Source: Dehalococcoidia bacterium (GTDB lineage: Bacteria; Chloroflexota; Dehalococcoidia; Lucifugimonadales; UBA3495). From it: DNA of 64,000 nt. Each line of letters starts with the position of its first letter. Within the stretch, counting starts at the first letter, position 1. Location of the stretch: assembly GCA_034428715.1 (NCBI GenBank), contig DAOUHE010000022.1:15290-79289 (forward strand). The letters run 5' to 3'. A program made the position numbers and the translations under genes. Below the pieces are notes generated by a model that saw nothing but the letters and a program-made list of their open reading frames with translations, did not search any database and was not told the DNA's origin. Below, piece after piece: positions 1 through 64,000 of the stretch.

Positions 1-262
1 GGGGCAGAGGCATCCGGAAGTCCTCTCTGGAAGCGCCCAACTGGTCATCCGCCAACATCCCAACGATGGTTGGCAGATCAGATTCCACGGCTAGTCTATA
101 ATCCAATCGGCTTTTCATTTTGCCAAACCGTTATTTATCGGATTCCAATCGAAGCAACCCATCGCCCCGGCAGGTGGGTTTCCGATGCTCGCGCCATTTG
201 GCCAGGCTATACTATACTGCCAGCGCCACATTGCCGGGAACTATAGATTTTAGAGGGATGAC

Positions 263-1090
263 ATGCCAGATCTGGGAAACAGGTTAGAGGGTAAAGTAGC
301 CGTGGTCACCGGGGCCGGAGCCACCAGCAGCGGTGATTTCGTTGGGATTGGACAGGCCATCTCCATCCTTTTCGCCAGGCAGGGCGCCAAAGTCCTACTG
401 GTGGACCGGGACGAAAAGAACGCCGAGACCACTCTGGCCAACATCAATGAAGAGGGGGGCGAGGCATCGGTCCTGGTGGGAGATGTCACCAGCGCCGCCG
501 ACTGCCAGAAAATGGCTCTGGCCGCCGTGTCCCGTTATGGCAGGCTAAACGTATTGGTCAATAACGTTGGTATCAGCGGGCCCGGTTCGGTCACCGACGT
601 GGAAGAGGAATTCTGGGATACCGTCATCGACGTAAACCTTAAAAGCGTCATGCTCACCAGAAAATACGCCATCCCCCGCATGATAGAAGACGGCGGAGGA
701 TCAATCATCAACCTGTCGTCCATTGTCGGGTTGCGGGCTGGGAGCGGCCGGCCCAGCCATCCCTACGCCGCCTCCAAAGGGGGGATCATCGGCCTTAGCA
801 ATTCCATGGCGGTGCATTACGGGCGGGACAACATCAGGGTCAATTGCATCGCGCCGGGACACATCCGCAGCCCCATGGTGGCGCGCCATTCCAGCGATGA
901 GATGCTGGAACTGCGGCGCCGGGCGGGGCCTTTGGGCACCGATGGCACCCCTTGGGACGTGGCCTGGGCGGTGGCCTTCCTGGCCTCGGAGGAATCCCGA
1001 TGGATCTCCGGCGTCACCCTGCCGGTGGATGCCGGATTATTGGCCGCCACTCCGCTAGCCATGTATCCTCACCTGAAGGACCCTGAATGA
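263..1090 (+). CDS. SDR family NAD(P)-dependent oxidoreductase
   Basis: 275-aa ORF. Rossmann motif VTGAGATSSG..GIG near the N-terminus, an NNVG segment and catalytic YAASK (Y-x3-K). GAGGGA Shine-Dalgarno (SD) just upstream of the ATG. Confidence 0.85.
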   Translation: MPDLGNRLEGKVAVVTGAGATSSGDFVGIGQAISILFARQGAKVLLVDRDEKNAETTLANINEEGGEASVLVGDVTSAADCQKMALAAVSRYGRLNVLVNNVGISGPGSVTDVEEEFWDTVIDVNLKSVMLTRKYAIPRMIEDGGGSIINLSSIVGLRAGSGRPSHPYAASKGGIIGLSNSMAVHYGRDNIRVNCIAPGHIRSPMVARHSSDEMLELRRRAGPLGTDGTPWDVAWAVAFLASEESRWISGVTLPVDAGLLAATPLAMYPHLKDPE

Positions 1091-1214
1091 TCTTGAGACA
1101 CGGATAAATGCGGCGTTCCTGCGCTAATGCCGCCGCGGCCTGTTCGATGGACAACCAGGCCGTGCCAAGCTAATATTCTGGTTCATATCTCGCGCTAACC
1201 CACGGAGGTGATTC

Positions 1215-1901
1215 TTGTACAAGACGATCAGCCCGGCCACCCTTAAGGCCTTGCAAGGGATAGACGGCCCTAGCATCTGCAATGCCATCGAAGGATTCAA
1301 CTTCCGGCCCAAAAATGAGGGGTTCATGATGCCGGAGATACAGACGGCGTTCCGCGATTTCCCTCCGGTGGTAGGATACGCCGTCACCGGTGTGATCAGC
1401 GCCAACGCTCCCGAGGGCCGCAACGTGGCCAGGGAGGAATGGTGGGACTTGATCGCCTCGGTTCCCGAACCCAGGTTCATCGTTCTCCATGACATCGACA
1501 ATCCGCCCATCGGCGCCTACTGGGGTGAAGTGCAGGGCAATATCCACAAAGCCCTGGGAGCAGTGGCCGTCGCCACCGACGGCACCGTCAGGGACTTGGA
1601 CGAGGTTCACGAATTGGGGTTCCAATTCTTCGCCAAGCACGTATCCGTTTCCCATGCCTATGTGCACTTGGTTGAGATTGACATACCCGTCACCGTGGGC
1701 GGCCTCACCGTTGCCACCGGCGACCTGATCCACGGCGACAAACACGGCGTGACCCACATTCCGTTTGAGCTAGCCGATAAGATTCCCGACATGGTGCAAA
1801 CCATCGCCGACTACGAGAAGAAAACCATCGACGTGTGTCAATCGCCTTCCTTCTCAATGGAAAAATTGAAAGAAGTGGCCAAGATCACCCGGCCTTACTA
1901 G
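1215..1901 (+). CDS. RraA family protein (RraA / HMG-aldolase-like)
   Basis: 228-aa ORF with a TTG start shortly after GGAGGTG. Segments such as GAYWGEV and ATDGTVRDLDE recall the RraA/4-hydroxy-4-methyl-2-oxoglutarate aldolase-like fold. Family call is from memory, not searched. Confidence 0.7.
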   Translation: MYKTISPATLKALQGIDGPSICNAIEGFNFRPKNEGFMMPEIQTAFRDFPPVVGYAVTGVISANAPEGRNVAREEWWDLIASVPEPRFIVLHDIDNPPIGAYWGEVQGNIHKALGAVAVATDGTVRDLDEVHELGFQFFAKHVSVSHAYVHLVEIDIPVTVGGLTVATGDLIHGDKHGVTHIPFELADKIPDMVQTIADYEKKTIDVCQSPSFSMEKLKEVAKITRPY

Positions 1902-1947
1902 GCGGGCTTATCCACATATCGTAAGGATCCCGGATCGACTAAGCCGC

Positions 1948-1985
1948 CTCCCTTTGCAAAGGGGATTGGGGGGATGTCCCCCAAC
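1948..1985. repeat. GC-rich palindromic intergenic element, copy 1 (CCCTTTGCAAAGGGG core plus TTGGGGG-n5-CCCCCAA hairpin)
   Basis: Shares the string CCCTTTGCAAAGGGG(A/G)TTGGGGGGAT with the perfect palindrome at 13325-13364. Lies between convergent gene ends. Confidence 0.6.
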
Positions 1986-1997
1986 GCCGGGCCCCAC

Positions 1998-2300
1998 CTA
2001 GTCGCTTGGCAACCCGCCTACCGCCTCATCCAATGTGATCACCGGATAGAATGTCGCCGTGTTCCAAACCGCCAGGCCCAAATCGACGTTGGCGTCGTCC
2101 ACGGCATGGGCGTTGGGTGCGTCGATCACTATGAATGTCATATGGGCCGACTTGCTTACCCATCCCCCATGAAAGGTACAACCGTGGCTGTTCAGGACAT
2201 CGGTCATGGTGGCGGACATGGTGACCACCCGGTCTCGGATCTCGGTGGCGACTCCGGGGCACTGCTGCGGGGTGTGGCTCAACGACATCATGTACAACAT
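1998..2300 (-). CDS. hypothetical small protein (100 aa)
   Basis: Only the last 100 codons of the 244-aa minus ORF look coding: the ATG at 2300 is preceded by GGAGAG. Weak resemblance to small DUF3303-type proteins; no confident family. Confidence 0.45.
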   Translation of the reverse strand: MLYMMSLSHTPQQCPGVATEIRDRVVTMSATMTDVLNSHGCTFHGGWVSKSAHMTFIVIDAPNAHAVDDANVDLGLAVWNTATFYPVITLDEAVGGLPSD

Positions 2301-2418
2301 TGCATCTCTCTCCTGATTTGGTAATCTGTGGACAAACAAGCACGGATTATATACCGTGGTAGCCTCTGAGAGGGTGTTATATAACCTACACCTAAAATCA
2401 TAAACAAGGGAGAAAGTC

Positions 2419-2775
2419 ATGCGAAGGATTAGAATATCCGAGGTGGAAGTCGTCCCCATCGACACGGCAACGCCGATTCCCGGTTGGACCGGAGGCGCGG
2501 TGCGCCGCACCCGGCAGAACCTGCTTCCCGAGGGCGCCAGCAAGAATTTCAGCAGCAGCGTGGTGAATTTTGAACTGGGAGCCACCACCGGCTGGCACAG
2601 GCACACCAGCGACCAGATCTTGGTCATAACCGCCGGGGCCGGGATAGTGGCCAACGAGCATGAAGAGGTTGAAGTGGTGGTGGGCGACGTGGTGCATATC
2701 CTGGAAGGGGAAAACCATTGGCACGGGGCCAAAAAAGAATCTTACATGTCCCACATCACCATTACGGCGGTATAG
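2419..2775 (+). CDS. cupin domain protein
   Basis: 118-aa ORF with an AGGGAG SD. Two-motif cupin signature (GWHRHTSDQILVITAG ... GDVVHILEGENHWHGA). Confidence 0.75.
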   Translation: MRRIRISEVEVVPIDTATPIPGWTGGAVRRTRQNLLPEGASKNFSSSVVNFELGATTGWHRHTSDQILVITAGAGIVANEHEEVEVVVGDVVHILEGENHWHGAKKESYMSHITITAV

Positions 2776-2830
2776 GCCAACCCTTTCACGAACATTTACC
2801 GGCCACACGCGATCATTGGGAGGCCAACTT

Positions 2831-3172
2831 ATGGCTATTTACCGGTTGTATTCCGGCGGCGACGGCGAGTCCCACATCGAGGAACTGGACCTGGCTTCAC
2901 ATCCGGAGCTGACCTCCGCCCAGGCGACGACCGATATAACCTTTCGGGAATCGCCTCCCGGCAGGTTTAGCGATTGGCATACGGCGCCCCGCCGCCAGTA
3001 CATCATCACCGTCTCCGGCCGTTCTGAGATCGGCCTGGGCGACGGGACCATCGTTCATTATGGGCCGGGTGACGCCCGCCTGGTGGAAGACACCACCGGC
3101 CGCGGCCACACCACCCGCGCCGTGGGAACCGAGCCGGTGGTCACCTGTGTAATCCCGCTGGCGGGGCAATAA
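2831..3172 (+). CDS. cupin-like hypothetical protein
   Basis: ATG at 2831 preceded by GGGAGG; 113 aa. Beta-rich core YIITVSGRSEIGLGDG..GPGDARLVED..GRGH. The longer 170-aa start at 2660 overlaps the previous gene and is discounted. Confidence 0.55.
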   Translation: MAIYRLYSGGDGESHIEELDLASHPELTSAQATTDITFRESPPGRFSDWHTAPRRQYIITVSGRSEIGLGDGTIVHYGPGDARLVEDTTGRGHTTRAVGTEPVVTCVIPLAGQ

Positions 3173-3220
3173 TACTCCCGGTTCCCAGTCATGCCCGCCG
3201 TTAATAGTGAATGCCCGCCG

Positions 3221-3778
3221 TTAAACTGGCAGTGGCGTTTCGGCCGGTTGGTCCGGCAACTCGACGCCAAAGGCGTTTACGTTGAAGGCCAGCATGGCGT
3301 AGCAGCCCAACAGGTTGGTCAGTTCAGTGAGACCTAGTACGCCAAACTGGGCCAGCGCGGCATCAAAATTGGCCTGAGTCACCCGGTGGGTACGGAAGAA
3401 GTCCCTTCCGTAGTTCACCACCGCCGCTTCATCCGGCGCCAGGCTGGGAAGGTCTTGTTTGTCCCGCAGGGCATCGACTATCTCACCCTTTAGACCGGCG
3501 CGGCGGGCCGCCGGAGCATGGGCGTTCCAGATGAACTGGCAGTCGTTCTCCCGTGCCGCCAAACACATACCCAACTCCCTGATGCGGGGTTCCAGAGAAG
3601 TCTCGGTCCGCAAAAACAGAGCCAGGCCCAGGGCGCGTTTCGCCACCTCGGGAGCGTTTAGCATGACGGAACCGGGACCGCCGGTTGGCACCTCTCCCCG
3701 GTCTTGGATCAATTCGTCGAAGGCTGCCCTCTGGTTCTCAGGGATGTTATCTCGGTTCAACGCAGGTACCCGGGCCAT
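3221..3778 (-). CDS. carboxymuconolactone decarboxylase (AhpD-like) family protein
   Basis: CMD/AhpD-like segment ARENDCQFIWNAHAPAARRAGL. I prefer the third in-frame ATG (3778) because GGAGGA lies about 5 nt upstream. The longest ORF would start at 3841. Confidence 0.7.
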   Translation of the reverse strand: MARVPALNRDNIPENQRAAFDELIQDRGEVPTGGPGSVMLNAPEVAKRALGLALFLRTETSLEPRIRELGMCLAARENDCQFIWNAHAPAARRAGLKGEIVDALRDKQDLPSLAPDEAAVVNYGRDFFRTHRVTQANFDAALAQFGVLGLTELTNLLGCYAMLAFNVNAFGVELPDQPAETPLPV

Positions 3779-3985
3779 AAGATCCTCCATGCTTTGACCG
3801 ATTTGATTTGGGAACGCCGGATGAGGGCCAGTATACGCCATGGCGCCAAGAGCGGCTTACCATATGCTAGCCCGCCCGCGTGTCCGGTACGGACGATTGC
3901 CGGTGCACCAGCCGTCGTGTAGAATTCCCCACTAGTAAAATCACTTTTTTGAGAATACTTTAACCGTTCTTTAGGAGGCGCCCAA

Positions 3986-4804
3986 ATGGATCTGGGATTG
4001 AAGGGAAAACATGCGCTGGTGGCCGGCGCCAGCCGGGGCATCGGCAAAGCCATTGCCCGTGATCTGGCTCAAGAAGGGGTTGACGTGGTCATCGTCTCCC
4101 GCACCTTCGCCGATCTCGAACAGACGGCTAAGGAACTGGAGGACGAAACCGGATCAAAGGTCATCCCATTGGCCCTGGACGTGACATCTACCGACCAGGT
4201 GAACCGGGTCGTGGCCGAGGCGTCTGAGAAGTTGGGCGGCCTGCACATACTGGTCAACAGCGCTTCGCTCCCGGGTGGCTCCGCCTCGGCGGTGGGTCCC
4301 ATCGAAACCGTAAACGAAGATGACCTGATGAGCGACTTCGACGTTAAGTATGTGGGAGCTTTGCGATGCGCCAGGGCCGCCATTCCCTTCATGAAAGAAC
4401 AGGGTTGGGGCCGCATCATCAATATCAGCGGCGGCAACGCCCGAAACGCCGGTAACCTCAGCGGCGGGGCGCGCAACGTCTCAATGGTGCACCTGACCAA
4501 GACCCTGTCCAACCAGGTGGGCCGGTTCGGCATAACCGTCAACTGTATCCATCCGGGCACCACGCGAACCGAACGCACGCCCAGTTTGTTGGCCGCCCGG
4601 GCCGCCCAGCTGGGCGTATCGCCCGAGGAAGCCGAGCAGCAAGACTTCGCCCCCGGCTCCGGGCGGGGCAACGCCATTTGCCGAATGGTAGATGCCTCGG
4701 AAATAGCTTATTTGACCACCTTCCTGGCTTCGGACAAGGCATGGGCCATCACTGGTGAGCTCATCGCCGCCAACGGAGGAGTGGGCAACAGCGTCTATTA
4801 CTGA
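3986..4804 (+). CDS. SDR family oxidoreductase
   Basis: 272-aa ORF with a TAGGAGG SD and cofactor motif GASRGIGKAIA. Classical SDR length. Confidence 0.85.
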   Translation: MDLGLKGKHALVAGASRGIGKAIARDLAQEGVDVVIVSRTFADLEQTAKELEDETGSKVIPLALDVTSTDQVNRVVAEASEKLGGLHILVNSASLPGGSASAVGPIETVNEDDLMSDFDVKYVGALRCARAAIPFMKEQGWGRIINISGGNARNAGNLSGGARNVSMVHLTKTLSNQVGRFGITVNCIHPGTTRTERTPSLLAARAAQLGVSPEEAEQQDFAPGSGRGNAICRMVDASEIAYLTTFLASDKAWAITGELIAANGGVGNSVYY

Positions 4805-5093
4805 ATCGGGCCAGGAGGCTGTTGTCTCGGCTTACCGAGGTGTCGGTAATCAGGGAAATGCTGGCCGGTATGCTAGAGCCCACGGAAAAACCGCCAGGTA
4901 CGCTGTCGCCGGGTTTGGAGGTCCCAACGTGGCCGTGGTGTATATCGGGCGTTAAGCCAGGGGCCCAGGTTGCGCCGAGGCGAAAGAAATCAAGTGGTTG
5001 TAGACCGTTCTCATTCCCGTACTAATAATGGGCCGGCTGCTCCACCCTAAACGGTGACGGCCTGAATCAAAAATGCCAGGAGGTGAACATGCC

Positions 5094-5549
5094 ATGCAGG
5101 CCACTGGAGTTTCCCACATCGCCATTTGCGTCCGGGATATGGATACATCCCTGGCTTTTTACCGGGACCAATTGGGTATGACGGTCACCATAGACCACGA
5201 CACCGACCCCACCGAGGGCGGACGTGCCCATAACTATAAGCACCAGCGCAAGACCCGCAGGCGGGTGAGCATCGGCTACCCTGGAGACAACGTCCCCGCC
5301 CTCACATTGACCAGCCATCCTGGGGAAGCGCCCGATGGCGAGCCTATCAAACTGGACCAGGTGGGCATAACGCACCTTGCTTTCATCATGCCAGACCTGA
5401 AAATGTTCACCGAAGCCATCCTCGCCAAGGGCGTTGAGCTGGCCGGACCCCGGGAGGCCTTTTTCGATACCCAGGGGAACGTTCGCAACATCTACGTGAA
5501 AGACCCCGACGGCATTCTCATCCAGTTCAGCTCCGGTGGCGGCGGATGA
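5094..5549 (+). CDS. VOC (glyoxalase/bleomycin-resistance/dioxygenase) family protein
   Basis: In-frame ATG at 5094 follows AGGAGG (5078-5083). VOC-type halves (VSHIAICVRDMDTSLAFY and ITHLAF). The longest ORF starts at 5073. Confidence 0.75.
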   Translation: MQATGVSHIAICVRDMDTSLAFYRDQLGMTVTIDHDTDPTEGGRAHNYKHQRKTRRRVSIGYPGDNVPALTLTSHPGEAPDGEPIKLDQVGITHLAFIMPDLKMFTEAILAKGVELAGPREAFFDTQGNVRNIYVKDPDGILIQFSSGGGG

Positions 5550-5784
5550 AAAATCCCTGCCAGCGGATGCCGGGTCATTAGATTCTTACGGCAAGTTGAA
5601 TTTTTTCCGTATGCCGTGAGCTAGTCGAAGGGCGGAGAGGTAGTTCGGAGAACTCATCACAAACGGGAGTTAGCTGCCCAACTCAAATAATCGAAAAACC
5701 CTTGGCGGATGCCTTTCCGGTTGCTGCCGCCATGCCGGTCTGCTACCCTTAGGCCTGCCGACAGAGCGGGGTTGAAGACGCATT

Positions 5785-6540
5785 ATGACCCAAGGCCCGG
5801 TAACCAGGGCTTCTCTTTTCGCCACCTGCATCGTAGACCAGATGTTTCCCCAAGTGGGGGTCAGCACGGTGCGGGTTCTAAGGCATCTGGGCGTGGAGGT
5901 CGATTTCCCCCCGGACCAGACCTGTTGCGGCCAGCCTTTGTTCAATTCCGGCTTCAACCAGCAGGCGAGGAGATTGGCCACCAGAGTCCTAGACAGCTTC
6001 GAAGACAGCCGGTTCGTGGTTGTCCCTTCGGGTTCGTGCGCCGCCATGATGAAGGTTTTTTACCTGGACCTGTTTCAAGACCAGCCGGATCAGCTACGGC
6101 GGGCGGAACAAATGGCGCCCAAGGTTTATGAGTTCTCCCAGTTTTTGGTCCAAGTCCTGGGCGCTGCCGATATTGGCGGCCGTTATTCTAGCACGGCCGT
6201 CTACCATCCCAGTTGCCATCTGATGCGGGAGATGAACGTCAGACGCGAGCCCCGCGAGCTTATGAACCACGTCGCTGGCCTGCAAATCGACGACCTTCCG
6301 CAGGCCGAAACCTGCTGCGGTTTCGGCGGCACATTTTCAATAAAATACCCCCACATTTCGGAGGGCATGCTGGTCGACAAGGTAGATAATATCGCGGCCA
6401 GCGGAGCGGAGACCCTGGTGTCGTGTGACATGGGGTGCCTGATGCATATCGAAGGCGCCCTTCGCCGCCGGGGGATAGATGTGCAAACCCGGCATTTGGC
6501 GCAGATTTTAGATCCCACAAAACCCGGACCAGGATCATAA
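5785..6540 (+). CDS. lutA: lactate utilization protein A, cysteine-rich (CCG) Fe-S oxidoreductase
   Basis: 251 aa. Two CCG-type cysteine motifs (DQTCCGQP and AETCCGFGG) and the typical LutA N-terminus LFATCIVDQ. First gene of a lutABC arrangement. Confidence 0.85.
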   Translation: MTQGPVTRASLFATCIVDQMFPQVGVSTVRVLRHLGVEVDFPPDQTCCGQPLFNSGFNQQARRLATRVLDSFEDSRFVVVPSGSCAAMMKVFYLDLFQDQPDQLRRAEQMAPKVYEFSQFLVQVLGAADIGGRYSSTAVYHPSCHLMREMNVRREPRELMNHVAGLQIDDLPQAETCCGFGGTFSIKYPHISEGMLVDKVDNIAASGAETLVSCDMGCLMHIEGALRRRGIDVQTRHLAQILDPTKPGPGS

Positions 6541-6543
6541 CCA

Positions 6544-8025
6544 GTGGCCGACATCAAAACCCAAGATTTCTTCGCCGCCTCAGCGGTTTCGATCCAGGAC
6601 CCCATCTTGAGACAGGCCCTTATCAAGGTGGGTACAGGATTTGATGGCGCCCGGTTGGCGGCCATCGAAGACGTGACTCCCAACCGTTGGGACGAGTGGC
6701 GGGAGGAAGCGCGCCGGATAAAAATCCACACCCTAGAGCACCTGGATTATTACCTGGATCTATTGGAGCGAAACGTGGCCAAAGCAGGCGGTCAGGTCCA
6801 CTTCGCCGCCGACGCAACCCAGGCCAACGACATAGTCGCGTCTATTGCACGAGACGGCGGCGTGAAGATCGTCACCAAGGGAAAGTCCATGGTGTCCGAG
6901 GAGCTTTCCTTAAATCCGGTCTTGGAATCTATGGGTGTCGAGGTTTTCGAAACCGACCTGGGCGAATACATCATCCAGCTGGCCGGGGAAACTCCTTCCC
7001 ATTTGGTGGCGCCAGCCTTGCACAAGACCAAGGAACAGGTAGCGCAACTGTTCAGCGAAAAGTTGGGTCTGCCCCCGCCGGAGACAATAGAAGACATGGC
7101 CAAGGCCGCCCGGGAGGTATTGCGTGGGAAATTCCTGCAGGCGGAGATGGGCATCAGCGGAGCCAACTTTTTGGTGGCGGAAACCGGCACACTGGTGATC
7201 ATCACCAACGAGGGCAACGGCCGCATGTGCACCTCCGCCCCGCGCATCCACGTCGGCATAACCGGTATGGAAAAGGTCATACCTTCATTGCAAGACCTGG
7301 CGGTATTCCTGCGCCTGCTTCCCCGGTCGGCCACCGGCCAGCGCATCACCAGCTATGTGACCATGGTAACCGGACCCCGGCGGGAAACCGATGAAGACGG
7401 CCCGGAAGAGTTCCACTTGGTGATAGTGGACAACGGGCGTTCCAAAATGCTGGCCGACCCGGAACTCAGAGAGGCTTTGTATTGCATCCGCTGCGGAGCC
7501 TGTTTGAATATTTGCCCAGTATATAAAAAGGTGGGCGGCCACGCCTACGGGTGGGTGTACCCCGGGCCCATAGGCGCCGTGGTCTCACCGTCTCTGGTTG
7601 GCTTGAAACAAGCAAAGGACCTACCCCAGGCATCCAGCCTCTGCGGCGCCTGCCGTGAGGTCTGCCCCGTCAAGATCAATATACCCCGCATGTTGCTCCA
7701 CCTGCGAAACGATCTGGCCGAAAGCCCCGATGTTACAAAGAATGCAGCCACGCCGGCCGCCCGGCTCATGGCATGGGGTTATGCCCGGCTGATGAGCAGC
7801 CCGCCGTTGCTATCCCTGGCCCATCGATTGGCGCGTTCTCTTCAGCGGCCAATCCTGATGCTGCCGTTTTCGCCGCTGACAAGAAGCGGCGGGGGCATTG
7901 GCCGCGCCCGGTTGCCATTCTTGTCCCGGTGGACCCGGTCCAAGGACCTCCCCCTGCTGCCACCTCGCACCTTCCACGAGATATGGCGACAAGAGTTAAG
8001 CCAGACCGCTGGAGGAGATTCCTAG
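6544..8025 (+). CDS. lutB: lactate utilization protein B, 4Fe-4S cluster-binding
   Basis: 493 aa with a GTG start 3 nt after the lutA stop. Ferredoxin-type motifs CIRCGACLNICP and CGACREVCP, plus an N-terminal LUD-type domain. Confidence 0.85.
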   Translation: MADIKTQDFFAASAVSIQDPILRQALIKVGTGFDGARLAAIEDVTPNRWDEWREEARRIKIHTLEHLDYYLDLLERNVAKAGGQVHFAADATQANDIVASIARDGGVKIVTKGKSMVSEELSLNPVLESMGVEVFETDLGEYIIQLAGETPSHLVAPALHKTKEQVAQLFSEKLGLPPPETIEDMAKAAREVLRGKFLQAEMGISGANFLVAETGTLVIITNEGNGRMCTSAPRIHVGITGMEKVIPSLQDLAVFLRLLPRSATGQRITSYVTMVTGPRRETDEDGPEEFHLVIVDNGRSKMLADPELREALYCIRCGACLNICPVYKKVGGHAYGWVYPGPIGAVVSPSLVGLKQAKDLPQASSLCGACREVCPVKINIPRMLLHLRNDLAESPDVTKNAATPAARLMAWGYARLMSSPPLLSLAHRLARSLQRPILMLPFSPLTRSGGGIGRARLPFLSRWTRSKDLPLLPPRTFHEIWRQELSQTAGGDS

Positions 8026-8026
8026 C

Positions 8027-8770
8027 GTGTCTCGATCTGCCGGGATAGGCAAAGAGGAATTCTTGGCCTCGGTCCGACGGGCGCTGGGCCGTTCAGGTGG
8101 TCCTCCGGCCAATGCCTACTCGCGGCTGAAAGAAACCATTCAAGATTTGGAAGACCAGGTGCGGGAGTTGCGCCGGCGGCTGGAAAGCCAGGGTACCCAA
8201 TTGTTGGATCAGCTGGCCAGGGTCGCTGAAATGCAGGGCTGGAAGGTCCACCGAGCTGACGATCCGGAAGACGTCATGGCTGCCGTGCTGGCCGTGGCAG
8301 ACTCTGTAGAGGCCCAGGCAGCCGTAAGAACCGGGCAAGACGTGTTCGATGAGATACCGCTGGACATAGGCGCCATGAATTGGGGATTGGCAGTTTCCGT
8401 CGCCACCCACAGTGAAGGGTTTGACCGCCGAGCGGTACGGGATAGCATCATAGAGGCCGATATAGGTGTCACCGGGGCCGACTACGCCGTGGCGGAAACC
8501 GGCTCGGTGGTGGTGGTGCCGCGTCAGGGTCTGGGCCGCCTGGTCTCCCTGGTACCGCCGGTGCATGTGGCCGTGGTCCGGCCCCAAGACGTCGTTGAAA
8601 CTTTGGACGACGTCTTTCTTTTGCGGCGGCTGGAATACCACATGAACGGCGGCGAGATGGGCAGCTATCTGAACTTCATCACCGGCCCCAGCCGCACCGC
8701 GGATATAGAACAAACCCTGGTGGTTGGCGTACACGGCCCCCGGGAAGCCCACATGATCCTTTTGGGTTAA
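8027..8770 (+). CDS. lutC: lactate utilization protein C (LUD domain)
   Basis: 247 aa with a GTG start 1 nt after the lutB stop. LUD/DUF162-like C-terminal half (ADIGVTGADYAVAETGSVVV). Confidence 0.8.
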   Translation: MSRSAGIGKEEFLASVRRALGRSGGPPANAYSRLKETIQDLEDQVRELRRRLESQGTQLLDQLARVAEMQGWKVHRADDPEDVMAAVLAVADSVEAQAAVRTGQDVFDEIPLDIGAMNWGLAVSVATHSEGFDRRAVRDSIIEADIGVTGADYAVAETGSVVVVPRQGLGRLVSLVPPVHVAVVRPQDVVETLDDVFLLRRLEYHMNGGEMGSYLNFITGPSRTADIEQTLVVGVHGPREAHMILLG

Positions 8771-8793
8771 GGGTCGAGCCTTAAGGTGAAAAC

Positions 8794-9135
8794 ATGCCGG
8801 TGAGAATAGGGTTCTCGGTGTTCCGCAAGGAAATGCTGGACCGGTCGTTGCAGCGCATCGAGGAGCTTTTGCCTATTCTGGGCGTGGAAAAGGTGATCTT
8901 GGTGGGCGACATGCTCACCGGGGACTTCACTCCGGAAAGCAGCATCGACCTTGTGGTGGTGCATGAGACCGACCGCCCCTTTGGCCGGCGCGCCGACTTC
9001 TTCTCCTATCACCTGGACACCGAAGTAGCCGTGGATACCCAAGTTTACACTCCCGAAGAGTTCGAAAGATTACAGGATACCCTTCCCGCCTTGCATCATG
9101 CTTGCCAGAACGGAAGGGTCATCTATGATGCTTGA
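8794..9135 (+). CDS. MNT-type nucleotidyltransferase domain protein (antitoxin-like)
   Basis: 113 aa. Pol-beta-type motif [22 protein letters not shown] and an AAGGTGA SD. The stop overlaps the next ORF start (TTGA). Confidence 0.7.
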
Positions 9136-9554
9136 GGCGAGGACTAGATCCCATGCCTGATTTCATTGCCGAGGGCGCCCGTTGGTTGCGCCAGGCCCGC
9201 CAAGACCTTTTGGACGCCGATTTCGCCCGGGACGGAAGCCGGTTCAATCTGGCATGTTTCCTGGGCCAGCAGGCGGCCGAGAAGGCATTGAAAGGGTTCC
9301 TCTATCACCGGGGCGCTGAAGACGTTTGGAGCCACTCCCTCATCGACCTGTGCGAAGACGCCAAGCTCTTTGAGATGTTTTTCGACACCATCAAAAGCGA
9401 GGCCCGCCAACTGGACAAATACTACGAGATCACCCGCTACCCCTACCACCTGCCCGGCGGCATCCCATCGGAAGCCTTCGACAAGATCGACGCCGACCGG
9501 GCCATGGAGCTTTCCCAGTTGGTCGTCGATTTCGTGGGAGAGCGGCTGGATTGA
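9132..9554 (+). CDS. HEPN domain protein (toxin-like)
   Basis: 140 aa. HEPN-like helices ([29 protein letters not shown]). 4-nt overlap with the upstream MNT gene. Alternative ATG at 9153. Confidence 0.7.
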
Positions 9555-9630
9555 TGGTTTAATCCTTCAAATTGATCAAAAACCGAAAATGGTCGGGACA
9601 CAGCCGCTCATTCTACCGAGGGAGACTGAC

Positions 9631-10086
9631 ATGCAAGAACCAGAGAGGATCCAGCCCCAAAAACTAGGTGGCTATTTAGAGATAATGACCAAGGCTGTTT
9701 TCCAGAGCGGAATCTCCTGGAAGGTGGTCGGGTCCAAGTGGCCGGGAATAAAGGAAGCTTTCAAGGATTTTGACGCGGAGACCGTCGCCGGATTCTCGGA
9801 GCCTGAGCTGGACACGTTGACCCAAGACAACCGGGTGATCAGGAACCGCCGCAAATTGGAAGCGATCGTGTTTAACGCCCAACGAATGATCGAGCTTAAT
9901 GAGCAGCACGGCGGATTTCAGAAATACCTCCGTTTCCACCCTGACTTCCGTTCCACAGTTGAGGACATTCGTAAGCAATTTAAGTTCATGGGCGATACTG
10001 GAACTTTTTATTTTCTGCGGGTAGTCAGCGAGGAAGTCCCTTCCCACGACGAGTGGGTCGAGTCACGGATGGATCGGCCCAGATAG
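9631..10086 (+). CDS. DNA-3-methyladenine glycosylase I-like (Tag family) protein, short form
   Basis: ATG at 9631 follows GAGGGAG. The 151-aa product carries the Tag-like core (QSGISWKVV..W..KEAF..FD, IRNRRKLEAIVFNA, KFMGDTG). The upstream part of the 238-aa ORF overlaps the HEPN gene and is discounted. Confidence 0.65.
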   Translation: MQEPERIQPQKLGGYLEIMTKAVFQSGISWKVVGSKWPGIKEAFKDFDAETVAGFSEPELDTLTQDNRVIRNRRKLEAIVFNAQRMIELNEQHGGFQKYLRFHPDFRSTVEDIRKQFKFMGDTGTFYFLRVVSEEVPSHDEWVESRMDRPR

Positions 10087-10168
10087 GGTTGTTGTTGCCG
10101 CCTGGCGTCTCCGTTGCCGATTTCCGGTATCGCGGTATCAACGGCCTACTACTTAGGTTTGGCCTCTG

Positions 10169-10954
10169 TCACACCCGTGGGTGTTCAGCGCCAGGTGTGA
10201 CACCAAATTCATCATCCCACCATGATTCCTGCTCTGCTCCGATAGCGCGTTGAAAATCCTCCCAATCCGCCTGCGCGACATTGGTTTCCCAACCGTCAAA
10301 ATGCAGCAGATCGCTGACCGGCAGGCGGTCGCGCCAGCCCGCCGTCTGCAGCGTTGGCTGGCCGGGGAATTCCACGGGGTACCCAAGGCAAAGATAAGCC
10401 ACTGGTATCACATGGTGAGGCACACCGAGGATCTTTCTTAACTGGGGCATTTTTAGCACGCTGACCCAACCCACGCCGACACCCTCGGAACGGGCTGCCA
10501 GCCACAGGTTTTGCACGGCGCAGCAGGTGGAGTAAACATCGGTCTCCTGGATCGAATTGCGCCCCAGCACCTCTCCGGCTCTGGTTGGGTCGCAGGTGAT
10601 ACACACGTTGACCGGAGATTCCAGGATGCCTTCCAGCTTGAGGGATAGGTATTGGGTGCGGCGCGGCTCGTCGAAATAGCAAGACGCCGCCTGCCGCTCC
10701 CGTTCAAACAATTCCTTGATCTGCCCGCGTACGTCCAAATCGCGGATCAATATCAGGTCCCAGGGCTGCATGAACCCCACCGAAGGCCCTTGATGGGCCG
10801 CCTGGATTATCCGTGCTAGCACTGGGTCTGGGATAGGGTCGTTACGAAAGTGCCTGATGTCGCGCCGGGTGTAGATAGCCCGGTATAAGCCTCGGCGCTC
10901 CTCAGGAGGGAACACATCCGGCATGCTGGACAGATCAGGTTCATTCAATGTCAT
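10169..10954 (-). CDS. bluB: 5,6-dimethylbenzimidazole synthase
   Basis: 261 aa. Nitroreductase-fold BluB-like N-terminus (RRGLYRAIYTRRDIRHF .. PSVGFMQPW). Sits directly downstream of a cobalamin riboswitch. Confidence 0.85.
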   Translation of the reverse strand: MTLNEPDLSSMPDVFPPEERRGLYRAIYTRRDIRHFRNDPIPDPVLARIIQAAHQGPSVGFMQPWDLILIRDLDVRGQIKELFERERQAASCYFDEPRRTQYLSLKLEGILESPVNVCITCDPTRAGEVLGRNSIQETDVYSTCCAVQNLWLAARSEGVGVGWVSVLKMPQLRKILGVPHHVIPVAYLCLGYPVEFPGQPTLQTAGWRDRLPVSDLLHFDGWETNVAQADWEDFQRAIGAEQESWWDDEFGVTPGAEHPRV

Positions 10955-11033
10955 ATCTTAAAACTCCTGGAGTTATTCTCCCAGAGATGATCTACGGGAA
11001 TGGGTTTGGGAAATAAATCGGCCCTTCGCCGCT

Positions 11034-11070
11034 TGAAATAAAAAACCCCCGCCCTTTCGCGGGGCGGAGG
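11034..11070 (-). terminator. intrinsic terminator (riboswitch expression platform)
   Basis: On the minus strand, CCTCCGCCC-cgcgaaa-GGGCGGGGG forms a 9-bp stem (one G-U pair) followed by TTTTTTATTT. It lies about 80 nt upstream of the bluB start. Confidence 0.8.
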
Positions 11071-11296
11071 GAATCGCGTCAGCCAACCCCCGCTTGATCC
11101 ACGAAGCGGTTGATCCAGTGCGGCAGGTCTCCTGACTGATGGATCATCGCCTTCCCGCGCCTTCCCGCCCCTTTAAGGGCAGTGACTGCTTTGACGCTTG
11201 CTGAAAGGCTCTCCAATTACAGTGGCGGGCCCGTGCCGGAGTCTCACCGGCTTCCCTATTCTCCCCGATGAATCGGGGCACCGCACGCTATTCTGT
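11034..11296 (-). promoter_or_regulatory. cobalamin (B12) riboswitch
   Basis: Minus strand carries AATAGGGAAGCCGGTGAGACTCCGGCACGGGCCCGCCACTG and the B12 box AGTCAGGAGACCTGCC, followed by a terminator hairpin and then bluB. Confidence 0.85.
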
Positions 11297-11307
11297 TTCC
11301 GTCAATG

Positions 11308-11336
11308 AGAATAGGCGATGCAGAGGGCGAAGTCAA
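11308..11336 (-). promoter_or_regulatory. putative sigma-70 promoter of the riboswitch-bluB transcript
   Basis: Minus strand reads TTGACT-N17-TATTCT immediately upstream of the riboswitch 5' end. Confidence 0.45.
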
Positions 11337-11462
11337 TCAACGCGGGGATAGTATGTGGATCATGCGGCCGAAAAGTGCTGGCACGGGATAATAACTCCGC
11401 CACAAAATTAAGGTCTTTATTCCCCGATAAGCCCGGGGTCAATCTTAACGTAAGCTTCCTGG

Positions 11463-11471
11463 TGATAGAAT
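11463..11471 (+). promoter_or_regulatory. putative extended -10 element (TGaTAGAAT)
   Basis: TGATAGAAT lies about 50 nt upstream of the DUF4258 gene start. The same TGnTAGAAT form recurs upstream of coaE, ribD and selA. Confidence 0.4.
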
Positions 11472-11522
11472 GTTAAAACCAACAGCGCATTCACAGCAAA
11501 CAGAGGTTGTCTCAAACCGCCG

Positions 11523-11837
11523 GTGCTTTCTGAGATCAAATCAAGGGTGGCAGTTGGTGATTATCGTTTTACCATACACGCAGCAGCGCGAATGACCGGC
11601 AGGCACATACCAGTTCTGGACGTCGCAATAGCTTTGACTGGCGACTGGGCAGAGATGATTGAAGATTATCCTGACGACCCCAGAGGTCCTAGCTGTCTCA
11701 TTCTTGGTTTTACCGCCAGGGGGCAACCATTGCATATCCAGTGTACCTATCCTCCGCAAATTGCCATTATCACGGCATATGAACCTGATCCTCAAGAATG
11801 GCGCCAATGGAGAATACGGTTGGAGGACCCAGCATGA
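11523..11837 (+). CDS. DUF4258 domain protein (putative toxin)
   Basis: 104 aa with a GTG start. The H-A-x2-R-M-x2-R-x-I segment (IHAAARMTGRHI) is typical of DUF4258. ATGA overlap with the downstream zinc-finger gene. Confidence 0.6.
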   Translation: MLSEIKSRVAVGDYRFTIHAAARMTGRHIPVLDVAIALTGDWAEMIEDYPDDPRGPSCLILGFTARGQPLHIQCTYPPQIAIITAYEPDPQEWRQWRIRLEDPA

Positions 11838-12070
11838 CAAAATGTCCGCTCTGCGGGGGGAAATTAGTAAATAAAATGGTTACCCATCCTCAAGAGTATA
11901 AAGGGGAAATCGTCATTCTAGAAAACGTTCCAGCGGAAGTGTGCCGGCAGTGCGGCGAGGTGCTCTTGCGCCCAGAGGTACTGGAGCAAGTGCAAAAAAT
12001 TGTGTGGGAGAGGAAAGCCCCGCAACGCACCGCCCACGTTCCAGTATACGATCTTGCTGAATTGACTTAA
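11834..12070 (+). CDS. YgiT/MqsA-type zinc-finger protein (putative antitoxin)
   Basis: 78 aa from the ATG at 11834. CPLCGG...CRQCGE four-cysteine finger with the MqsA N-domain layout. Translationally coupled to the upstream gene. Confidence 0.6.
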   Translation: MTKCPLCGGKLVNKMVTHPQEYKGEIVILENVPAEVCRQCGEVLLRPEVLEQVQKIVWERKAPQRTAHVPVYDLAELT

Positions 12071-12106
12071 GTATTCACACCGTAACCAAAGAATTGGGTC
12101 ATGCCG

Positions 12107-13258
12107 TCACCCATTCATCCCGACTCCCACCATCATCAGCCTGATGGCCCGCTCCGCCGCTCCTTCTAGCAATTCTTGGGATCTGCTCAAGCTTTGCGCG
12201 AAGTTCATGGGCCGGTCGGCGATAGTCATGATGCTGGCGATGCCGTGTTGGTACAGTTCTTCATAACCGGTGCCCAGGCCGCCGGCCAACAAAATCGTAG
12301 GTACCCCTTTGGCCAGCGCGCGGCGGGCCACTCCGACCGGTGCTTTGTCGTATATCGTGGAGCGGTCTGCCCGGCCTTCTCCGGTGATGACCAGATCAGC
12401 CCCCTCTAGTAGATCGTCGAAGCCCAATACCTCGCACACCATGTCGATCCCCGAACGCAACTCGCCCCCGGCAAAGGCGATCAACCCTGCGCCCAATCCA
12501 CCGGCAGCTCCCGCACCAGGGCGCTCCAATACGTCTTGCCCCAGGTCCCGATTGATTACGGCGGCAAGGTTCAGCAGTGCGGCGTCTAATTCATCAACCA
12601 CCTGGGCGGTAGCCCCTTTTTGAGGACCATAGACCGCCGAAGCCCCGGTGGGACCGCACAGGGGATTGGTCACGTCGGTGGCGCCGACCAAATCGGCGTC
12701 TCGCAGACCGGGATGCAAACCCGACAGATCGATTCGGTCCAACCGGGCCAAGGCGGCTCCTCCCAGGGCCAGATCCTTCCCCTGAGAGTCGAGAAACTTG
12801 ACGCCCAAAGCGCCGGCCATCCCCGCTCCGCCGTCGTTGGTGGCGCTGCCACCCAGGCCCACTATGATGCGCTTGAATCCTTTCTCCAGGGCTTCCTTGA
12901 TGATTTCCCCGGTGCCCCAAGTGGTGGTGGTTCTCGGATCCCTTCGCTCGACGGGAATCAGGGCCAAACCAGATGGGCGAGCCATCTCTATCACCGCTGT
13001 CTCGCCGTCGCCCATGACACCCCAGGCGGCTTCCAATGGCAGTCCCAGGGGACCTTGGACCTGGCTGTTGAATATCTCCCCGCCGGTGGCATCCACCAAG
13101 GCGTGAAGGGTGCCATCGCCGCCGTCGGCTACCGGCACCAGGACCGTCTGGGCTTCCGGCAGCGCAGTATTCACCCCTCGTTGGATGGCCAAGGCAGCCT
13201 CCAACCCGGAGATGCCTCCTTTGAAACCCTGGGGAGCGATTATCACCTTCATATTCAT
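12107..13258 (-). CDS. glycerate kinase
   Basis: 383 aa. N-terminus MKVIIAPQGFKGGISGLEAA and an internal GGSATNDGGAG motif, both typical of the glycerate kinase family. Confidence 0.85.
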   Translation of the reverse strand: MNMKVIIAPQGFKGGISGLEAALAIQRGVNTALPEAQTVLVPVADGGDGTLHALVDATGGEIFNSQVQGPLGLPLEAAWGVMGDGETAVIEMARPSGLALIPVERRDPRTTTTWGTGEIIKEALEKGFKRIIVGLGGSATNDGGAGMAGALGVKFLDSQGKDLALGGAALARLDRIDLSGLHPGLRDADLVGATDVTNPLCGPTGASAVYGPQKGATAQVVDELDAALLNLAAVINRDLGQDVLERPGAGAAGGLGAGLIAFAGGELRSGIDMVCEVLGFDDLLEGADLVITGEGRADRSTIYDKAPVGVARRALAKGVPTILLAGGLGTGYEELYQHGIASIMTIADRPMNFAQSLSRSQELLEGAAERAIRLMMVGVGMNG

Positions 13259-13324
13259 AGCCCAGTTGTTACTGACACCTGCGTTCGTTGCTAAACGTGA
13301 CGATAGCCACCCTCCGCGGGCTAA

Positions 13325-13364
13325 ATCCCCCCAACCCCCCTTTGCAAAGGGGGGTTGGGGGGAT
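13325..13364. repeat. perfect 40-nt GC-rich palindrome (copy 2 of the CCCTTTGCAAAGGGG element)
   Basis: ATCCCCCCAACCCCCCTTTGCAAAGGGGGGTTGGGGGGAT is self-complementary. It lies in the divergent intergenic region between glycerate kinase and the first M20 gene. Confidence 0.85.
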
Positions 13365-13511
13365 TTCTATCCTCACCTGGTTCCTAGTGACGTTCAGCAA
13401 TCAACGCAAGGCTCGGTAAGTATTTAATAGGTGATTATACAAGATAGCCGATTCTACCCATTCCGCCATCCCTCTGCTAGAATCGGGGCAGCCGCATCCA
13501 GGGGGTTGAGC

Positions 13512-14843
13512 ATGCCATCCAGAGAGGAATTAAAAGGGCTGGTGTTCCAAGAGATCGACGCCAGAGCCGAAGAGATAGTCGAGATCGCCAAAACGATCTT
13601 GAAACACCCCGAACCGGGCTTTCGAGAGACCAAAACCTCTCGCCTGGTGTCCAGCAAATTCGCTGAACTCGGCATCGCCGCGCGGTCGGGTTTGGCCATG
13701 ACCGGCGTCCGGGGGGAACTCTTGGGCGGGACAGAGGGCCCTACCCTGGCCATCCTGGGCGAGCTTGACTCATTGATCGTGCAGGAGCACCCCCACGCCG
13801 ATTCCGAAACCGGCGCCGCCCATGCCTGCGGCCACCACTGTCAGATAGCCATGCTCATGGGCGCCACCATGGGATTGATGTCGTCCAAGGTGTTGCCCGA
13901 ATTGAGTGGCCGGCTGGTGCTGATGGCCGTCCCCGCGGAAGAGTACATAGAGATCGAATACCGTGACTCATTGCGCCGGGCGGGGAAGATAGAGTTCCTC
14001 GGCGGCAAGCCGGAGATGATCCGGCTGGGCGAGTTTGACGACGTTCACCTGGCCATGATGCTCCACACCACCAGTAATCCCGACGAGAAGCAGATCGCCA
14101 TCAGCGGCACCAACAACGGCACCGTGGTCAAGAAGATTCATTTTGCCGGCAAGGGCTCCCATGCCGGCGGCGCACCCCACCTAGGGATCAACGCCCTCAA
14201 CGCCGCCACCCTGGCCATCAGCGCCATCCATTTCAACCGCGAAACCTTCCGAGACGAAGACACCGTGAGGGTTCACCCAATCATCACCAAGGGAGGAGAG
14301 GCAGTCAGTGCCGTTCCCGCCGACGTGAGGATGGAAACCTTCGTGCGGGCCCGAACCTTGGAAGCTCTTACCGGCGCCAACCAAAAGGTGGACCGGGCGC
14401 TCAGGGCCGGGGCCATGGCTGTGGGGGCAAACGTCACCATCCAAACCATGCCCGGTTATATGCCCCTGGACCAAGACCGGGACATGGCATCGGTCTTTGA
14501 ACAAAACGCCGAAACCCTGGTGGGTAAGGAAAACGTGGGCCATATCACCCACCGGACAGGCTCCACCGACATGGGAGATGTAAGCCAATTGATGCCGGCG
14601 ATCCACCCCTACGTGGGCGGCGCCACCGGACTGGGCCACGGCGCTACCTATGTGATCCAAGACTACCATCTGGCGGTGATCACCGCCGCAAAGGCCCTGG
14701 CGGCCACCGCGGTAGACCTGATGGCCGACAGCGCCCAAAAGGCCGGGTCGATCATCGCCGGGCACCGGCCCAACATGACCAGGGACGAATACCTGAAGTT
14801 CATGCGGGGATTGGCCACGGAAAAAACCTACGAATGCCCATAG
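13512..14843 (+). CDS. M20 family amidohydrolase
   Basis: Internal ATG at 13512 (after AGGGGG) gives 443 aa, matching the paralog length. Metal-binding segment AAHACGHH. The longest ORF starts at 13431. Confidence 0.8.
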   Translation: MPSREELKGLVFQEIDARAEEIVEIAKTILKHPEPGFRETKTSRLVSSKFAELGIAARSGLAMTGVRGELLGGTEGPTLAILGELDSLIVQEHPHADSETGAAHACGHHCQIAMLMGATMGLMSSKVLPELSGRLVLMAVPAEEYIEIEYRDSLRRAGKIEFLGGKPEMIRLGEFDDVHLAMMLHTTSNPDEKQIAISGTNNGTVVKKIHFAGKGSHAGGAPHLGINALNAATLAISAIHFNRETFRDEDTVRVHPIITKGGEAVSAVPADVRMETFVRARTLEALTGANQKVDRALRAGAMAVGANVTIQTMPGYMPLDQDRDMASVFEQNAETLVGKENVGHITHRTGSTDMGDVSQLMPAIHPYVGGATGLGHGATYVIQDYHLAVITAAKALAATAVDLMADSAQKAGSIIAGHRPNMTRDEYLKFMRGLATEKTYECP

Positions 14844-14878
14844 GCGAGAGCAAATAGGCGGGAGCGAAAAACCGCATC

Positions 14879-16225
14879 ATGTTGAACGTAACCGAACTGA
14901 AACAAAAGGCCTGCGAGACCATTGATGCCCACAAGGATGAGTTGATCGGCATCGCCAAAGAGATCTTGGCCAATCCTGAATCCGGATTCAGCGAGCAGAA
15001 AACGGCGCGTTTGGTAGCCAGCAAGTTCGATGAGATGGGCATAGGGAACCAAACGGGCCTGGCATTGACGGGGGTCAAGGGCAGGATCGCCGGCGGCGCC
15101 GGTTCCGGTCCCAGAGTGGCCATCATCGGCGAGCTGGACTCCCTGCTGGTTCAAGAGCACCCCTCGGCGGACCCCGAAACCGGCGCCGCCCACTCCTGCG
15201 GACACCATTGCCAGATCGGCATGATGCTGGGCGCGTCAATGGGGCTGCTCACGCCCGAGGTCTTGGCCCAGCTATCGGGAGAGATCATCCCCTTCGCGGT
15301 GCCCGCCGAAGAGTTCATAGAGGTGGAGCGCCGGCTACTGCTGCGGGAAGAAGGCAAGATAGAGTTCCTTGGCGGCAAGCAGGAGTTGATCCGGTTGGGC
15401 GAATTCGACGATGTGGACCTAGCCATGATGTGCCATACCGCCAGCGACATGGGCGAACGAAAATTCGCCGTGGGCGGCACCAGCAACGGCCACGTGGTCA
15501 AATATGTGCAGTTCACGGGCAGGGGCTCCCATGCGGGCAGCGCGCCCCATATGGGTATAAACGCCCTTAACGCGGCAAGTTTTGCCATTCAAGCGATCCA
15601 CGCCAACCGGGAAACCCACTTGGACGACGATACCGTCAGGGTCCATGGGATCATGACCCGGGGCGGCGAGGCAGTCAGCGCCGTTCCTTCGGACGTTCGC
15701 TTGGAATGGAGAGTTCGCTCGGGCAACCGGGAAGCCGTGGTCAAAAACTCGGACGTCGTGGACCGCTGTTTCAAGGCCGGCGCCCTGGCCGTGGGGGCAT
15801 CGGTAAAGATCACCAACATACCCGGCTACCTGCCCATGCGCCACGACATCAAAATCCAAGACATGTTCCGGCTAAACTCCGCCAATCTGCTGGGAGAAGA
15901 ATCGGTTTTGGTGATCCCCAACCGGCGCAACCGGGGCGGTTCCACCGACATGGGCGACCTGAGCCAGCTTATCCCATCCTGCCATCCCTACACCAGCGGA
16001 GCCGAAGGCCCCGGCCACAGCAAGGATTACATCATCACCAACTACCAAACGGCGGTCATCAACCCGGCCAAAATCATGGCCATGGTCGCCATCGATATGC
16101 TGGCTGAGGGCGCCGTCAAGGGTAAAGAGGTCGTCGAGACCCACCGGCCCGCCATGCGCAAAGAAGCCTACCTAAAATTCCAGCGGGAACGTGCCCAGGT
16201 CTTTGAGTTCGACGGCGCGTCCTGA
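14879..16225 (+). CDS. M20 family amidohydrolase (tandem paralog)
   Basis: 448 aa, colinear with the upstream gene along its whole length (AAHSCGHHCQIGMMLGA etc.). Confidence 0.8.
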   Translation: MLNVTELKQKACETIDAHKDELIGIAKEILANPESGFSEQKTARLVASKFDEMGIGNQTGLALTGVKGRIAGGAGSGPRVAIIGELDSLLVQEHPSADPETGAAHSCGHHCQIGMMLGASMGLLTPEVLAQLSGEIIPFAVPAEEFIEVERRLLLREEGKIEFLGGKQELIRLGEFDDVDLAMMCHTASDMGERKFAVGGTSNGHVVKYVQFTGRGSHAGSAPHMGINALNAASFAIQAIHANRETHLDDDTVRVHGIMTRGGEAVSAVPSDVRLEWRVRSGNREAVVKNSDVVDRCFKAGALAVGASVKITNIPGYLPMRHDIKIQDMFRLNSANLLGEESVLVIPNRRNRGGSTDMGDLSQLIPSCHPYTSGAEGPGHSKDYIITNYQTAVINPAKIMAMVAIDMLAEGAVKGKEVVETHRPAMRKEAYLKFQRERAQVFEFDGAS

Positions 16226-16348
16226 GGGGAGCATCTAGTCCGCAACTCGTTTCACAATAGGCATTCGCCGGCATTGGATGGTACAAGACCGGCGGAAATT
16301 TCCACACTGTTCCTTCCAAGGAAGGAACCGCAAGGAAGCCAAGCCCCG

Positions 16349-16465
16349 CCCAACATGTCACCCCGAGCCCGACGAGGGGTCTAAAATCGTGAGGTCAGGC
16401 TCGCCAACTGGGGCGATACACCAATGAATTTAGATTCTTCGGTCGCTGCGCTCCTCAGAATGACA
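16349..16465 (+). repeat. ~117-nt dispersed intergenic repeat, copy A
   Basis: Aligns end to end with the reverse complement of 56322-56440 (about four-fifths identical by eye). Ends in the module TAGATTCTTCGGTCGCTGCGCTCCTCAGAATGACA, which is also present at 44031-44066. Confidence 0.8.
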
Positions 16466-16501
16466 TTTTTTGGGTTAGGCCCAAGGGGTTGGTCGATCCC
16501 C

Positions 16502-17125
16502 TTAAACCCCAAAGAAGTACATGGCAGTGGCAGCGGCGATGGGCACGGTGATATTGTCGTCCACGGGCAGGGGCGCCAGCTCCGCCAATCCCGCGGCCAC
16601 TGCCCCCGCCATCAAGCCCCAGTGGTAGTCAACCACACCGCTGCCCACCAGCAGGCCCACAACCGCCCACGATACGGCGATGAAAGCCGCGGTTCCTACC
16701 GGAGATTTGCCGAAGATACGGAGGCCGGGCATGCGCCTGCCCACCAACGCCGCCGCCGGGTCTCCCAAGGACATAAATAATAACGCAGCCACCGCCACGG
16801 GCCGGTCGAAAACCAAAAAAACAACCAGTGCGGCGATGGCCATATAGGTAGCGCCGGTGATGCGCCTACCCTCGTCAGATTTCAATAGGGGAGCCAGCCA
16901 GCGAAGAAAGATTCGGTTCAACCCTTCCACCCGGAAGCGGGCGAGGTCCAACCCCAACCCGCCAGCGGCTAGGGCGGCCAACGCCAGAACCATAAGCAAA
17001 TCAGGAACAAAGATACCCGCCACGGGAATGCTTGACCCGGCGGTCAGGTGGAAAAGCCGCCGCCACACCGGAGGGGGCGCCCCATGGATGTCAACACCAA
17101 TGTCAAATCCTGAAACGGCCATCAT
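16502..17125 (-). CDS. polytopic membrane protein, dolichol/polyprenol kinase-CdsA superfamily-like
   Basis: 207 aa with multiple hydrophobic spans. The segment LGDPAAALVGRRMPGLRIFGKSPVGT resembles CTP-dependent polyprenol kinase / cytidylyltransferase family motifs. Confidence 0.5.
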   Translation of the reverse strand: MMAVSGFDIGVDIHGAPPPVWRRLFHLTAGSSIPVAGIFVPDLLMVLALAALAAGGLGLDLARFRVEGLNRIFLRWLAPLLKSDEGRRITGATYMAIAALVVFLVFDRPVAVAALLFMSLGDPAAALVGRRMPGLRIFGKSPVGTAAFIAVSWAVVGLLVGSGVVDYHWGLMAGAVAAGLAELAPLPVDDNITVPIAAATAMYFFGV

Positions 17126-17224
17126 GGGGTTATGTGTTATTGGATATCCACGAAATCGAATCGAGGGCGAGAAATTCGACCGGAAAGCCGGGGGAAGGGA
17201 TGGTCCCGGAGCCGGCGTTTCGGG

Positions 17225-17878
17225 CTAAAACGGGATGGTCAGTGAATCCCCTGCCCTCCATCGTAATGAGCGAATCTCGGTGCCAATGGGGGTCTCGAAT
17301 ACCATCCAACCGTCGATGGCGAATCCCTTATCCAACTTAAAGGAACCTACCAGGAAGCCTTGGCCCGGGGGAGTTCCACCAATGCCTACCTCAATCGTCC
17401 GAACTGACCGGGGGTCCCAGCCGGGAGGGTTGGGAATTTCGGCAGCCTGAGTCTGTTCCGCCAGGTCGGTCAGCGCATCGTTATCAACCCAACCCCAAGA
17501 GCCGTCCACCTTGGCCCAACTTTGACCTTGGCTGGCCACGTCCACCGGGGAATACCTGCCCTGGAAGAAATCATTTAACTCGGCCGCCTGGGCGTTCACG
17601 TCCACGATGTGACTGGTGGCGGTGTGGTTGGCGACCGATAGCCTGACCAACACCAATTCCTGACCATCTTCGGAAGGCAGCAGTCTGTGGTGGTCGATAG
17701 CCCCGTCGGTGCAGGCGTTGGTATAACGAAGTTCGGGCATGCGGTCCATGGCGAACACCGTGACATCCAAGGACCGGCCCCGGTGCGCTCTGCCAAAGCT
17801 TGAAGGAGTGTTGGAACACGCAGCCAGCAATACGGCAACCACCAACGTGGCCAACACTATGGTGAATCTTTTGCTCAT
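17225..17878 (-). CDS. lipoprotein of unknown function
   Basis: 217 aa. Signal peptide with lipobox (VLLAAC-S) and a beta-rich body. Confidence 0.6.
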   Translation of the reverse strand: MSKRFTIVLATLVVAVLLAACSNTPSSFGRAHRGRSLDVTVFAMDRMPELRYTNACTDGAIDHHRLLPSEDGQELVLVRLSVANHTATSHIVDVNAQAAELNDFFQGRYSPVDVASQGQSWAKVDGSWGWVDNDALTDLAEQTQAAEIPNPPGWDPRSVRTIEVGIGGTPPGQGFLVGSFKLDKGFAIDGWMVFETPIGTEIRSLRWRAGDSLTIPF

Positions 17879-17989
17879 AAACTACACCTGACCGAAGGCC
17901 GGCCTCCATGAGCCGCCGATAATATCAGTGATTACGTGATATTGGTGATACGTACCAAGGGGGATCGCGGATGTTAAGAGATAATCATC

Positions 17990-19177
17990 TTAGGATGTCG
18001 TCAGCGACGGAAGCTGCCGAAGCTGCTCTAGCAACGCGGTCAACCTCTGAAGCAGGTACTCTATTTCATCGTCGGTGTTATTCTTTCCCAGGGTGAGCCT
18101 CAAACTTCCCCGGGCCAACTCTGCTGATTGACCCAGGGCCAAAAGCACATGGGAAGGCTCCAGGGAACCCGAGCTACAGGCGCTGCCGCTAGAAGCGGCT
18201 ATCCCCGCCATGTCCAGGCCCAGCAGGATGGGCTCGCCCTCCACCCCTTGAAACGAAAAGTTCACGTTGTTTGGCAGCCTTTCGGTGGGGTGGCCATTCA
18301 AACGGCTTCCGGGGATGTTGTCGGTTATATGCCCGATGATCCGGTCCCTCAAGGCTATGCAATGCCTGCTGGCTTCCTCGCGCTGTCCATCGGCCGCTTG
18401 CAACGCCACCGACAATCCCACTATACCCGGTATGTTTTCGGTTCCAGAACGCCGCTCCCGTTCCTGGCCACCACCCAATATCAGCGGTAAGATGGGCGTT
18501 CCCCGCTTAACGAAGAGCACTCCGGTACCCTTGGGCCCGTAAAACTTGTGGCCCGAGAGACTCAGCAGGTCCACCCCCAGCCGCGTTACGTCCAAATCCA
18601 AGTAACCGGCCGCCTGCACGGCATCGGTGTGGAAAGCGATGGTCCGCTTCAACTCTGACGCTCGCTGCCGAACCACCTGTGAGATCTGGCTGATAGGATT
18701 GATGGTCCCGATCTCGTTGTTGGCATACATGATGGTGACCAGTGTGGTCCGGCCGGTCATGGCCTGGTACACGGCGTCTGGTTGGATCATCCCATCGGAA
18801 TCGACAGTCAGGTATGTGACTTCGAATCCCATGGTCTCCAGGTGTTGGCATGCATGAAGGACAGCGTGGTGCTCCACACTGGAAGTGATGATGTGATTTC
18901 CGGTTTCTTGCATGGCGGTGGCAACGCCAAAGATCGCCGCGTTGTCGGCTTCGGTACCGCTGCCCGTGAAGACCACCTCCCGGGACCGGCATTTTAGGAC
19001 GGTGGCAACCCGGTCCCGCGCGTCGTCTAGGGCGCAACGGGCCTCTTGCCCCATAGCGTGGAGACTTGATGGATTACCGTAGGAGTTACTGAAATACGGC
19101 AGCATGGCTTCCAGGACCAGAGAGTCCATGGGAGTAGTGCCGGCGTGGTCTAAATAAACGATTTCCTGTGACGCCAT
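17990..19177 (-). CDS. cysteine desulfurase (NifS/IscS-type, class V aminotransferase)
   Basis: 395 aa. PLP-lysine segment [10 protein letters not shown] and active-site [15 protein letters not shown]. Confidence 0.85.
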
Positions 19178-19344
19178 TGACTACCTCGTGTTTGGTTCCC
19201 GCGCCTGCGCTCCCGCTTGAGAACCAGGGCGTATTTTAGCACAGCTTAGGTACAGCGGGGGTTTGGCCACCAGTATTTCGCGCCGCTTTTCCCTTGGACA
19301 GGCTCGAGTCTAGACCCGGGTTATTTCCTGTTCTATTTCCTGGA

Positions 19345-20331
19345 CTATTTCCTGGTCCAGAAGAATCGCCTGGACCTTTTGCCTGCCATCAACTGCCCTA
19401 TTTGGTCACGGCCGACCACCCCCACCACCATACCGTTTTGAATTACCGGCAGGCGAACCACGCCCAAAGTCTCCATCTGTTCCAGGGCATGGGACACTGT
19501 ATCTTCTGGAACGATGTGAGGAGCGTCTGATAGTTGGTATTCCTCAGATACATTCAGCGCGGAGAAGCCGGGCGGTCTTGCTACCATTACCTGGCCGACG
19601 GTAAATTCCTTCAGCCTTTCCTTTTCCCGCTCCTGCCGATAAGCCGAACTGGCAGCGGAGAGGAGAAAAGCTCCGATCAAAGCCATCCAGGCGCTCTGCA
19701 CCTGATGAAAGAAAATCACCAACAGGATTCCCGCGGCAATCATCACCGCACCCAAGAGTTGTCCCAATGAAGCAGCTAGTTGGGTTGCGCGCCAATAGTT
19801 TCCCGTAAGGCCCCAAACCGCCGACCGGAGGACCCTGCCTCCGTCCAGCGGAAATCCGGGCAACATATTGAATGCCGCCAAGCCAAGGTTTACCAAAGCC
19901 AGGATGAAAAGGACCGCGCCAAGGGCCGAGTGGCCATCCCGCAGCAGGAGCCATAAACCGGCGAAGACCCCGCTCAGGATCAAACTGCTCAACGGCCCAA
20001 CCAGGGCGATGGTGAACTCGACCAATGGGCGCCCCGCTTCGTGGGCCAGTTGGGAAACGCCGCCGAAGATAAACAGCGTTATCTTTCGCACGGGTATCCC
20101 CCAACGCTCGGCAACCACGCTATGGGTCAACTCGTGGGCCAGCACCGACATGAAAAAAAGCACGGACGTGGCCGCGGCGGCTATCCACCGTTGGGTTTCG
20201 GGCCAGAATGGCTGGGTCCGGCCGAAATATTCGGCCATGAGGTAGGTTATCAACCCAAAGATCAAGATCCAGGTGAAGTGGATCTCGATGGGGATGCCGA
20301 ATATTTTGCCTAGACGTAGGGACGCGCCCAC
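19345..20331 (-). CDS. M50 site-2-protease family metalloprotease with C-terminal CBS pair
   Basis: 328 aa with a GTG start. HELTH zinc motif within transmembrane (TM) helices, and a C-terminal CBS-like region (VMVARPP... VVRLPVIQNGMVVGVV). Confidence 0.8.
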   Translation of the reverse strand: MGASLRLGKIFGIPIEIHFTWILIFGLITYLMAEYFGRTQPFWPETQRWIAAAATSVLFFMSVLAHELTHSVVAERWGIPVRKITLFIFGGVSQLAHEAGRPLVEFTIALVGPLSSLILSGVFAGLWLLLRDGHSALGAVLFILALVNLGLAAFNMLPGFPLDGGRVLRSAVWGLTGNYWRATQLAASLGQLLGAVMIAAGILLVIFFHQVQSAWMALIGAFLLSAASSAYRQEREKERLKEFTVGQVMVARPPGFSALNVSEEYQLSDAPHIVPEDTVSHALEQMETLGVVRLPVIQNGMVVGVVGRDQIGQLMAGKRSRRFFWTRK

Positions 20332-20449
20332 GCTATTTCCTCACCATCGTGAGTAAATCTGAATGTCCGGTGGGTCTCGCCAAAATCGCCGTCATCTTTT
20401 CCCCGGGCACGTCTCGCCCCAACAGGTCTTGAATGAGAAACGGTAACAT

Positions 20450-21340
20450 TCACTCACGAAATGCCGTAGCGTAGGCCACCAGTTTGTACACCAACTTTGC
20501 GGCGGTATAGGCGCACGCCGGGGGACCATCGCTGGGTGACAGTTCGCATACGTCGAAGCCGACGATCTGGCGGGACTGGGCAACCTCTTTCAGCAGCCCC
20601 GTCAATCGGCCCCAATCCATGCCTCCCGGCTCGGGAGTACCCACCGCCGGCATCAACGCTGGATCTAAAACGTCTAGATCGACACTTATGTAAACCCGGG
20701 GGCTCAGAAGATCGATGATTCCTTTGTTGAAGGCGGCGCTGTCCAAATCCGATGGCCAGGTAAAAGCAGGCAAGGAACTGGCCTTGATGTAATCGCTTTC
20801 CTCTTGGCTCATACTCCGGATCCCGGCCAGTACCATAGGGCAGACATCATGGATCCGCCGGGCGCCCGAGGCGTGGCCCCAGGAGGTACCCATATATTCG
20901 TCCCTCAAGTCGGCATGGGCGTCCAGATAAAGCACGGAAAGGTCTGGATAGACTTCGGCGTGGGCCAGTACCGCTCCGGCGGCCAGGGAATGTTCCCCTC
21001 CCATCACCCCCACCAGTTTCCCCATATTCAGGTAGTGGGCCACCGCCGTCCTCACCCTTTGGGCCATTTGCTCGGGCCCACCCATATGGGGTTCCAGCGC
21101 CGCGGTGGTGGCGATTCCCACCAGTGAGACATCCAAGTCTAATTCGGCATCGTAATCTTCTAGACCATTAGATGCCTGAATCATCGCGTTGGGACCATCA
21201 CGGGCGCCGCTGCGAAAGGATGTGCTGCTGTCGTAGGGGACGGGGATCAAAACCGCTTTGGCCAAGTCGAGCCGGCATTGCTCATAGGGGAGCGCTAGAA
21301 AATTGTACGGAACCTCAGGGATGCCACCAGGTTCAGACAC
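20450..21340 (-). CDS. speB: agmatinase / ureohydrolase family
   Basis: 296 aa. Mn-binding motifs GGEHS, DAHADL and SVDLDVLDP. The GTG start overlaps the speH stop by 8 nt. Confidence 0.8.
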   Translation of the reverse strand: MSEPGGIPEVPYNFLALPYEQCRLDLAKAVLIPVPYDSSTSFRSGARDGPNAMIQASNGLEDYDAELDLDVSLVGIATTAALEPHMGGPEQMAQRVRTAVAHYLNMGKLVGVMGGEHSLAAGAVLAHAEVYPDLSVLYLDAHADLRDEYMGTSWGHASGARRIHDVCPMVLAGIRSMSQEESDYIKASSLPAFTWPSDLDSAAFNKGIIDLLSPRVYISVDLDVLDPALMPAVGTPEPGGMDWGRLTGLLKEVAQSRQIVGFDVCELSPSDGPPACAYTAAKLVYKLVAYATAFRE

Positions 21341-21854
21341 CAGGCTGACCCGTTCCCGTGTCCGTGCCCATCGTTCTTCCAGTCCTGCTTCCAGCCGTTG
21401 TTCCAGCCGTTGTTCCAGCCGGCGATCCCCTGGCCTCCAGTTGGGCTCTTTGTTGCTGGGTTTCCAATTTTCCTTGCCTGGAATCCAGCCACTCCAAGCC
21501 CCGCTCCAGCTGCCAGGTTTCCACCTCTTCCAGGGCGAACAGCTTTTTTACCCGGGAGAGCGCCCCATCACTATCGAAGGGTCGGCAGGAAAAGATGTCA
21601 ACGTTGACGTGGTCACGGCGGGGAAATGTATGAACACTGATATGGCTTTCGGCAATGATGACGAACCCCGAAACCCCCGAGTCTTCGGGTTTGGGGGCAT
21701 GATATTCCAGTACCGACGGCTCCGTGATGCGGGTCATCCCGATGGCGTCGGGGAGGTCATACAAAAATTGCCGTATCGACTCGGCATCCCACATCATTCC
21801 GCTATCGCCACCGTATCCGTCAATGACCAGGTGCATCCCAGTTGTCGCCTCCAA
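21333..21854 (-). CDS. speH: S-adenosylmethionine decarboxylase proenzyme (small class 1) with C-terminal extension
   Basis: 173 aa. Self-processing motif AESHISVHTFP. About 50 extra C-terminal residues include GTTAGTTAG, encoded by a short 12-nt tandem repeat. Confidence 0.8.
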   Translation of the reverse strand: MEATTGMHLVIDGYGGDSGMMWDAESIRQFLYDLPDAIGMTRITEPSVLEYHAPKPEDSGVSGFVIIAESHISVHTFPRRDHVNVDIFSCRPFDSDGALSRVKKLFALEEVETWQLERGLEWLDSRQGKLETQQQRAQLEARGSPAGTTAGTTAGSRTGRTMGTDTGTGQPGV

Positions 21855-22094
21855 AAATGAATCCTAATATAGGTATTGCCAATAAAGCTTATTCGCCGCT
21901 TGCGTCATGCCTTGGCAAATCTAGGCGTATAGAATATCATCACTCATTGCTATGCACAATTTGCGCATGAAAGTTCATCCCGCTAAAACCCGGCAGGGCC
22001 AACTGCTCTCCGGCAAACGAGGCACGACGGGTTTCCGAATCGGGCCGCCGGAATACTTCTGGGCAATTGCCCAGAAAAACAGGAACCTAGAAAT

Positions 22095-23033
22095 ATGATG
22101 ATCCAGGCCACCGGCTTAACCCATTTCTACGGCCCTCGGCCGGCTATAGATGACGTGAATTTCACGGTGGAAAAGGGTGAGATCCTAGGCTTCTTGGGCC
22201 CGAATGGCGCCGGCAAGACCACCACCATGCGGATACTCACAGGGTTCATGCCGCCCACCCGAGGAAAGGTGACCGTAGACGGCTACGACGTAGTAGAGCA
22301 ATCGCTGGAGGTTCGCAGAAAGATCGGCTACCTCCCTGAAACGGTGCCGCTGTACACCGACATGACGGTTTCAAGCTACTTGAAGTATATGGGAACCCTC
22401 CGAGCCATGCCCTCCAAGGAAATCAAACGGCGCATTGGCGAGGTGGTGGATGTTTGCCGGCTGGGGGATTACCACAAAACGATCATCGGCAAACTTTCCA
22501 AAGGCTTCCGCCAGCGGGTGGGGGTGGCCCAAGCCATTCTTCACGAACCCGAGGTCCTGGTCTTGGACGAGCCAACCATCGGCATCGACCCGATCCAGGT
22601 GGTTGAGACACGCCGGCTGATCCAAGACCTGGGAAAAAGTCAGACTGTGGTATTAAGCAGCCACATCTTGCCCGAAGTCAGCATGATCTGCGAGCGGGTC
22701 ATGATCATCAATGAAGGCAAGATCGTGGCCGAGGACACGCCCGCCAACTTGGCCCAACGCCTTGAGGGTGTGAACCGGATGGAGATCGAGATAGGCGGTC
22801 CTGCCAACGAGGTGATGGCCGCGCTGCGAAGGGTTGAGGGGGTAACTGATGTCAGCCACCGGTCCGCACAGGGCAAAGAATTCTATACGGTCCAGGTCCG
22901 AGGCGGCCAGGATCTGCGGGATGAGATCTCAAGGGCGGTGGTCAGCAGTGGATGGAGCCTGCTCAGCATGCAGTCGGTGGGAATGAGCCTCGAGGATATT
23001 TTCCTCAAACTGACCACCAACGAGGAGTTGTAA
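22095..23033 (+). CDS. ABC transporter ATP-binding protein (ABC-2 / GldA-like)
   Basis: 312 aa. Walker A GPNGAGKTT, signature LSKGFRQR, Walker B VLVLDEP. Confidence 0.85.
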   Translation: MMIQATGLTHFYGPRPAIDDVNFTVEKGEILGFLGPNGAGKTTTMRILTGFMPPTRGKVTVDGYDVVEQSLEVRRKIGYLPETVPLYTDMTVSSYLKYMGTLRAMPSKEIKRRIGEVVDVCRLGDYHKTIIGKLSKGFRQRVGVAQAILHEPEVLVLDEPTIGIDPIQVVETRRLIQDLGKSQTVVLSSHILPEVSMICERVMIINEGKIVAEDTPANLAQRLEGVNRMEIEIGGPANEVMAALRRVEGVTDVSHRSAQGKEFYTVQVRGGQDLRDEISRAVVSSGWSLLSMQSVGMSLEDIFLKLTTNEEL

Positions 23034-23188
23034 GGATGCGCACGGTCCAAGCGGTGGCTTGGGAAAAGATCCGGATCTACTTCAGCAAACCCACCGACTA
23101 TTTCGTCGCAAGGATGCGCACAGTCCAAGCGGTGGCTTGGAAAGAGATCCAGATCTACTTCAGCAGTCCCACCGCCTATATCGTCGGA
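23033..23188 (+). repeat. 78-bp tandem duplication (2 copies) spanning the permease start
   Basis: AGGATGCGCAC(G/A)GTCCAAGCGGTGGCTTGG... occurs at 23033 and again at 23111. Each copy carries its own ATG (23036 and 23114). Confidence 0.85.
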
Positions 23189-23827
23189 ATGATATTCCTT
23201 GCCCTGGCCGGTTTCTTCTTCGTTAGGGACTTGGGTGACCCTTTCCCCGAGGCATCCCTCAGACCATTTTTCCAGGGGGCGACCATCATCCTGGTCTTGA
23301 TGGGGCCCATACTGACCATGCGGCTGATGGCCGAAGAACAAAAAATGGGCACCATAGAGCTATTGCTCACATCACCGGTGCGTGACTGGGAGGTGGTGAT
23401 TGGCAAGTACCTAGCCAGCTTGGTGTTTTTCCTGGCCACGTTGGCCCTGACTCTGTACTACGTCATTCTCCTGGTATCGTTCGCCGACCCGGACCCGGGC
23501 CCGATATTCTCCGGCTATTTGGGCCTGGTCTTGTACGGCGCCGCCGTCCTGGCGATAGGATTGCTGACTTCGACATTGACCAGCAACCAGATAGTTTCGG
23601 CCGTGGTGGCCATGGGCATTCTGTTGGTGCTATATTTCGCCGACGCCGCTTCGACCACGCTAGGAAGCACCGCCTCGTCCATCATCGGCGAGGTGGGCAT
23701 CAAGACCCATTTCGATGATTTTAACAGCGGCGTGATCGACACCAAACACGTGATGTACTACATCGCCTTCGTCGCATTCTTCCTGTTCCTGACCATTCGG
23801 GCCCTGGAATCGCGGAGGTGGAGGTAG
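23036..23827 (+). CDS. ABC-2 type permease (GldF-like)
   Basis: Starts 2 nt after the ATPase stop and has multiple TM helices. The N-terminal 26 residues are duplicated, so the alternative start at 23114 would give 237 aa. Confidence 0.75.
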   Translation: MRTVQAVAWEKIRIYFSKPTDYFVARMRTVQAVAWKEIQIYFSSPTAYIVGMIFLALAGFFFVRDLGDPFPEASLRPFFQGATIILVLMGPILTMRLMAEEQKMGTIELLLTSPVRDWEVVIGKYLASLVFFLATLALTLYYVILLVSFADPDPGPIFSGYLGLVLYGAAVLAIGLLTSTLTSNQIVSAVVAMGILLVLYFADAASTTLGSTASSIIGEVGIKTHFDDFNSGVIDTKHVMYYIAFVAFFLFLTIRALESRRWR

Positions 23828-23828
23828 C

Positions 23829-25847
23829 ATGACAAGCCGATCCACCGGCCAGCCCGGGGACTGGCGGCAACGGCGCCGATCTGCAGAGCAGGGTTCCAGC
23901 ACCGGCCCCGAAGATGGCCAAAACCAAAGCGAAGCCGGCCCGCCCCAAGACGAGGACTCCCGTGTTTCCCGCACGCTATTCAGTTTCATGGAGCCGGCGC
24001 TTAACCGCATCGGTACCTACGGCGCCCCCATGGTCTTGGCGGGGATCATCGGTTTGGCTGCAGGTGTGGCGTTGGTGGCCTTTGTGCCCTCCATGAGCCT
24101 TTACGGCTTCATCAACATCGGTATCGGTATATTCTTGATCGGCCTCATCGCCTTGATATCCTTGAGTTCCGTTGTGGCCGCGTTTTTCAGCAGGACGGGC
24201 CGTTACGGAGTCAACTCCACCATCATGCTCCTGGCGTTCACCGGCATCATAGTGGTCATCAGCATCATTTCCTTTGAAAACACCAAGCGGATAGATATGA
24301 CCGCCACCAACCAGTTCAGCTTGGCCCAACGGACTCAGGACTCGTTAAAGCAACTGGAAAACCCGGTTCAGGTCACGGCATTCTTCAAGGAAACACGGGT
24401 TGGTGACTTCGACGCCCTGGTCCGGCGCGTCCGGGTTGATGAGGCCTTACAGGAATTCAAAGCCGCGCGTTCCAGCAAGTTCTTCTACGAGTTCAAAGAC
24501 CCGGACCTGGAGCCAGACCTGGTCCGAAAGTTCTTTGGCGACACCCTCACACCATTTGAGAATGAGACCATTGTCCTCGAGGACCTGACCTCGGGAAGGA
24601 TCCATACGATAGTGCCAACCGACTGGTCCGACGGCCGCCTGGAACAACAGCTGGCCACCGGATTGCTGGTAATCGCCGGGCAAGAGAAACGGACGATTTA
24701 CTTCCTGTCGGGCCACGGCGAACGGGGCATCAACAGCAACAGCGCCGATGGTTACTCGATCGTTAGGGGATGGCTGGAAGGGGAGAATTACGACGTTCGC
24801 ACCCTGAGATGGGGCGCGGACCAAACGGACGTTAGCGTGCCCGACGGATTCTGCGACTCCAGTGAGGCAACCTGCCTGCCGGAAGCCGCCATGGTGGTCA
24901 TTGCCCGGCCCACGGCCGAGTTTCCCGACGACCACGCCGTGGCGTTGGACCTCTACCTGCGGGGATTACGGGTCAATCCCGAAGATGGATCATCTTTGAT
25001 CCCCCGGCGGGAAGGCGGGCGTTTAATCTTCTTGGCCGAACCCGACACGCCGACCTCTTATAAGCAATTCTTGGTCGGCTGGGGAATCGTGGTGGCGCAG
25101 GGGTACATCCGGGACGAGTTGAGGTCGCCCAAGGGCCAGCCTAGAACCCTGCAGGTGCGGGCAGCAGATCTGAGGCAGCTTCCACCCGAGGTAATCGACC
25201 GGGCGTCGGAGGACATCAAGTCGGAGGACTTCCGTAAGGCGTTGCAGGCGGAGGAATTCCTTAAGACGTTGAAGGCGTTGGAGGGCATAACCTCTCCGAA
25301 GGGAGAAGCACTGGATGATACATACATGCCCGGCGCGGCGGCCTTAGCCACCCTGGGTTACGGCCAAATGCTACCTAACGGCCAAATACTACCTACCGTA
25401 CAGTTGGCCATGACCTCGCAACAGAGCTACCTAATCAGTGACATCGAGCGGACCGACGCCATTAAAGACCAGGGGGACCAATCCGACCCCTTGGGCCCCT
25501 TCTCGCCGGTGGTATACCGGGAGTCTTCCGGGCCGCTGGGCCAGATCGACCCTAACCAGCAACCGGCGGACAATCAGCTATCAACGATATTGGTGTTCGG
25601 CGATTCGGACTTCATTTCCAACGGTTCTCTGGGAAACCCCAGGGGCAGTGGCGTCGACTTCTTTCTAAACTCGGCCAATCACCTCCTCGGAGACTTCACC
25701 CTGGTATCCATCAGGCCAAAGGCGTCTAGCTTCAGGGAGTTCTATCTAGACAGCAACGAATACAACTTTGTGCGATTCTCAACCTGGCTTTTCATGCCAG
25801 GATTGTTGGCGCTCATGGCTGGATTGGTGTGGTGGGTGCGGCGTTAG
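23829..25847 (+). CDS. GldG-like ABC-transporter auxiliary protein
   Basis: 672 aa. N- and C-terminal TM anchors flank a large extracytoplasmic domain, the typical position after GldA/GldF-like genes. The N-terminal ~55 residues are low complexity, so the true start may be the ATG near 23991. Confidence 0.65.
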   Translation: MTSRSTGQPGDWRQRRRSAEQGSSTGPEDGQNQSEAGPPQDEDSRVSRTLFSFMEPALNRIGTYGAPMVLAGIIGLAAGVALVAFVPSMSLYGFINIGIGIFLIGLIALISLSSVVAAFFSRTGRYGVNSTIMLLAFTGIIVVISIISFENTKRIDMTATNQFSLAQRTQDSLKQLENPVQVTAFFKETRVGDFDALVRRVRVDEALQEFKAARSSKFFYEFKDPDLEPDLVRKFFGDTLTPFENETIVLEDLTSGRIHTIVPTDWSDGRLEQQLATGLLVIAGQEKRTIYFLSGHGERGINSNSADGYSIVRGWLEGENYDVRTLRWGADQTDVSVPDGFCDSSEATCLPEAAMVVIARPTAEFPDDHAVALDLYLRGLRVNPEDGSSLIPRREGGRLIFLAEPDTPTSYKQFLVGWGIVVAQGYIRDELRSPKGQPRTLQVRAADLRQLPPEVIDRASEDIKSEDFRKALQAEEFLKTLKALEGITSPKGEALDDTYMPGAAALATLGYGQMLPNGQILPTVQLAMTSQQSYLISDIERTDAIKDQGDQSDPLGPFSPVVYRESSGPLGQIDPNQQPADNQLSTILVFGDSDFISNGSLGNPRGSGVDFFLNSANHLLGDFTLVSIRPKASSFREFYLDSNEYNFVRFSTWLFMPGLLALMAGLVWWVRR

Positions 25848-25929
25848 GCAGACCAACGCGATCATATTTCGCTAGGCGACCGTTCCGGCCTGACCGGGGC
25901 GCATACACGGATTTCTCGAGCGGCATAGT

Positions 25930-26895
25930 ATGAATTTGAGACTCTCCATCCTGTTGGTTGCCATTTTGGTCGTTTTTGGCGGCACGTTCCTCGTAGTCAG
26001 GCTTACCTCGTCTGGCAGCGGGGCCCCCAGCGAGCCCTGGATGTACCGCATGGACGAGAGCGCCCTGGTCAATATCACGGTCAGTTCCGGTGGACAGACC
26101 GTGGAATACGCCAGAAAACCCGGAGGCACCACCTGGTACATCCAGCAAGAACCGGAAGTCCCCGTGTTCTTGGACAAATGGAGTGGAACTCCGCTGCTGC
26201 TTAGCGGTCCCCGGGTAAACCGGGTCCTGGGCGCTACGATAGATGACCCGGCAACCTACGGACTGGACCCGCCTGAGGCGGCGGTCACGGTGGTGCAGAG
26301 GGGCGGCGAGTCTTTCGAATTTCACCTGGGCATCAAAACCCCCGACGAGGCCAATCAATATGCGCGGCTGGTGGGCGATCCACAACTGTTCACCGTTCCA
26401 GAGATTTGGGGGATGGTCATAACCCGCCTCGCCCTGGAGCCGCCCTACCCTCGTCTATTCGGTATCGAAGAGGAAAACCTGATCTACATCGAAGTCACGC
26501 AAGATAGGAAGACCGAGCGTTACGCCGGCCGCCTGCGGAGTGGCGGCAGGGAATGGCTAGCACTACAGGAGGATGGCGACATTCCCGTTGACATGGATAG
26601 ATGGGGCGATATCGCCGCCAGGGTCAGCGATACTGAGGTCTACGATGTGCTGTCCGAGGAGATAGCAGACCCGGCGGCGCTGGGACTGGAACCTCCTCAG
26701 ATAACGGCCAAGATCGGCGCGCGCGACGGGGCCATTTTCGTGGTCCACCTGGGCAATACAACGCCCAATGGAAATCAGATCTACGGCCGCCTGGTCGGCC
26801 TACCAGAACTTTACGCCGTCCCTCTGGATTGGGTAGAAACCATCACGGGATTGGTGACGGACCCCCCTTATACGGCAGGTTTGACAAGCCCTTGA
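25930..26895 (+). CDS. DUF4340-like membrane-anchored protein
   Basis: 321 aa. Single N-terminal TM helix (LSILLVAILVVFGGTFLVV). Repeated Y-G-L-D/EPP segments, as I recall for DUF4340 proteins that follow GldG genes. Confidence 0.55.
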   Translation: MNLRLSILLVAILVVFGGTFLVVRLTSSGSGAPSEPWMYRMDESALVNITVSSGGQTVEYARKPGGTTWYIQQEPEVPVFLDKWSGTPLLLSGPRVNRVLGATIDDPATYGLDPPEAAVTVVQRGGESFEFHLGIKTPDEANQYARLVGDPQLFTVPEIWGMVITRLALEPPYPRLFGIEEENLIYIEVTQDRKTERYAGRLRSGGREWLALQEDGDIPVDMDRWGDIAARVSDTEVYDVLSEEIADPAALGLEPPQITAKIGARDGAIFVVHLGNTTPNGNQIYGRLVGLPELYAVPLDWVETITGLVTDPPYTAGLTSP

Positions 26896-27021
26896 TTCGG
26901 CTGGAAAACGGTGTTCTTTATCACATGGGCCTTCATCACACCCTGAAATAATTATTAGATGAATCGGCCCGACATCCGCCACCGCAACCTTTATGGGCGC
27001 CGTTACCCATGAAGCACGGCG

Positions 27022-28335
27022 GTGGCACCTTCCGCTTATTTGTTCAATTGGGGTGTTTTGTTGAAAGCTGAAATCTTCTCCATCGGCACCGAACTGCTCA
27101 TGGGAGAACTGACCGACACCAACGCCGCATGGATCGCCGGGCGTCTGCCTCCCCTGGGCATCGAGCTACAATGGGTTTCCATCATCGGCGATAACCTGAA
27201 TATGCTGAGCGAGGCATTTGCCCGGGGAATGGAACGGTCGGACATCATCTTCACCACGGGCGGGTTGGGACCCACCCAGGACGACCTGACTCGTGAGGCG
27301 GTGGCCAAGGCCTTTGGCGAGACTCCCACCGTTCAGGAAGAGGTGGTCCGGGATCTGGAGGAATACTTCAGGGGCCGGGGCACGGATATGCCCTCCCATA
27401 ACATCAAGCAGGCCCACCTGATACCCTCGGCCCGATTCATCCCCAACCCCAACGGCACCGCTCCTGGTTGGTGGACCGAACGCGACGGGAAGATCGTGGT
27501 AAACATGCCGGGACCTCCCGGTGAGACCCATCCCATGTGGGAGGATCAGATCGCCCCGCGTCTCCGAGAATTGATCAGCGGCGAGGTCACCATCACCCGA
27601 AACGTCAAAACCATGGGCATGTCGGAAGGGGCCATCGACGAGATCGTGGGGGAGTTCTTCGGCCACGATAACCCCTATCTGGGCATCTATTCCAAAGCGG
27701 ATGGCATTCACCTGAGGGTGATTGCCCGGGCCAAGGATGAGGCCACGGCCCGGATGATGATCGAGCCGGTGGAAACGGCGATCCACCAGCGGCTGGGGCC
27801 ATACGTCTGGGGTTACGACGACGAGACGCCGGAGGTTGCCGTGGGCCTAGCCCTGATAGAAAGGGGAATGACATTGGCCACCATGGAGTCCTGCACTGGG
27901 GGGTATCTGGGCAACAGCATAACTGAGGTCCCCGACAGCGCATTTTATTTCAAAGGCGGGCTGGTGGCTTACAGCAGAGATTCAATGATCGCGGCCGGAG
28001 TCCCAGCACAAGTGATAGACAGCCACAGTGAGGTCAGTCAGGAGACGGCAATGGCCATGGCCCAAGCGGTCCGCCGTGAGTTGAAGGCCGATTACGGCAT
28101 CGGTATCGCCGGATCAATTTCTCCCACGACACCGACCGCGTCCGCTTCACAGGTAAGGCCTTCTGAGGAGCCAGCATCGGTGAGAAGGCCTATGGGCACC
28201 GCCTACGTGGCCATCGTCGGACCGGAAGGCGTCAAGGAAATGGAACTGCGGGTGCCTCCCCGACGCATCACCATCAAGCGCCGCATATCCAACAACGCGC
28301 TGATAGAGCTGAAAAAGCTGATAGCGGAGGGGTGA
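27022..28335 (+). CDS. cinA: CinA family protein (MoCF-binding domain plus nicotinamide-nucleotide amidase domain)
   Basis: KAEIFSIGTELLMGELTDTN N-terminus and a C-terminal CinA/PncC-like domain (MESCTGGYLG). The real start is probably the TTG near 27058-27061. Confidence 0.8.
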   Translation: MAPSAYLFNWGVLLKAEIFSIGTELLMGELTDTNAAWIAGRLPPLGIELQWVSIIGDNLNMLSEAFARGMERSDIIFTTGGLGPTQDDLTREAVAKAFGETPTVQEEVVRDLEEYFRGRGTDMPSHNIKQAHLIPSARFIPNPNGTAPGWWTERDGKIVVNMPGPPGETHPMWEDQIAPRLRELISGEVTITRNVKTMGMSEGAIDEIVGEFFGHDNPYLGIYSKADGIHLRVIARAKDEATARMMIEPVETAIHQRLGPYVWGYDDETPEVAVGLALIERGMTLATMESCTGGYLGNSITEVPDSAFYFKGGLVAYSRDSMIAAGVPAQVIDSHSEVSQETAMAMAQAVRRELKADYGIGIAGSISPTTPTASASQVRPSEEPASVRRPMGTAYVAIVGPEGVKEMELRVPPRRITIKRRISNNALIELKKLIAEG

Positions 28336-28343
28336 TGCCCCCA

Positions 28344-28369
28344 CGTGATTGGCCTCAGGCCCAATCACG
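28344..28369. terminator. hairpin between convergent genes (possible bidirectional terminator)
   Basis: CGTGATTGG-n8-CCAATCACG, a 9-bp stem, between the cinA stop and the DUF3352-like gene stop. No clear U-tract. Confidence 0.3.
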
Positions 28370-28406
28370 ACTTCTAACTATTGAATCTGATCGCTCTAGA
28401 AAGAAA

Positions 28407-30182
28407 TCACTCGGCGGTGACGACAAGGGAAACCCTGCGGACACCATCGTCGATCATGCTGGTGATGAACGCGGACCTTAGAGGTTCCACGAAGGGCTCC
28501 GCTTCCGCTTTGTATTGGCTGAATTCTTTGGCATCCATTGCCGCAACGGCTGCCTGTTCGAGTTCAGAGATATTTAGATAAAATAGCATCTCCGGTAGGC
28601 CGGAAAACCGGCTCGCGATGCGAGAATACTCTGGGTCATCGGCCAAAGAAGGCCGTTCGTTCGCCTCAACTAAGGCGACTTCCTTAAAAACACCAGTGTC
28701 TGTGGCGATTATCAATTGGCCGTCCAGAATCAGATAGCCGGGCCGATACACATCGTTACCAAGAATCTGGGACGCCTCATATACGACTCCGATCCCAGCG
28801 CCATGGACCGTTGACGCTGCCGTGATCCCCATTTGATCCTCCAATCGGCCAGATATCGTTGTCAAGACATTTTCGACGCTGTCCCGTTTCCCTTTATCAA
28901 ATTTGACCAACACCGCGGCCCTCACCGCAGCGGTGGGCGGCTGTTCTGAAGCCCCCTCGAAATCCGACTGCAACAGAACGAACGAGAACTCTCCGGACAT
29001 CCAATCCAACAGATCCCTCTCAAAATCAAACCCGGCGATCTCTTCGAAACGGTCCAATAAAATGTCAAAGACATCGGAGAGGCTGTCTTCTTCGTTGATA
29101 TTTGGATCGACCATGAAAGTCAAAACGGATTGAACGTCGGGCTCTTGATCGGCTACCGATTGAACGGCGAGCCGTTCTCTGAGCAGGTCCAAGTCTGTTG
29201 AAATCTTAAACGCGCCATACGCGATGGAGTCTGCGGGGACCAGATGCGCGGATGACAAGCTGGTCGTTGCCGGCGGCGGCATTCGCTCAACGGTCTTGAC
29301 TGGTGAAATGACATCCACTTGAACACCCAGTTCCAAAAGCGACCCGGTCAAGGCGAACCAGTCCAACCCCAACTCATCGACTTGACTGCGTAGCGCCTCC
29401 GGGATTTGGCTGCCAAACTGGCGTTTGCTATCGGTCCATATCGCTTTCACATCTACATAAGAGGTCAAGAAACGCTCTTTGGGCAGGCTTTCACGAACCG
29501 TTTGGAACTTGGGGTTGGAATACAACGACTCTCCATCGCCGCCGCCTTGGATACGGTCGATGGTCTCTTCCAACAGGTCTGAATCCGACGCGAATTTCAA
29601 ATAATCGCCGGCTGCCGCGAAATAGGCGAACGCGGAGTCGTCTCTGAATACGGTAGCTCCCTGATAGGTTTCACTCTCGTAATCGTTACCTTCATCCTCC
29701 AAAAAGCTGATCCAGTCTTCTAGAAATTCCCGTGACCGGGCCGGGTCTGTGATTTCTAACAGCGCGATTACGATCGGTATGCCGCCCATCTCACCGGCTA
29801 CCACAGACCCAACCACATCTATGACACCAATGCCGATCTCGGGGCCCAGCCAAGGTTCCACGTCCCTCTTAAAGTCAAAACCCGTCTCAGACTCGATGTC
29901 GTCCATCCAATTGTCTAACTTTGGCTGAAATCCCGGGTGTTGGGAGAACCTCTCCCAGAGTCCCTGGGCTTTCCCTAGTTGACCTGTTCCGGGATGAAGA
30001 TTCAGAGAAAGGTAGATTTGGGCATCCGGTGGCAGATACTTGGCGGTTTGCTCCGGTGCGATGGTCTTTCCCCGTAGGACATACAGGGTTGCGGTGCTTG
30101 CGGCTGCCACGGTGAACACCACCAACAAAATGATAAGGACTGGGATCAATCCCAGTCCTTTTTCATCGGCGCGCAAACCCAT
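28407..30182 (-). CDS. membrane-anchored DUF3352-like protein
   Basis: About 590 aa. I prefer the ATG at 30182, preceded by GGAGGG. Single N-terminal TM helix. Family call is from recall of DUF3352 architecture only. GC is visibly lower than in the neighbours. Confidence 0.5.
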   Translation of the reverse strand: MGLRADEKGLGLIPVLIILLVVFTVAAASTATLYVLRGKTIAPEQTAKYLPPDAQIYLSLNLHPGTGQLGKAQGLWERFSQHPGFQPKLDNWMDDIESETGFDFKRDVEPWLGPEIGIGVIDVVGSVVAGEMGGIPIVIALLEITDPARSREFLEDWISFLEDEGNDYESETYQGATVFRDDSAFAYFAAAGDYLKFASDSDLLEETIDRIQGGGDGESLYSNPKFQTVRESLPKERFLTSYVDVKAIWTDSKRQFGSQIPEALRSQVDELGLDWFALTGSLLELGVQVDVISPVKTVERMPPPATTSLSSAHLVPADSIAYGAFKISTDLDLLRERLAVQSVADQEPDVQSVLTFMVDPNINEEDSLSDVFDILLDRFEEIAGFDFERDLLDWMSGEFSFVLLQSDFEGASEQPPTAAVRAAVLVKFDKGKRDSVENVLTTISGRLEDQMGITAASTVHGAGIGVVYEASQILGNDVYRPGYLILDGQLIIATDTGVFKEVALVEANERPSLADDPEYSRIASRFSGLPEMLFYLNISELEQAAVAAMDAKEFSQYKAEAEPFVEPLRSAFITSMIDDGVRRVSLVVTAE

Positions 30183-30264
30183 AACCCTCCGCATCAACCG
30201 GTGGCGTCCACCGCGGGGCCTGCCTTCGCGGTCCCTGGCTTCGGCGGTTGGTCTATCACTGGCC

Positions 30265-33200
30265 CTACAGGGTCAGTTGGCGGTAAAGCATGGGGAGCCT
30301 TTCCGGCAGCGCCCATATATCCCCCAAAACCTCGTATCCCATGTCGCCGCACATGCTCTTGAGGTAATCGTGCCCGGCTTTATCCACGGTGAGGCAGAAG
30401 GGTGTTATGTCCTTCCGTTTGGCTTCGATTAACGCCATATGGGTGTCGTGGACCGCATATTCCTTTTCCACGCCCTCCCGGCTATAGCCCCGGTCCTGGG
30501 GCCGGCCGTCACTGATCAGGAACATTATCTTGGTCGTAGCGTCCTGATTTTCCAGCTTGCTAGTCGCGTGACGAATGGCGGCGCCCATCCGGGTGGCATG
30601 CAATGGGGTGATCTTGTCGATACGGCGTTTGACCTTGTCGCTAAAGCCTTCATTGATGTCTTTGATGACGTAGAACTCAACGTTTTCCCGCCCGTAACCG
30701 GAAAAGCCGTAGATGCCATACGTATCGCCGATGGCTTCCAGCGCGTTGATCAGCAGGGCCGTGCTTTCCTTTTCCAGGTCGATGATCCGTTTGTAGTTGC
30801 GGCGCACCAGCCCTTCCCGCCGCCGGCGAAGCCAGACCATGTACTCCACCGGATCGTCGGGGGCATCCCGGTCATCAACCACCTGCCGGCCTTCATCGAT
30901 GGCTTCGGCCGTGGACGCGCTCATGTCCAGCAAGAACACCACCGCCACGTCTCGGCGGGTGCGGTTACGCTGCCAGTAGATCTTTTCATCTGGCGGCACT
31001 TTCATTCGCAGGTCGGCCCAGGCCTCTATGGCGGCGTTCAGTTCCACGTCCTCGCCGTCGGTCAGACGGTAGATCTTGCGGAAGTTCTCGGGCATTATCA
31101 ACTCGAACTGCCGGCGGATGTGGTTGGACAAGGACATGTAGTTCTTTAAAGCTTCGGAGTAGAAGTTGGAGTCGCCCTCTTCGAGCATCTTTTCCTTGAC
31201 TATGCACCACCGGGGTTTGTAATCAGCCGCCCGGAAGTCCCACTCGTCATAGGCATATGTCTGGGGCTCTTTGGCCTCCAACTCACCGCCCTGTTCGTTG
31301 TCGTGAAGCAGGGGCCCATATCCATCACCAGGCTGGGCGTTGGGAGGCGGGGTTCCCGCTTCCTTCATGATATTCTGGGCGAACATGGCCATGCTATTCT
31401 GTATGTCGCCCTCTTCGGCATCCAGCTCCAGTTCCGCGCTGTCCTGCAGCAACTGCTCCAACATCTCCTTGGAGATGGGCTCGCCTTCACCGTCTTGGCT
31501 GGAATCCATCTGCAGTTTGGTCAATAGCTGGACCATTTCAGGTTTGAAATCGCCGCGGAAATCAATGGGCTCCGGAGATTCGTAAGACTCGCCATCACCG
31601 GCCTCCCCCGACGCCTCCATACCGGCCTGAAGCTGGTCGATCAGCGACTCATACTCCTCTTCCGAAAATTCGCCGGGCTCTTCCAGGTCTTGGTCCTGGA
31701 ACTCTTCTTCGGGTATGGTCTCATTTTGAACCCGGGAGATGATCTCATAGGCCCTGAGGGTGGCTTCGGCCGTATCTTCGACTGTTGCCTCGGAATTCCG
31801 GAGTTCATGCAGGATTTGGGCCAATACCACCGCGGCCTCTTCATACTCGGTGGGCACCGGTAGCTCGGTGAACTGTTCCAAGCTCATGTGGATCATCAAC
31901 TCCACCAGGGCTTCTTGCAGGCCCAACTCCCGAATATTAGGCCGGGTGGCCAACGACTCACCCTGCACCTTCACGGCCGACCGCCTTATGCCCGGGTATT
32001 CCACCTTGATGCGGTAATCCAGGCGGCAATCCTCCAAAACCGTGAAAAGGTCAAATGCCAAACGCCGGTTCTCGAAGAGTTGAAAGAAGCGGCCTATATC
32101 GGTGTAGGCCCTCACTGTCTCCGCGCCACCTTCGACAACGGGAGCGGGCACATTCTCGGCGACGTCCAATTCTTGGGGAGTTGCCAGCATCTGAGCGGTG
32201 AGAGCGGCCTGCCGTTCTTTGGCTTCCTCTTCCATTCGGTGGCGGCGGTCATCGAACAATTCCGACGGCTTTTCAAAATCATATTCGAAACTGCCGAATT
32301 CCAGGTGGCCTACCTGGTGGGTGGAAACCACCTTGAACCAGGCAAAATTCTCTTGCTTGTCGGAGTAATGGTCCACCACCGGCGGCAGGAAGACCCGGGT
32401 ACCGTCGGTGGACGAGGTGTCTTCGTCTACCCAGCCGATGTTTTTGTTGACCAATTCCTTGGTGTCCATCACCTCGATGGGCGACCCGGAGAGGGCCCGG
32501 CAATACAGGCGGATGATACCCTTCACCCGTTCCAATTCCAGGCTGGAAGACAGCGTTTCCAACATGGCTTCCGAAGTGTTGGACTCGATCTTGAAGAAGG
32601 CTATGCCACTTTCAGTGTTTTCTTTCAGCAAGCCCGAGCCATGCTGGAACCAGGCGTCGAGTTGGCTGATGGTTATTCGGTTCAGCACATCGGACAAGCT
32701 CTTGAGGAATGCCGGCACGGCTTCCGGAGAGGTGGCCAACAATGTCTCACACAGGTCCAGGATATATCCTTGGGAGCCGCCCGGCACCTTGCTAAGGGCC
32801 TGGGTGCCGTCGGACAGGAACCGGGACGTGTCCCGCAGCCCGACCTTGGCCAAACGTTCACCCAATTTCAGGAAACGCCCGGTCTGGCCATCGTCTATCT
32901 GCTGCAGGGCCTTGGGAACCACTTCCAGGCAGCTTTTGACCTCACGCCAGCTGCCTTCGATCAGGGCCCTGGACATGGAAAGGAAAGGCTCCCTTTCGCG
33001 GCCCATGGCAGGCAAAACATCGCGGCCCAATACTAAACATTCCGCCGCCACGTCATAGGACTTGTAAGACAACGCCTCCACCAGAGAAGCGAATACCTCC
33101 ACGTCCCAGAAGGGAAGTCCCCGTACCAGGTCGGGGCTGACTTCAAAGAACTTGGAGGCCAGGGTGCTGGACTTCCAGGTTCCCTTATACAAACTGCGGC

Positions 33201-33570
33201 CGAGGCCTGCCCAACGGGGAATGTATTGGGGCCTCAGGTTGGGGACTATGTCGGCACTGGCTTTAAAAAAGGCCACCGCAAGGGAAGGTGAGTCTTGCGC
33301 CAGGTAGGTTCCGCACCGGGCCCACTGCATGAACGACGGGAAGGACAGAAACCGGGCGACCTCGGGACCAACGCGGTAATACTCGACGGCCGATTCCCAT
33401 GACCGCACTGTCTGGTTGGCGATTGCCAGGCCTTCTTTGGCCCACAGCACCAGTTCTTCGGCGCTGAAAGTCGGCTCAACCAGAACCAGGGCCTCGTTGT
33501 AGGCCTCCAAAACCGCCTGGGGCAGCTTTGCTAATTCCTGTGCTATTTCGGATCGGGGGTCTGTACTCAA
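30265..33570 (-). CDS. CbbO/NorD-like protein with C-terminal von Willebrand factor A domain (1101 aa)
   Basis: TTG start after AAGGAGA. NorD/CbbO-like core (LYCRALSG.., STHQVGHLEFGSF, YDEWDFRAADYKPRWC). VWA domain with MIDAS DxSxS (LLDMSAST). Long acidic linker at about residues 618-770. Confidence 0.7.
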   Translation of the reverse strand: MSTDPRSEIAQELAKLPQAVLEAYNEALVLVEPTFSAEELVLWAKEGLAIANQTVRSWESAVEYYRVGPEVARFLSFPSFMQWARCGTYLAQDSPSLAVAFFKASADIVPNLRPQYIPRWAGLGRSLYKGTWKSSTLASKFFEVSPDLVRGLPFWDVEVFASLVEALSYKSYDVAAECLVLGRDVLPAMGREREPFLSMSRALIEGSWREVKSCLEVVPKALQQIDDGQTGRFLKLGERLAKVGLRDTSRFLSDGTQALSKVPGGSQGYILDLCETLLATSPEAVPAFLKSLSDVLNRITISQLDAWFQHGSGLLKENTESGIAFFKIESNTSEAMLETLSSSLELERVKGIIRLYCRALSGSPIEVMDTKELVNKNIGWVDEDTSSTDGTRVFLPPVVDHYSDKQENFAWFKVVSTHQVGHLEFGSFEYDFEKPSELFDDRRHRMEEEAKERQAALTAQMLATPQELDVAENVPAPVVEGGAETVRAYTDIGRFFQLFENRRLAFDLFTVLEDCRLDYRIKVEYPGIRRSAVKVQGESLATRPNIRELGLQEALVELMIHMSLEQFTELPVPTEYEEAAVVLAQILHELRNSEATVEDTAEATLRAYEIISRVQNETIPEEEFQDQDLEEPGEFSEEEYESLIDQLQAGMEASGEAGDGESYESPEPIDFRGDFKPEMVQLLTKLQMDSSQDGEGEPISKEMLEQLLQDSAELELDAEEGDIQNSMAMFAQNIMKEAGTPPPNAQPGDGYGPLLHDNEQGGELEAKEPQTYAYDEWDFRAADYKPRWCIVKEKMLEEGDSNFYSEALKNYMSLSNHIRRQFELIMPENFRKIYRLTDGEDVELNAAIEAWADLRMKVPPDEKIYWQRNRTRRDVAVVFLLDMSASTAEAIDEGRQVVDDRDAPDDPVEYMVWLRRRREGLVRRNYKRIIDLEKESTALLINALEAIGDTYGIYGFSGYGRENVEFYVIKDINEGFSDKVKRRIDKITPLHATRMGAAIRHATSKLENQDATTKIMFLISDGRPQDRGYSREGVEKEYAVHDTHMALIEAKRKDITPFCLTVDKAGHDYLKSMCGDMGYEVLGDIWALPERLPMLYRQLTL

Positions 33571-33571
33571 G

Positions 33572-34183
33572 TTAGTCTCCTTGCACCGCTGTCCCTTTAT
33601 CTAAAACGTCAGGCAACACACCGGGCAACAATTCAAGAAATTGCTGGAGTATCCGCGCTGTCGCCCCGTATATCAGGTGCCCGCCGTATGCGTAGGAATA
33701 GCTTTCTTCTGTTTGACCCTCTTGCCAATGGGTTTCCACTCTGATACTGGCAGGGTCGTGGAGGATATTCACGGGTGCTTCCAGCACCTCGGCAATCTCC
33801 TTGGCGCTGGGTTTGAATGGGTAGGGGTAGGCAATGGTGCCGACGTACACGTTGACCGCGAATCCGGTTCGGGTGGTGACGTCGTCCAATTGGCCCAGGA
33901 CTTTGACATCGCCCCGAAGGATGCCCATCTCTTCTTCTGTTTCCCGCAGGGCCGTATCCAGCGAGTCTTGGTCTTCGGGGTCACGGGCGCCGCCGGGGAA
34001 GGAGATCTCACCCTTGTGGTGCTCCACGTCCTCCGAGCGTTTGTTCAACAAAATGCAGTATTCGCCGTTACGGGGGTAGAGCAAGAGCATTACCGCTGCG
34101 GGAGTCAAAGAAGCGTCGGCCACCGTTTTTCTTACACGGCCCGCCAACGCTTTCTCGATCACATCCAAGGGGGATGGGGCCAT
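33572..34183 (-). CDS. Nudix hydrolase, CoA pyrophosphatase type (NudL/NUDT7-like)
   Basis: 203 aa. LLNKRSEDVEHHKGEISFPGG matches the CoA-pyrophosphatase signature preceding the Nudix box (..RETEEEMGI). Confidence 0.75.
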   Translation of the reverse strand: MAPSPLDVIEKALAGRVRKTVADASLTPAAVMLLLYPRNGEYCILLNKRSEDVEHHKGEISFPGGARDPEDQDSLDTALRETEEEMGILRGDVKVLGQLDDVTTRTGFAVNVYVGTIAYPYPFKPSAKEIAEVLEAPVNILHDPASIRVETHWQEGQTEESYSYAYGGHLIYGATARILQQFLELLPGVLPDVLDKGTAVQGD

Positions 34184-34191
34184 TGAAACCT

Positions 34192-35091
34192 CTATTCGAA
34201 TATCGAGGAGACCACCTCTTCAATACTGCGCTGCAGCTCTACTTCGTCGGTGAGGGTCCACACGATCGCCACCTGGCAGGCTCGCCGCTCCCCGATGCCC
34301 TCGGTCATCAGCCGGCCTGCGTAAATCAACAGCCGGGTGCTGGCGCCCTCTTGCAGGCCGTGCTCCTGCAGGTTGCGTATCTTTACGCCCAGCTTGGCCA
34401 GCGCTTCCGATTGCTCTTTCGAACAGCCACTCTCGCGGGCCACTATCCGAGCTTCAATGGGCTCAGGAGGATAGTAGAACTCAATGGAGATGAACCGCTG
34501 CCGGGTGCTATGCTTCAGGTCCTTCAACGCGCTCTGGTAGTGGGGGTTGTAGGAGATACAAAGCAGGAAGCGGTCGTCGGCTTCAATGATGGAACCGGTC
34601 TTTTCCACGGGCAGGATTCGTCGGTGGTCGGTCAGGGGGTGAATCAACACCGTGGTGTCTTTCCGCGCTTCCACAACCTCGTCTAAGTAAAGGATCGCGC
34701 CATTCTTCACAGCGCGGGTCATGGGGCCGTCCATCCACCTGGTGCCTTCGGCGTCCAGAAGGTAACGGCCAACCAGGTCACTGGCGGTAAGGTCTTCGTG
34801 GCAGGCGATGGTAACCAGAGGAACGCGAACCTCCCCTTCTTCCAACTCCTCTGCCTTCCCGTCCTTATCCTTGAGCACGCTGAGGGGCCGCCCCAATTTC
34901 CAGGCCATATACTCAACGAACCGGGTCTTGCCGCAACCGGTGGGGCCCTTCAACAAAACGGGGATGTGCTGATGGTATGCGGCGGTGAAAAGCTCCAATT
35001 CATCGGCAACCGGCACATAATAGGGCTCGTCCCGGACCAGAAATTCTTCTATGGCATATTCTTTGAATGATGGCTCGACGGCTTCTACCAT
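34192..35091 (-). CDS. CbbQ/NirQ/NorQ-type MoxR-class AAA+ ATPase
   Basis: 299 aa. Walker A GPTGCGKT, Walker B ILYLDEV, and a CbbQ-like C-terminal region. The start overlaps the coaE stop (TAATG). Confidence 0.85.
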
Positions 35092-35702
35092 TATTTTTGC
35101 TCTACCTTTCCTTTGACTCGAGATTCCCAGAGGGATCTGACCGTTGCTTCCAATGCGGCTACGTCGCCTGAATTTTCAACCACCACATCGGACCGGTCCA
35201 ATCGTTCCTGGATGTCCATTTGAGAGCCCAGGCGCTTGCGAACCTCTGCTTCATCCAGGCCGTTGCGTGACATGAGACGCTGAAACACCGCTTCCAGGGG
35301 CGAAGCCGTGACCCAAACCTCGTCCACCAGGGTTTCCCACCCGGCCTCAAATATCAAAGCCGCCTCGACCACCACCACCCGCACCCCGCGGGACCGCATT
35401 CGATTGATCTTTTCGGCCACCATGCCCGCCATTCGCGGGTGCATGATCCCGTTCAACTTGGCCATCTGCCCGGAGTCGGCGAAAACAATGGCACCGAGCT
35501 TTGGGCGGTCTATCTCACCATCTGGTTTAAGGATGTCCCGTCCAAAGGCATCCACAACATCGTTCCAACTCTCGGTATGGGGTGTGTAAGCCTCGTGGCC
35601 CACTTGGTCGGCATTGATTACTTCAGCCCCAAGTTCTTGAAGAACTCGGGTGACTTCAGATTTGCCGGTGCCTATGCTTCCGGTGAGGCCTATGACCTGC
35701 AT
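35091..35702 (-). CDS. coaE: dephospho-CoA kinase
   Basis: 203 aa. [13 protein letters not shown]-loop at the N-terminus and the typical CoaE length. Confidence 0.85.
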
Positions 35703-35790
35703 ATCCTCCTAATCAAGCGCCGGTTGGAACCCGCGAATCGGTTCCTGTGGCCGATCGGACCACGGAATGTGCTGTTCCGACGCCTGGGCC

Positions 35791-35819
35791 ATTCTACCAA
35801 CGGTGCCCACCTTGGTCAA
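35791..35819 (-). promoter_or_regulatory. sigma-70 promoter TTGACC-N17-TAGAAT (with TGg extended -10)
   Basis: Minus strand reads TTGACCaaggtgggcaccgttggTAGAAT, about 90 nt upstream of the coaE ATG. Confidence 0.55.
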
Positions 35820-35943
35820 CAACCGCCATACCCTCAGCAGATTTCGGCGCTTGAGTTCAATATTGGTAAATCGGTCAAGCCCTCTGCGGTCCAGCGGCCT
35901 GCCCCCTAAAAAATATGCGGCCGATCCCACATTTCCATGACCG

Positions 35944-36591
35944 TCAACCGTCGAATTGTATTTTGCCCCAGCGGCTCGTATAGGTGTCCTGAAGTCCCTT
36001 GAACAACTGGCGGTACTCATCGGTATCAATGGGGCAGGTGGTCATGATAACCGCGTCTTCCCGGTTGTCAGAGTAATAACCCTTACGAGTGCCCACCGTC
36101 TTGAAAGCGTATTTTTCGTATAGCCGTTGAGCAATGAAATTGGAGACCCGCGCCTCCAAGGTCATGACTTGTGAACCGTATTTCACCGCTTCTCGCATGG
36201 ACCCGATCAGCAGCAATTCGCCGATGCCCCGGCCCCTCAGCCGTTCCCTGACGGCGATCTCCGTGATGTGGGCCTCTTGTCCCTGGTACCACACGCTCAC
36301 GTAACCGGCTACGAATTCCTCAGCCGCCGGGGGTTTTGGCGGACGGCCGATCGCCCCATTTACACTTCTGGCCAAACGTTCCCACAGAGGACGGCCGGTG
36401 GATTCTTGGGTTTCGTTTCTAACGGCCTCGGCGGTTTCATCGTCGGGGCAGGCCACCAGATAACAAGCGTACTTGTTATTCAGCTCACGCTTAAAGGGCG
36501 TGCTGACCCACAGGGGAGAAAACGCTTCCCTTTCTATCTCAACTACCTGGTTGATGTCCTCGGATTTTAGCCGCCGCAGGAATACTTCCAA
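35944..36591 (-). CDS. rimI: GNAT N-acetyltransferase, RimI-like
   Basis: 215 aa. RimI-like N-terminus (RRLKSEDINQVVEIEREAF) and acetyl-CoA motif RLRGRGIGELLL. Contains an internal insertion relative to typical RimI. Confidence 0.7.
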   Translation of the reverse strand: MEVFLRRLKSEDINQVVEIEREAFSPLWVSTPFKRELNNKYACYLVACPDDETAEAVRNETQESTGRPLWERLARSVNGAIGRPPKPPAAEEFVAGYVSVWYQGQEAHITEIAVRERLRGRGIGELLLIGSMREAVKYGSQVMTLEARVSNFIAQRLYEKYAFKTVGTRKGYYSDNREDAVIMTTCPIDTDEYRQLFKGLQDTYTSRWGKIQFDG

Positions 36592-36808
36592 GAAAAACGT
36601 CCGTAATCTGGCATCGATCCAAAATTTTATGACCCAGATTATATAACGTGGTTAACCCAACCATTTTAACATGGTCAAGAATAGATGAACATAACTCGAC
36701 ATTCATCACGTTACGCCATTTCTATCCATTCAACTATACTGTCAGGACCAGCGTTTCGGCAGAAGTGCCGGACAGTATCTGCTGTACCCACTGTGACGGG
36801 AGGCGGGG

Positions 36809-39298
36809 TTGAGGGTTCGATCTACCATCGGATATTGCCGGACCCCTATTAGGCGTTGGGCTCTTTGGTCCCTGGTATTGGCCTCAGTGACACCATGGGC
36901 TTTGGCGGGCTGCGGGCCAGAGACGGCCGTCAGCGCTCCAGAGACCGCCTTCCTCCCTGCGGCTGCCGCATCTGCCGCATCTACCGCCGACGCCGGTCCG
37001 CCGACCTCATCCACCCCGTTTGCCGGCATCCCGCCCTTACCTGCGCCGGGCTCCAGACCCCAAGCCACTTTTGCGCCGGAGACGGCTACACCCAAACCCA
37101 CGGAACCGCCCTTGCCAGCCCTTATTGAAAAACCGGGGAAACCGCCGCCGGTGTTCACCGTTCCAAGCATCGGCTTGGAGCTCTCCTCCCCTTCCGATAG
37201 GCCGTTGGAATGGTCGGAGTCGATGATCATCTCAGGGACAGCCTCTCCCGGAGCCACCGTCAGCGTCAACGGCGTCCCGGTTCTACCGGCGGCGGACGGC
37301 CGCTTCTCGGCGGCGTTGGCCCTGGGCTCTACGGTGGACCCGGTGTCGCCAGTGTTGGTTGAAGTAGCCGCCAGCAATGGGGCGGGAGGCCGCGCTTGGA
37401 CCGTTACCGCGGCGTTGCCCACTCGGGATGGCGTCACGACGTTGATCGGCACGGTGACAAATATATCTGAAGACCATCCCCGGGCCGTGGCCGGGGAGAC
37501 CGATATCACATTGATGGCCGTAGATGGTCTTGTGGAACTGACTGCTACACCGGCGACGGTGGTGCACATTCCAGCCAGATTCAATCTCGGCCAAGAAAAC
37601 CAGGGCGCCGATGACCTTCCGTTTCAATCGATTCAAGACGTGAACGTGGGAGACCGCGCCGCTGTTTCAACCGTCGGCGGGCGGGTTTTGCATCTTCTGG
37701 TGCTGCCGGAAAGTCCGGTGAATTCGCTGCATTTTTCAGGGGTGGTGGTGCCTTCACCGGCGTCATCCCGTGGCGCTGCCTTCCTAACCCTGCGGGACAG
37801 GCAAGGCAACCAGATATCGGCAACGTTCACGCCGGATATTGAAGAGCCGCTATTAGGGGCATGGGTCACCGCGATCTTGTCCCGGCCAAGCTCCAGCGAG
37901 GAGCTACAGATTACCGGACTGGACCACGCCACCGCCAGTCTGAACCGGGTTTCAGCCGCGCTGGAATTGTCGCTGACCGCTGGCGACACAGAAACTTTTG
38001 ATGGGTTGCTACGCCATCTGGAAGCAACCGCCAAACGCCGCCTGACCTTATTGGACGATGCATCACGATGGCCGCTGCCATTGTTGGCGGCCAGGGCGCG
38101 GGAAGAGTTCGCCGTTTTGCAGGAAGCCTATGACCGAACGTTGGCGCGATACGGCCGCGGCCCCGTCTTTCTAGAAGTAGACGGCATAATCACCTCATTG
38201 GGCGCGCAGACCCCCGAAGGCCGGAAATTGACCGTTGAACCCGAATCAGGTCCGTTGGAAATAAATCTGCCGTCACGGACCGGCGTTTGGCTCAACCCTG
38301 CTGAAACGCCCCGGCAGGCGTTGGAGGGATGGCTCATCGGGTTTGCCGGGATTGAAGACTATACGGCCGAATACCGTGGGTCCGGGATCAGCCCCAGTAA
38401 ACTTGATCTGGGACACCGGGTGACCGCCACCTACGATCCCGCAACCCACGTGGTGGCGAGGATCGCGGCCCCGGCGACCCGGCAACTGGAGGACGGTCTG
38501 GCCCGATCGCTATTGCCTCTGGCGGGGATGGGGGAGATGGCTGGCACGGTGACCCATCTAAGCCTTCAGGGTCAGGCTCGCAGTGTATATATTCAGGACC
38601 AGACCACGGGCGGAACGGTGATTTTTTCGGCTACGACCGAAAGCCAGACCCTGGTAGACGGACTCCCGGTGCCATTGGGGCCAGACCTGGCCGGGCGGAA
38701 AGTTGCCATCCTCTTTCAACCGGGATCCGGGGAGATCATCGAGATGTCGACCCAAGAACCGGCTCCTGGAGAGGAGACGGTGTCGGGAGTTGTCACCAGT
38801 TTCACTTCAAAGGTCTTCCACGGAAACGTCACCATCTTGACCTCCCAAGGGGAGTCGAAAACCTTCACCCAAGATCAGGACACGGTCATCCGGCGGGACG
38901 GACGTAGGATCTCCGTCAGCGACGTGAGGCCAGGGGATCTGGTCCGGCCCAACACGCGGCATCGGGCGGAAGGTCCGGCGGAAGGTCCCGCGGGGCTTGG
39001 CGGCCCAGTTTTAACCTTTCTGAGCTTGAAAAGTCCCGAGCCGGTTCATTTGACCGGAACGGTAATGGGAATTGCCAGCCCGCCGTCTAGTCCGCCAGGT
39101 GATGACAACAGGGTCACCATCATCACAGACGGTTTGGACTTGATCACCCTGTCGATCACCGAAAGCAGCAGTCTCAATCGGCTGGGAACCGAAATCGGGC
39201 GAAACTCATTGCGCATCGGAGACAAGATCAGCCGGGCAACATACAACCCAATTACCAACGAGCTGGTCCAACTCGAATTGGCCGCCCCCGCACCATGA
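36809..39298 (+). CDS. large lipoprotein of unknown function (829 aa)
   Basis: TTG start and a signal peptide with lipobox (WALAGC). Pro/Ala-rich linker followed by beta-rich modules. C-terminal segments resemble DUF5666-type barrels (VSGVVTSF...GDLV; LTGTVMGI...GDKI). Confidence 0.6.
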   Translation: MRVRSTIGYCRTPIRRWALWSLVLASVTPWALAGCGPETAVSAPETAFLPAAAASAASTADAGPPTSSTPFAGIPPLPAPGSRPQATFAPETATPKPTEPPLPALIEKPGKPPPVFTVPSIGLELSSPSDRPLEWSESMIISGTASPGATVSVNGVPVLPAADGRFSAALALGSTVDPVSPVLVEVAASNGAGGRAWTVTAALPTRDGVTTLIGTVTNISEDHPRAVAGETDITLMAVDGLVELTATPATVVHIPARFNLGQENQGADDLPFQSIQDVNVGDRAAVSTVGGRVLHLLVLPESPVNSLHFSGVVVPSPASSRGAAFLTLRDRQGNQISATFTPDIEEPLLGAWVTAILSRPSSSEELQITGLDHATASLNRVSAALELSLTAGDTETFDGLLRHLEATAKRRLTLLDDASRWPLPLLAARAREEFAVLQEAYDRTLARYGRGPVFLEVDGIITSLGAQTPEGRKLTVEPESGPLEINLPSRTGVWLNPAETPRQALEGWLIGFAGIEDYTAEYRGSGISPSKLDLGHRVTATYDPATHVVARIAAPATRQLEDGLARSLLPLAGMGEMAGTVTHLSLQGQARSVYIQDQTTGGTVIFSATTESQTLVDGLPVPLGPDLAGRKVAILFQPGSGEIIEMSTQEPAPGEETVSGVVTSFTSKVFHGNVTILTSQGESKTFTQDQDTVIRRDGRRISVSDVRPGDLVRPNTRHRAEGPAEGPAGLGGPVLTFLSLKSPEPVHLTGTVMGIASPPSSPPGDDNRVTIITDGLDLITLSITESSSLNRLGTEIGRNSLRIGDKISRATYNPITNELVQLELAAPAP

Positions 39299-39351
39299 GT
39301 TGGGGTCAACCTGGCGAGGAAACAGACTGGAATAACTCACCACAGCCGTTC

Positions 39352-40792
39352 TCAGCAGCCCTGACCGTCGTTCCAGCCTGCCTCTTCTCCCGATGGAGAA
39401 ACCCTGGCGGGAGAAACGCTGACGCTGCCGAAAACGCCGTCGTAACCAGGCTCCAAGCGAACCTTCCCGGTCCTGGCCCTGATCACCGCCTGGGCCAGCG
39501 GTTCTCCGCCCAACCGGGTTAGGTCGTTGTGTGACGCTTGGATGAGCACCCTGAATTCGCTTCCCATCTCTTGCACCACCCGCCGGTACTCACCCTGGAC
39601 CCGTTTGCTGTTGACGCCAACCTTCATCGTCTGGGAGATGATCTCCAACAGAGGAACCAGCCTCATAAAAGGCGGTCTCCCCAGCGGAGAGGACACCAGG
39701 TCCCCTCTGCTCTCAACTTCGTTGGTATTCCCTTGCGATGGCCCACCCTCCTCCGAAGTACTCTCCTCCGAAGTGCTCTCGTCGGAAAGGATAGCTACCC
39801 GGTGCGAAACTCCCAGGGTCATGGGCCGGCCGCAGACCGGGCAACGGCCATTGGAGCCCAATGTCTCCTTGGCACCCAGCCTAACGCCACATTTCCGGTG
39901 GCCACTGAAATGGTATTTCCCTTCCTCTGGGTAAAACTCGACGGTATAGGCCACCCCCTGGCTGGCCAGAGCTCGGGCCAATCCCTGGTAACTCATCTCT
40001 CCGTGGAAAACGGTGACCTCACGGCCCAACTTGGGCAAAGAGTGAGCGTCTGAGAAGGAGACTATGGTCCGCTGGGCCAGTTCGGGGACCATCCAGTTCA
40101 TCGCGGGGTCGCTGGACAGCCCTGTCTCCACCGCATGGATGTGGGGCGCCATGTCCAGAAAACACTCTTCCAAAGAATCGAATCCCGATTTAGAACCCAA
40201 AATCCCGTACCAGGGCGTCCAAATGTGGGCCGGGATCACGATGCAATCCGGATTCGATTCCAACGCCAGTTCCACCAGATCACGAGCCGGCAGTCCCAGA
40301 ACCGGCCGGCCATCGGATGCCAGGTTTCCGTGGTGGGCCAATTTCCGGTTCAGCGACTCCACCGTGGCCAGGTCCCGGCGCGAACACCAGCAAATGAACA
40401 CGCCGGTGCCGGCCGCCCTGGCGATAGACGCAACTTACCTCGGTCCCCAGAATGAATTTCACCCCATCGAATTGGAAAAGACCCTTCCCGTCTTCCGCCA
40501 GGCCCGCCCGCAACTCCTCCATCCATAAGGGATGGGTAAAGTCGGCGGAGGATAATAGGTCTATCCCTTTGAGTTTTGCCCAGATAGCCAAGTTTTCCAA
40601 AGAGAGTTGCTTGCTGGTGGCGTAGGCGTAACGGGAGTGCAGATGCAGGTCGCCGGTATAGGTTTGGGTATAGGTCTGTGGTGTTTCCTGAAGCATGGCC
40701 CAGTCTAGCGCAGGCATGGCGTGCAAACGGCTGCCCATGGGCAATGCAACCTTGGCCAGACCGGGAGGTGAACCGTCCGAGGACGCCGGCAT
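39352..40792 (-). pseudogene. endonuclease Q-like (PHP domain, TIGR00375-type) gene split by a frameshift
   Basis: The N-terminal ORF (GDLHLHSRYA..GVKFILGTEV..RRVHLLVFAP) and C-terminal ORF (DLATVESLNRKL..PAHIWTPW..SDAH..CPVCG..) are colinear with EndoQ but lie in different frames. They join if one G is removed from the GCGCCGGGACCTG run near 40385. Confidence 0.7.
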
Positions 40793-40860
40793 TTGGCAAT
40801 CTATCGCTTGACCGATGGGAACCCTACAATTATCCTGTAGAATATAGCGGAGGATGAGAT

Positions 40861-41172
40861 ATGACTACCAGTGTTACCTCAGTGACCCAGTTGAAACCCA
40901 TGGCAGACCGGGTGGTGATTCGCCCGATTGACGATGCCAAGGTGACCAAAAGCGGGATAATCCTGCCCGACACCATCCAAGAACGCCCTTTGGAAGGCGA
41001 AGTGTTGGCTGCCGGTCCCGGCCGGCGCCTCGACACCGGGCAGTTGCTGGAGATGGACCTGAAGACCGGCGACAAGGTAATCTACTCCAAATACGCCGGT
41101 ACCGAGATCACGGTGGACGGCGAAGACGTGTTGATCATGGCTGCCGGCGACGTTCTCGCCAAGATCACCTAA
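40861..41172 (+). CDS. groES: co-chaperonin GroES
   Basis: 103 aa, GGAGGA SD, canonical LKPMADRVVIRP...GIILPDT sequence. Confidence 0.95.
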   Translation: MTTSVTSVTQLKPMADRVVIRPIDDAKVTKSGIILPDTIQERPLEGEVLAAGPGRRLDTGQLLEMDLKTGDKVIYSKYAGTEITVDGEDVLIMAAGDVLAKIT

Positions 41173-41230
41173 AATCATCAAAAATAGCAAACGATAGCAA
41201 TAGCGCAGGCGCGACGGGAGGGAAACAAGA

Positions 41231-42850
41231 ATGCCAGCCAAGGAAATAATCCAGAATGAAGATGCCCAGCAGGCTCTGCTCCGCGGGATAGACCAGGTGG
41301 CCAATGCGGTTCGCCTGACCCTGGGGCCAAAGGGCCAAAACGTGATTCTGGAGAAGAAGTGGGGCGCGCCTGTGGTAACCAACGACGGCGTGGCCATTGC
41401 CAAGGAAGTGGAGCTTCCCGACCCATTTGAGAATATGGGCGCCCAGCTGATCAAAGAGGCGGCCACCAAGACCAACGACGCCACGGGCGATGGCACCACC
41501 ACGTCCACTGTATTGGCCCAGACCATCGTGCGTGAGGGTATGAGGAACGTGGCGGCCGGCGCCGACCCTATGGCCCTGAAGCACGGCTTGGACAAGTCGG
41601 TGGTGGCCGTGGTAGCCGAGTTGAAAAAGCTCTCCATTCCCGTTGAAGGCCGTGAGCACATGTCACAGATCGCCGGTATCGCCGCCGACGACCCGGCGAT
41701 CGGCGAGATGCTGGCCGATGTGTTGGAAAAAGTAGGCCGCGACGGCGTGGTCACGGTGGAAGAGAGTAAGGGCGTTGAATCAGAGACCGAGTTCGTCGAG
41801 GGTATGAATTTCGACCGCGGTTATATCAGCCCCTACTTCGTCACCAATCCAGAGCGCATGGAAACTGTCGTAGAAGACCCGTACATCTTGGTGACCGACC
41901 AGAAGATATCCTCCACCGCCGACCTGGTTCCCCTGTTGGAGAAGACCCTACAGGTGTCGAAGAACCTGGTGGTGATCGCCGAAGATGTCGAGGGCGAAGC
42001 GCTGGCCGTCATGGTCGTAAACAAGATGCGAGGCACCCTAAGCTGTTTGGCGGTCAAGGCGCCGGGATTCGGCGACCGCCGCAAGGCCATGTTGGAGGAC
42101 ATCGCGATCCTCACCGGCGGGGTGGTCATCTCTCAAGATACGGGACGCAAATTGGACCAGGTAACCGTAGCCGACTTGGGCGAGGCGCGCCGGATTGAAT
42201 CCACCAAGGACAAGACCACCATCATCGAGGGCAAGGGCGACGCCACCACCATCCAGGGACGGGTCGAGCAGATCCAGGTCCAACTCGATGACACCACCTC
42301 GGAATACGACAAAGAAAAACTCCAAGAGCGCATCGCCAAACTCTCCGGCGGCGTCGCCGTTATCAAAGTGGGCGCGCCCACCGAGCCCGAGTTGAAAGAA
42401 CGTAAGCAGAGGACGGAAGACGCTTTGGCCGCCACCAGAGCCGCCTTGGACGAAGGTATAGTTCCCGGCGGTGGGGTGGCCTACCTGAGGGCTTCAGCCG
42501 TATTGGACACCATTTCCCTTGCCAAAGACGAGCAGCTGGCGGCATCGATCTTGAAGCTGGCTCTGCGGGCGCCATTGAATATCATCGCCGAAAATTCCGG
42601 GCGGGATGGCCCCGTGGTGTTGAACCAAGTCCAGAACAACCAATCACAAAACTACGGGTACGACGCCATCAACGACGACTTTGGAGACCTGTTGGACAAG
42701 GGAATCCTAGACCCGGCCAAAGTGTCACGGGTGGCCTTAGAAAACGCGTCCAGCGTGGCCGGCATGATCCTGACCGCCCAATCCTTGATAACGGAACACG
42801 AAGAGGAGCACGATCACGACGATCACGGCCACACCCACGGTGATTTCTAG
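41231..42850 (+). CDS. groEL: chaperonin GroEL
   Basis: 539 aa with canonical GroEL motifs ([26 protein letters not shown]). The C-terminal tail is His/Asp-rich ([18 protein letters not shown]). Confidence 0.95.
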
Positions 42851-42902
42851 CATACGGCCAATCCGAACCCCCAGGATTTAACACTAGGTCTAACCACATT
42901 AC

Positions 42903-42940
42903 AAAACCCTTTTTCCTGAATTGGAGAAAGGGTTTTGTTT
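42903..42940. terminator. bidirectional intrinsic terminator
   Basis: AAAACCCTTTTTCC-tgaatt-GGAGAAAGGGTTTT forms a 14-bp stem with 1 mismatch, flanked by A-run and T-run. Lies between convergent groEL and the hydrolase gene. Confidence 0.75.
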
Positions 42941-42981
42941 AGGGGCCTTGGTGGTTAAGCCAGGTGACGAAACTTGGCCCG

Positions 42982-43740
42982 TCAAGCGTACCGCAGCAAC
43001 ACATCGGCCATCTCTTTGGGATTTTCCAGCATGACCTGATGGCAGGAATCTAACGGCAATATCTCAGCGCCGGGGAGCCGTTGGGCCATTCTCTCTTGGA
43101 CCTCGGGAGGAAGCAGTCTATCCCGTGTCAATTCCACGTAGGTGACCGGACACGGCAGGACCGAATCTTCTGATTGAACCTTGGTCTTCAAAACCCTGGA
43201 AGGCAACGGTCCGAAAAACCCTAAGACCTCCACGACCTCCATGGGCCCCATTCCGTTGCAAAGGACAGAGCCGATCACCGCCTTGGGCAATCTCATGTCT
43301 TGGCCGGAGAGTATGCTTAAGCCATTCAGCAGGTTGAACGCTGTCCGGGTGCGCCGGGGTAATGCGCCCAACATATTCCTTTGATTTTGGGGGACGATCC
43401 CGGCCACCAATATCAGGCGCTTGGGCGGATCGGGCAACTGGGATGCCGCCTGAATGATCAGGCTTCCCGCAAACCCGTGGCCCACCATCACCAAATTTTT
43501 GAGGCCTTCACGTTCCACCGCCCGGGTAATGGCTTGGACGCATTCCTCCATACGGACCTGGGCAGTGTCCCCCCCCAAGTCGGCGCCGTGACCCGGCAGG
43601 TCCAGCGTATGTACCCGGTTGGCCCGCCGTGTGGCATATAGCCGTGGTGGATGCTCCACCGGCGCGGTCAGATGCCCCCAAACCTTTCCCCAAATCCAAG
43701 CGCCCTGCCCCGCGCCATGCACCAAAAGAAAATCACTCAT
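42982..43740 (-). CDS. alpha/beta hydrolase
   Basis: 252 aa. HGAGQGAW oxyanion region and nucleophile elbow GHGFAG. Confidence 0.8.
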   Translation of the reverse strand: MSDFLLVHGAGQGAWIWGKVWGHLTAPVEHPPRLYATRRANRVHTLDLPGHGADLGGDTAQVRMEECVQAITRAVEREGLKNLVMVGHGFAGSLIIQAASQLPDPPKRLILVAGIVPQNQRNMLGALPRRTRTAFNLLNGLSILSGQDMRLPKAVIGSVLCNGMGPMEVVEVLGFFGPLPSRVLKTKVQSEDSVLPCPVTYVELTRDRLLPPEVQERMAQRLPGAEILPLDSCHQVMLENPKEMADVLLRYA

Positions 43741-44030
43741 CCATTCTCACCGGTTTGCCCGGCGGCGCCAGCCGGTCTCCGGGCTTTATATTTTCCGGAC
43801 CTTCCACAGGCTAAATCCAGACAAGAAGGCCCAAAAGCCCCGTTGTATCGCCTCATTAGCGCCTGCTCGAGGTGATCTCAGTCGAATGTCATTGCTTCGA
43901 AAATACGGGATTCGTTAACTAATGTCCTGCCGGTGGAAACCCATTTTCATGCTTGGTCGCGCCGGTGGCAACCGGCATGAACGATTCTGAGCAAAGCCAA
44001 GTATCTGGTGTGGCGGGGGCGGCCCCTCCC

Positions 44031-44066
44031 TAGATTCTTCAGCCGCTTCGCTCCTTCAGAATGACA
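44031..44066 (+). repeat. terminal module of the dispersed repeat, copy B (partial)
   Basis: TAGATTCTTCAGCCGCTTCGCTCCTTCAGAATGACA resembles the 3' module of copies A and C. A degenerate inverted half (GATTCTGAGCAAAGCC) lies at about 43983. Confidence 0.6.
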
Positions 44067-44092
44067 TTATGTGAAATCAAATCGGCCGCGTT

Positions 44093-45466
44093 CTATTGAG
44101 CCAGCGCCGATGACACCGCCGGCAAAAGGTCGTTCTCTTCATTTGGCATCACCGTCCGCGGGTCCAGCAAAACCCGGTCTTCTTCAACCCGGGCCACCAC
44201 CGGCGGGTTCCACCGCCTTAGCCTTTCCATAACTCCGGCCGGGCCTCCCGTCGCGCCCGTGCAATCCAAGGCCAAAACCCAGGAAGCCAGGGTCTCTCCA
44301 GGCAGACTCCCTCCGCCAATGGCCGACCGGCTGGGTTCGACCTGGGCCGGGTTTTCCAGCCTGGACCGCCATCTGGTGGCGCGTTCCTTTATCTCCTCGG
44401 GCGGGGTTGAGATCATACGCCAAATGGGTATCTCAACCTCCGCTTCGCCTCGCAGGTAGTGCACCAATGTGGCGGTAAGAGCCGCCATGCTGAGCTTATC
44501 GATCCTGACCGCCCGGGCCAAGGGGTGCCGCGCCAAGCGGCTCACCAACTCCTCTTTGCCAGCCACGATCCCCGCCTGGGGCCCGCCCAGCAATTTATCT
44601 CCCGAGAAAAATACCAGACCAACCCCGGCGGCGATGCTTTCCTGGGGTGTAGGCTCGTGAGCCAGGCCGTAACGCTCGGTGGGCAACAAGCAGCCGCTGC
44701 CCTCGTCGTGCATCACCGCCACGCCGGTCCTTTCGCCCAGTTCCACCAGATCCCCCGGTTCCACCACCGCGGTGAACCCTTCGACGCGGAAGTTGCTGGC
44801 ATGGACCTTCAAGAAAGCGGCCGTGTTCTCCGTCACCGCTTGTTCGTAGTCCCGGAGGTAGGTCCGGTTGGTGGTCCCTATGTCCACCAGTTCGCCGCCG
44901 CTCTGACGGCATACATCAGGTATCCGGAACCCGCCACCAATCTCCACCGCCTCCGCCCGTGATACGACCACTTCTTTGCCGGAAGCCAATGCCGAAAGGC
45001 CCAGCAGCACGGCCGACGCATTGTTGTTTACGGCGAAGGCCGCCTCAGCGCCCGTTAACCGCCGGACCAACGTTTGCAGACGGGCCTGGCGTGAACCGCG
45101 GCGCCCGTCCGCAAGGTCCAGCTCCAGGTTGGTATACCCAGCCGCCACGTCCAGCATGGCCTGGGTGGCCGCCGGGCTCAAAGGCGCCCGTCCCAGGTTG
45201 GTATGCAAAATGACGCCGGTGGCGTTGATCACCCTTCGAGGTTCCTGCCGGGTCATGCCGGCCAACTGGCTGGAAACGGCCTCTGCCACCATCTCGGCGG
45301 CCGGCGCGTCCTCTCCCCGGCGAATCCCGTCCCTGGCCAGGTCCAGCTCTTCCCGGACCAGGTCCACCAGCAATTCCCTCTGGTAGTTGCCGGCCACATC
45401 GGCCAGGGCTTCGCTGGCCAGAACACTGTTCACATTGGGCAAGTTACGAAATTGCTGAGATTGCAT
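44093..45466 (-). CDS. selA: L-seryl-tRNA(Sec) selenium transferase
   Basis: 457 aa. SelA motifs NATGVILHTNLGRAPL and PLP-lysine segment FSGDKLLGGPQAG. Confidence 0.85.
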   Translation of the reverse strand: MQSQQFRNLPNVNSVLASEALADVAGNYQRELLVDLVREELDLARDGIRRGEDAPAAEMVAEAVSSQLAGMTRQEPRRVINATGVILHTNLGRAPLSPAATQAMLDVAAGYTNLELDLADGRRGSRQARLQTLVRRLTGAEAAFAVNNNASAVLLGLSALASGKEVVVSRAEAVEIGGGFRIPDVCRQSGGELVDIGTTNRTYLRDYEQAVTENTAAFLKVHASNFRVEGFTAVVEPGDLVELGERTGVAVMHDEGSGCLLPTERYGLAHEPTPQESIAAGVGLVFFSGDKLLGGPQAGIVAGKEELVSRLARHPLARAVRIDKLSMAALTATLVHYLRGEAEVEIPIWRMISTPPEEIKERATRWRSRLENPAQVEPSRSAIGGGSLPGETLASWVLALDCTGATGGPAGVMERLRRWNPPVVARVEEDRVLLDPRTVMPNEENDLLPAVSSALAQ

Positions 45467-45558
45467 AGATACCGCGTTCCCGTTTGATACTGCTTTCCCG
45501 GCGCGTTTACCTTTTTACGGCCGGGCAACCATGCCTCAATGCCCCTGAAACGGCCTAT

Positions 45559-45567
45559 ATTCTAACA
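45559..45567 (-). promoter_or_regulatory. putative extended -10 element (TGtTAGAAT) upstream of selA
   Basis: Minus strand reads CCATGTTAGAAT about 95 nt upstream of the selA ATG. The -35 is weak. Confidence 0.35.
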
Positions 45568-45791
45568 TGGCTTGGGCGTGTTGCCCGTTGGCATTCGCGT
45601 CGCGGCCCTAGTGAAAAAACTGGCGGTGGATTCTTGTGACCGCTCACTTTAGTGCGATTCCGGCGGCGGAAATCTTCTTTCATTCGCCATCACGAAAGTA
45701 TAAAATTTTGGATAGCCCGCCCTGTCGCCTGATTCGGTTTTACCATAGTCTTGAACCCACCTTCCGCCAGTAAATTCCGAGAGGTAATCGA

Positions 45792-47027
45792 ATGCCCGCT
45801 TCCCGATACACCACTCCCGAGCTGGACGCGCTGAAAAACACCATTCGCCAGATAGTCAAAGACGAATGTTTGCCCCTTGAGTCTGAATACCTGACCCATC
45901 CTCCCGAAGAAGGCGTCGACGACGGCGGACCCAGGGGCGTGGCTCAGTCTGTGTTGGGGATCGTGGGTAGCTTGGACCAAGCAAAATGGGACCGGTTAAC
46001 TCGCATCTCCAAAGAGACGGGCATCTACACCGCCTTCGTGCCCGAAGAGTATGGCGGTGGCGGAATGCGTGCCTTGGGGCACACCATGCTGGACGAAGAG
46101 ATACACCGCAGCATTGTCCAGCTGCCTACCTCGCCTGTGCCTATGATGATGATCGGCGCTTGCACTCCCGAACAGGAGCAAAAGTACCTGTATCCCTCGA
46201 TTCAGGGCGACCTATATTACGCCTTTGGCCAGACGGAGCCCCAGGCCGGGTCGGACCCCGGCGGTATGATGCAGACCCGGGCGGTGGCCGACGGCGACGA
46301 CTGGGTCCTCAACGGCACGAAGATGTTCATCACCGGAGGCGCCACGGCCGACTTTCTGTTGGTGCAGGCGGTGACCGACCCCGAAAAGCGCCAGCGGGGC
46401 GGCATAACCATGTTCATCATCGACAACCCCACTCTTGGAATGAGCTTTGAGCCGATCCGAATCTGGACCACACCCACCAAGTCACACCAACATTTCGTGT
46501 ACTTGGACAACGTTCGCGTCCCCCAGACCCAGGTTCTGGGCGAAGTAGGCCAGGGCTTTTCCCTGGGCCAACAGTGGCTGGTCCATCACGACAGGATACT
46601 GAGGGGATCGATGGCATTGGGGATTTTGACGCGCGCTCTGGAAATGGCCATTGAGTGGGCCAAGCAACGGGTGACCTACGGACGCCCCATCGCCGACCGG
46701 CAGGCAATTCAATGGATGTTGACAGACGTTTACGTGGACATCATGAACCTGAGGGCCTTGACCCGGGAGACGGCCGCACGGGCCGATGACGGGGAAGACG
46801 TGCGGGTGGAAGCGTCGATGATCAAATATTGCGCCGGCGAGTGGGGTTGGCGGAGCATCGACAAGATCATGCAGGTGTTCGGCGGGCTGGGAGAGAGCCT
46901 CGACATGCCCATTGCCCACTGGTATCTGCTATTGCGCCACGCTCGCATCGGAGGCGGAACTTCGGAGATCCACAAGTTCGTGATGTCCCGGGCCCTGTTG
47001 GACGGCCGGGTTTCGTTCCAAGGGTAA
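45792..47027 (+). CDS. acyl-CoA dehydrogenase family protein
   Basis: 411 aa with a GAGAGG SD and typical ACAD three-domain layout (TEPQAGSDP, C-terminal GGTSEI). Confidence 0.85.
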   Translation: MPASRYTTPELDALKNTIRQIVKDECLPLESEYLTHPPEEGVDDGGPRGVAQSVLGIVGSLDQAKWDRLTRISKETGIYTAFVPEEYGGGGMRALGHTMLDEEIHRSIVQLPTSPVPMMMIGACTPEQEQKYLYPSIQGDLYYAFGQTEPQAGSDPGGMMQTRAVADGDDWVLNGTKMFITGGATADFLLVQAVTDPEKRQRGGITMFIIDNPTLGMSFEPIRIWTTPTKSHQHFVYLDNVRVPQTQVLGEVGQGFSLGQQWLVHHDRILRGSMALGILTRALEMAIEWAKQRVTYGRPIADRQAIQWMLTDVYVDIMNLRALTRETAARADDGEDVRVEASMIKYCAGEWGWRSIDKIMQVFGGLGESLDMPIAHWYLLLRHARIGGGTSEIHKFVMSRALLDGRVSFQG

Positions 47028-47134
47028 GCGCCAAGGGTAAGCGCCAAGGGTAAGAGCCAAGGGTAAGCGCCAATGGTAAGCGCCAAGAATAAGCGTCAAG
47101 GATAAGCGTCAAGGGTAAGCGCCAAGGGTAAGAG
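47018..47134 (+). repeat. 13-bp tandem repeat, 9 copies (consensus CCAAGGGTAAGCG)
   Basis: Read directly from the sequence: nine head-to-tail units with 0-3 substitutions each. The first unit contains the acyl-CoA dehydrogenase stop codon. The array ends 9 nt before the sigma-factor GTG. Confidence 0.9.
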
Positions 47135-47143
47135 TCTAGACAG

Positions 47144-47770
47144 GTGAAACATCCCGAGACAACCATCACCCATGATCCCCTGCTGGTCCAGGACCGGAGC
47201 GGCCAGACCAGTTGCTTCAACTGCATAATCGAGACGTGCCAGACCCAGGCATATAATCTGGCCCGCCGGATCCTGGACGATTGGTCCCTGGCGGAAGATG
47301 CTATGCAGGAAGCCCTGGTGTCGGCCTACCGCGCCTTTCCACGGTTCCGGGGCGACAACCTGGCCGCGTGGTTGATGCGCATCGTGGCCAACCGGTGCCG
47401 CGACATGCTGCGCTCCCAAAGGGCCCGCCCAACACTGCCTCTGGACCCCGTGGCTAGCGATTCCGATGACCCGGATTCAATCCCATCGGCACTAAACATA
47501 CCGTCTGCCGATGAGTCACCCGAAGACCACGCCGAAAGGGGCGACCTTAACCGGGCGATCCAAGCGGGATTGAACACGCTTCCCCAGGAACAACGGCTGG
47601 CGGTGCTTTTGGTAGACGTTCAGGGGTTTAGTTACGAGGAAGCTAGTTTATCCATGGATTGTTCCCTGGGTACGGTGAAATCAAGGGTAAGCCGGGGCCG
47701 AAGCGGCCTAAGAGACTATCTTCGCCAGCAAGGGGAACTTCTGCCCTCCCAGTTCCGTCAAGGGGATTAG
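47144..47770 (+). CDS. ECF-type RNA polymerase sigma-70 family factor
   Basis: 208 aa with a GTG start. Region 2 (AWLMRIVANRCRDMLR) and region 4 HTH (QRLAVLLVDVQGFSYEEASLSMDCSLGTVKSRVSRGR). Confidence 0.8.
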   Translation: MKHPETTITHDPLLVQDRSGQTSCFNCIIETCQTQAYNLARRILDDWSLAEDAMQEALVSAYRAFPRFRGDNLAAWLMRIVANRCRDMLRSQRARPTLPLDPVASDSDDPDSIPSALNIPSADESPEDHAERGDLNRAIQAGLNTLPQEQRLAVLLVDVQGFSYEEASLSMDCSLGTVKSRVSRGRSGLRDYLRQQGELLPSQFRQGD

Positions 47771-47774
47771 AGGC

Positions 47775-48923
47775 ATGGGAATATTCGGATTGGGACATAG
47801 GCACATCTCGCCGGAGACTTTCACCGGGTACCTGGACGGCCGGTTGCGGCCCCAGACCAGAGAAAGGTTAGATAGGGTCATGGCCGGTTGCTCCGATTGC
47901 CGCCTGGAGATGGAGAGTCTCCGGGATACGGTAGCCATGCTGCGCCAACTGCCCGTGATAACTCCCCGGCGCAGTTTCGTCATGTCCGGTGCGCCGCAAC
48001 CGGTACCCCAAATGATCCAACAAGCGCGGCCCATCTCCCCATTCCGGGTACCCCAATGGGCTTACGCCGGCGCCGCTTCCCTGGCCGCCTTGGCCCTGGC
48101 CGTGCTGGTTTCCGTGGATGCTTCTGGTCTGGTGTCCCCAGACCTACCGAACACCGCGATCTCGAGGCAATCAGAAAAAATCCCCACCACGGCCGAATCC
48201 GAAGCCTTGACCCCGGAGACCGCCGGCGCAAAGGACAGCACCCAGGGTGAAACGCCTCGTCAACCCGCCGAGGCCCTGTCTATTCAGGTCGAGTCGGAAA
48301 CAATCGTGGAAGCCCCGGCTACAGCCGAACCGCAGGCCCAAGCGGCCGCCGTGGCTGAGATGCAAGCCCAGGTACCCCAGGCGGCTGAGCCACAAGCCGA
48401 AGCTCCCGCCGTGACTGAGTTGAGGGCCCAAGCACCCCGGCCAACAGAATTACAAGGCGCAGCTCCGGCCGCGGCTGAGATGCAAGCCCAGGCACCCCAG
48501 GCAGCCGTGTTGCAAGCGGAGGCAGCTACCCAAAAGACCCTGGAATCCCAGGCGGATCAGTCTAAAGTGGATCAGTCTCAAAAGGTGGAGGAACCGGCGG
48601 TTACATCCGTCCTGCGGAAACAATCCGGGCGGCCAACTACGCCAGAAACCACCCCCGTTCAACTGGAGCAAGCATCGGACGCCCAGCCGGAGCCGGCGGA
48701 AGTCTTGCCGTTGCCCACGGTGGTGTCAGATGGGGCAACGTCAGAGCCAGCCCAGGTCCAAAACCAGGCCCAAACAACACCCATCACGGCCGACGAACAG
48801 GCAGGCCCCGTATCTCCGGGAACTCCGTTAGTATGGCGGGTGTTAGAAGGGGTGGCGGCGGTGTCGTTCCTGATATTGGCGTCGGTGTTCTTTTTGACGC
48901 GCCGTGCTGCCCGCCGTTTCTGA
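47775..48923 (+). CDS. anti-sigma factor (zf-HC2) with repeat-rich extracytoplasmic region
   Basis: Starts 4 nt after the sigma stop. N-terminal H..x..C-x2-C motif (HISPE...GCSDC), a TM helix near residue 100, A/Q/P/E-rich repeats, and a second hydrophobic helix at the C-terminus. Confidence 0.65.
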   Translation: MGIFGLGHRHISPETFTGYLDGRLRPQTRERLDRVMAGCSDCRLEMESLRDTVAMLRQLPVITPRRSFVMSGAPQPVPQMIQQARPISPFRVPQWAYAGAASLAALALAVLVSVDASGLVSPDLPNTAISRQSEKIPTTAESEALTPETAGAKDSTQGETPRQPAEALSIQVESETIVEAPATAEPQAQAAAVAEMQAQVPQAAEPQAEAPAVTELRAQAPRPTELQGAAPAAAEMQAQAPQAAVLQAEAATQKTLESQADQSKVDQSQKVEEPAVTSVLRKQSGRPTTPETTPVQLEQASDAQPEPAEVLPLPTVVSDGATSEPAQVQNQAQTTPITADEQAGPVSPGTPLVWRVLEGVAAVSFLILASVFFLTRRAARRF

Positions 48924-49204
48924 CCGCTGCATCGGCGGCCACAACGGCGACGGGACTCCGACGACATCTGGCCCACCTAAATCCTCAGCCAAAATTCGGA
49001 CCTTAATGAACCGCCCGCGTGTCCTGTTCACTAATTTTCCACACCCGCTGCCGGGCTTAGTCGGGTTCAAATACCCCTAAGGAACTTTTCCGGCAAACGT
49101 TCCGTCTTTATAACAGACAACGGGTCGAACAACTGAAAATATCCAGATGACGGCAGATATGCCCACCATACCCATAGGACCCCGCGAAAGGACAGGAGAA
49201 TGAA

Positions 49205-50257
49205 ATGACCAGGAAGATCACCCAAGGAAGAGGAATATTCGCCCTAATGGCACTGGCTATTGGAATGCTATTTCTGCTGGCCTGTACCAGCCAGCCCGCT
49301 CCCGCCGGCGGCGAAGCCCAACCGTCGGCAAACCAAAATAGAATAGGGGCGGAGTTAGTTAGCTTATTGTCCGAACAGAGTGCTCCGGGGTTACGGGCCG
49401 GTTACTCCGGAACTCAGAATGGAAACACCGGGGTTTGGGTCAGCGGAACCGGCGAGGCCACCGCCAAACCGGACCTTGCCATTCTGAACATGGGCGTGGA
49501 AGCTATGGCCAAAACCGTCAGCGAATCCCGCTCCCAAGCCGCCGAAGCCATGGCGGCAACCATCGCCGATCTGCAAGAGGAAGGCGTGGCCTTGGACGAC
49601 ATTCAAACCAGGACCTTCAACATTTCCCCCCGGTACACCCGGCACGAGGTTACCAGGTGCCCATCTAAAACACAGGACACATCTACCTCAAGCCAGCGCG
49701 TCCTCACAGAAGGTACAGTTGGGTCTACCCGGCATGCCCTCCCATTAGACGAAGCCAGAGTGGCCGTAGCTCCCCTGCCTGGAGGACCGGTGATAGAATC
49801 GTTCCCTTCCAGGCAAAACTGCTACAAGGAATTCGAACAGGTTTTGCTGGGATTCCAGGTCACCAACCAGTTGACCGTAAAGGTCCGCGACCTGGATAAC
49901 GTGGGACAGATCATTGACCGGACCACCGACGCCGGCGGAGACCTGACCAGGTTCCAAAACGTCAGCTTCACCTTTGAGGACTCCAAGGGACTGGAAGATC
50001 AAGCCAGGGAATCGGCGGTGAAGGACATGATGGCCAAGGCCGAGCAGGTGGCATCAGTGGCCGGCGTGGAATTGGGCATGTTGGTATACGTCACCGAGAC
50101 GGGACGTCCGGCGCCCGTCTCGTTTGACACCTCCCGGATGATGATAGCCAAGGCCGAGTCGGTCCCCACCACCATCCTAAGCGGGGAAATGAAGGTTTCG
50201 ATCACCGTACAGGGCGTATTTGAGATAGCGGGGGTTCAGACAATGATCATAAGTTAG
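49205..50257 (+). CDS. SIMPL (DUF541) domain lipoprotein
   Basis: 350 aa with lipobox LLAC-T. SIMPL-like segments (GEATAKPDLAILNMGVEA, TRTFNISPRY, C-terminal VSITVQGVFEI). Longer than typical family members. Confidence 0.65.
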   Translation: MTRKITQGRGIFALMALAIGMLFLLACTSQPAPAGGEAQPSANQNRIGAELVSLLSEQSAPGLRAGYSGTQNGNTGVWVSGTGEATAKPDLAILNMGVEAMAKTVSESRSQAAEAMAATIADLQEEGVALDDIQTRTFNISPRYTRHEVTRCPSKTQDTSTSSQRVLTEGTVGSTRHALPLDEARVAVAPLPGGPVIESFPSRQNCYKEFEQVLLGFQVTNQLTVKVRDLDNVGQIIDRTTDAGGDLTRFQNVSFTFEDSKGLEDQARESAVKDMMAKAEQVASVAGVELGMLVYVTETGRPAPVSFDTSRMMIAKAESVPTTILSGEMKVSITVQGVFEIAGVQTMIIS

Positions 50258-50339
50258 ACCTTGCGCGGAAGATATCTGGAAACGGCGGGGATCGTCTAGA
50301 TGGAGGCCAACCGGCCAAACCTGGAAACGCCTCCCAGAA

Positions 50340-50380
50340 CCCCCGGCCTCTCATTGCGAGGCGCCGGGGGTTTGTCTTTT
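50340..50380 (+). terminator. intrinsic terminator
   Basis: CCCCCGGCCTC-tcattgc-GAGGCGCCGGGGG (2-nt bulge) followed by TTTGTCTTTT, downstream of the SIMPL gene. Confidence 0.7.
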
Positions 50381-50413
50381 ATTTACCCGATCTAGAGATC
50401 TCCTGCCGGGGAT

Positions 50414-50422
50414 TGGTAGAAT
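50414..50422 (+). promoter_or_regulatory. putative extended -10 element (TGgTAGAAT) upstream of ribD
   Basis: ATTGGTAGAAT lies about 140 nt upstream of the ribD ATG. No convincing -35. Confidence 0.35.
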
Positions 50423-50561
50423 TTTTCTAAGTCGGCCTCAAACTGGGTAGTTTCGAAGTGTATCCTCTAAGCGAATATCTTTGTAAGATAAAAACACTGA
50501 TTTGCCCGAACAGGCTGGTCTGGGTCTATGGCCAGTCCCGATCTTCTTAGGGTAGGCCCGA

Positions 50562-51689
50562 ATGAATATACCGCCAATGGTCCGGGCCATCGAATTGGCC
50601 CGCCAGGCCCAGGGGTCCACTAGCCCAAACCCATCGGTGGGGGCAGTGGTGGTCAAAGATGGTGTCGTATTGGGCGAGGGCTTCACCATGCCGCCGGGGG
50701 GAAACCACGCCGAGATCGGGGCCTTGCGCCAGGCCGGAGACGCATCCCAAGGCGCAGACCTTTACACCACCCTGGAGCCCTGTTGCACCCAGGGCCGCAC
50801 ACCTCCGTGCACCCGGGCAATCTTCGCCGCGGGTATACGCCGGGTCTATGTGGCGGCCATCGACCCGAATCCTCAGGTGTCAGGAGGAGGGATCGCCGAA
50901 TTGCGTACCAGGGGCATCCAGGTGGAAACATCCCATGGGGAAGACGCAGCCGAGGCCGCCGAGCTTTACGAAGCCTTCGCCAAACACATCACCACCGGCT
51001 TACCTTTCGTGACCGCCAAATTCGCCATGAGCCTGGACGGCAAGATCGCCACCCACACCGGAGACTCCAAATGGGTGACGGGGACCGAAGCCCGGGGCCT
51101 GGTGCAGCAGATGCGCAAGGAAGCCGACGCGATCATGGTAGGCATCAACACTGTCCTGGCCGACGACCCCCAATTAACCGCCAGGGATTCTTCTGGGTGT
51201 CCTCTCAACCGCCAGCCGGTGCGCGTGGTGCTTGACACCAATTGCCGCATGCCATCCAACGCACGCATGCTGGCGGAACCGGGCCAAACCATCATCGCCG
51301 TTTCTTCCGCAACAACAACCACCAAGACCTCACGGCTAGAGGGAGCTGGAGCCGAGATCGTGGCCTGCGCCACGGGGCCGGACGACAGGGTCGACCCTTC
51401 GGAGTTGCTGGCTGAACTTGGCCGCCGGAGAATCGTGAACCTCCTGGTGGAAGGCGGGGGCACGGTGTTAGGATCGCTGTTTGACGCCCATCAAGTCGAT
51501 AAAGTGTACGCGTTTATCGCGCCGGTCATCATAGGCGGAAGCCAAGCCGCGTCGCCGGTGGAAGGCCAGGGAAGCTCAGTAATGTCCCAGGCCTGGCGCT
51601 TGGAACGAGTCCGGATGCGCCCGGTGGGAGACGATTGGTTGGTAACCGGGTATCCTAAAGTAGATGACGCCCAGGACGGCTTAGCGTAA
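50562..51689 (+). CDS. ribD: bifunctional diaminohydroxyphosphoribosylaminopyrimidine deaminase / 5-amino-6-(5-phosphoribosylamino)uracil reductase
   Basis: 375 aa. Deaminase zinc motifs HAEIGAL and TLEPCC..PPC, plus a C-terminal reductase domain. Confidence 0.9.
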   Translation: MNIPPMVRAIELARQAQGSTSPNPSVGAVVVKDGVVLGEGFTMPPGGNHAEIGALRQAGDASQGADLYTTLEPCCTQGRTPPCTRAIFAAGIRRVYVAAIDPNPQVSGGGIAELRTRGIQVETSHGEDAAEAAELYEAFAKHITTGLPFVTAKFAMSLDGKIATHTGDSKWVTGTEARGLVQQMRKEADAIMVGINTVLADDPQLTARDSSGCPLNRQPVRVVLDTNCRMPSNARMLAEPGQTIIAVSSATTTTKTSRLEGAGAEIVACATGPDDRVDPSELLAELGRRRIVNLLVEGGGTVLGSLFDAHQVDKVYAFIAPVIIGGSQAASPVEGQGSSVMSQAWRLERVRMRPVGDDWLVTGYPKVDDAQDGLA

Positions 51690-51698
51690 GGAGCTGAT

Positions 51699-52274
51699 TT
51701 GTTTACCGGGATTGTAGAGGAAACTGGGTCTGTCGACCTGCTAGAACCACGCCGCTTGACGGTGAATGCCGAAAAAGTGCTGGATGGCCTCAAGCTAGGT
51801 GACAGCATCTCAATCAACGGCACGTGTCTGACCGTGGTGGAGCTGGGTCCCCGGTCATTCTCAGTCGATTTGTCGCCGGAAACGCTGCGGCGAACCTCGT
51901 TAGGTTTCTTGGCGGAGGGTGGTGTCGTCAACCTGGAACGGGCCGTGGCGGTAGGAGACAGGATGGGCGGGCACATCGTTCAAGGTCACGTCGACGGAAC
52001 CGGCCGCATCACCTCACTCAGGCCCGAAGAAGATTGCGTGATCATTCGGGTCAGAGCGCCAAAAAGGCTGATGCCATACATTGTCGAGAAGGGTTTCGTA
52101 GCCGTTGACGGCATCAGTCTGACCGTGGTAAAAAGAAGTGCTTCATCGTTCACACTCTCTGTGATACCATTCACTCAACAGTATACGAATCTGAGGGTGA
52201 AGGCGGTGGGGGACAGGGTGAATCTGGAGGCGGACATCGTTGCCAAGTACGTCGAAAGCCTCTTATCTCGTTGA
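51699..52274 (+). CDS. ribE: riboflavin synthase (alpha chain)
   Basis: 191 aa. TTG start after AAGGAG. Canonical MFTGIVEETG N-terminus and an internally duplicated barrel. Confidence 0.9.
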   Translation: MFTGIVEETGSVDLLEPRRLTVNAEKVLDGLKLGDSISINGTCLTVVELGPRSFSVDLSPETLRRTSLGFLAEGGVVNLERAVAVGDRMGGHIVQGHVDGTGRITSLRPEEDCVIIRVRAPKRLMPYIVEKGFVAVDGISLTVVKRSASSFTLSVIPFTQQYTNLRVKAVGDRVNLEADIVAKYVESLLSR

Positions 52275-52316
52275 TTTATTTACCTGGGCACGTCGGGTCT
52301 AAAGAAGGACGATAAT

Positions 52317-53522
52317 ATGCCCCTTTGCAGCCTGGAAGAAGCACTAGCGGAAATGCGAGCTGGCAAGCTTCTGATCGTCGTTGATGATGAAAACCGCGAG
52401 AACGAAGGCGATCTCGTCATGCCAGCCGAATTTGTCACTCCAGAAGCCGTCAATTTCATCGTGACCCATGCCCGAGGACTCGTGTGCATGCCCATGCTGG
52501 GCGAGAGGTTAGACGAGTTGGACATGCCGCTGATGATCAGGCAGAACGGCTCCAACAAAGAGCAGACCGCATTCACTGTGTCGGTGGATTATAAAAAGGG
52601 CACCACCACCGGTATCTCAGCCTACGACCGCGCCGCCACCATAAGATCATTGCTGGACCCGGGCACTCGCGCTGACGAATTCACTAGGCCGGGCCATCTT
52701 TTCCCTCTGCGCTACCATCCGGGCGGGGTGCTGGCCCGAGCCGGCCACACCGAAGCCATCGTAGACCTCTGCAACATGATGGGCATGTATCCGGCCGGCA
52801 TCGTTTGCGAGATCTTGAACGAAGACGGCACCATGGCCCGCATGGACTCCTTGGAAGTGTTCGGCAAGAAACACGGCTTGAAAATCCTCAGTATCGCCCA
52901 AATAATCGCCCACCGGCGGCGCAACGAAAAGCTGGTGGAACGGGTAGCCGAGGCCCGGCTGCCCACCAAGTACGGCGAGTTCAAAGCCATTGCCTATCGC
53001 AGCGCGGTGGACCCCGGTGAGCACATAGCGTTGACCATCGGCGAATGGACCAAAGACGCGCCGGTCATGGTGCGCATCCACAGCGAATGCCTCACCGGAG
53101 ACGTGTTTGGGAGCATTCGTTGCGATTGCGGCGAGCAGATAGAATTGGCCCTTAACATCCTGGCTAAAGTGGGGCACGGCGTTTTCCTGTACATGCGGCA
53201 AGAGGGCCGGGGCATCGGCCTGCATAACAAGATCAAGGCCTACTCGCTACAAGACAAGGGCCTTGATACGGTGGACGCCAACCAGTCGCTGGGGTTTGAA
53301 CCGGATATGCGCCACTACGGTATCGGCGCCCAAATACTGCAAGACCTGGGCGTCAAGCAACTCCGCCTTCTTACCAACAACCCCCGCAAACTTGTTGGCT
53401 TGGCAGGATTCGACTTGGAGATCGTGGAGCGGGTGCCCGTGGAGGCGTCGGTCAACGATGAGAACCGGGAATACCTGCGGACCAAGAAGGCCAGAATGGG
53501 CCACATTCTGGGTAACTGCTAG
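52317..53522 (+). CDS. ribBA: bifunctional 3,4-dihydroxy-2-butanone-4-phosphate synthase / GTP cyclohydrolase II
   Basis: 401 aa. DHBP-synthase half (DDENRENEGDLV) and GCH-II half (HSECLTGDVFGSIRCDCG). Confidence 0.9.
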   Translation: MPLCSLEEALAEMRAGKLLIVVDDENRENEGDLVMPAEFVTPEAVNFIVTHARGLVCMPMLGERLDELDMPLMIRQNGSNKEQTAFTVSVDYKKGTTTGISAYDRAATIRSLLDPGTRADEFTRPGHLFPLRYHPGGVLARAGHTEAIVDLCNMMGMYPAGIVCEILNEDGTMARMDSLEVFGKKHGLKILSIAQIIAHRRRNEKLVERVAEARLPTKYGEFKAIAYRSAVDPGEHIALTIGEWTKDAPVMVRIHSECLTGDVFGSIRCDCGEQIELALNILAKVGHGVFLYMRQEGRGIGLHNKIKAYSLQDKGLDTVDANQSLGFEPDMRHYGIGAQILQDLGVKQLRLLTNNPRKLVGLAGFDLEIVERVPVEASVNDENREYLRTKKARMGHILGNC

Positions 53523-53570
53523 GGTAGCGGCTGCCGACGAAACTCAGCGGTTAACACTCAGGGTAGATTA

Positions 53571-53600
53571 GGGCGTGTCAAAGACACGCCCTTACTTTTT
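53571..53600 (+). terminator. intrinsic terminator after ribBA
   Basis: GGGCGTGTC-aaa-GACACGCCC followed by TTACTTTTT. Confidence 0.75.
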
Positions 53601-53633
53601 GCCCGGAAAGCAAAGGCGCACGCCCCTGCGGCC

Positions 53634-54738
53634 TTACTCGTTCCCCACCCTGGACAGCAGATACGCCGCGATGAAACCATTGAGGTTTCCCGCCAACACC
53701 GAGTCGGGATTGGTGCTCTGAAAGTTGGTCCGGTGGTCCTTGACCGATTTGTACGGGTGCAAAACGTAACTGCGAATCTGGTTGCCCCACTCTGGGGTGG
53801 GCCGCTCCCCCCGGATCTTCGCCAACTCTTTCGCCTTTTCTTCGTTCTGGCGAGCCAACAGTTTCGCCATCAGGATCTTCATGGCGAACTCCCGGTTTTG
53901 GTGCTGGGAGCGCTCGTTCTGGCAGTTGATGACGATGCCCGTGGGCAGGTGTGTCAGGCGTACCGCCGAAGCCACTTTTTGCACGTTCTGGCCGCCGGGC
54001 CCGCTGGACCGGAAAAAATCCATTTTAAGGTCTTCGGGCCTGACCGTTATATCCGCGTCGTCCGCATCCGCTTCCGGCAGGACCTCCACCACCGCGAAAG
54101 AGGTGTGACGCAGGTGGTCGGGGTCGAAGGGCGACAAGCGGACCAGCCGGTGGACCCCGCCCTCGGAACCCATGTGGCCGTACGCTTTCTGGCCGCCTAT
54201 CTCTATGGTTCCAGACCTAAGACCCGCTTCCTCACCATATGACATGTCCATGACCTGCACCGGCCGCTTCTCCGCCTCGGCCCATTTCACGTACATCTTC
54301 ATCAGCATCTCTGCCCAGTCATGGGAGTCGGTGCCGCCCACGCCGGCATGGATGGAGACGATGGCGTTTCGGTCATCGTACGTTCCGGAAAGGGTCAGGT
54401 TGACCTCTTCCTTGGCCAGGGTCTCGGCGATCTGCGCGGTCTCATCTTCGATCTGCCCTTGAAGGGAAAAGTCCCCTTCCTCGAGGGCCAGTTCGACGAG
54501 TTCCAGAAGAGAGGTGGCGCTGGACTGAAGGTCTTTCCAGAGCACCACAGTCTCCTTGGCGCGCGTCAACTGCCTCATCTTGGCCTGTGCTTGGCGGGAA
54601 TCGGTCCAAAATTCGGGCTCGGCCGCCTCTTTTTCCAAGGCCGTTATCGTAGCTTCTTGTTTAGGGAGGTCAAAGACGTTGGACCACTGATTCGATCTTT
54701 TGACACAATGCAGTTAGCGTTTGTTTCAGTTCCTCCAT
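53634..54738 (-). CDS. prfB: peptide chain release factor 2 (programmed +1 frameshift)
   Basis: ATG at 54738 after GGGAGGAAGGG. After 22 codons comes CTT TGA C (TGA at 54670-54672). The +1 frame continues into the 334-aa body carrying the SPF and GGQ motifs. Confidence 0.9.
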
Positions 54739-55019
54739 GGTTATCCCTTCCTCCCATTGGTTAACGGGGATGCCGGTCCCAGGCTACCTGGGCAGCGAGT
54801 TCCCATTGGTTTAACGTCGTTACGAATCACTATTATATCAGGTGCGAGAGCAATTCCCGCAGCCGCGGTCACCGCCGGAATCCGGCGAAAATCCGGTGTT
54901 GCCAAAGGAATGATTAAATAACAAATACATGAATCGGGGCACGAATATTCAAGGCCCGTCATGCCGGCAGAGCCCGCGAATCAAACTCCAGCCGGTCAAA
55001 CCCCAGCCGGAACCATCTT

Positions 55020-56150
55020 TTAAACCGTCAGAGCGCAGTTCACCGAGTTGATGGGCGGGAGCTGGTCAACCAGCATCTCCCATTGGTTGCCGGAGTCCCT
55101 GCTGTAGAAAAGCTGGCCGGTGGTCGTTCCCAAATACACCCCGCACGGGTCCAAAGTATCGGTGCTCATGCCTTCGCGCAACGTGTGAAGATAGCTGTTT
55201 CCCTGGGGAAGGCCATTGGTCAGCGGTTCCCAATCCTGCCCGCCATTACGGCTGCGGAAAACCCTGAATCTGCCTTCTGAAACGTAACGCATCCCGCCCC
55301 CGATTTCCTCTCCCACCGCCTGGTCTTCGGGCAGCACGAACAAAGTATCAGGGTCCGTAGGGTGCAGCCCCAGCACGAAGCCAAAACGGGATGGAAGGTC
55401 CTGGGTGATGTCTTGCCAATCCTTACCCCCGTTTTCGCTTCGGAAAACGCCGCAATGGTTCTGTTGGTACAGCACATCGTTCCCGCCGGCGGCAGCCAGG
55501 ACTTTATGAGGACATTGCCCGAATTCCGGGAACCTTTCAGGCAGAAAGTCGGCTCTAACCCCGTTATTCAAGGTCTCCCATGTTTCGCCGGCGTCAGCGG
55601 TCCCGAAAACTCCTACCGCCGATATTCCCACCCACATCCGGCTGGGTTTCCCACCATCCACCACGATACTGTGCAGGCACAAGCCGCCCAAACCGGGCTG
55701 CCACTCGTCTCTCGTGGGGTGATTGCTCAAAGCCTTTACTTCCTACCAGGTATCTCCTTCATCGGTGCTTTTGAATAGCGCCGCCGGTTGCACCCCCGCG
55801 TAGAGAACGCCGGGTTCGGTGCTGCCCGCGGGCTCTATGTGCCAAATCCGCTCAACGGTTTCAGACCCGCCGCCGGAGAAACGGGGAGGTTGGCTGGCCG
55901 GCACCCACGTCTGCCCCATATCCGGGCTTATTTCCACATACGGCCCCCAGATCAAAGTGTTTACCGCCACGTAAACCTTGCCGGATCTTTCGCCGTCGTA
56001 GGTCATATGAAACACGTCATTACCGGCCTGAAAGGGTCCGGTGATGGCCCAGTCCTTTCAGTCCTGGTCGGCCGATAATATGAAGGCGCCTTTACGGGTG
56101 CCCACCAAGACTAAAACATCACCTTTCCGGGGAGATTGGCCGACGCGCAT
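55020..56150 (-). pseudogene. BNR/Asp-box beta-propeller protein gene with two in-frame stop codons
   Basis: One reading frame runs from the ATG at 56150 (GAAGGTGG SD) to 55020. It carries six S-x-D-x-G-x-x-W Asp-boxes but is interrupted by TGA (56058-56060) and TAG (55743-55745), with no frameshift. Confidence 0.6.
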
Positions 56151-56321
56151 TTTATAACCACCTTCGATTTAGATCGCCCGTGTATTTAACCCCACAGACC
56201 GCTGTGGTTGGGAGAATTTACCTTAGGTCAAGGCCACCGTCAACCGGCGGCCGCCATGCCAACGGTGGAGCAGATCCCCTGACCGGCCTCATGTTAGGAT
56301 GATAAGGGCTTTGCCCAGAAC

Positions 56322-56440
56322 TGTCATTCTGAGGAGCGCAGCGATCGAAGAATCTAAATTCGTGGATGTTGCGCCCCTGTTTGCGAGCCTAAGCTCATGA
56401 TTTTAGACCCCTCGTTGCACCCGAGGTGACATATTGTTGG
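56322..56440 (-). repeat. ~117-nt dispersed intergenic repeat, copy C (inverted)
   Basis: The reverse complement aligns with 16349-16465 along its full length. Lies in the divergent intergenic region between the BNR pseudogene and plsY. Confidence 0.8.
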
Positions 56441-56546
56441 GGCTTTTGAGGCAAGGCCGTTGATATTAGCATCCGGGGCGATGACATCAACCAATGTAAA
56501 TCGATAAGCCCCTGCCAGCCCCATTCGTCAAAGGGCCTTATAACCA

Positions 56547-57165
56547 GTGTTATCTGATTGGCCTGTGGTTTTGGCCTGCGGCTTAGCGGCATATCTGCTG
56601 GGATCGATTCCCACCGCCTACATCGCGGTGCGGTTGGGCCAAGCCCGTGACATCCGCAGACTTGGCTCGGGCAACGTGGGGGCAACCAACGCCTTTAAGC
56701 AGGCCGGTGTTCTGCTGGGTAGTCTAGTGATGCTGGCCGACACTGGGAAGGGGGTGGTGGCCGTGCTGGCGCCCATGTGGGTGGGAGCGCCCCATTGGAC
56801 CATGTTCGTCACCACCACGTTAACTTTGGCCGGGCACAACTGGCCGGTGTTTTTAAACTTCAGGGGAGGTAAGGGCGTCGCCGTCATCCTGGGCGCATCG
56901 CTATCGCTGGTTCCGTGGCTAACCCTAGCCGCCCTGGCGCCGGCGGGCTTGGTCATCGCACGGGTCCGTAACGTCACCATCGGCTCCACACTGGGGATAG
57001 GTCTCTTGAACGTCCGCCACCGGACAGGCCGCGGACCGTATCGCTTTATGCCTCTTCCTCAGCTTCCTGGTTTCGGCCACCTATCTGGTGAGCATCCGCC
57101 ATCAAATACGGTCTGCCGCCAAGAGCCGCCGGTGGCAGGACCTTTTCCCAGACACCGATATCTAG
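56547..57165 (+). CDS. plsY: glycerol-3-phosphate acyltransferase PlsY (apparent frameshift near 57010)
   Basis: GTG start and PlsY motifs (GSIPTAY, GSGNVGATN, GGKGVA). After about residue 155 the printed frame becomes non-membrane-like and runs to 57230. The +1 frame encodes a TM helix plus SIRHQIRSAAK and stops at 57163-57165. Confidence 0.7.
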
Positions 57166-57302
57166 AACTCGCTTCCCGTGAAGGGCCCGCTTGTAACGCC
57201 GTGATTGTGGCGATACTAGACGTCCTCTAGAGTATAATTACCTTCAATCGGGTAAATGTTGCCCAGAGATTCTTCACTGATTTTTGATTGCGGACAGAGG
57301 TT

Positions 57303-59057
57303 ATGTTAGACCACGGAACTCTTGAGACCGGCAGGGTGGACGCCACCGAAGCTTTGCGCCATCGGATGCGCCATTCCGCTGCCCACGTGATGGCCGAGGC
57401 AGTTTTAAAGCTATTCCCGGAAGCCAAAATGGGTATAGGCCCGCCCATTCAGGACGGGTTTTACTACGATTTTGAAGTGTCGCGGCCCTTCACACCGGAA
57501 GACCTCGAACAGATCCAAACGTTGATGAAGGAGACCATCTCGACCGGCCATCCCTTTCAACGGGAAGAGATAGGGCGGGAAGACGCCTTGAAACTCTTCG
57601 GCGGCCAGCCATACAAGCTGGAACTCATCAACGGCCTGCCCGATGAGGCCACGCTTTCGATCTACCGGCACTCCGGCTTCGTGGACTTGTGCCAGGGGCC
57701 CCACGTGGACGGCACTGGGGACATTCCAGCGGTGAAATTGCTGACGGTGGCCGGCGCCTATTGGCGCGGCGACGAACACCGGCCCATGCTGCAACGCATC
57801 TATGGAACCGCCTTCGAGTCCCAGGAGGCCCTGGACGATCATCTGGCCCGGCTGGAAGAGGCGGAAAAACGGGACCACCGCACTCTGGGACGGCAGCTGG
57901 ACCTGTTCACCATCCACGACGAGATCGGCCCCGGTCTCATCGTCTGGCATCCCAAAGGAGGGCGGGTCCGAACCATCATCGAGGAATATTGGCGGGCGCT
58001 GCACTACCAGCATGGCTATGACATTGTCTACTCTCCCCACATCGGGCGTGGCAGGCTTTGGGAGACCAGCGGCCATCTGGAATTCTACCGGGAGGGCATG
58101 TATGCCCCGCTACAGGTGGACGAACAGGAATACTTCCTGAAGCCCATGAACTGCCCCTTCCATATCATGATCTACAAATCGGATCTGCGCAGCTACCGGG
58201 AGTTGCCCTTGCGGTTCGCCGAGTTGGGCACCGTCTACCGGTACGAGCGCAGCGGCACCCTTCACGGCCTGATGCGGGTGAGGGGGTTCACCCAAGACGA
58301 TGCCCACATCTTTTGCAGCCCCGGCCAGGTGGAGGCAGAGGTGGGCGGCGTGCTGGACATGACCTTTGAGCTTTTGAAGGCGTTCGGATTCAGCGATTAT
58401 TCCATCATGCTTTCCACCCGGCCGGAAAAGGCGGTGGGTGAGATAGACATGTGGGACCATGCCACCCGTTCGCTGGAATCGGCCCTGCGGGAGCGGGAGC
58501 TGCCATTTGAAATAGACGACGGCGGCGGGGCATTTTACGGACCCAAGATAGACATCATGATCACCGACGCCATTGGCCGAAAGTGGCAATGCACCACGGT
58601 GCAGTTCGACTTCAACCTGCCCGAACGGTTCGGCCTTACCTACCAGGACTCGGAAGGTGGCAGGACCCGGCCTTATATGGTCCACCGGGTTATCCTAGGT
58701 TCCATGGAGCGGTTCTTCGGCGTGCTGGTGGAACACTACGCCGGGGCGTTTCCCCTGTGGCTGGCGCCGGTGCAGGCCGTCATCATCCCCATCGCCGACC
58801 GGCACTTGGAGTATGCTGAAACGGTGCGCGCTCGGCTGGCAGCCCAGGACATCAGGGTAGAGGTAGACTCCCGCAGCGAGCGCATGAACCTAAAGATCCG
58901 CAACGCCCAACAGCAGAAGGTCCCCTACATGCTGGTGGTCGGCGACAAGGAAGCCGAAGCGGACGCGGTGGCGGTGCGCCTGCGCGACGAGACCACCTTG
59001 GGAGCAATGCCGGTGCAAGACTTGTTGAACATGATAACTGAGGAGCTAAAGGGTTAA
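57303..59057 (+). CDS. thrS: threonine--tRNA ligase (lacking the N-terminal TGS domain)
   Basis: ATG at 57303 after GAGG; 584 aa. Editing-domain HSAAHVMA, class II catalytic core and a C-terminal anticodon-binding domain. Begins about 20 residues before the editing domain. Confidence 0.9.
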   Translation: MLDHGTLETGRVDATEALRHRMRHSAAHVMAEAVLKLFPEAKMGIGPPIQDGFYYDFEVSRPFTPEDLEQIQTLMKETISTGHPFQREEIGREDALKLFGGQPYKLELINGLPDEATLSIYRHSGFVDLCQGPHVDGTGDIPAVKLLTVAGAYWRGDEHRPMLQRIYGTAFESQEALDDHLARLEEAEKRDHRTLGRQLDLFTIHDEIGPGLIVWHPKGGRVRTIIEEYWRALHYQHGYDIVYSPHIGRGRLWETSGHLEFYREGMYAPLQVDEQEYFLKPMNCPFHIMIYKSDLRSYRELPLRFAELGTVYRYERSGTLHGLMRVRGFTQDDAHIFCSPGQVEAEVGGVLDMTFELLKAFGFSDYSIMLSTRPEKAVGEIDMWDHATRSLESALRERELPFEIDDGGGAFYGPKIDIMITDAIGRKWQCTTVQFDFNLPERFGLTYQDSEGGRTRPYMVHRVILGSMERFFGVLVEHYAGAFPLWLAPVQAVIIPIADRHLEYAETVRARLAAQDIRVEVDSRSERMNLKIRNAQQQKVPYMLVVGDKEAEADAVAVRLRDETTLGAMPVQDLLNMITEELKG

Positions 59058-59262
59058 CAAGAACAGCCGGAAGCCAAACGATAGGACACCCAAATCTGCT
59101 CACCCTCAGCTTGGCGAAGGGCAAGCCTGGAACGGGAAGACGGTCGCAAATATCCGGAGCAACCGGCCTAATCAGAAGGCGATTGACGCGCTCAGAGCGG
59201 AGGATTACAGTCCTACCCAACCGAAATGGGAAATTAGAACCAGAAGGCCATAGGAGGAAGCA

Positions 59263-60147
59263 ATGGCAAGCGTGACACAACTAGGCTACGTAGGCGTCGG
59301 GGCGACAGACGTTGAGCAGTGGGAGCACTATGCCACCGACACCCTGGGGCTTCAGACCAACGGCCGGGAAAGCGACGGTTCCCTTTTCCTGCGGATGGAC
59401 GAGTATCAATACCGCATTGCCATCCACCCCAACGGAGCCGACGACATAGCTTACGTTGGGTGGCAGGTAACGAACGAAGCTAATCTCCGGGAAATGGCCG
59501 AGCAGCTGCGGAACGCCGGGGTAGAGGTCAGCTTCGGGACGCCGGACGAAACCAAAGCCCGGCGTGTCGAGGGGCTGATAAAGTTTGATGACCCCAACCA
59601 GGTGCCCACCGAGGTATATTACGGGCCGCCGATAAGTTTCGATAATCCTTTCAATTCCCCCCGGTCTGTTTCGGGCTTCGTCACCGGCGACCAGGGCCTG
59701 GGCCACGTGGTCTACCACGTCGATGACTCGGAAAAGACCATTCGTTTCTACCGCGATGTCCTGGGCATGCGGATCAGCGACTTTATCGGCAAGCTGGCTT
59801 TCTTCCACTGCAATCCCCGCCACCACTCCCTGGCCATCATTGAGACCAAGAACCCCAAGCATCTTAACCACATCATGCTCCAACTGAATTCCCTCAACGA
59901 CGTCGGATCCACCTACGACCTGGTTCAGGACCAGGGCATTGAGATCATCAGGGGAATGGGGCGCCACACCAATGACCACATGACCTCTTTTTATATGCGA
60001 ACGCCCTCGGGGTTCCACATCGAGTACGGTTGGGGCGCAAGGACGGTAGACGACGAAACCTGGCAGGTACAGCGCCACGAGAAAGGTAGCATCTGGGGGC
60101 ATCGGGCCCCTGCGGCACAAGCAGACACCGCGGGCGCCGGCCGTTAG
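59263..60147 (+). CDS. type I extradiol ring-cleavage dioxygenase (BphC / catechol 2,3-dioxygenase-like)
   Basis: 294 aa with an AGGAGGA SD. Two VOC modules, N-terminus VTQLGYVGVGATDVEQW, and C-terminal metal ligands in the HV..., H..., E context. Confidence 0.8.
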   Translation: MASVTQLGYVGVGATDVEQWEHYATDTLGLQTNGRESDGSLFLRMDEYQYRIAIHPNGADDIAYVGWQVTNEANLREMAEQLRNAGVEVSFGTPDETKARRVEGLIKFDDPNQVPTEVYYGPPISFDNPFNSPRSVSGFVTGDQGLGHVVYHVDDSEKTIRFYRDVLGMRISDFIGKLAFFHCNPRHHSLAIIETKNPKHLNHIMLQLNSLNDVGSTYDLVQDQGIEIIRGMGRHTNDHMTSFYMRTPSGFHIEYGWGARTVDDETWQVQRHEKGSIWGHRAPAAQADTAGAGR

Positions 60148-60266
60148 CGAACCGCGGCAACGCGCCGCCTGAACCCACGGTTTGCCGCCCTGCGGCCGGT
60201 TGCACGCACCCTTTGAGGACACCGGGCTGGGTGCGGTGTTTGTGAGCACGTTGTTGGTAGGTGGTC

Positions 60267-60410
60267 ATGTCGATCCCCGTGGCCTACCGTCACTTCGAGT
60301 GTGCCGAGAAGATGCGGGCTAAAAAAACCGTCCGGGTCCGCCTATGTGACGAGACCAACCTGAGAGCCATGCCGGTGCAAGACCTGATGGACCGGATCGC
60401 CTCAGAATAT
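60267..60410 (+). pseudogene. internally deleted remnant of a thrS 3' end (anticodon-binding domain)
   Basis: Translated SIPVAYRHFECAEKMRAK|KTVRVRLCDETNLRAMPVQDLMDRI parallels the intact ThrRS residues IPIADRHLEYAETVRAR...VAVRLRDETTLGAMPVQDLLNMI. The nucleotide core GACGAGACCA.C.TG.GAGC.ATGCCGGTGCAAGAC is shared. Confidence 0.55.
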
Positions 60411-60526
60411 TGTATAGACGGCAGACATGGTGGACGGCGCCGGCAGAACCAACCCGCCCAGCGCCGCGCGGCGAGCCGGTCAACAAGAGCCATTGGGAAA
60501 TCAGACACCGTTTATAGCAGGTCAAT

Positions 60527-61780
60527 TTGGCGCGAAATAATCCTGCCGGAGCATCCCTCCGGCTGCCGGACTCCCGTTTTCGGGCATTTGTAGACCCTTT
60601 CCGGTACTCCGATTTCCGCGTACTTTGGATTTCCACCATCTCGAATCAGTTGGGCCAGGGCATGCAACAAGTGGTGCTGGGCTGGCTGGTTTTTGACCTA
60701 ACCGGTTCGGTGGGCATGGTAGGGGTGATGTTCGCCATGCGGTCAGCGCCCAATCTGGTGATCGGGTTCATCGCCGGGCCAGTGACCGACAGGGTCGACC
60801 GGCGGCTGGTGATGAGGGCGTCGGTGTTAGGCATGCTGGCCGTCTCCGTGCTGGGAGCCCTTTATCTATACGTGGGATTTCTCGTCGTCTGGCCGATCAT
60901 GCTTGGGACCTTTCTGTTGGGGGTGTCCCAGGCTTTTTACATGACCTCCCGGCAGGTTTGCGCCTATGACATTGTGGGTAGCGATGCGGCGGTCAACGGC
61001 ATCGCGCTGATCTCCCTGGCGCAAAGGGTGGGCGGGATTTTTGGCGCGCTCCTGGCCGGCGCGTTGATCGATTGGTGGGGTGCTGCATCCACTTTCTTGG
61101 TTATGACCATCAGCTATGGGTTGGGGGCATTGGCCCTATTCTGGCTGCGGCGGGCCGGCCAGTCGGCGCCGGTGGAACGGGAGACCATATGGGACAACGT
61201 AGTGAATTATTTCCGGGCCCTGGGCGGCAACCGCATCATGGTATCTCTGATGGTGACCACGGCCGCAGTGGAGATGCTGGGTTTCTCCCACCAGGTCTTG
61301 CTGCCGGTCCTTGCCAAGGAAGTGTTGTCAGTAGGGGCTTCGGGGTTGGGAGTGCTGACCGCCTTCCGCTTTTTCGGAGGCGCTTTGGGTGTGGTGGTAA
61401 CCTCGTTCCTGGACCAGGTGCGGCGGCGCGGCGTCCTGCTGCTGACGGTCATCGCCCTATTCGGCGGCGGCGAGATCCTGCTGTCCCTTTCCACCACATT
61501 ATGGACCTCCCTTGTGTTCATCTCGCTGATAAACGTGATGGCCTCGGTAACCGACATACTCCACCAGAGCCTGTTGCAGCTAAGCGTACCCAACCAGCAA
61601 AGAGGCAGGGCCATGGGCTCCTGGATCGTGGGAATCGGCACCGCCCCTGTGGGCCAACTGCAGATCGGTTACCTATCGGGCCTAGCCAGCCCCAAGATAG
61701 CCCTGATAGTTAATGGGACGCTGCTTGCGGTCCTGGCGGTTACCATGGGAATCGTCATGCCTCGGCTGCGGCGACTTTAG
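60527..61780 (+). CDS. MFS transporter
   Basis: 417 aa with about 12 predicted TM helices. N-terminal FRVLWISTISNQLGQGMQQV is typical of the MFS enterobactin-exporter-like group. Confidence 0.8.
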   Translation: MARNNPAGASLRLPDSRFRAFVDPFRYSDFRVLWISTISNQLGQGMQQVVLGWLVFDLTGSVGMVGVMFAMRSAPNLVIGFIAGPVTDRVDRRLVMRASVLGMLAVSVLGALYLYVGFLVVWPIMLGTFLLGVSQAFYMTSRQVCAYDIVGSDAAVNGIALISLAQRVGGIFGALLAGALIDWWGAASTFLVMTISYGLGALALFWLRRAGQSAPVERETIWDNVVNYFRALGGNRIMVSLMVTTAAVEMLGFSHQVLLPVLAKEVLSVGASGLGVLTAFRFFGGALGVVVTSFLDQVRRRGVLLLTVIALFGGGEILLSLSTTLWTSLVFISLINVMASVTDILHQSLLQLSVPNQQRGRAMGSWIVGIGTAPVGQLQIGYLSGLASPKIALIVNGTLLAVLAVTMGIVMPRLRRL

Positions 61781-62110
61781 GTCAAAAAAGTTTTGCATGC
61801 AACTTTAGTCCGTCTTTTGGGTATTGGCGATCAGTTCAAAAGGCCAAGCACCCCCATCTTGTTTGCACCAGGAGCCGGAGGCGTTGAAAGTCATGGAGGA
61901 CCGGTCAAATCGTCTGAAGCTGGCCTATGAAACCATACAGAAGGCCCGCCAGGGTCGGTGAGGGGAAGCATCTGGTAAAATAACCCTGATCCCAAATCCC
62001 CCACACATATTGATGTGTTCAGCGATTGTGTAGTCTGGCAGACTTGCTGGGCGCCTGATTCGCGGAGCAGCCCGGCAAACCCCGCGCGGAGCGCTCGGAG
62101 GTGTTTCGAC

Positions 62111-63097
62111 ATGCGTATTTCATCACCAATAGGCGTGAAAACATGGGTGTGCGTAGGAATGCTCGCCTTAGCCATAGGTTGCGAAACATCTGCTACCCCG
62201 ACACCGATCATTGTAGAAAAGGAAGTAGTCAGAGAGGTGCCGGTGACAAGGGTAGTCGATGTCGAAAAGGTCGTCGAGGTACCTGTCACCGTGGTCGTTG
62301 AGAAAGAGGTGGCTGTTACTAGAGAGGTGCCTATTATTAGAGAGGTACCTGTCACCGCGTTCGTCGAGAGAGAAGTCGTTGTGACGAGAGTAGTGGAGGT
62401 TACTGCATCTCCAACCTTTACGCTGATTCCATCTAAAGCGACAGCAACCCCAGCAATGCCGCAAGGGCTTTTTTCTAAGACAATAGGCATCTATCGCTCA
62501 AACTCGTCGGCATTGGCGTATGGCTTTCGAGAAGGTATCGATGTAGACGCGATCGAGCCCGAAAGTTTCAGCAGTCTTTCTGCCATGTACCGTGGCGTAA
62601 TTTATATGCCTCCAACCGTAAGCTACGGTTATGGGACCGAGGCAATCGGTCAATTGACCCAACTAAGCCGATTTATTGAGGAGGGAGGAAGGGCGGTTAT
62701 ATTCATTGGAGATTGCAGGGATGAATTTGCGGACCGATTGCAGAACGAGTTTGGGTTTCGTTGTGCTTCCGCCGGCACAAAAATAGGGTGGGAGGCCTTG
62801 AAAGGCGAATGGCTGACTCCACTTTGGCAAGGGCTTTCTGTAGGCTCTGACACCGCGACAATCCAGCTCGTACCTGGGCCTTCGTCACAGTACGAATGCA
62901 GAACGTTGACTATGGGCGATTTGGAATTTTGTGGTAGTCTCACCGGACGCTTCGGCGACGGCGAGGTTATATTCGTGCTCGCTGGCCGCTATAAAGGACA
63001 GTACGCTCCATCTTACATGTTTGAAACTGATCATATAGACGAATATGACAATTTGCAAGCCTACATTAACACTCTCCGCTGGCTGGTCGAAGGATAA
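62111..63097 (+). CDS. lipoprotein of unknown function with N-terminal V/E-rich repeats
   Basis: ATG at 62111 after GGAGGTG. Lipobox LAIGC. About 90 residues of degenerate (E)KEVV-REVPVT repeats are followed by a globular domain with no family recognised. GC is visibly lower. Confidence 0.6.
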   Translation: MRISSPIGVKTWVCVGMLALAIGCETSATPTPIIVEKEVVREVPVTRVVDVEKVVEVPVTVVVEKEVAVTREVPIIREVPVTAFVEREVVVTRVVEVTASPTFTLIPSKATATPAMPQGLFSKTIGIYRSNSSALAYGFREGIDVDAIEPESFSSLSAMYRGVIYMPPTVSYGYGTEAIGQLTQLSRFIEEGGRAVIFIGDCRDEFADRLQNEFGFRCASAGTKIGWEALKGEWLTPLWQGLSVGSDTATIQLVPGPSSQYECRTLTMGDLEFCGSLTGRFGDGEVIFVLAGRYKGQYAPSYMFETDHIDEYDNLQAYINTLRWLVEG

Positions 63098-63687
63098 TTA
63101 AGGCATTCGTCCGACATACCAGCAGCCATAATGGATTATTGGCGGGATTCCTGCGACTTCGCTGTTGACCTCCAAGGATTTACAAGACTAAACCCCGCCT
63201 TCAACCGGTCCCGTTCTTCCAGAGAATCGCAGACCTTGGCTACCCGGATGGCGTGGCGTATATCTTTCGTTCCCGGACCGACCCGTTCGGCGACAGGCGC
63301 GGCAGGTCCCGGTCCTTGCCCAGCCAGCGGGTGATGAACCTCCTGAGAATAGCGATGCCCCGACTCCGAAGGCTTTAGGCAAGCTATTCGGCGCTGGTCT
63401 ACCCCTGGCTGAGCATCGTGTCCACCGAGCCTAGAAATCTGGCCGGAAACCCCGATTCTCCCCAAACCGTCGTTTTCATAACGTCGATTATCGATGAAAT
63501 AGCGGATGGTTCAACGTAATACATGTACTACTGTGCCGCATAAGACTGGAATACGTCTGATTGGCGTAGCGCAAAACCCGGCCAATGGCTTTCCGGCCAG
63601 ACTTCTAGGCCTTCCAGGGCCAGGCCATAGCCATTGTGCTGGGATACAATTCCAGCATCAGACCTAACATGACGGAAGGAGGCGACA

Positions 63688-64000
63688 ATGACCCCAAAGC
63701 CGGATTGCCGCATGTGCCTAGCCCCAGTCATTCAACAAAAGGGCTTGAGCACCCACGAAAGATCGCCGACCTGGAGGTATCCACCGCTGTCCTTCGCGAA
63801 AATTCCCAGTATTACCGGGGTTATACAATCTTATTCTTGCGCCACCATGCCGTAGAGCTTTGGGATTTGGACCCGGAAACCCGGCAGAAGTTCATGGGAG
63901 AAGCCAACCAGGTGGCTCAAGCTCTAGCCAAAACGTTTAAACCTCTCAAGATGAATTACGCTTTACTTGGCAACACCAACCCCACCACGGATTACCTTCA
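63688..64000 (+). CDS. HIT-like (histidine triad family) protein, partial at window edge, apparent frameshift
   Basis: ATG at 63688 after GGAAGGAGG gives MTPKPDCRMCLAP.... A HIT-like body (KIADLEVSTAVLRENSQYYRGYTILFLRHH..L.DL, NYALLGN) continues in another frame from about 63760. Truncated by the window end. Confidence 0.4.

Follow-up and report, generated by a model that had tools for sequence, protein, structure and literature searches.

We find that four closely packed genes of a Dehalococcoidia bacterium, two of them encoding an AAA+ ATPase and a giant VWA protein, constitute one operon in which a motor of the type that serves Rubisco and NO reductase is encoded together with enzymes of CoA metabolism. 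The presence of such a motor in a CoA-enzyme operon that holds none of its known clients, which we observe in approximately 70 related genomes, points to an uncharacterised job that is possibly linked to CoA.

All four genes lie on the minus strand of the 64-kb window, by which we mean the whole stretch of DNA analysed. The first is coaE, encoding dephospho-CoA kinase (203 aa; 35091-35702), and it is followed by genes for an AAA+ ATPase of the CbbQ/NorQ-type MoxR class (299 aa; 34192-35091), a Nudix hydrolase of the CoA-diphosphatase type (203 aa; 33572-34183), and the NorD-like VWA protein (1101 aa; 30265-33570). A gene for a DUF3352 single-pass membrane protein (28407-30197, minus strand; PF11832, 1e-40) comes next, and we regard it as a non-conserved neighbour that is possibly co-transcribed. 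A preliminary description of this DNA had placed five ORFs at these same coordinates and on this strand, and its domain calls for the five proteins hold in Pfam and NCBIfam profile matches. Reading of the junctions likewise bore out the gene packing that it had claimed: coaE and the AAA+ gene overlap by 1 nt (TAATG); the AAA+ and Nudix genes are 8 nt apart, with a GAGG that overlaps the AAA+ stop codon; and the Nudix and VWA genes are separated by 1 nt, with an AAGGAG located within the Nudix gene 5 nt before the TTG start of the VWA gene.

The operon promoter, at 35791-35819 on the minus strand, consists of TTGACC (-35), a 17-nt spacer and a TG-extended -10 element, TAGAAT. Consensus scanning from the upstream GNAT gene to the end of the DUF3352 gene returned this site (35819-35791) as the sole sigma-70-like match on the minus strand, in agreement with the earlier proposal of a single promoter and none internally. 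Promoter-like matches in the region number 3, which is not above the 3.8 expected from shuffled sequence; the site is nevertheless kept as GTTGACC-N17-TTGnTAGAATG in 14/14 relatives, in which the surrounding intergenic DNA is unalignable. The scan also identified a terminator-like hairpin 3' of the GNAT gene (35915-35932, minus strand; ATGTGGGATCGGCCGCAT followed by ATTTTTT), which we take as the 5' boundary of the operon. On the basis of the overlapping or nearly abutting genes, the internal Shine-Dalgarno sites and the one promoter footprinted in all of these relatives, we conclude that the promoter, coaE and the AAA+, Nudix and VWA genes are a single operon.

The ATPase contains AAA_5 and CbbQ_C domains, with Walker A (GPTGCGKT) at residue 49, Walker B (ILYLDE) at residue 133, and an intact H2-insert motif (GRxLLxxxxT) at residue 108. 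Among PDB entries its best sequence match is CbbQ (5c3c, 5e-99; 6l1q, 4e-92), and NorQ (9qhd) matches at 2e-85; it is about as similar to each of them as they are to one another. Residues 71-90 form a 20-aa insert that is absent from both CbbQ and NorQ, and an insert of this kind (10-22 aa, after the Walker A helix) is common to the AAA+ partners of all giant-VWA clusters.

The VWA protein belongs to a distinct family, approximately 1000-1130 aa in length, that has an N-terminal module and motifs peculiar to it, and the Pfam VWA model matches only residues 929-1077. Residues 1-345 (32536-33570, minus strand) are an N-terminal extension composed of approximately eight helical-hairpin repeats of about 37 aa, with the pattern W/FxxxGxxLxxxSxxxAxxFF...P..L and a self-similarity of z=10 against shuffles. 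The extension is all-helical in the AF2 model (pLDDT approximately 90-97), and designed helical repeats were its only Foldseek matches. A 636-aa relative, P0403, has no counterpart of roughly the first 320 residues, since its alignment covers only the span from profile column 330 (query residue 323) to column 1084. The mixed alpha/beta middle domain (residues 346-619; 31714-32535, minus strand), a conserved NorD-NTD-like region, aligns in full to P0403 and carries the nearly invariant motifs ENF, HQxGHxEFG and EDxR[IL]D in our two family alignments, A1 and A2. Its profile alignments to NorD residues 87-119 and 157-198 are weak and non-significant, and its profile match to CobT is also weak (E 1.3e-3).

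Composition and pLDDT mark residues 620-770 (31261-31713, minus strand) as an acidic, mostly low-confidence linker: in 50-aa windows over residues 551-750, which span it, D+E amounts to 22-32% and K+R to 2-6%, and beyond residue ~640 pLDDT is mostly low (35-78), with short confident helices. This segment corresponds to the linker described in NorD (PMC13036017). Residues 771-1101 (30268-31260, minus strand) comprise a NorD-type finger and VWA domain, recognised from both sequence and fold. The C-terminal 330 residues match NorD 9qhd_G at 5e-34 as a single sequence and at 1e-67 as profile A1, and Foldseek matched the protein to NorD 9qh6_G (E 7e-15, TM 0.77). The MIDAS residues are D882, S884, S886, T993 and D1021, and the DxSxS-T-D signature is invariant in the 32 and 18 diverse homologues of alignments A1 and A2, respectively. 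Also conserved are the finger segment and the C-terminus (LPxLYRQLTL), and it is the finger and the C-terminal LYRQL region through which NorD contacts NorQ (PMC13036017).

Because the MIDAS site, finger, C-terminus and H2 insert are all conserved, we believe that the AAA+/VWA pair most probably operates, like NorQD, by a finger-in-pore mechanism. NorQ and NorD insert FeB into the cytochrome c-dependent NO reductase (PDB 9qh4-9qhg; PMC13036017, PMC9976466). The ATPase described here falls in the same CbbQ_C-bearing MoxR subfamily as NorQ, and since the layout of N-terminal domain, linker and VWA domain is common to NorD and the giant protein, the twisting mechanism probably applies. By analogy, the ATPase would assemble as a hexamer; the VWA finger of the 1101-aa partner would enter the pore while its C-terminus docks on the ring; the client would be gripped by the MIDAS face, the conserved middle domain and the unique module of approximately eight helical repeats; and ATP-driven rotation would stretch the acidic linker and pry the client open.

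A more literal reading is that the pair is a genuine NorQ/NorD or CbbQ/CbbO serving an NO reductase or Rubisco encoded elsewhere in the genome. Automatic annotation at JGI gives the name "nitric oxide reductase NorD" to many proteins of the family, and the closeness of the ATPase to both CbbQ and NorQ is compatible with such a role. However, the adaptor is 1101 aa rather than approximately 640 aa, with additional helical repeats and a middle domain that has invariant motifs of its own; its similarity to NorD is confined to the finger and VWA domain, with ~30% identity over the C-terminal 330 residues; its ATPase partners carry the family-specific insert; and the genes that accompany it in the operon are coaE and a Nudix gene, with no norCB genes near the pair. 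CbbQ/CbbO, the Rubisco activase, is an AAA+ hexamer with one VWA adaptor that frees its enzyme of tightly bound inhibitory ligands (PDB 5c3c, 6l1q; PMC4660213, PMC4633670), and it provides the conceptual model for an activase here, although the adaptor is of another length class and no Rubisco or carboxysome genes lie near the pair. The metal-insertion pairs CobS/CobT, ChlI/ChlD and CoxD/CoxE have the same general architecture of AAA+ and VWA-MIDAS proteins, but their ATPases belong to other AAA+ subfamilies, and there are no CobN, ChlH or CODH genes near this pair. The lineage of the source organism is mainly heterotrophic.

The preliminary description had remarked that no classical client is encoded in the window. 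At the Pfam level, Rubisco, NO reductase, CODH and gas-vesicle genes are indeed absent from the whole 64 kb, and they are likewise absent among the neighbours identified at 164 related loci; nor was any nor, cbb or cso gene found in either set. We consider it very unlikely, then, that this is a true NorQD or CbbQO system. Together the window and the neighbour survey support the proposal of an uncharacterised CbbQ/NorQ-type module lacking a classical client, and the pair may represent an unstudied case of the kind noted by Sutter et al.

The same survey bears on two further readings. The DUF3352 protein had been suggested as the client, and its gene is on the same strand, 67 nt downstream at its first TTG or 88 nt at the ATG of the public gene calls (589 aa), with no convincing terminator detected in the interval by scanning. 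No DUF3352 homologue was found at any of the 164 related loci, however, not even where VWA identity reaches 82%; close relatives have a convergent cinA or other genes directly after the VWA gene. Synteny thus effectively refutes this candidate. We also find it hardly credible that the locus is an anti-phage or conflict system. MoxR-VWA ternary conflict systems are known (PMC7159879), but PADLOC gave no significant match (only a 39-residue alignment to IetA at 18.9 bits), the genes sit in a housekeeping context, their linkage has been conserved vertically, and effector domains are absent.

CoaE matches PF01121 at 3e-48 and scores 164.9 bits against TIGR00152 (cut-off 65.55). The Nudix protein (PF00293) has its best PDB match in the D. 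radiodurans CoA pyrophosphatase DR1184 (1nqy, 1e-19), also matching NUDT7, and it shares with these enzymes and E. coli NudL the Nudix box and an upstream NuCoA-type motif ending in FPGG. Its best NCBIfam match, NF007980 (CoA pyrophosphatase), scores 104 bits, below the equivalog cut-off of 134, and CoA is a putative substrate. LLxxR[ST]xxVxxHxGExxFPGG...ALRExxEExG is conserved in 48/52 of the Nudix genes found in this slot. We found no precedent in the literature searched for a Nudix gene between AAA+ and VWA genes.

Comparison across lineages distinguished the durable from the accessory linkage. Of 72 informative Dehalococcoidia loci, 70 preserve the order coaE>AAA+>VWA, at VWA identities as low as ~40% and with a median extrapolated coaE-AAA+ gap of 7 nt, while the flanking genes turn over, GNAT and cinA being retained only in subsets. 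The co-occurrence of coaE and the Nudix gene with the pair, raised in the preliminary description, therefore stands for coaE and fails for the Nudix gene as a core component: the slot between the AAA+ and VWA genes holds the Nudix gene in one subclade and a YfcE-type phosphodiesterase in another, is empty in a third, and also takes unrelated inserts (cyclophilin, a PhnB-like gene, SDR, methyltransferase). Elsewhere, Candidatus Tectomicrobia have PHP-hydrolase>AAA+>VWA>coaE (6 complete and 5 partial loci), and marine Pseudomonadales and locus L090 have (α/β-hydrolase>)enoyl-CoA hydratase>AAA+>VWA with overlaps or short gaps. On a cultured Thermoleophilia plasmid, genes for thiolase, DUF35 and acyl-CoA ligase adjoin the pair. 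At 84 distant loci the same-strand neighbours include no classical client, and ECH_1 (10) and CoaE (10) are their commonest families; some chance adjacency is to be expected, given the abundance of ECH genes in these genomes. Since the Dehalococcoidia and Tectomicrobia VWA proteins (clusters 1 and 6, respectively) are mutual nearest relatives, the coaE linkage may reflect one ancient event plus rearrangement rather than two independent events. Approximately 36 loci of other lineages, including MAGs labelled Spirochaetota and Deltaproteobacteria, have a bare AAA+>VWA pair with no CoA-related gene nearby, and hence the CoA link is not universal for the family. Still, the retention of coaE in Dehalococcoidia and the CoA enzymes that adjoin the pair, in differing orders, in two other phyla uphold the earlier view that the linkage exceeds chance adjacency.

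From this synteny, that is, by guilt by association, we infer a connection to CoA and the nature of the client. With confidence just short of an even balance, we propose that the operon encodes a NorQD/CbbQO-like remodelling machine whose task is tied to the pool of 3'-phospho-ADP/CoA nucleotides, for which "activase plus clean-up" appears to be the most economical model. The machine would open a client other than Rubisco, NO reductase or CODH, namely a CoA-using or CoA-making enzyme, so that a CoA-type ligand which is tightly bound, damaged or inhibitory is released or exchanged. The co-encoded phosphohydrolase (the Nudix CoA-diphosphatase here, YfcE- or PHP-type enzymes in other lineages) would destroy the ligand, and CoaE would complete CoA resynthesis. 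Rubisco activase and CbbY, the XuBP phosphatase, follow a similar logic, in which a remodelling ATPase is paired with a small phosphohydrolase that breaks down the inhibitor once it has been released. The parallel is no more than an analogy; the protein families differ, and the action of Nudix or YfcE-type enzymes on a released ligand is putative.

Alternatively, the co-encoded phosphohydrolase (Nudix, YfcE-type, PHP or MBL) or CoaE could itself be the client, loaded with metal or activated by the machine. The tight translational coupling of the Nudix gene between the AAA+ and VWA genes, the metal-dependent hydrolases of four folds that fill the same slot or flank in different lineages, and the metal insertion performed by NorQD-type systems all speak for this, yet no such hydrolase lies beside the pair in at least 10 Dehalococcoidia and ~36 other loci, and the size of the adaptor, 1101 aa including a large repeat platform, seems out of proportion to a 200-aa client. 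Nudix enzymes bind Mg/Mn loosely, and we know of no chaperone requirement for them. We therefore judge this reading improbable.

The strongest competitor to the CoA-tied machine is that its gene partners are hitch-hikers: the pair would act, in the manner of NorQD, as the chaperone of a housekeeping client whose gene is unlinked, such as a metalloenzyme needing cofactor insertion, and coaE and the phosphohydrolases would share only the transcription unit. We lean against this explanation while regarding it as a real possibility. The housekeeping gene coaE turns up in unrelated operons across many bacteria. The bare pair is the commonest architecture outside Dehalococcoidia, in unrelated housekeeping contexts; the slot accepts unrelated genes, and the Nudix gene is restricted to one subclade; and the known relatives NorQD and CoxDEF insert metals (PMC13036017, PMC3471820). 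Against it, the coaE linkage outlasts the turnover of all other neighbours and recurs in another phylum with coaE on the opposite side of the pair, the top two neighbour families at distant loci are CoA enzymes, and three unrelated phosphohydrolase families accompany the coaE-linked pairs.

Five minus-strand genes make up the region, and the ORF table places each of them exactly where the preliminary description had put it: coaE (35091-35702), the AAA+ gene (34192-35091), a Nudix gene (33572-34183), the giant VWA gene of 1101 codons (30265-33570) and a DUF3352 gene (28407-30197). Pfam and NCBIfam profiles support all five identities. The product of coaE matches PF01121 at 3e-48 and passes the TIGR00152 equivalog cut-off (164.9 bits versus 65.55), the AAA+ protein matches AAA_5 (PF07728, 6e-27) and CbbQ_C (PF08406, 3e-28), the DUF3352 match has an E-value of 1e-40, and Pfam recognises the VWA protein only over residues 929-1077, as a VWA domain.

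The tight packing and internal Shine-Dalgarno sites described earlier can be read directly from the sequence. The coaE and AAA+ genes share a 1-nt overlap (TAATG); 8 nt separate the AAA+ and Nudix genes, with a GAGG that overlaps the AAA+ stop codon; and a single nucleotide lies between the Nudix and VWA genes, where an AAGGAG within the Nudix gene stands 5 nt ahead of a TTG start that public gene calls also use. The spacing from VWA to DUF3352 is 67-88 nt. A consensus scan located one sigma-70-like site with a TG extension (TTGACC-17-TAGAAT, 35819-35791) upstream of coaE and none further downstream on the minus strand, in agreement with the one promoter proposed before. A terminator-like hairpin directly follows the upstream GNAT gene. 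The raw number of promoter-like sites in the region does not exceed chance; this site, as GTTGACC-N17-TTGnTAGAATG, is kept in 14 of 14 related loci amid intergenic DNA that cannot be aligned, and we read its conservation as a strong phylogenetic footprint. Taken together, these features indicate a single promoter-led operon. Scanned against Rfam (E<=1), the stretch 28000-36700 returned no match, and therefore no riboswitch or leader RNA is predicted there.

The AAA+ protein, in which an all-alpha CbbQ_C domain follows the AAA_5 ATPase core, matches H. neapolitanus CsoCbbQ (5c3c, 5e-99), A. ferrooxidans CbbQ2 (6l1q, 4e-92) and, at about 1e-85, two NorQ structures (2e-85 for NorQ 9qhd). Its motifs are intact: Walker A GPTGCGKT at 49, Walker B ILYLDE at 133 and the H2-insert motif at 108. 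The helix-2 insert motif, GRxLL/IxxxxT, contacts the VWA finger (PMC13036017). By every sequence criterion the protein is assigned to the CbbQ/GvpN/NorQ (CGN) subfamily of MoxR ATPases. Behind the Walker A helix it also carries 20 additional residues (71-90, window 34822-34881) that are lacking in the solved CbbQ and NorQ structures. Inserts of 10-22 residues occur at the same place in AAA+ partners from every giant-VWA cluster (loci L012-L158 of the survey described below), and this variable insert may be a subfamily marker of giant-VWA partners.

The C-terminal part of the VWA protein is NorD-like. Residues 773-1099 match NorD (9qhd_G) at 5e-34, and a 32-sequence profile brings the E-value to 1e-67. 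Within this stretch, residues 773-903 correspond to NorD 355-484, finger included, and the terminal LYRQLTL, part of a conserved LPxLYRQL, aligns to the C-terminal IYRQL of NorD. The MIDAS residues D882, S884, S886, T993 and D1021 are invariant in an alignment of 32 homologues, as are the corresponding columns in a second alignment of 18. By Foldseek, an AF2 model of the protein (mean pLDDT 82.9) superposes both on the VWA-plus-finger part of NorD (9qh6_G, TM 0.77) and on the MIDAS domain of MDN1. In a 2026 cryo-EM study of NorQD, the MIDAS, finger and C-terminus bind the AAA+ pore and post-sensor-1 loops (PMC13036017). At the level of sequence, our pair possesses each feature needed for a finger-in-pore machine of the NorQD/CbbQO type.

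NorD and CbbO are proteins of ~600-800 aa, with an N-terminal domain of ~240 aa and a disordered linker. The present adaptor, which probably works as they do, shares their C-terminal finger and VWA module but has 1101 aa; beyond that layout it carries an additional module of helical repeats, which takes up its first ~320-345 residues. The AF2 model of residues 1-345 is all-helical, with about eight hairpin repeats of ~37 residues, and the self-similarity of these repeats reaches z=10 against shuffles. Because the alignment of a 636-aa relative (P0403) is confined to profile columns 330-1084, that is, from query residue 323 onward, the repeat module is an addition to a core of NorD/CbbO length. 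Variable N-terminal domains of such adaptors have been proposed as determinants of client specificity (BMC Biology NorQD paper).

Next comes a mixed alpha/beta middle domain (residues ~346-619, window 31714-32535), in which the motifs ENF, HQxGHxEFG and EDxR[IL]D are nearly invariant. The domain aligns weakly to the NorD NTD; its motif block is partly kept in the 636-aa relative and is unalignable in NorD. The invariant block (P396, ENF408, H418-Q-x-G-H-x-E424-F-G, F509, E513-D-x-R516 and Y525-x-G527) suggests a candidate ligand or metal site. An acidic linker precedes the NorD-like part (D+E 22-32% in 50-aa windows over 551-750), and model confidence is mostly low past residue ~640. Foldseek searches of the PDB matched the N-terminal repeats to designed helical repeats only and gave nothing useful for the middle domain, so that the VWA/finger part alone was identified.

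To place the operon among its relatives we surveyed 164 loci: 80 species-representative genome loci, all from Chloroflexota and including the cultured Tepidiforma flava (L008-L087), four from exact look-ups (L088-L091), and 80 metagenome loci found with a profile of distant clades (L092-L171). They were scored by tblastn and ORF analysis, Pfam/NCBIfam annotation of neighbours and clustering of the VWA proteins. NorQD and CbbQO have a defining link to nor or cbb genes, which the giant-VWA pair lacks. Neither the window nor the neighbours in the 164 loci include a COX1/NorB-type or cytochrome c gene of the kind expected of a norC/norB association, and cbbL/cbbM and carboxysome genes are likewise absent from the window and related loci. 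In line with the earlier remark that no client gene is visible, Pfam annotation of the 64-kb window reveals neither a Rubisco, NOR or CODH gene nor one for gas vesicles, and no classical client stands beside the homologous pairs of the 164 loci or among 108 same-strand neighbours in the 84 non-genome loci. What the window does encode is short-chain dehydrogenases, LutABC, glycerate kinase, M20 peptidases, a class-V aminotransferase, arginase, an ABC transporter with auxiliary proteins, CinA, GNAT, GroES/EL, SelA, acyl-CoA dehydrogenase, a sigma factor, riboflavin genes, a PrfB-like RF, ThrRS, an MFS transporter and an IS3 transposase. Given its size, its N-terminal region and the missing nor/cbb association, the names NorD and CbbO are inapt for this adaptor. 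JGI nonetheless names P0035, P0054, P0062, P0177, P0286 and other giant VWA proteins "nitric oxide reductase NorD / activation protein"; with no nor genes near the 164 loci, this is likely a systematic mis-annotation. Such NorD/NorQ mis-annotation can inflate denitrification counts in metagenomes, for example those of marine Dehalococcoidia/SAR202.

Three other identities were rejected. The downstream DUF3352 membrane protein had been put forward as an alternative client, a proposal refuted by the survey: a homologue is absent from all 164 related loci, and the protein stands outside the AAA+/VWA system, as neither client nor partner. A MoxR-VWA conflict or defence system found no matching PADLOC model, the most being an 18.9-bit partial match to IetA, with VWA, Nudix and CoaE unmatched. 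The analogy with cobalt- or Mg-chelatases, which stems from a weak CobT match (E 1.3e-3), was set aside because the AAA+ protein belongs to the CbbQ type and its surroundings lack both a CobN and a ChlH gene.

Within the Dehalococcoidia cluster, whose VWA proteins are about 40-85% identical to that of the window, 70 of the 72 loci with enough flank have coaE as the immediate 5' neighbour of the AAA+ gene, at a median extrapolated gap of 7 nt; the upstream GNAT gene is retained in only ~17 loci of this cluster and a convergent cinA in roughly half. In Candidatus Tectomicrobia (six complete and five partial loci) the genes are arranged as PHP/CehA-McbA-type metallohydrolase>AAA+>VWA>coaE, with VWA-to-coaE gaps of 8-92 nt and a coaE product scoring 166.3 bits against TIGR00152. 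In Dehalococcoidia this linkage is under selection, and it reappears in rearranged form in a second phylum. In our clustering, VWA clusters 1 (Dehalococcoidia) and 6 (Tectomicrobia) lie closest to each other, and the link may therefore go back to a single ancient event.

For the Nudix gene, the expected co-occurrence holds in part: the slot between the AAA+ and VWA genes contains a CoA-diphosphatase-type Nudix in about 50 Dehalococcoidia loci, but a YfcE-family Metallophos_2 phosphodiesterase occupies it in 11 loci, Tepidiformaceae included, and it is empty in about 12 Dehalococcoidia loci. The CoA-pyrophosphatase signature ascribed to the window's Nudix is present, as a Nudix box with an upstream NuCoA-type motif (LLNKRSEDVEHHKGEISFPGG...ALRETEEEMGI), and the CoA pyrophosphatase model NF007980 is the best in NCBIfam, although the score of 104.3 bits is under the equivalog cut-off of 134; a relative in locus L157 scores 131.1 bits. 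The protein aligns to 1nqy and NUDT7, and LLxxR[ST]..HxGExxFPGG...ALRExxEExG is kept in 48 of 52 slot Nudix genes, as counted on a window around FPGG. Lineage-specific inserts in the slot indicate that this junction tolerates insertions. They comprise cyclophilins (L085 3749-4267, Pfam-confirmed; L070 5937-6644, by sequence resemblance), a PhnB-like PF06983 protein (L023 8860-9327) and, assigned by eye, an SDR-like gene (L056 8897-9904) and methyltransferase-like and PIN-like genes (L044 6829-9164).

Outside the Dehalococcoidia loci, CoA-binding enzymes are the commonest neighbours: among the 108 same-strand neighbours in the 84 non-genome loci, ECH_1 and CoaE (10 each) are the most frequent Pfam families and alpha/beta hydrolases (7) come next. 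In marine Pseudomonadales the genes run (alpha/beta-hydrolase>)enoyl-CoA hydratase>AAA+>VWA, and the stop codon of one frequently overlaps the start codon of the next. At L090, in the separate VWA cluster 3, the enoyl-CoA hydratase gene overlaps the AAA+ gene, a DUF169-CoaE fusion lies 3 kb away, and NifB-like and ferredoxin genes are among the neighbours. In the other VWA clusters the AAA+/VWA pair is bare (36 loci) and its surroundings are unrelated housekeeping genes, so the CoA link is not universal. Eight loci (L058, L064, L113, L135, L147, L161, L163 and L165) have no AAA+ gene despite 4.6-9.9 kb of upstream flank, and the pair is therefore unlinked in some lineages; directly 3' of the giant VWA gene in L138, L147, L161 and L165 is an FtsJ/RlmE methyltransferase gene. 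A plasmid of Miltoncostaea oceani (NZ_CP064358.1, 7368-11078; our L172) carries CbbQ-like, 362-aa hypothetical and 548-aa VWA genes, the latter two of which may be a split giant adaptor, adjoining genes for thiolase, an OB-fold (DUF35) protein, AMP-binding acyl-CoA ligase, ketoacyl synthase and acetoacetate decarboxylase.

The earlier suggestion that the module is tied to CoA nucleotides is plausible and has the backing of synteny, and we infer from the latter that the machine's task concerns CoA-type nucleotides. In the remodelling model that we tentatively prefer, which we consider quite possible and still short of probable, the motor would prise open a CoA-using or CoA-making enzyme and drive a damaged or inhibitory nucleotide of the CoA type out of this client; the co-encoded phosphohydrolase (Nudix, YfcE-type or PHP-type) would destroy the expelled nucleotide, and CoaE would complete the resynthesis of CoA, closing a salvage loop. 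The logic is borrowed from Rubisco activase, which works with the inhibitor phosphatase CbbY. That the pair is an outright counterpart of these two, an "activase" for CoA-dependent enzymes or CoA biosynthesis, is an analogy that we think unlikely to hold. Simple operon hitch-hiking, with the AAA+/VWA pair serving an unlinked client, is possible if somewhat doubtful. The housekeeping gene coaE is promiscuous in its operon membership and enoyl-CoA hydratase genes are abundant in the genomes of these lineages; together with the bare pairs, the slot inserts and the possible single origin of the coaE link, these points determine how we weigh hitch-hiking and the remodelling model. Other rivals have small probabilities.

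The literature that we searched held nothing relevant on dephospho-CoA kinase or CoA tied to MoxR, CbbQ or NorQ, or on SAR202 or Tepidiforma with norQ/norD, and no paper found describes the adaptor family or its linkage to CoA genes. MoxR AAA+/VWA pairs are widespread, and to our knowledge their known clients are only a handful: Rubisco, cNOR, CODH, chelatases and RavA/ViaA. The distinctive adaptor and the reproducible linkage to CoA enzymes therefore offer a concrete lead, open to testing, towards a new class of client. If correct, the "activase" reading would describe a previously unrecognised system of cofactor repair or enzyme reactivation in Dehalococcoidia and other environmental lineages.

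In an exhaustive HMMER search, 4190 cluster representatives passed E<1e-3. At E<1e-30 there are 1376, which are representatives at 50% identity and include shorter NorD/CbbO-type relatives. Many matches are full-length proteins of ~1000-1130 aa, with identities down to 26-30%. Source names cover Dehalococcoidia, Candidatus Tectomicrobia, Pseudomonadales / Candidatus Azotimanducaceae, Deltaproteobacteria and Spirochaetota (both known by MAG labels), Polyangiales, and a cultured Thermoleophilia, in which the genes are on a plasmid. The full-length members come from Chloroflexota, Tectomicrobia, Gammaproteobacteria and the MAGs labelled Deltaproteobacteria and Spirochaetota. The giant adaptors form a distinct and coherent subfamily, an abundant and well-defined family of orphan chaperones with at least one cultured host, Tepidiforma. 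Complete genomes with the operon include Tepidiforma flava YIM 72310 (NZ_CP115149.1) and the Dehalococcoidia chromosomes OZ240213.1 and OY764869.1.

Elsewhere in the window, an IS3-family transposase orfA/orfB pair (HTH_Tnp_1 and rve, ~62247-63472, minus strand) sits in the sole marked GC dip (0.524 versus about 0.58). A gene for SelA, the L-seryl-tRNA(Sec) selenium transferase (44093-45466, minus strand), lies close to groES/groEL and implies selenocysteine use in this Dehalococcoidia genome. A plus-strand ORF of 829 aa (36809-39298), oriented divergently to the GNAT gene that precedes the coaE operon, has no Pfam match and relatives only ~31% identical, and is called as 715 or 829 aa depending on the assembly.
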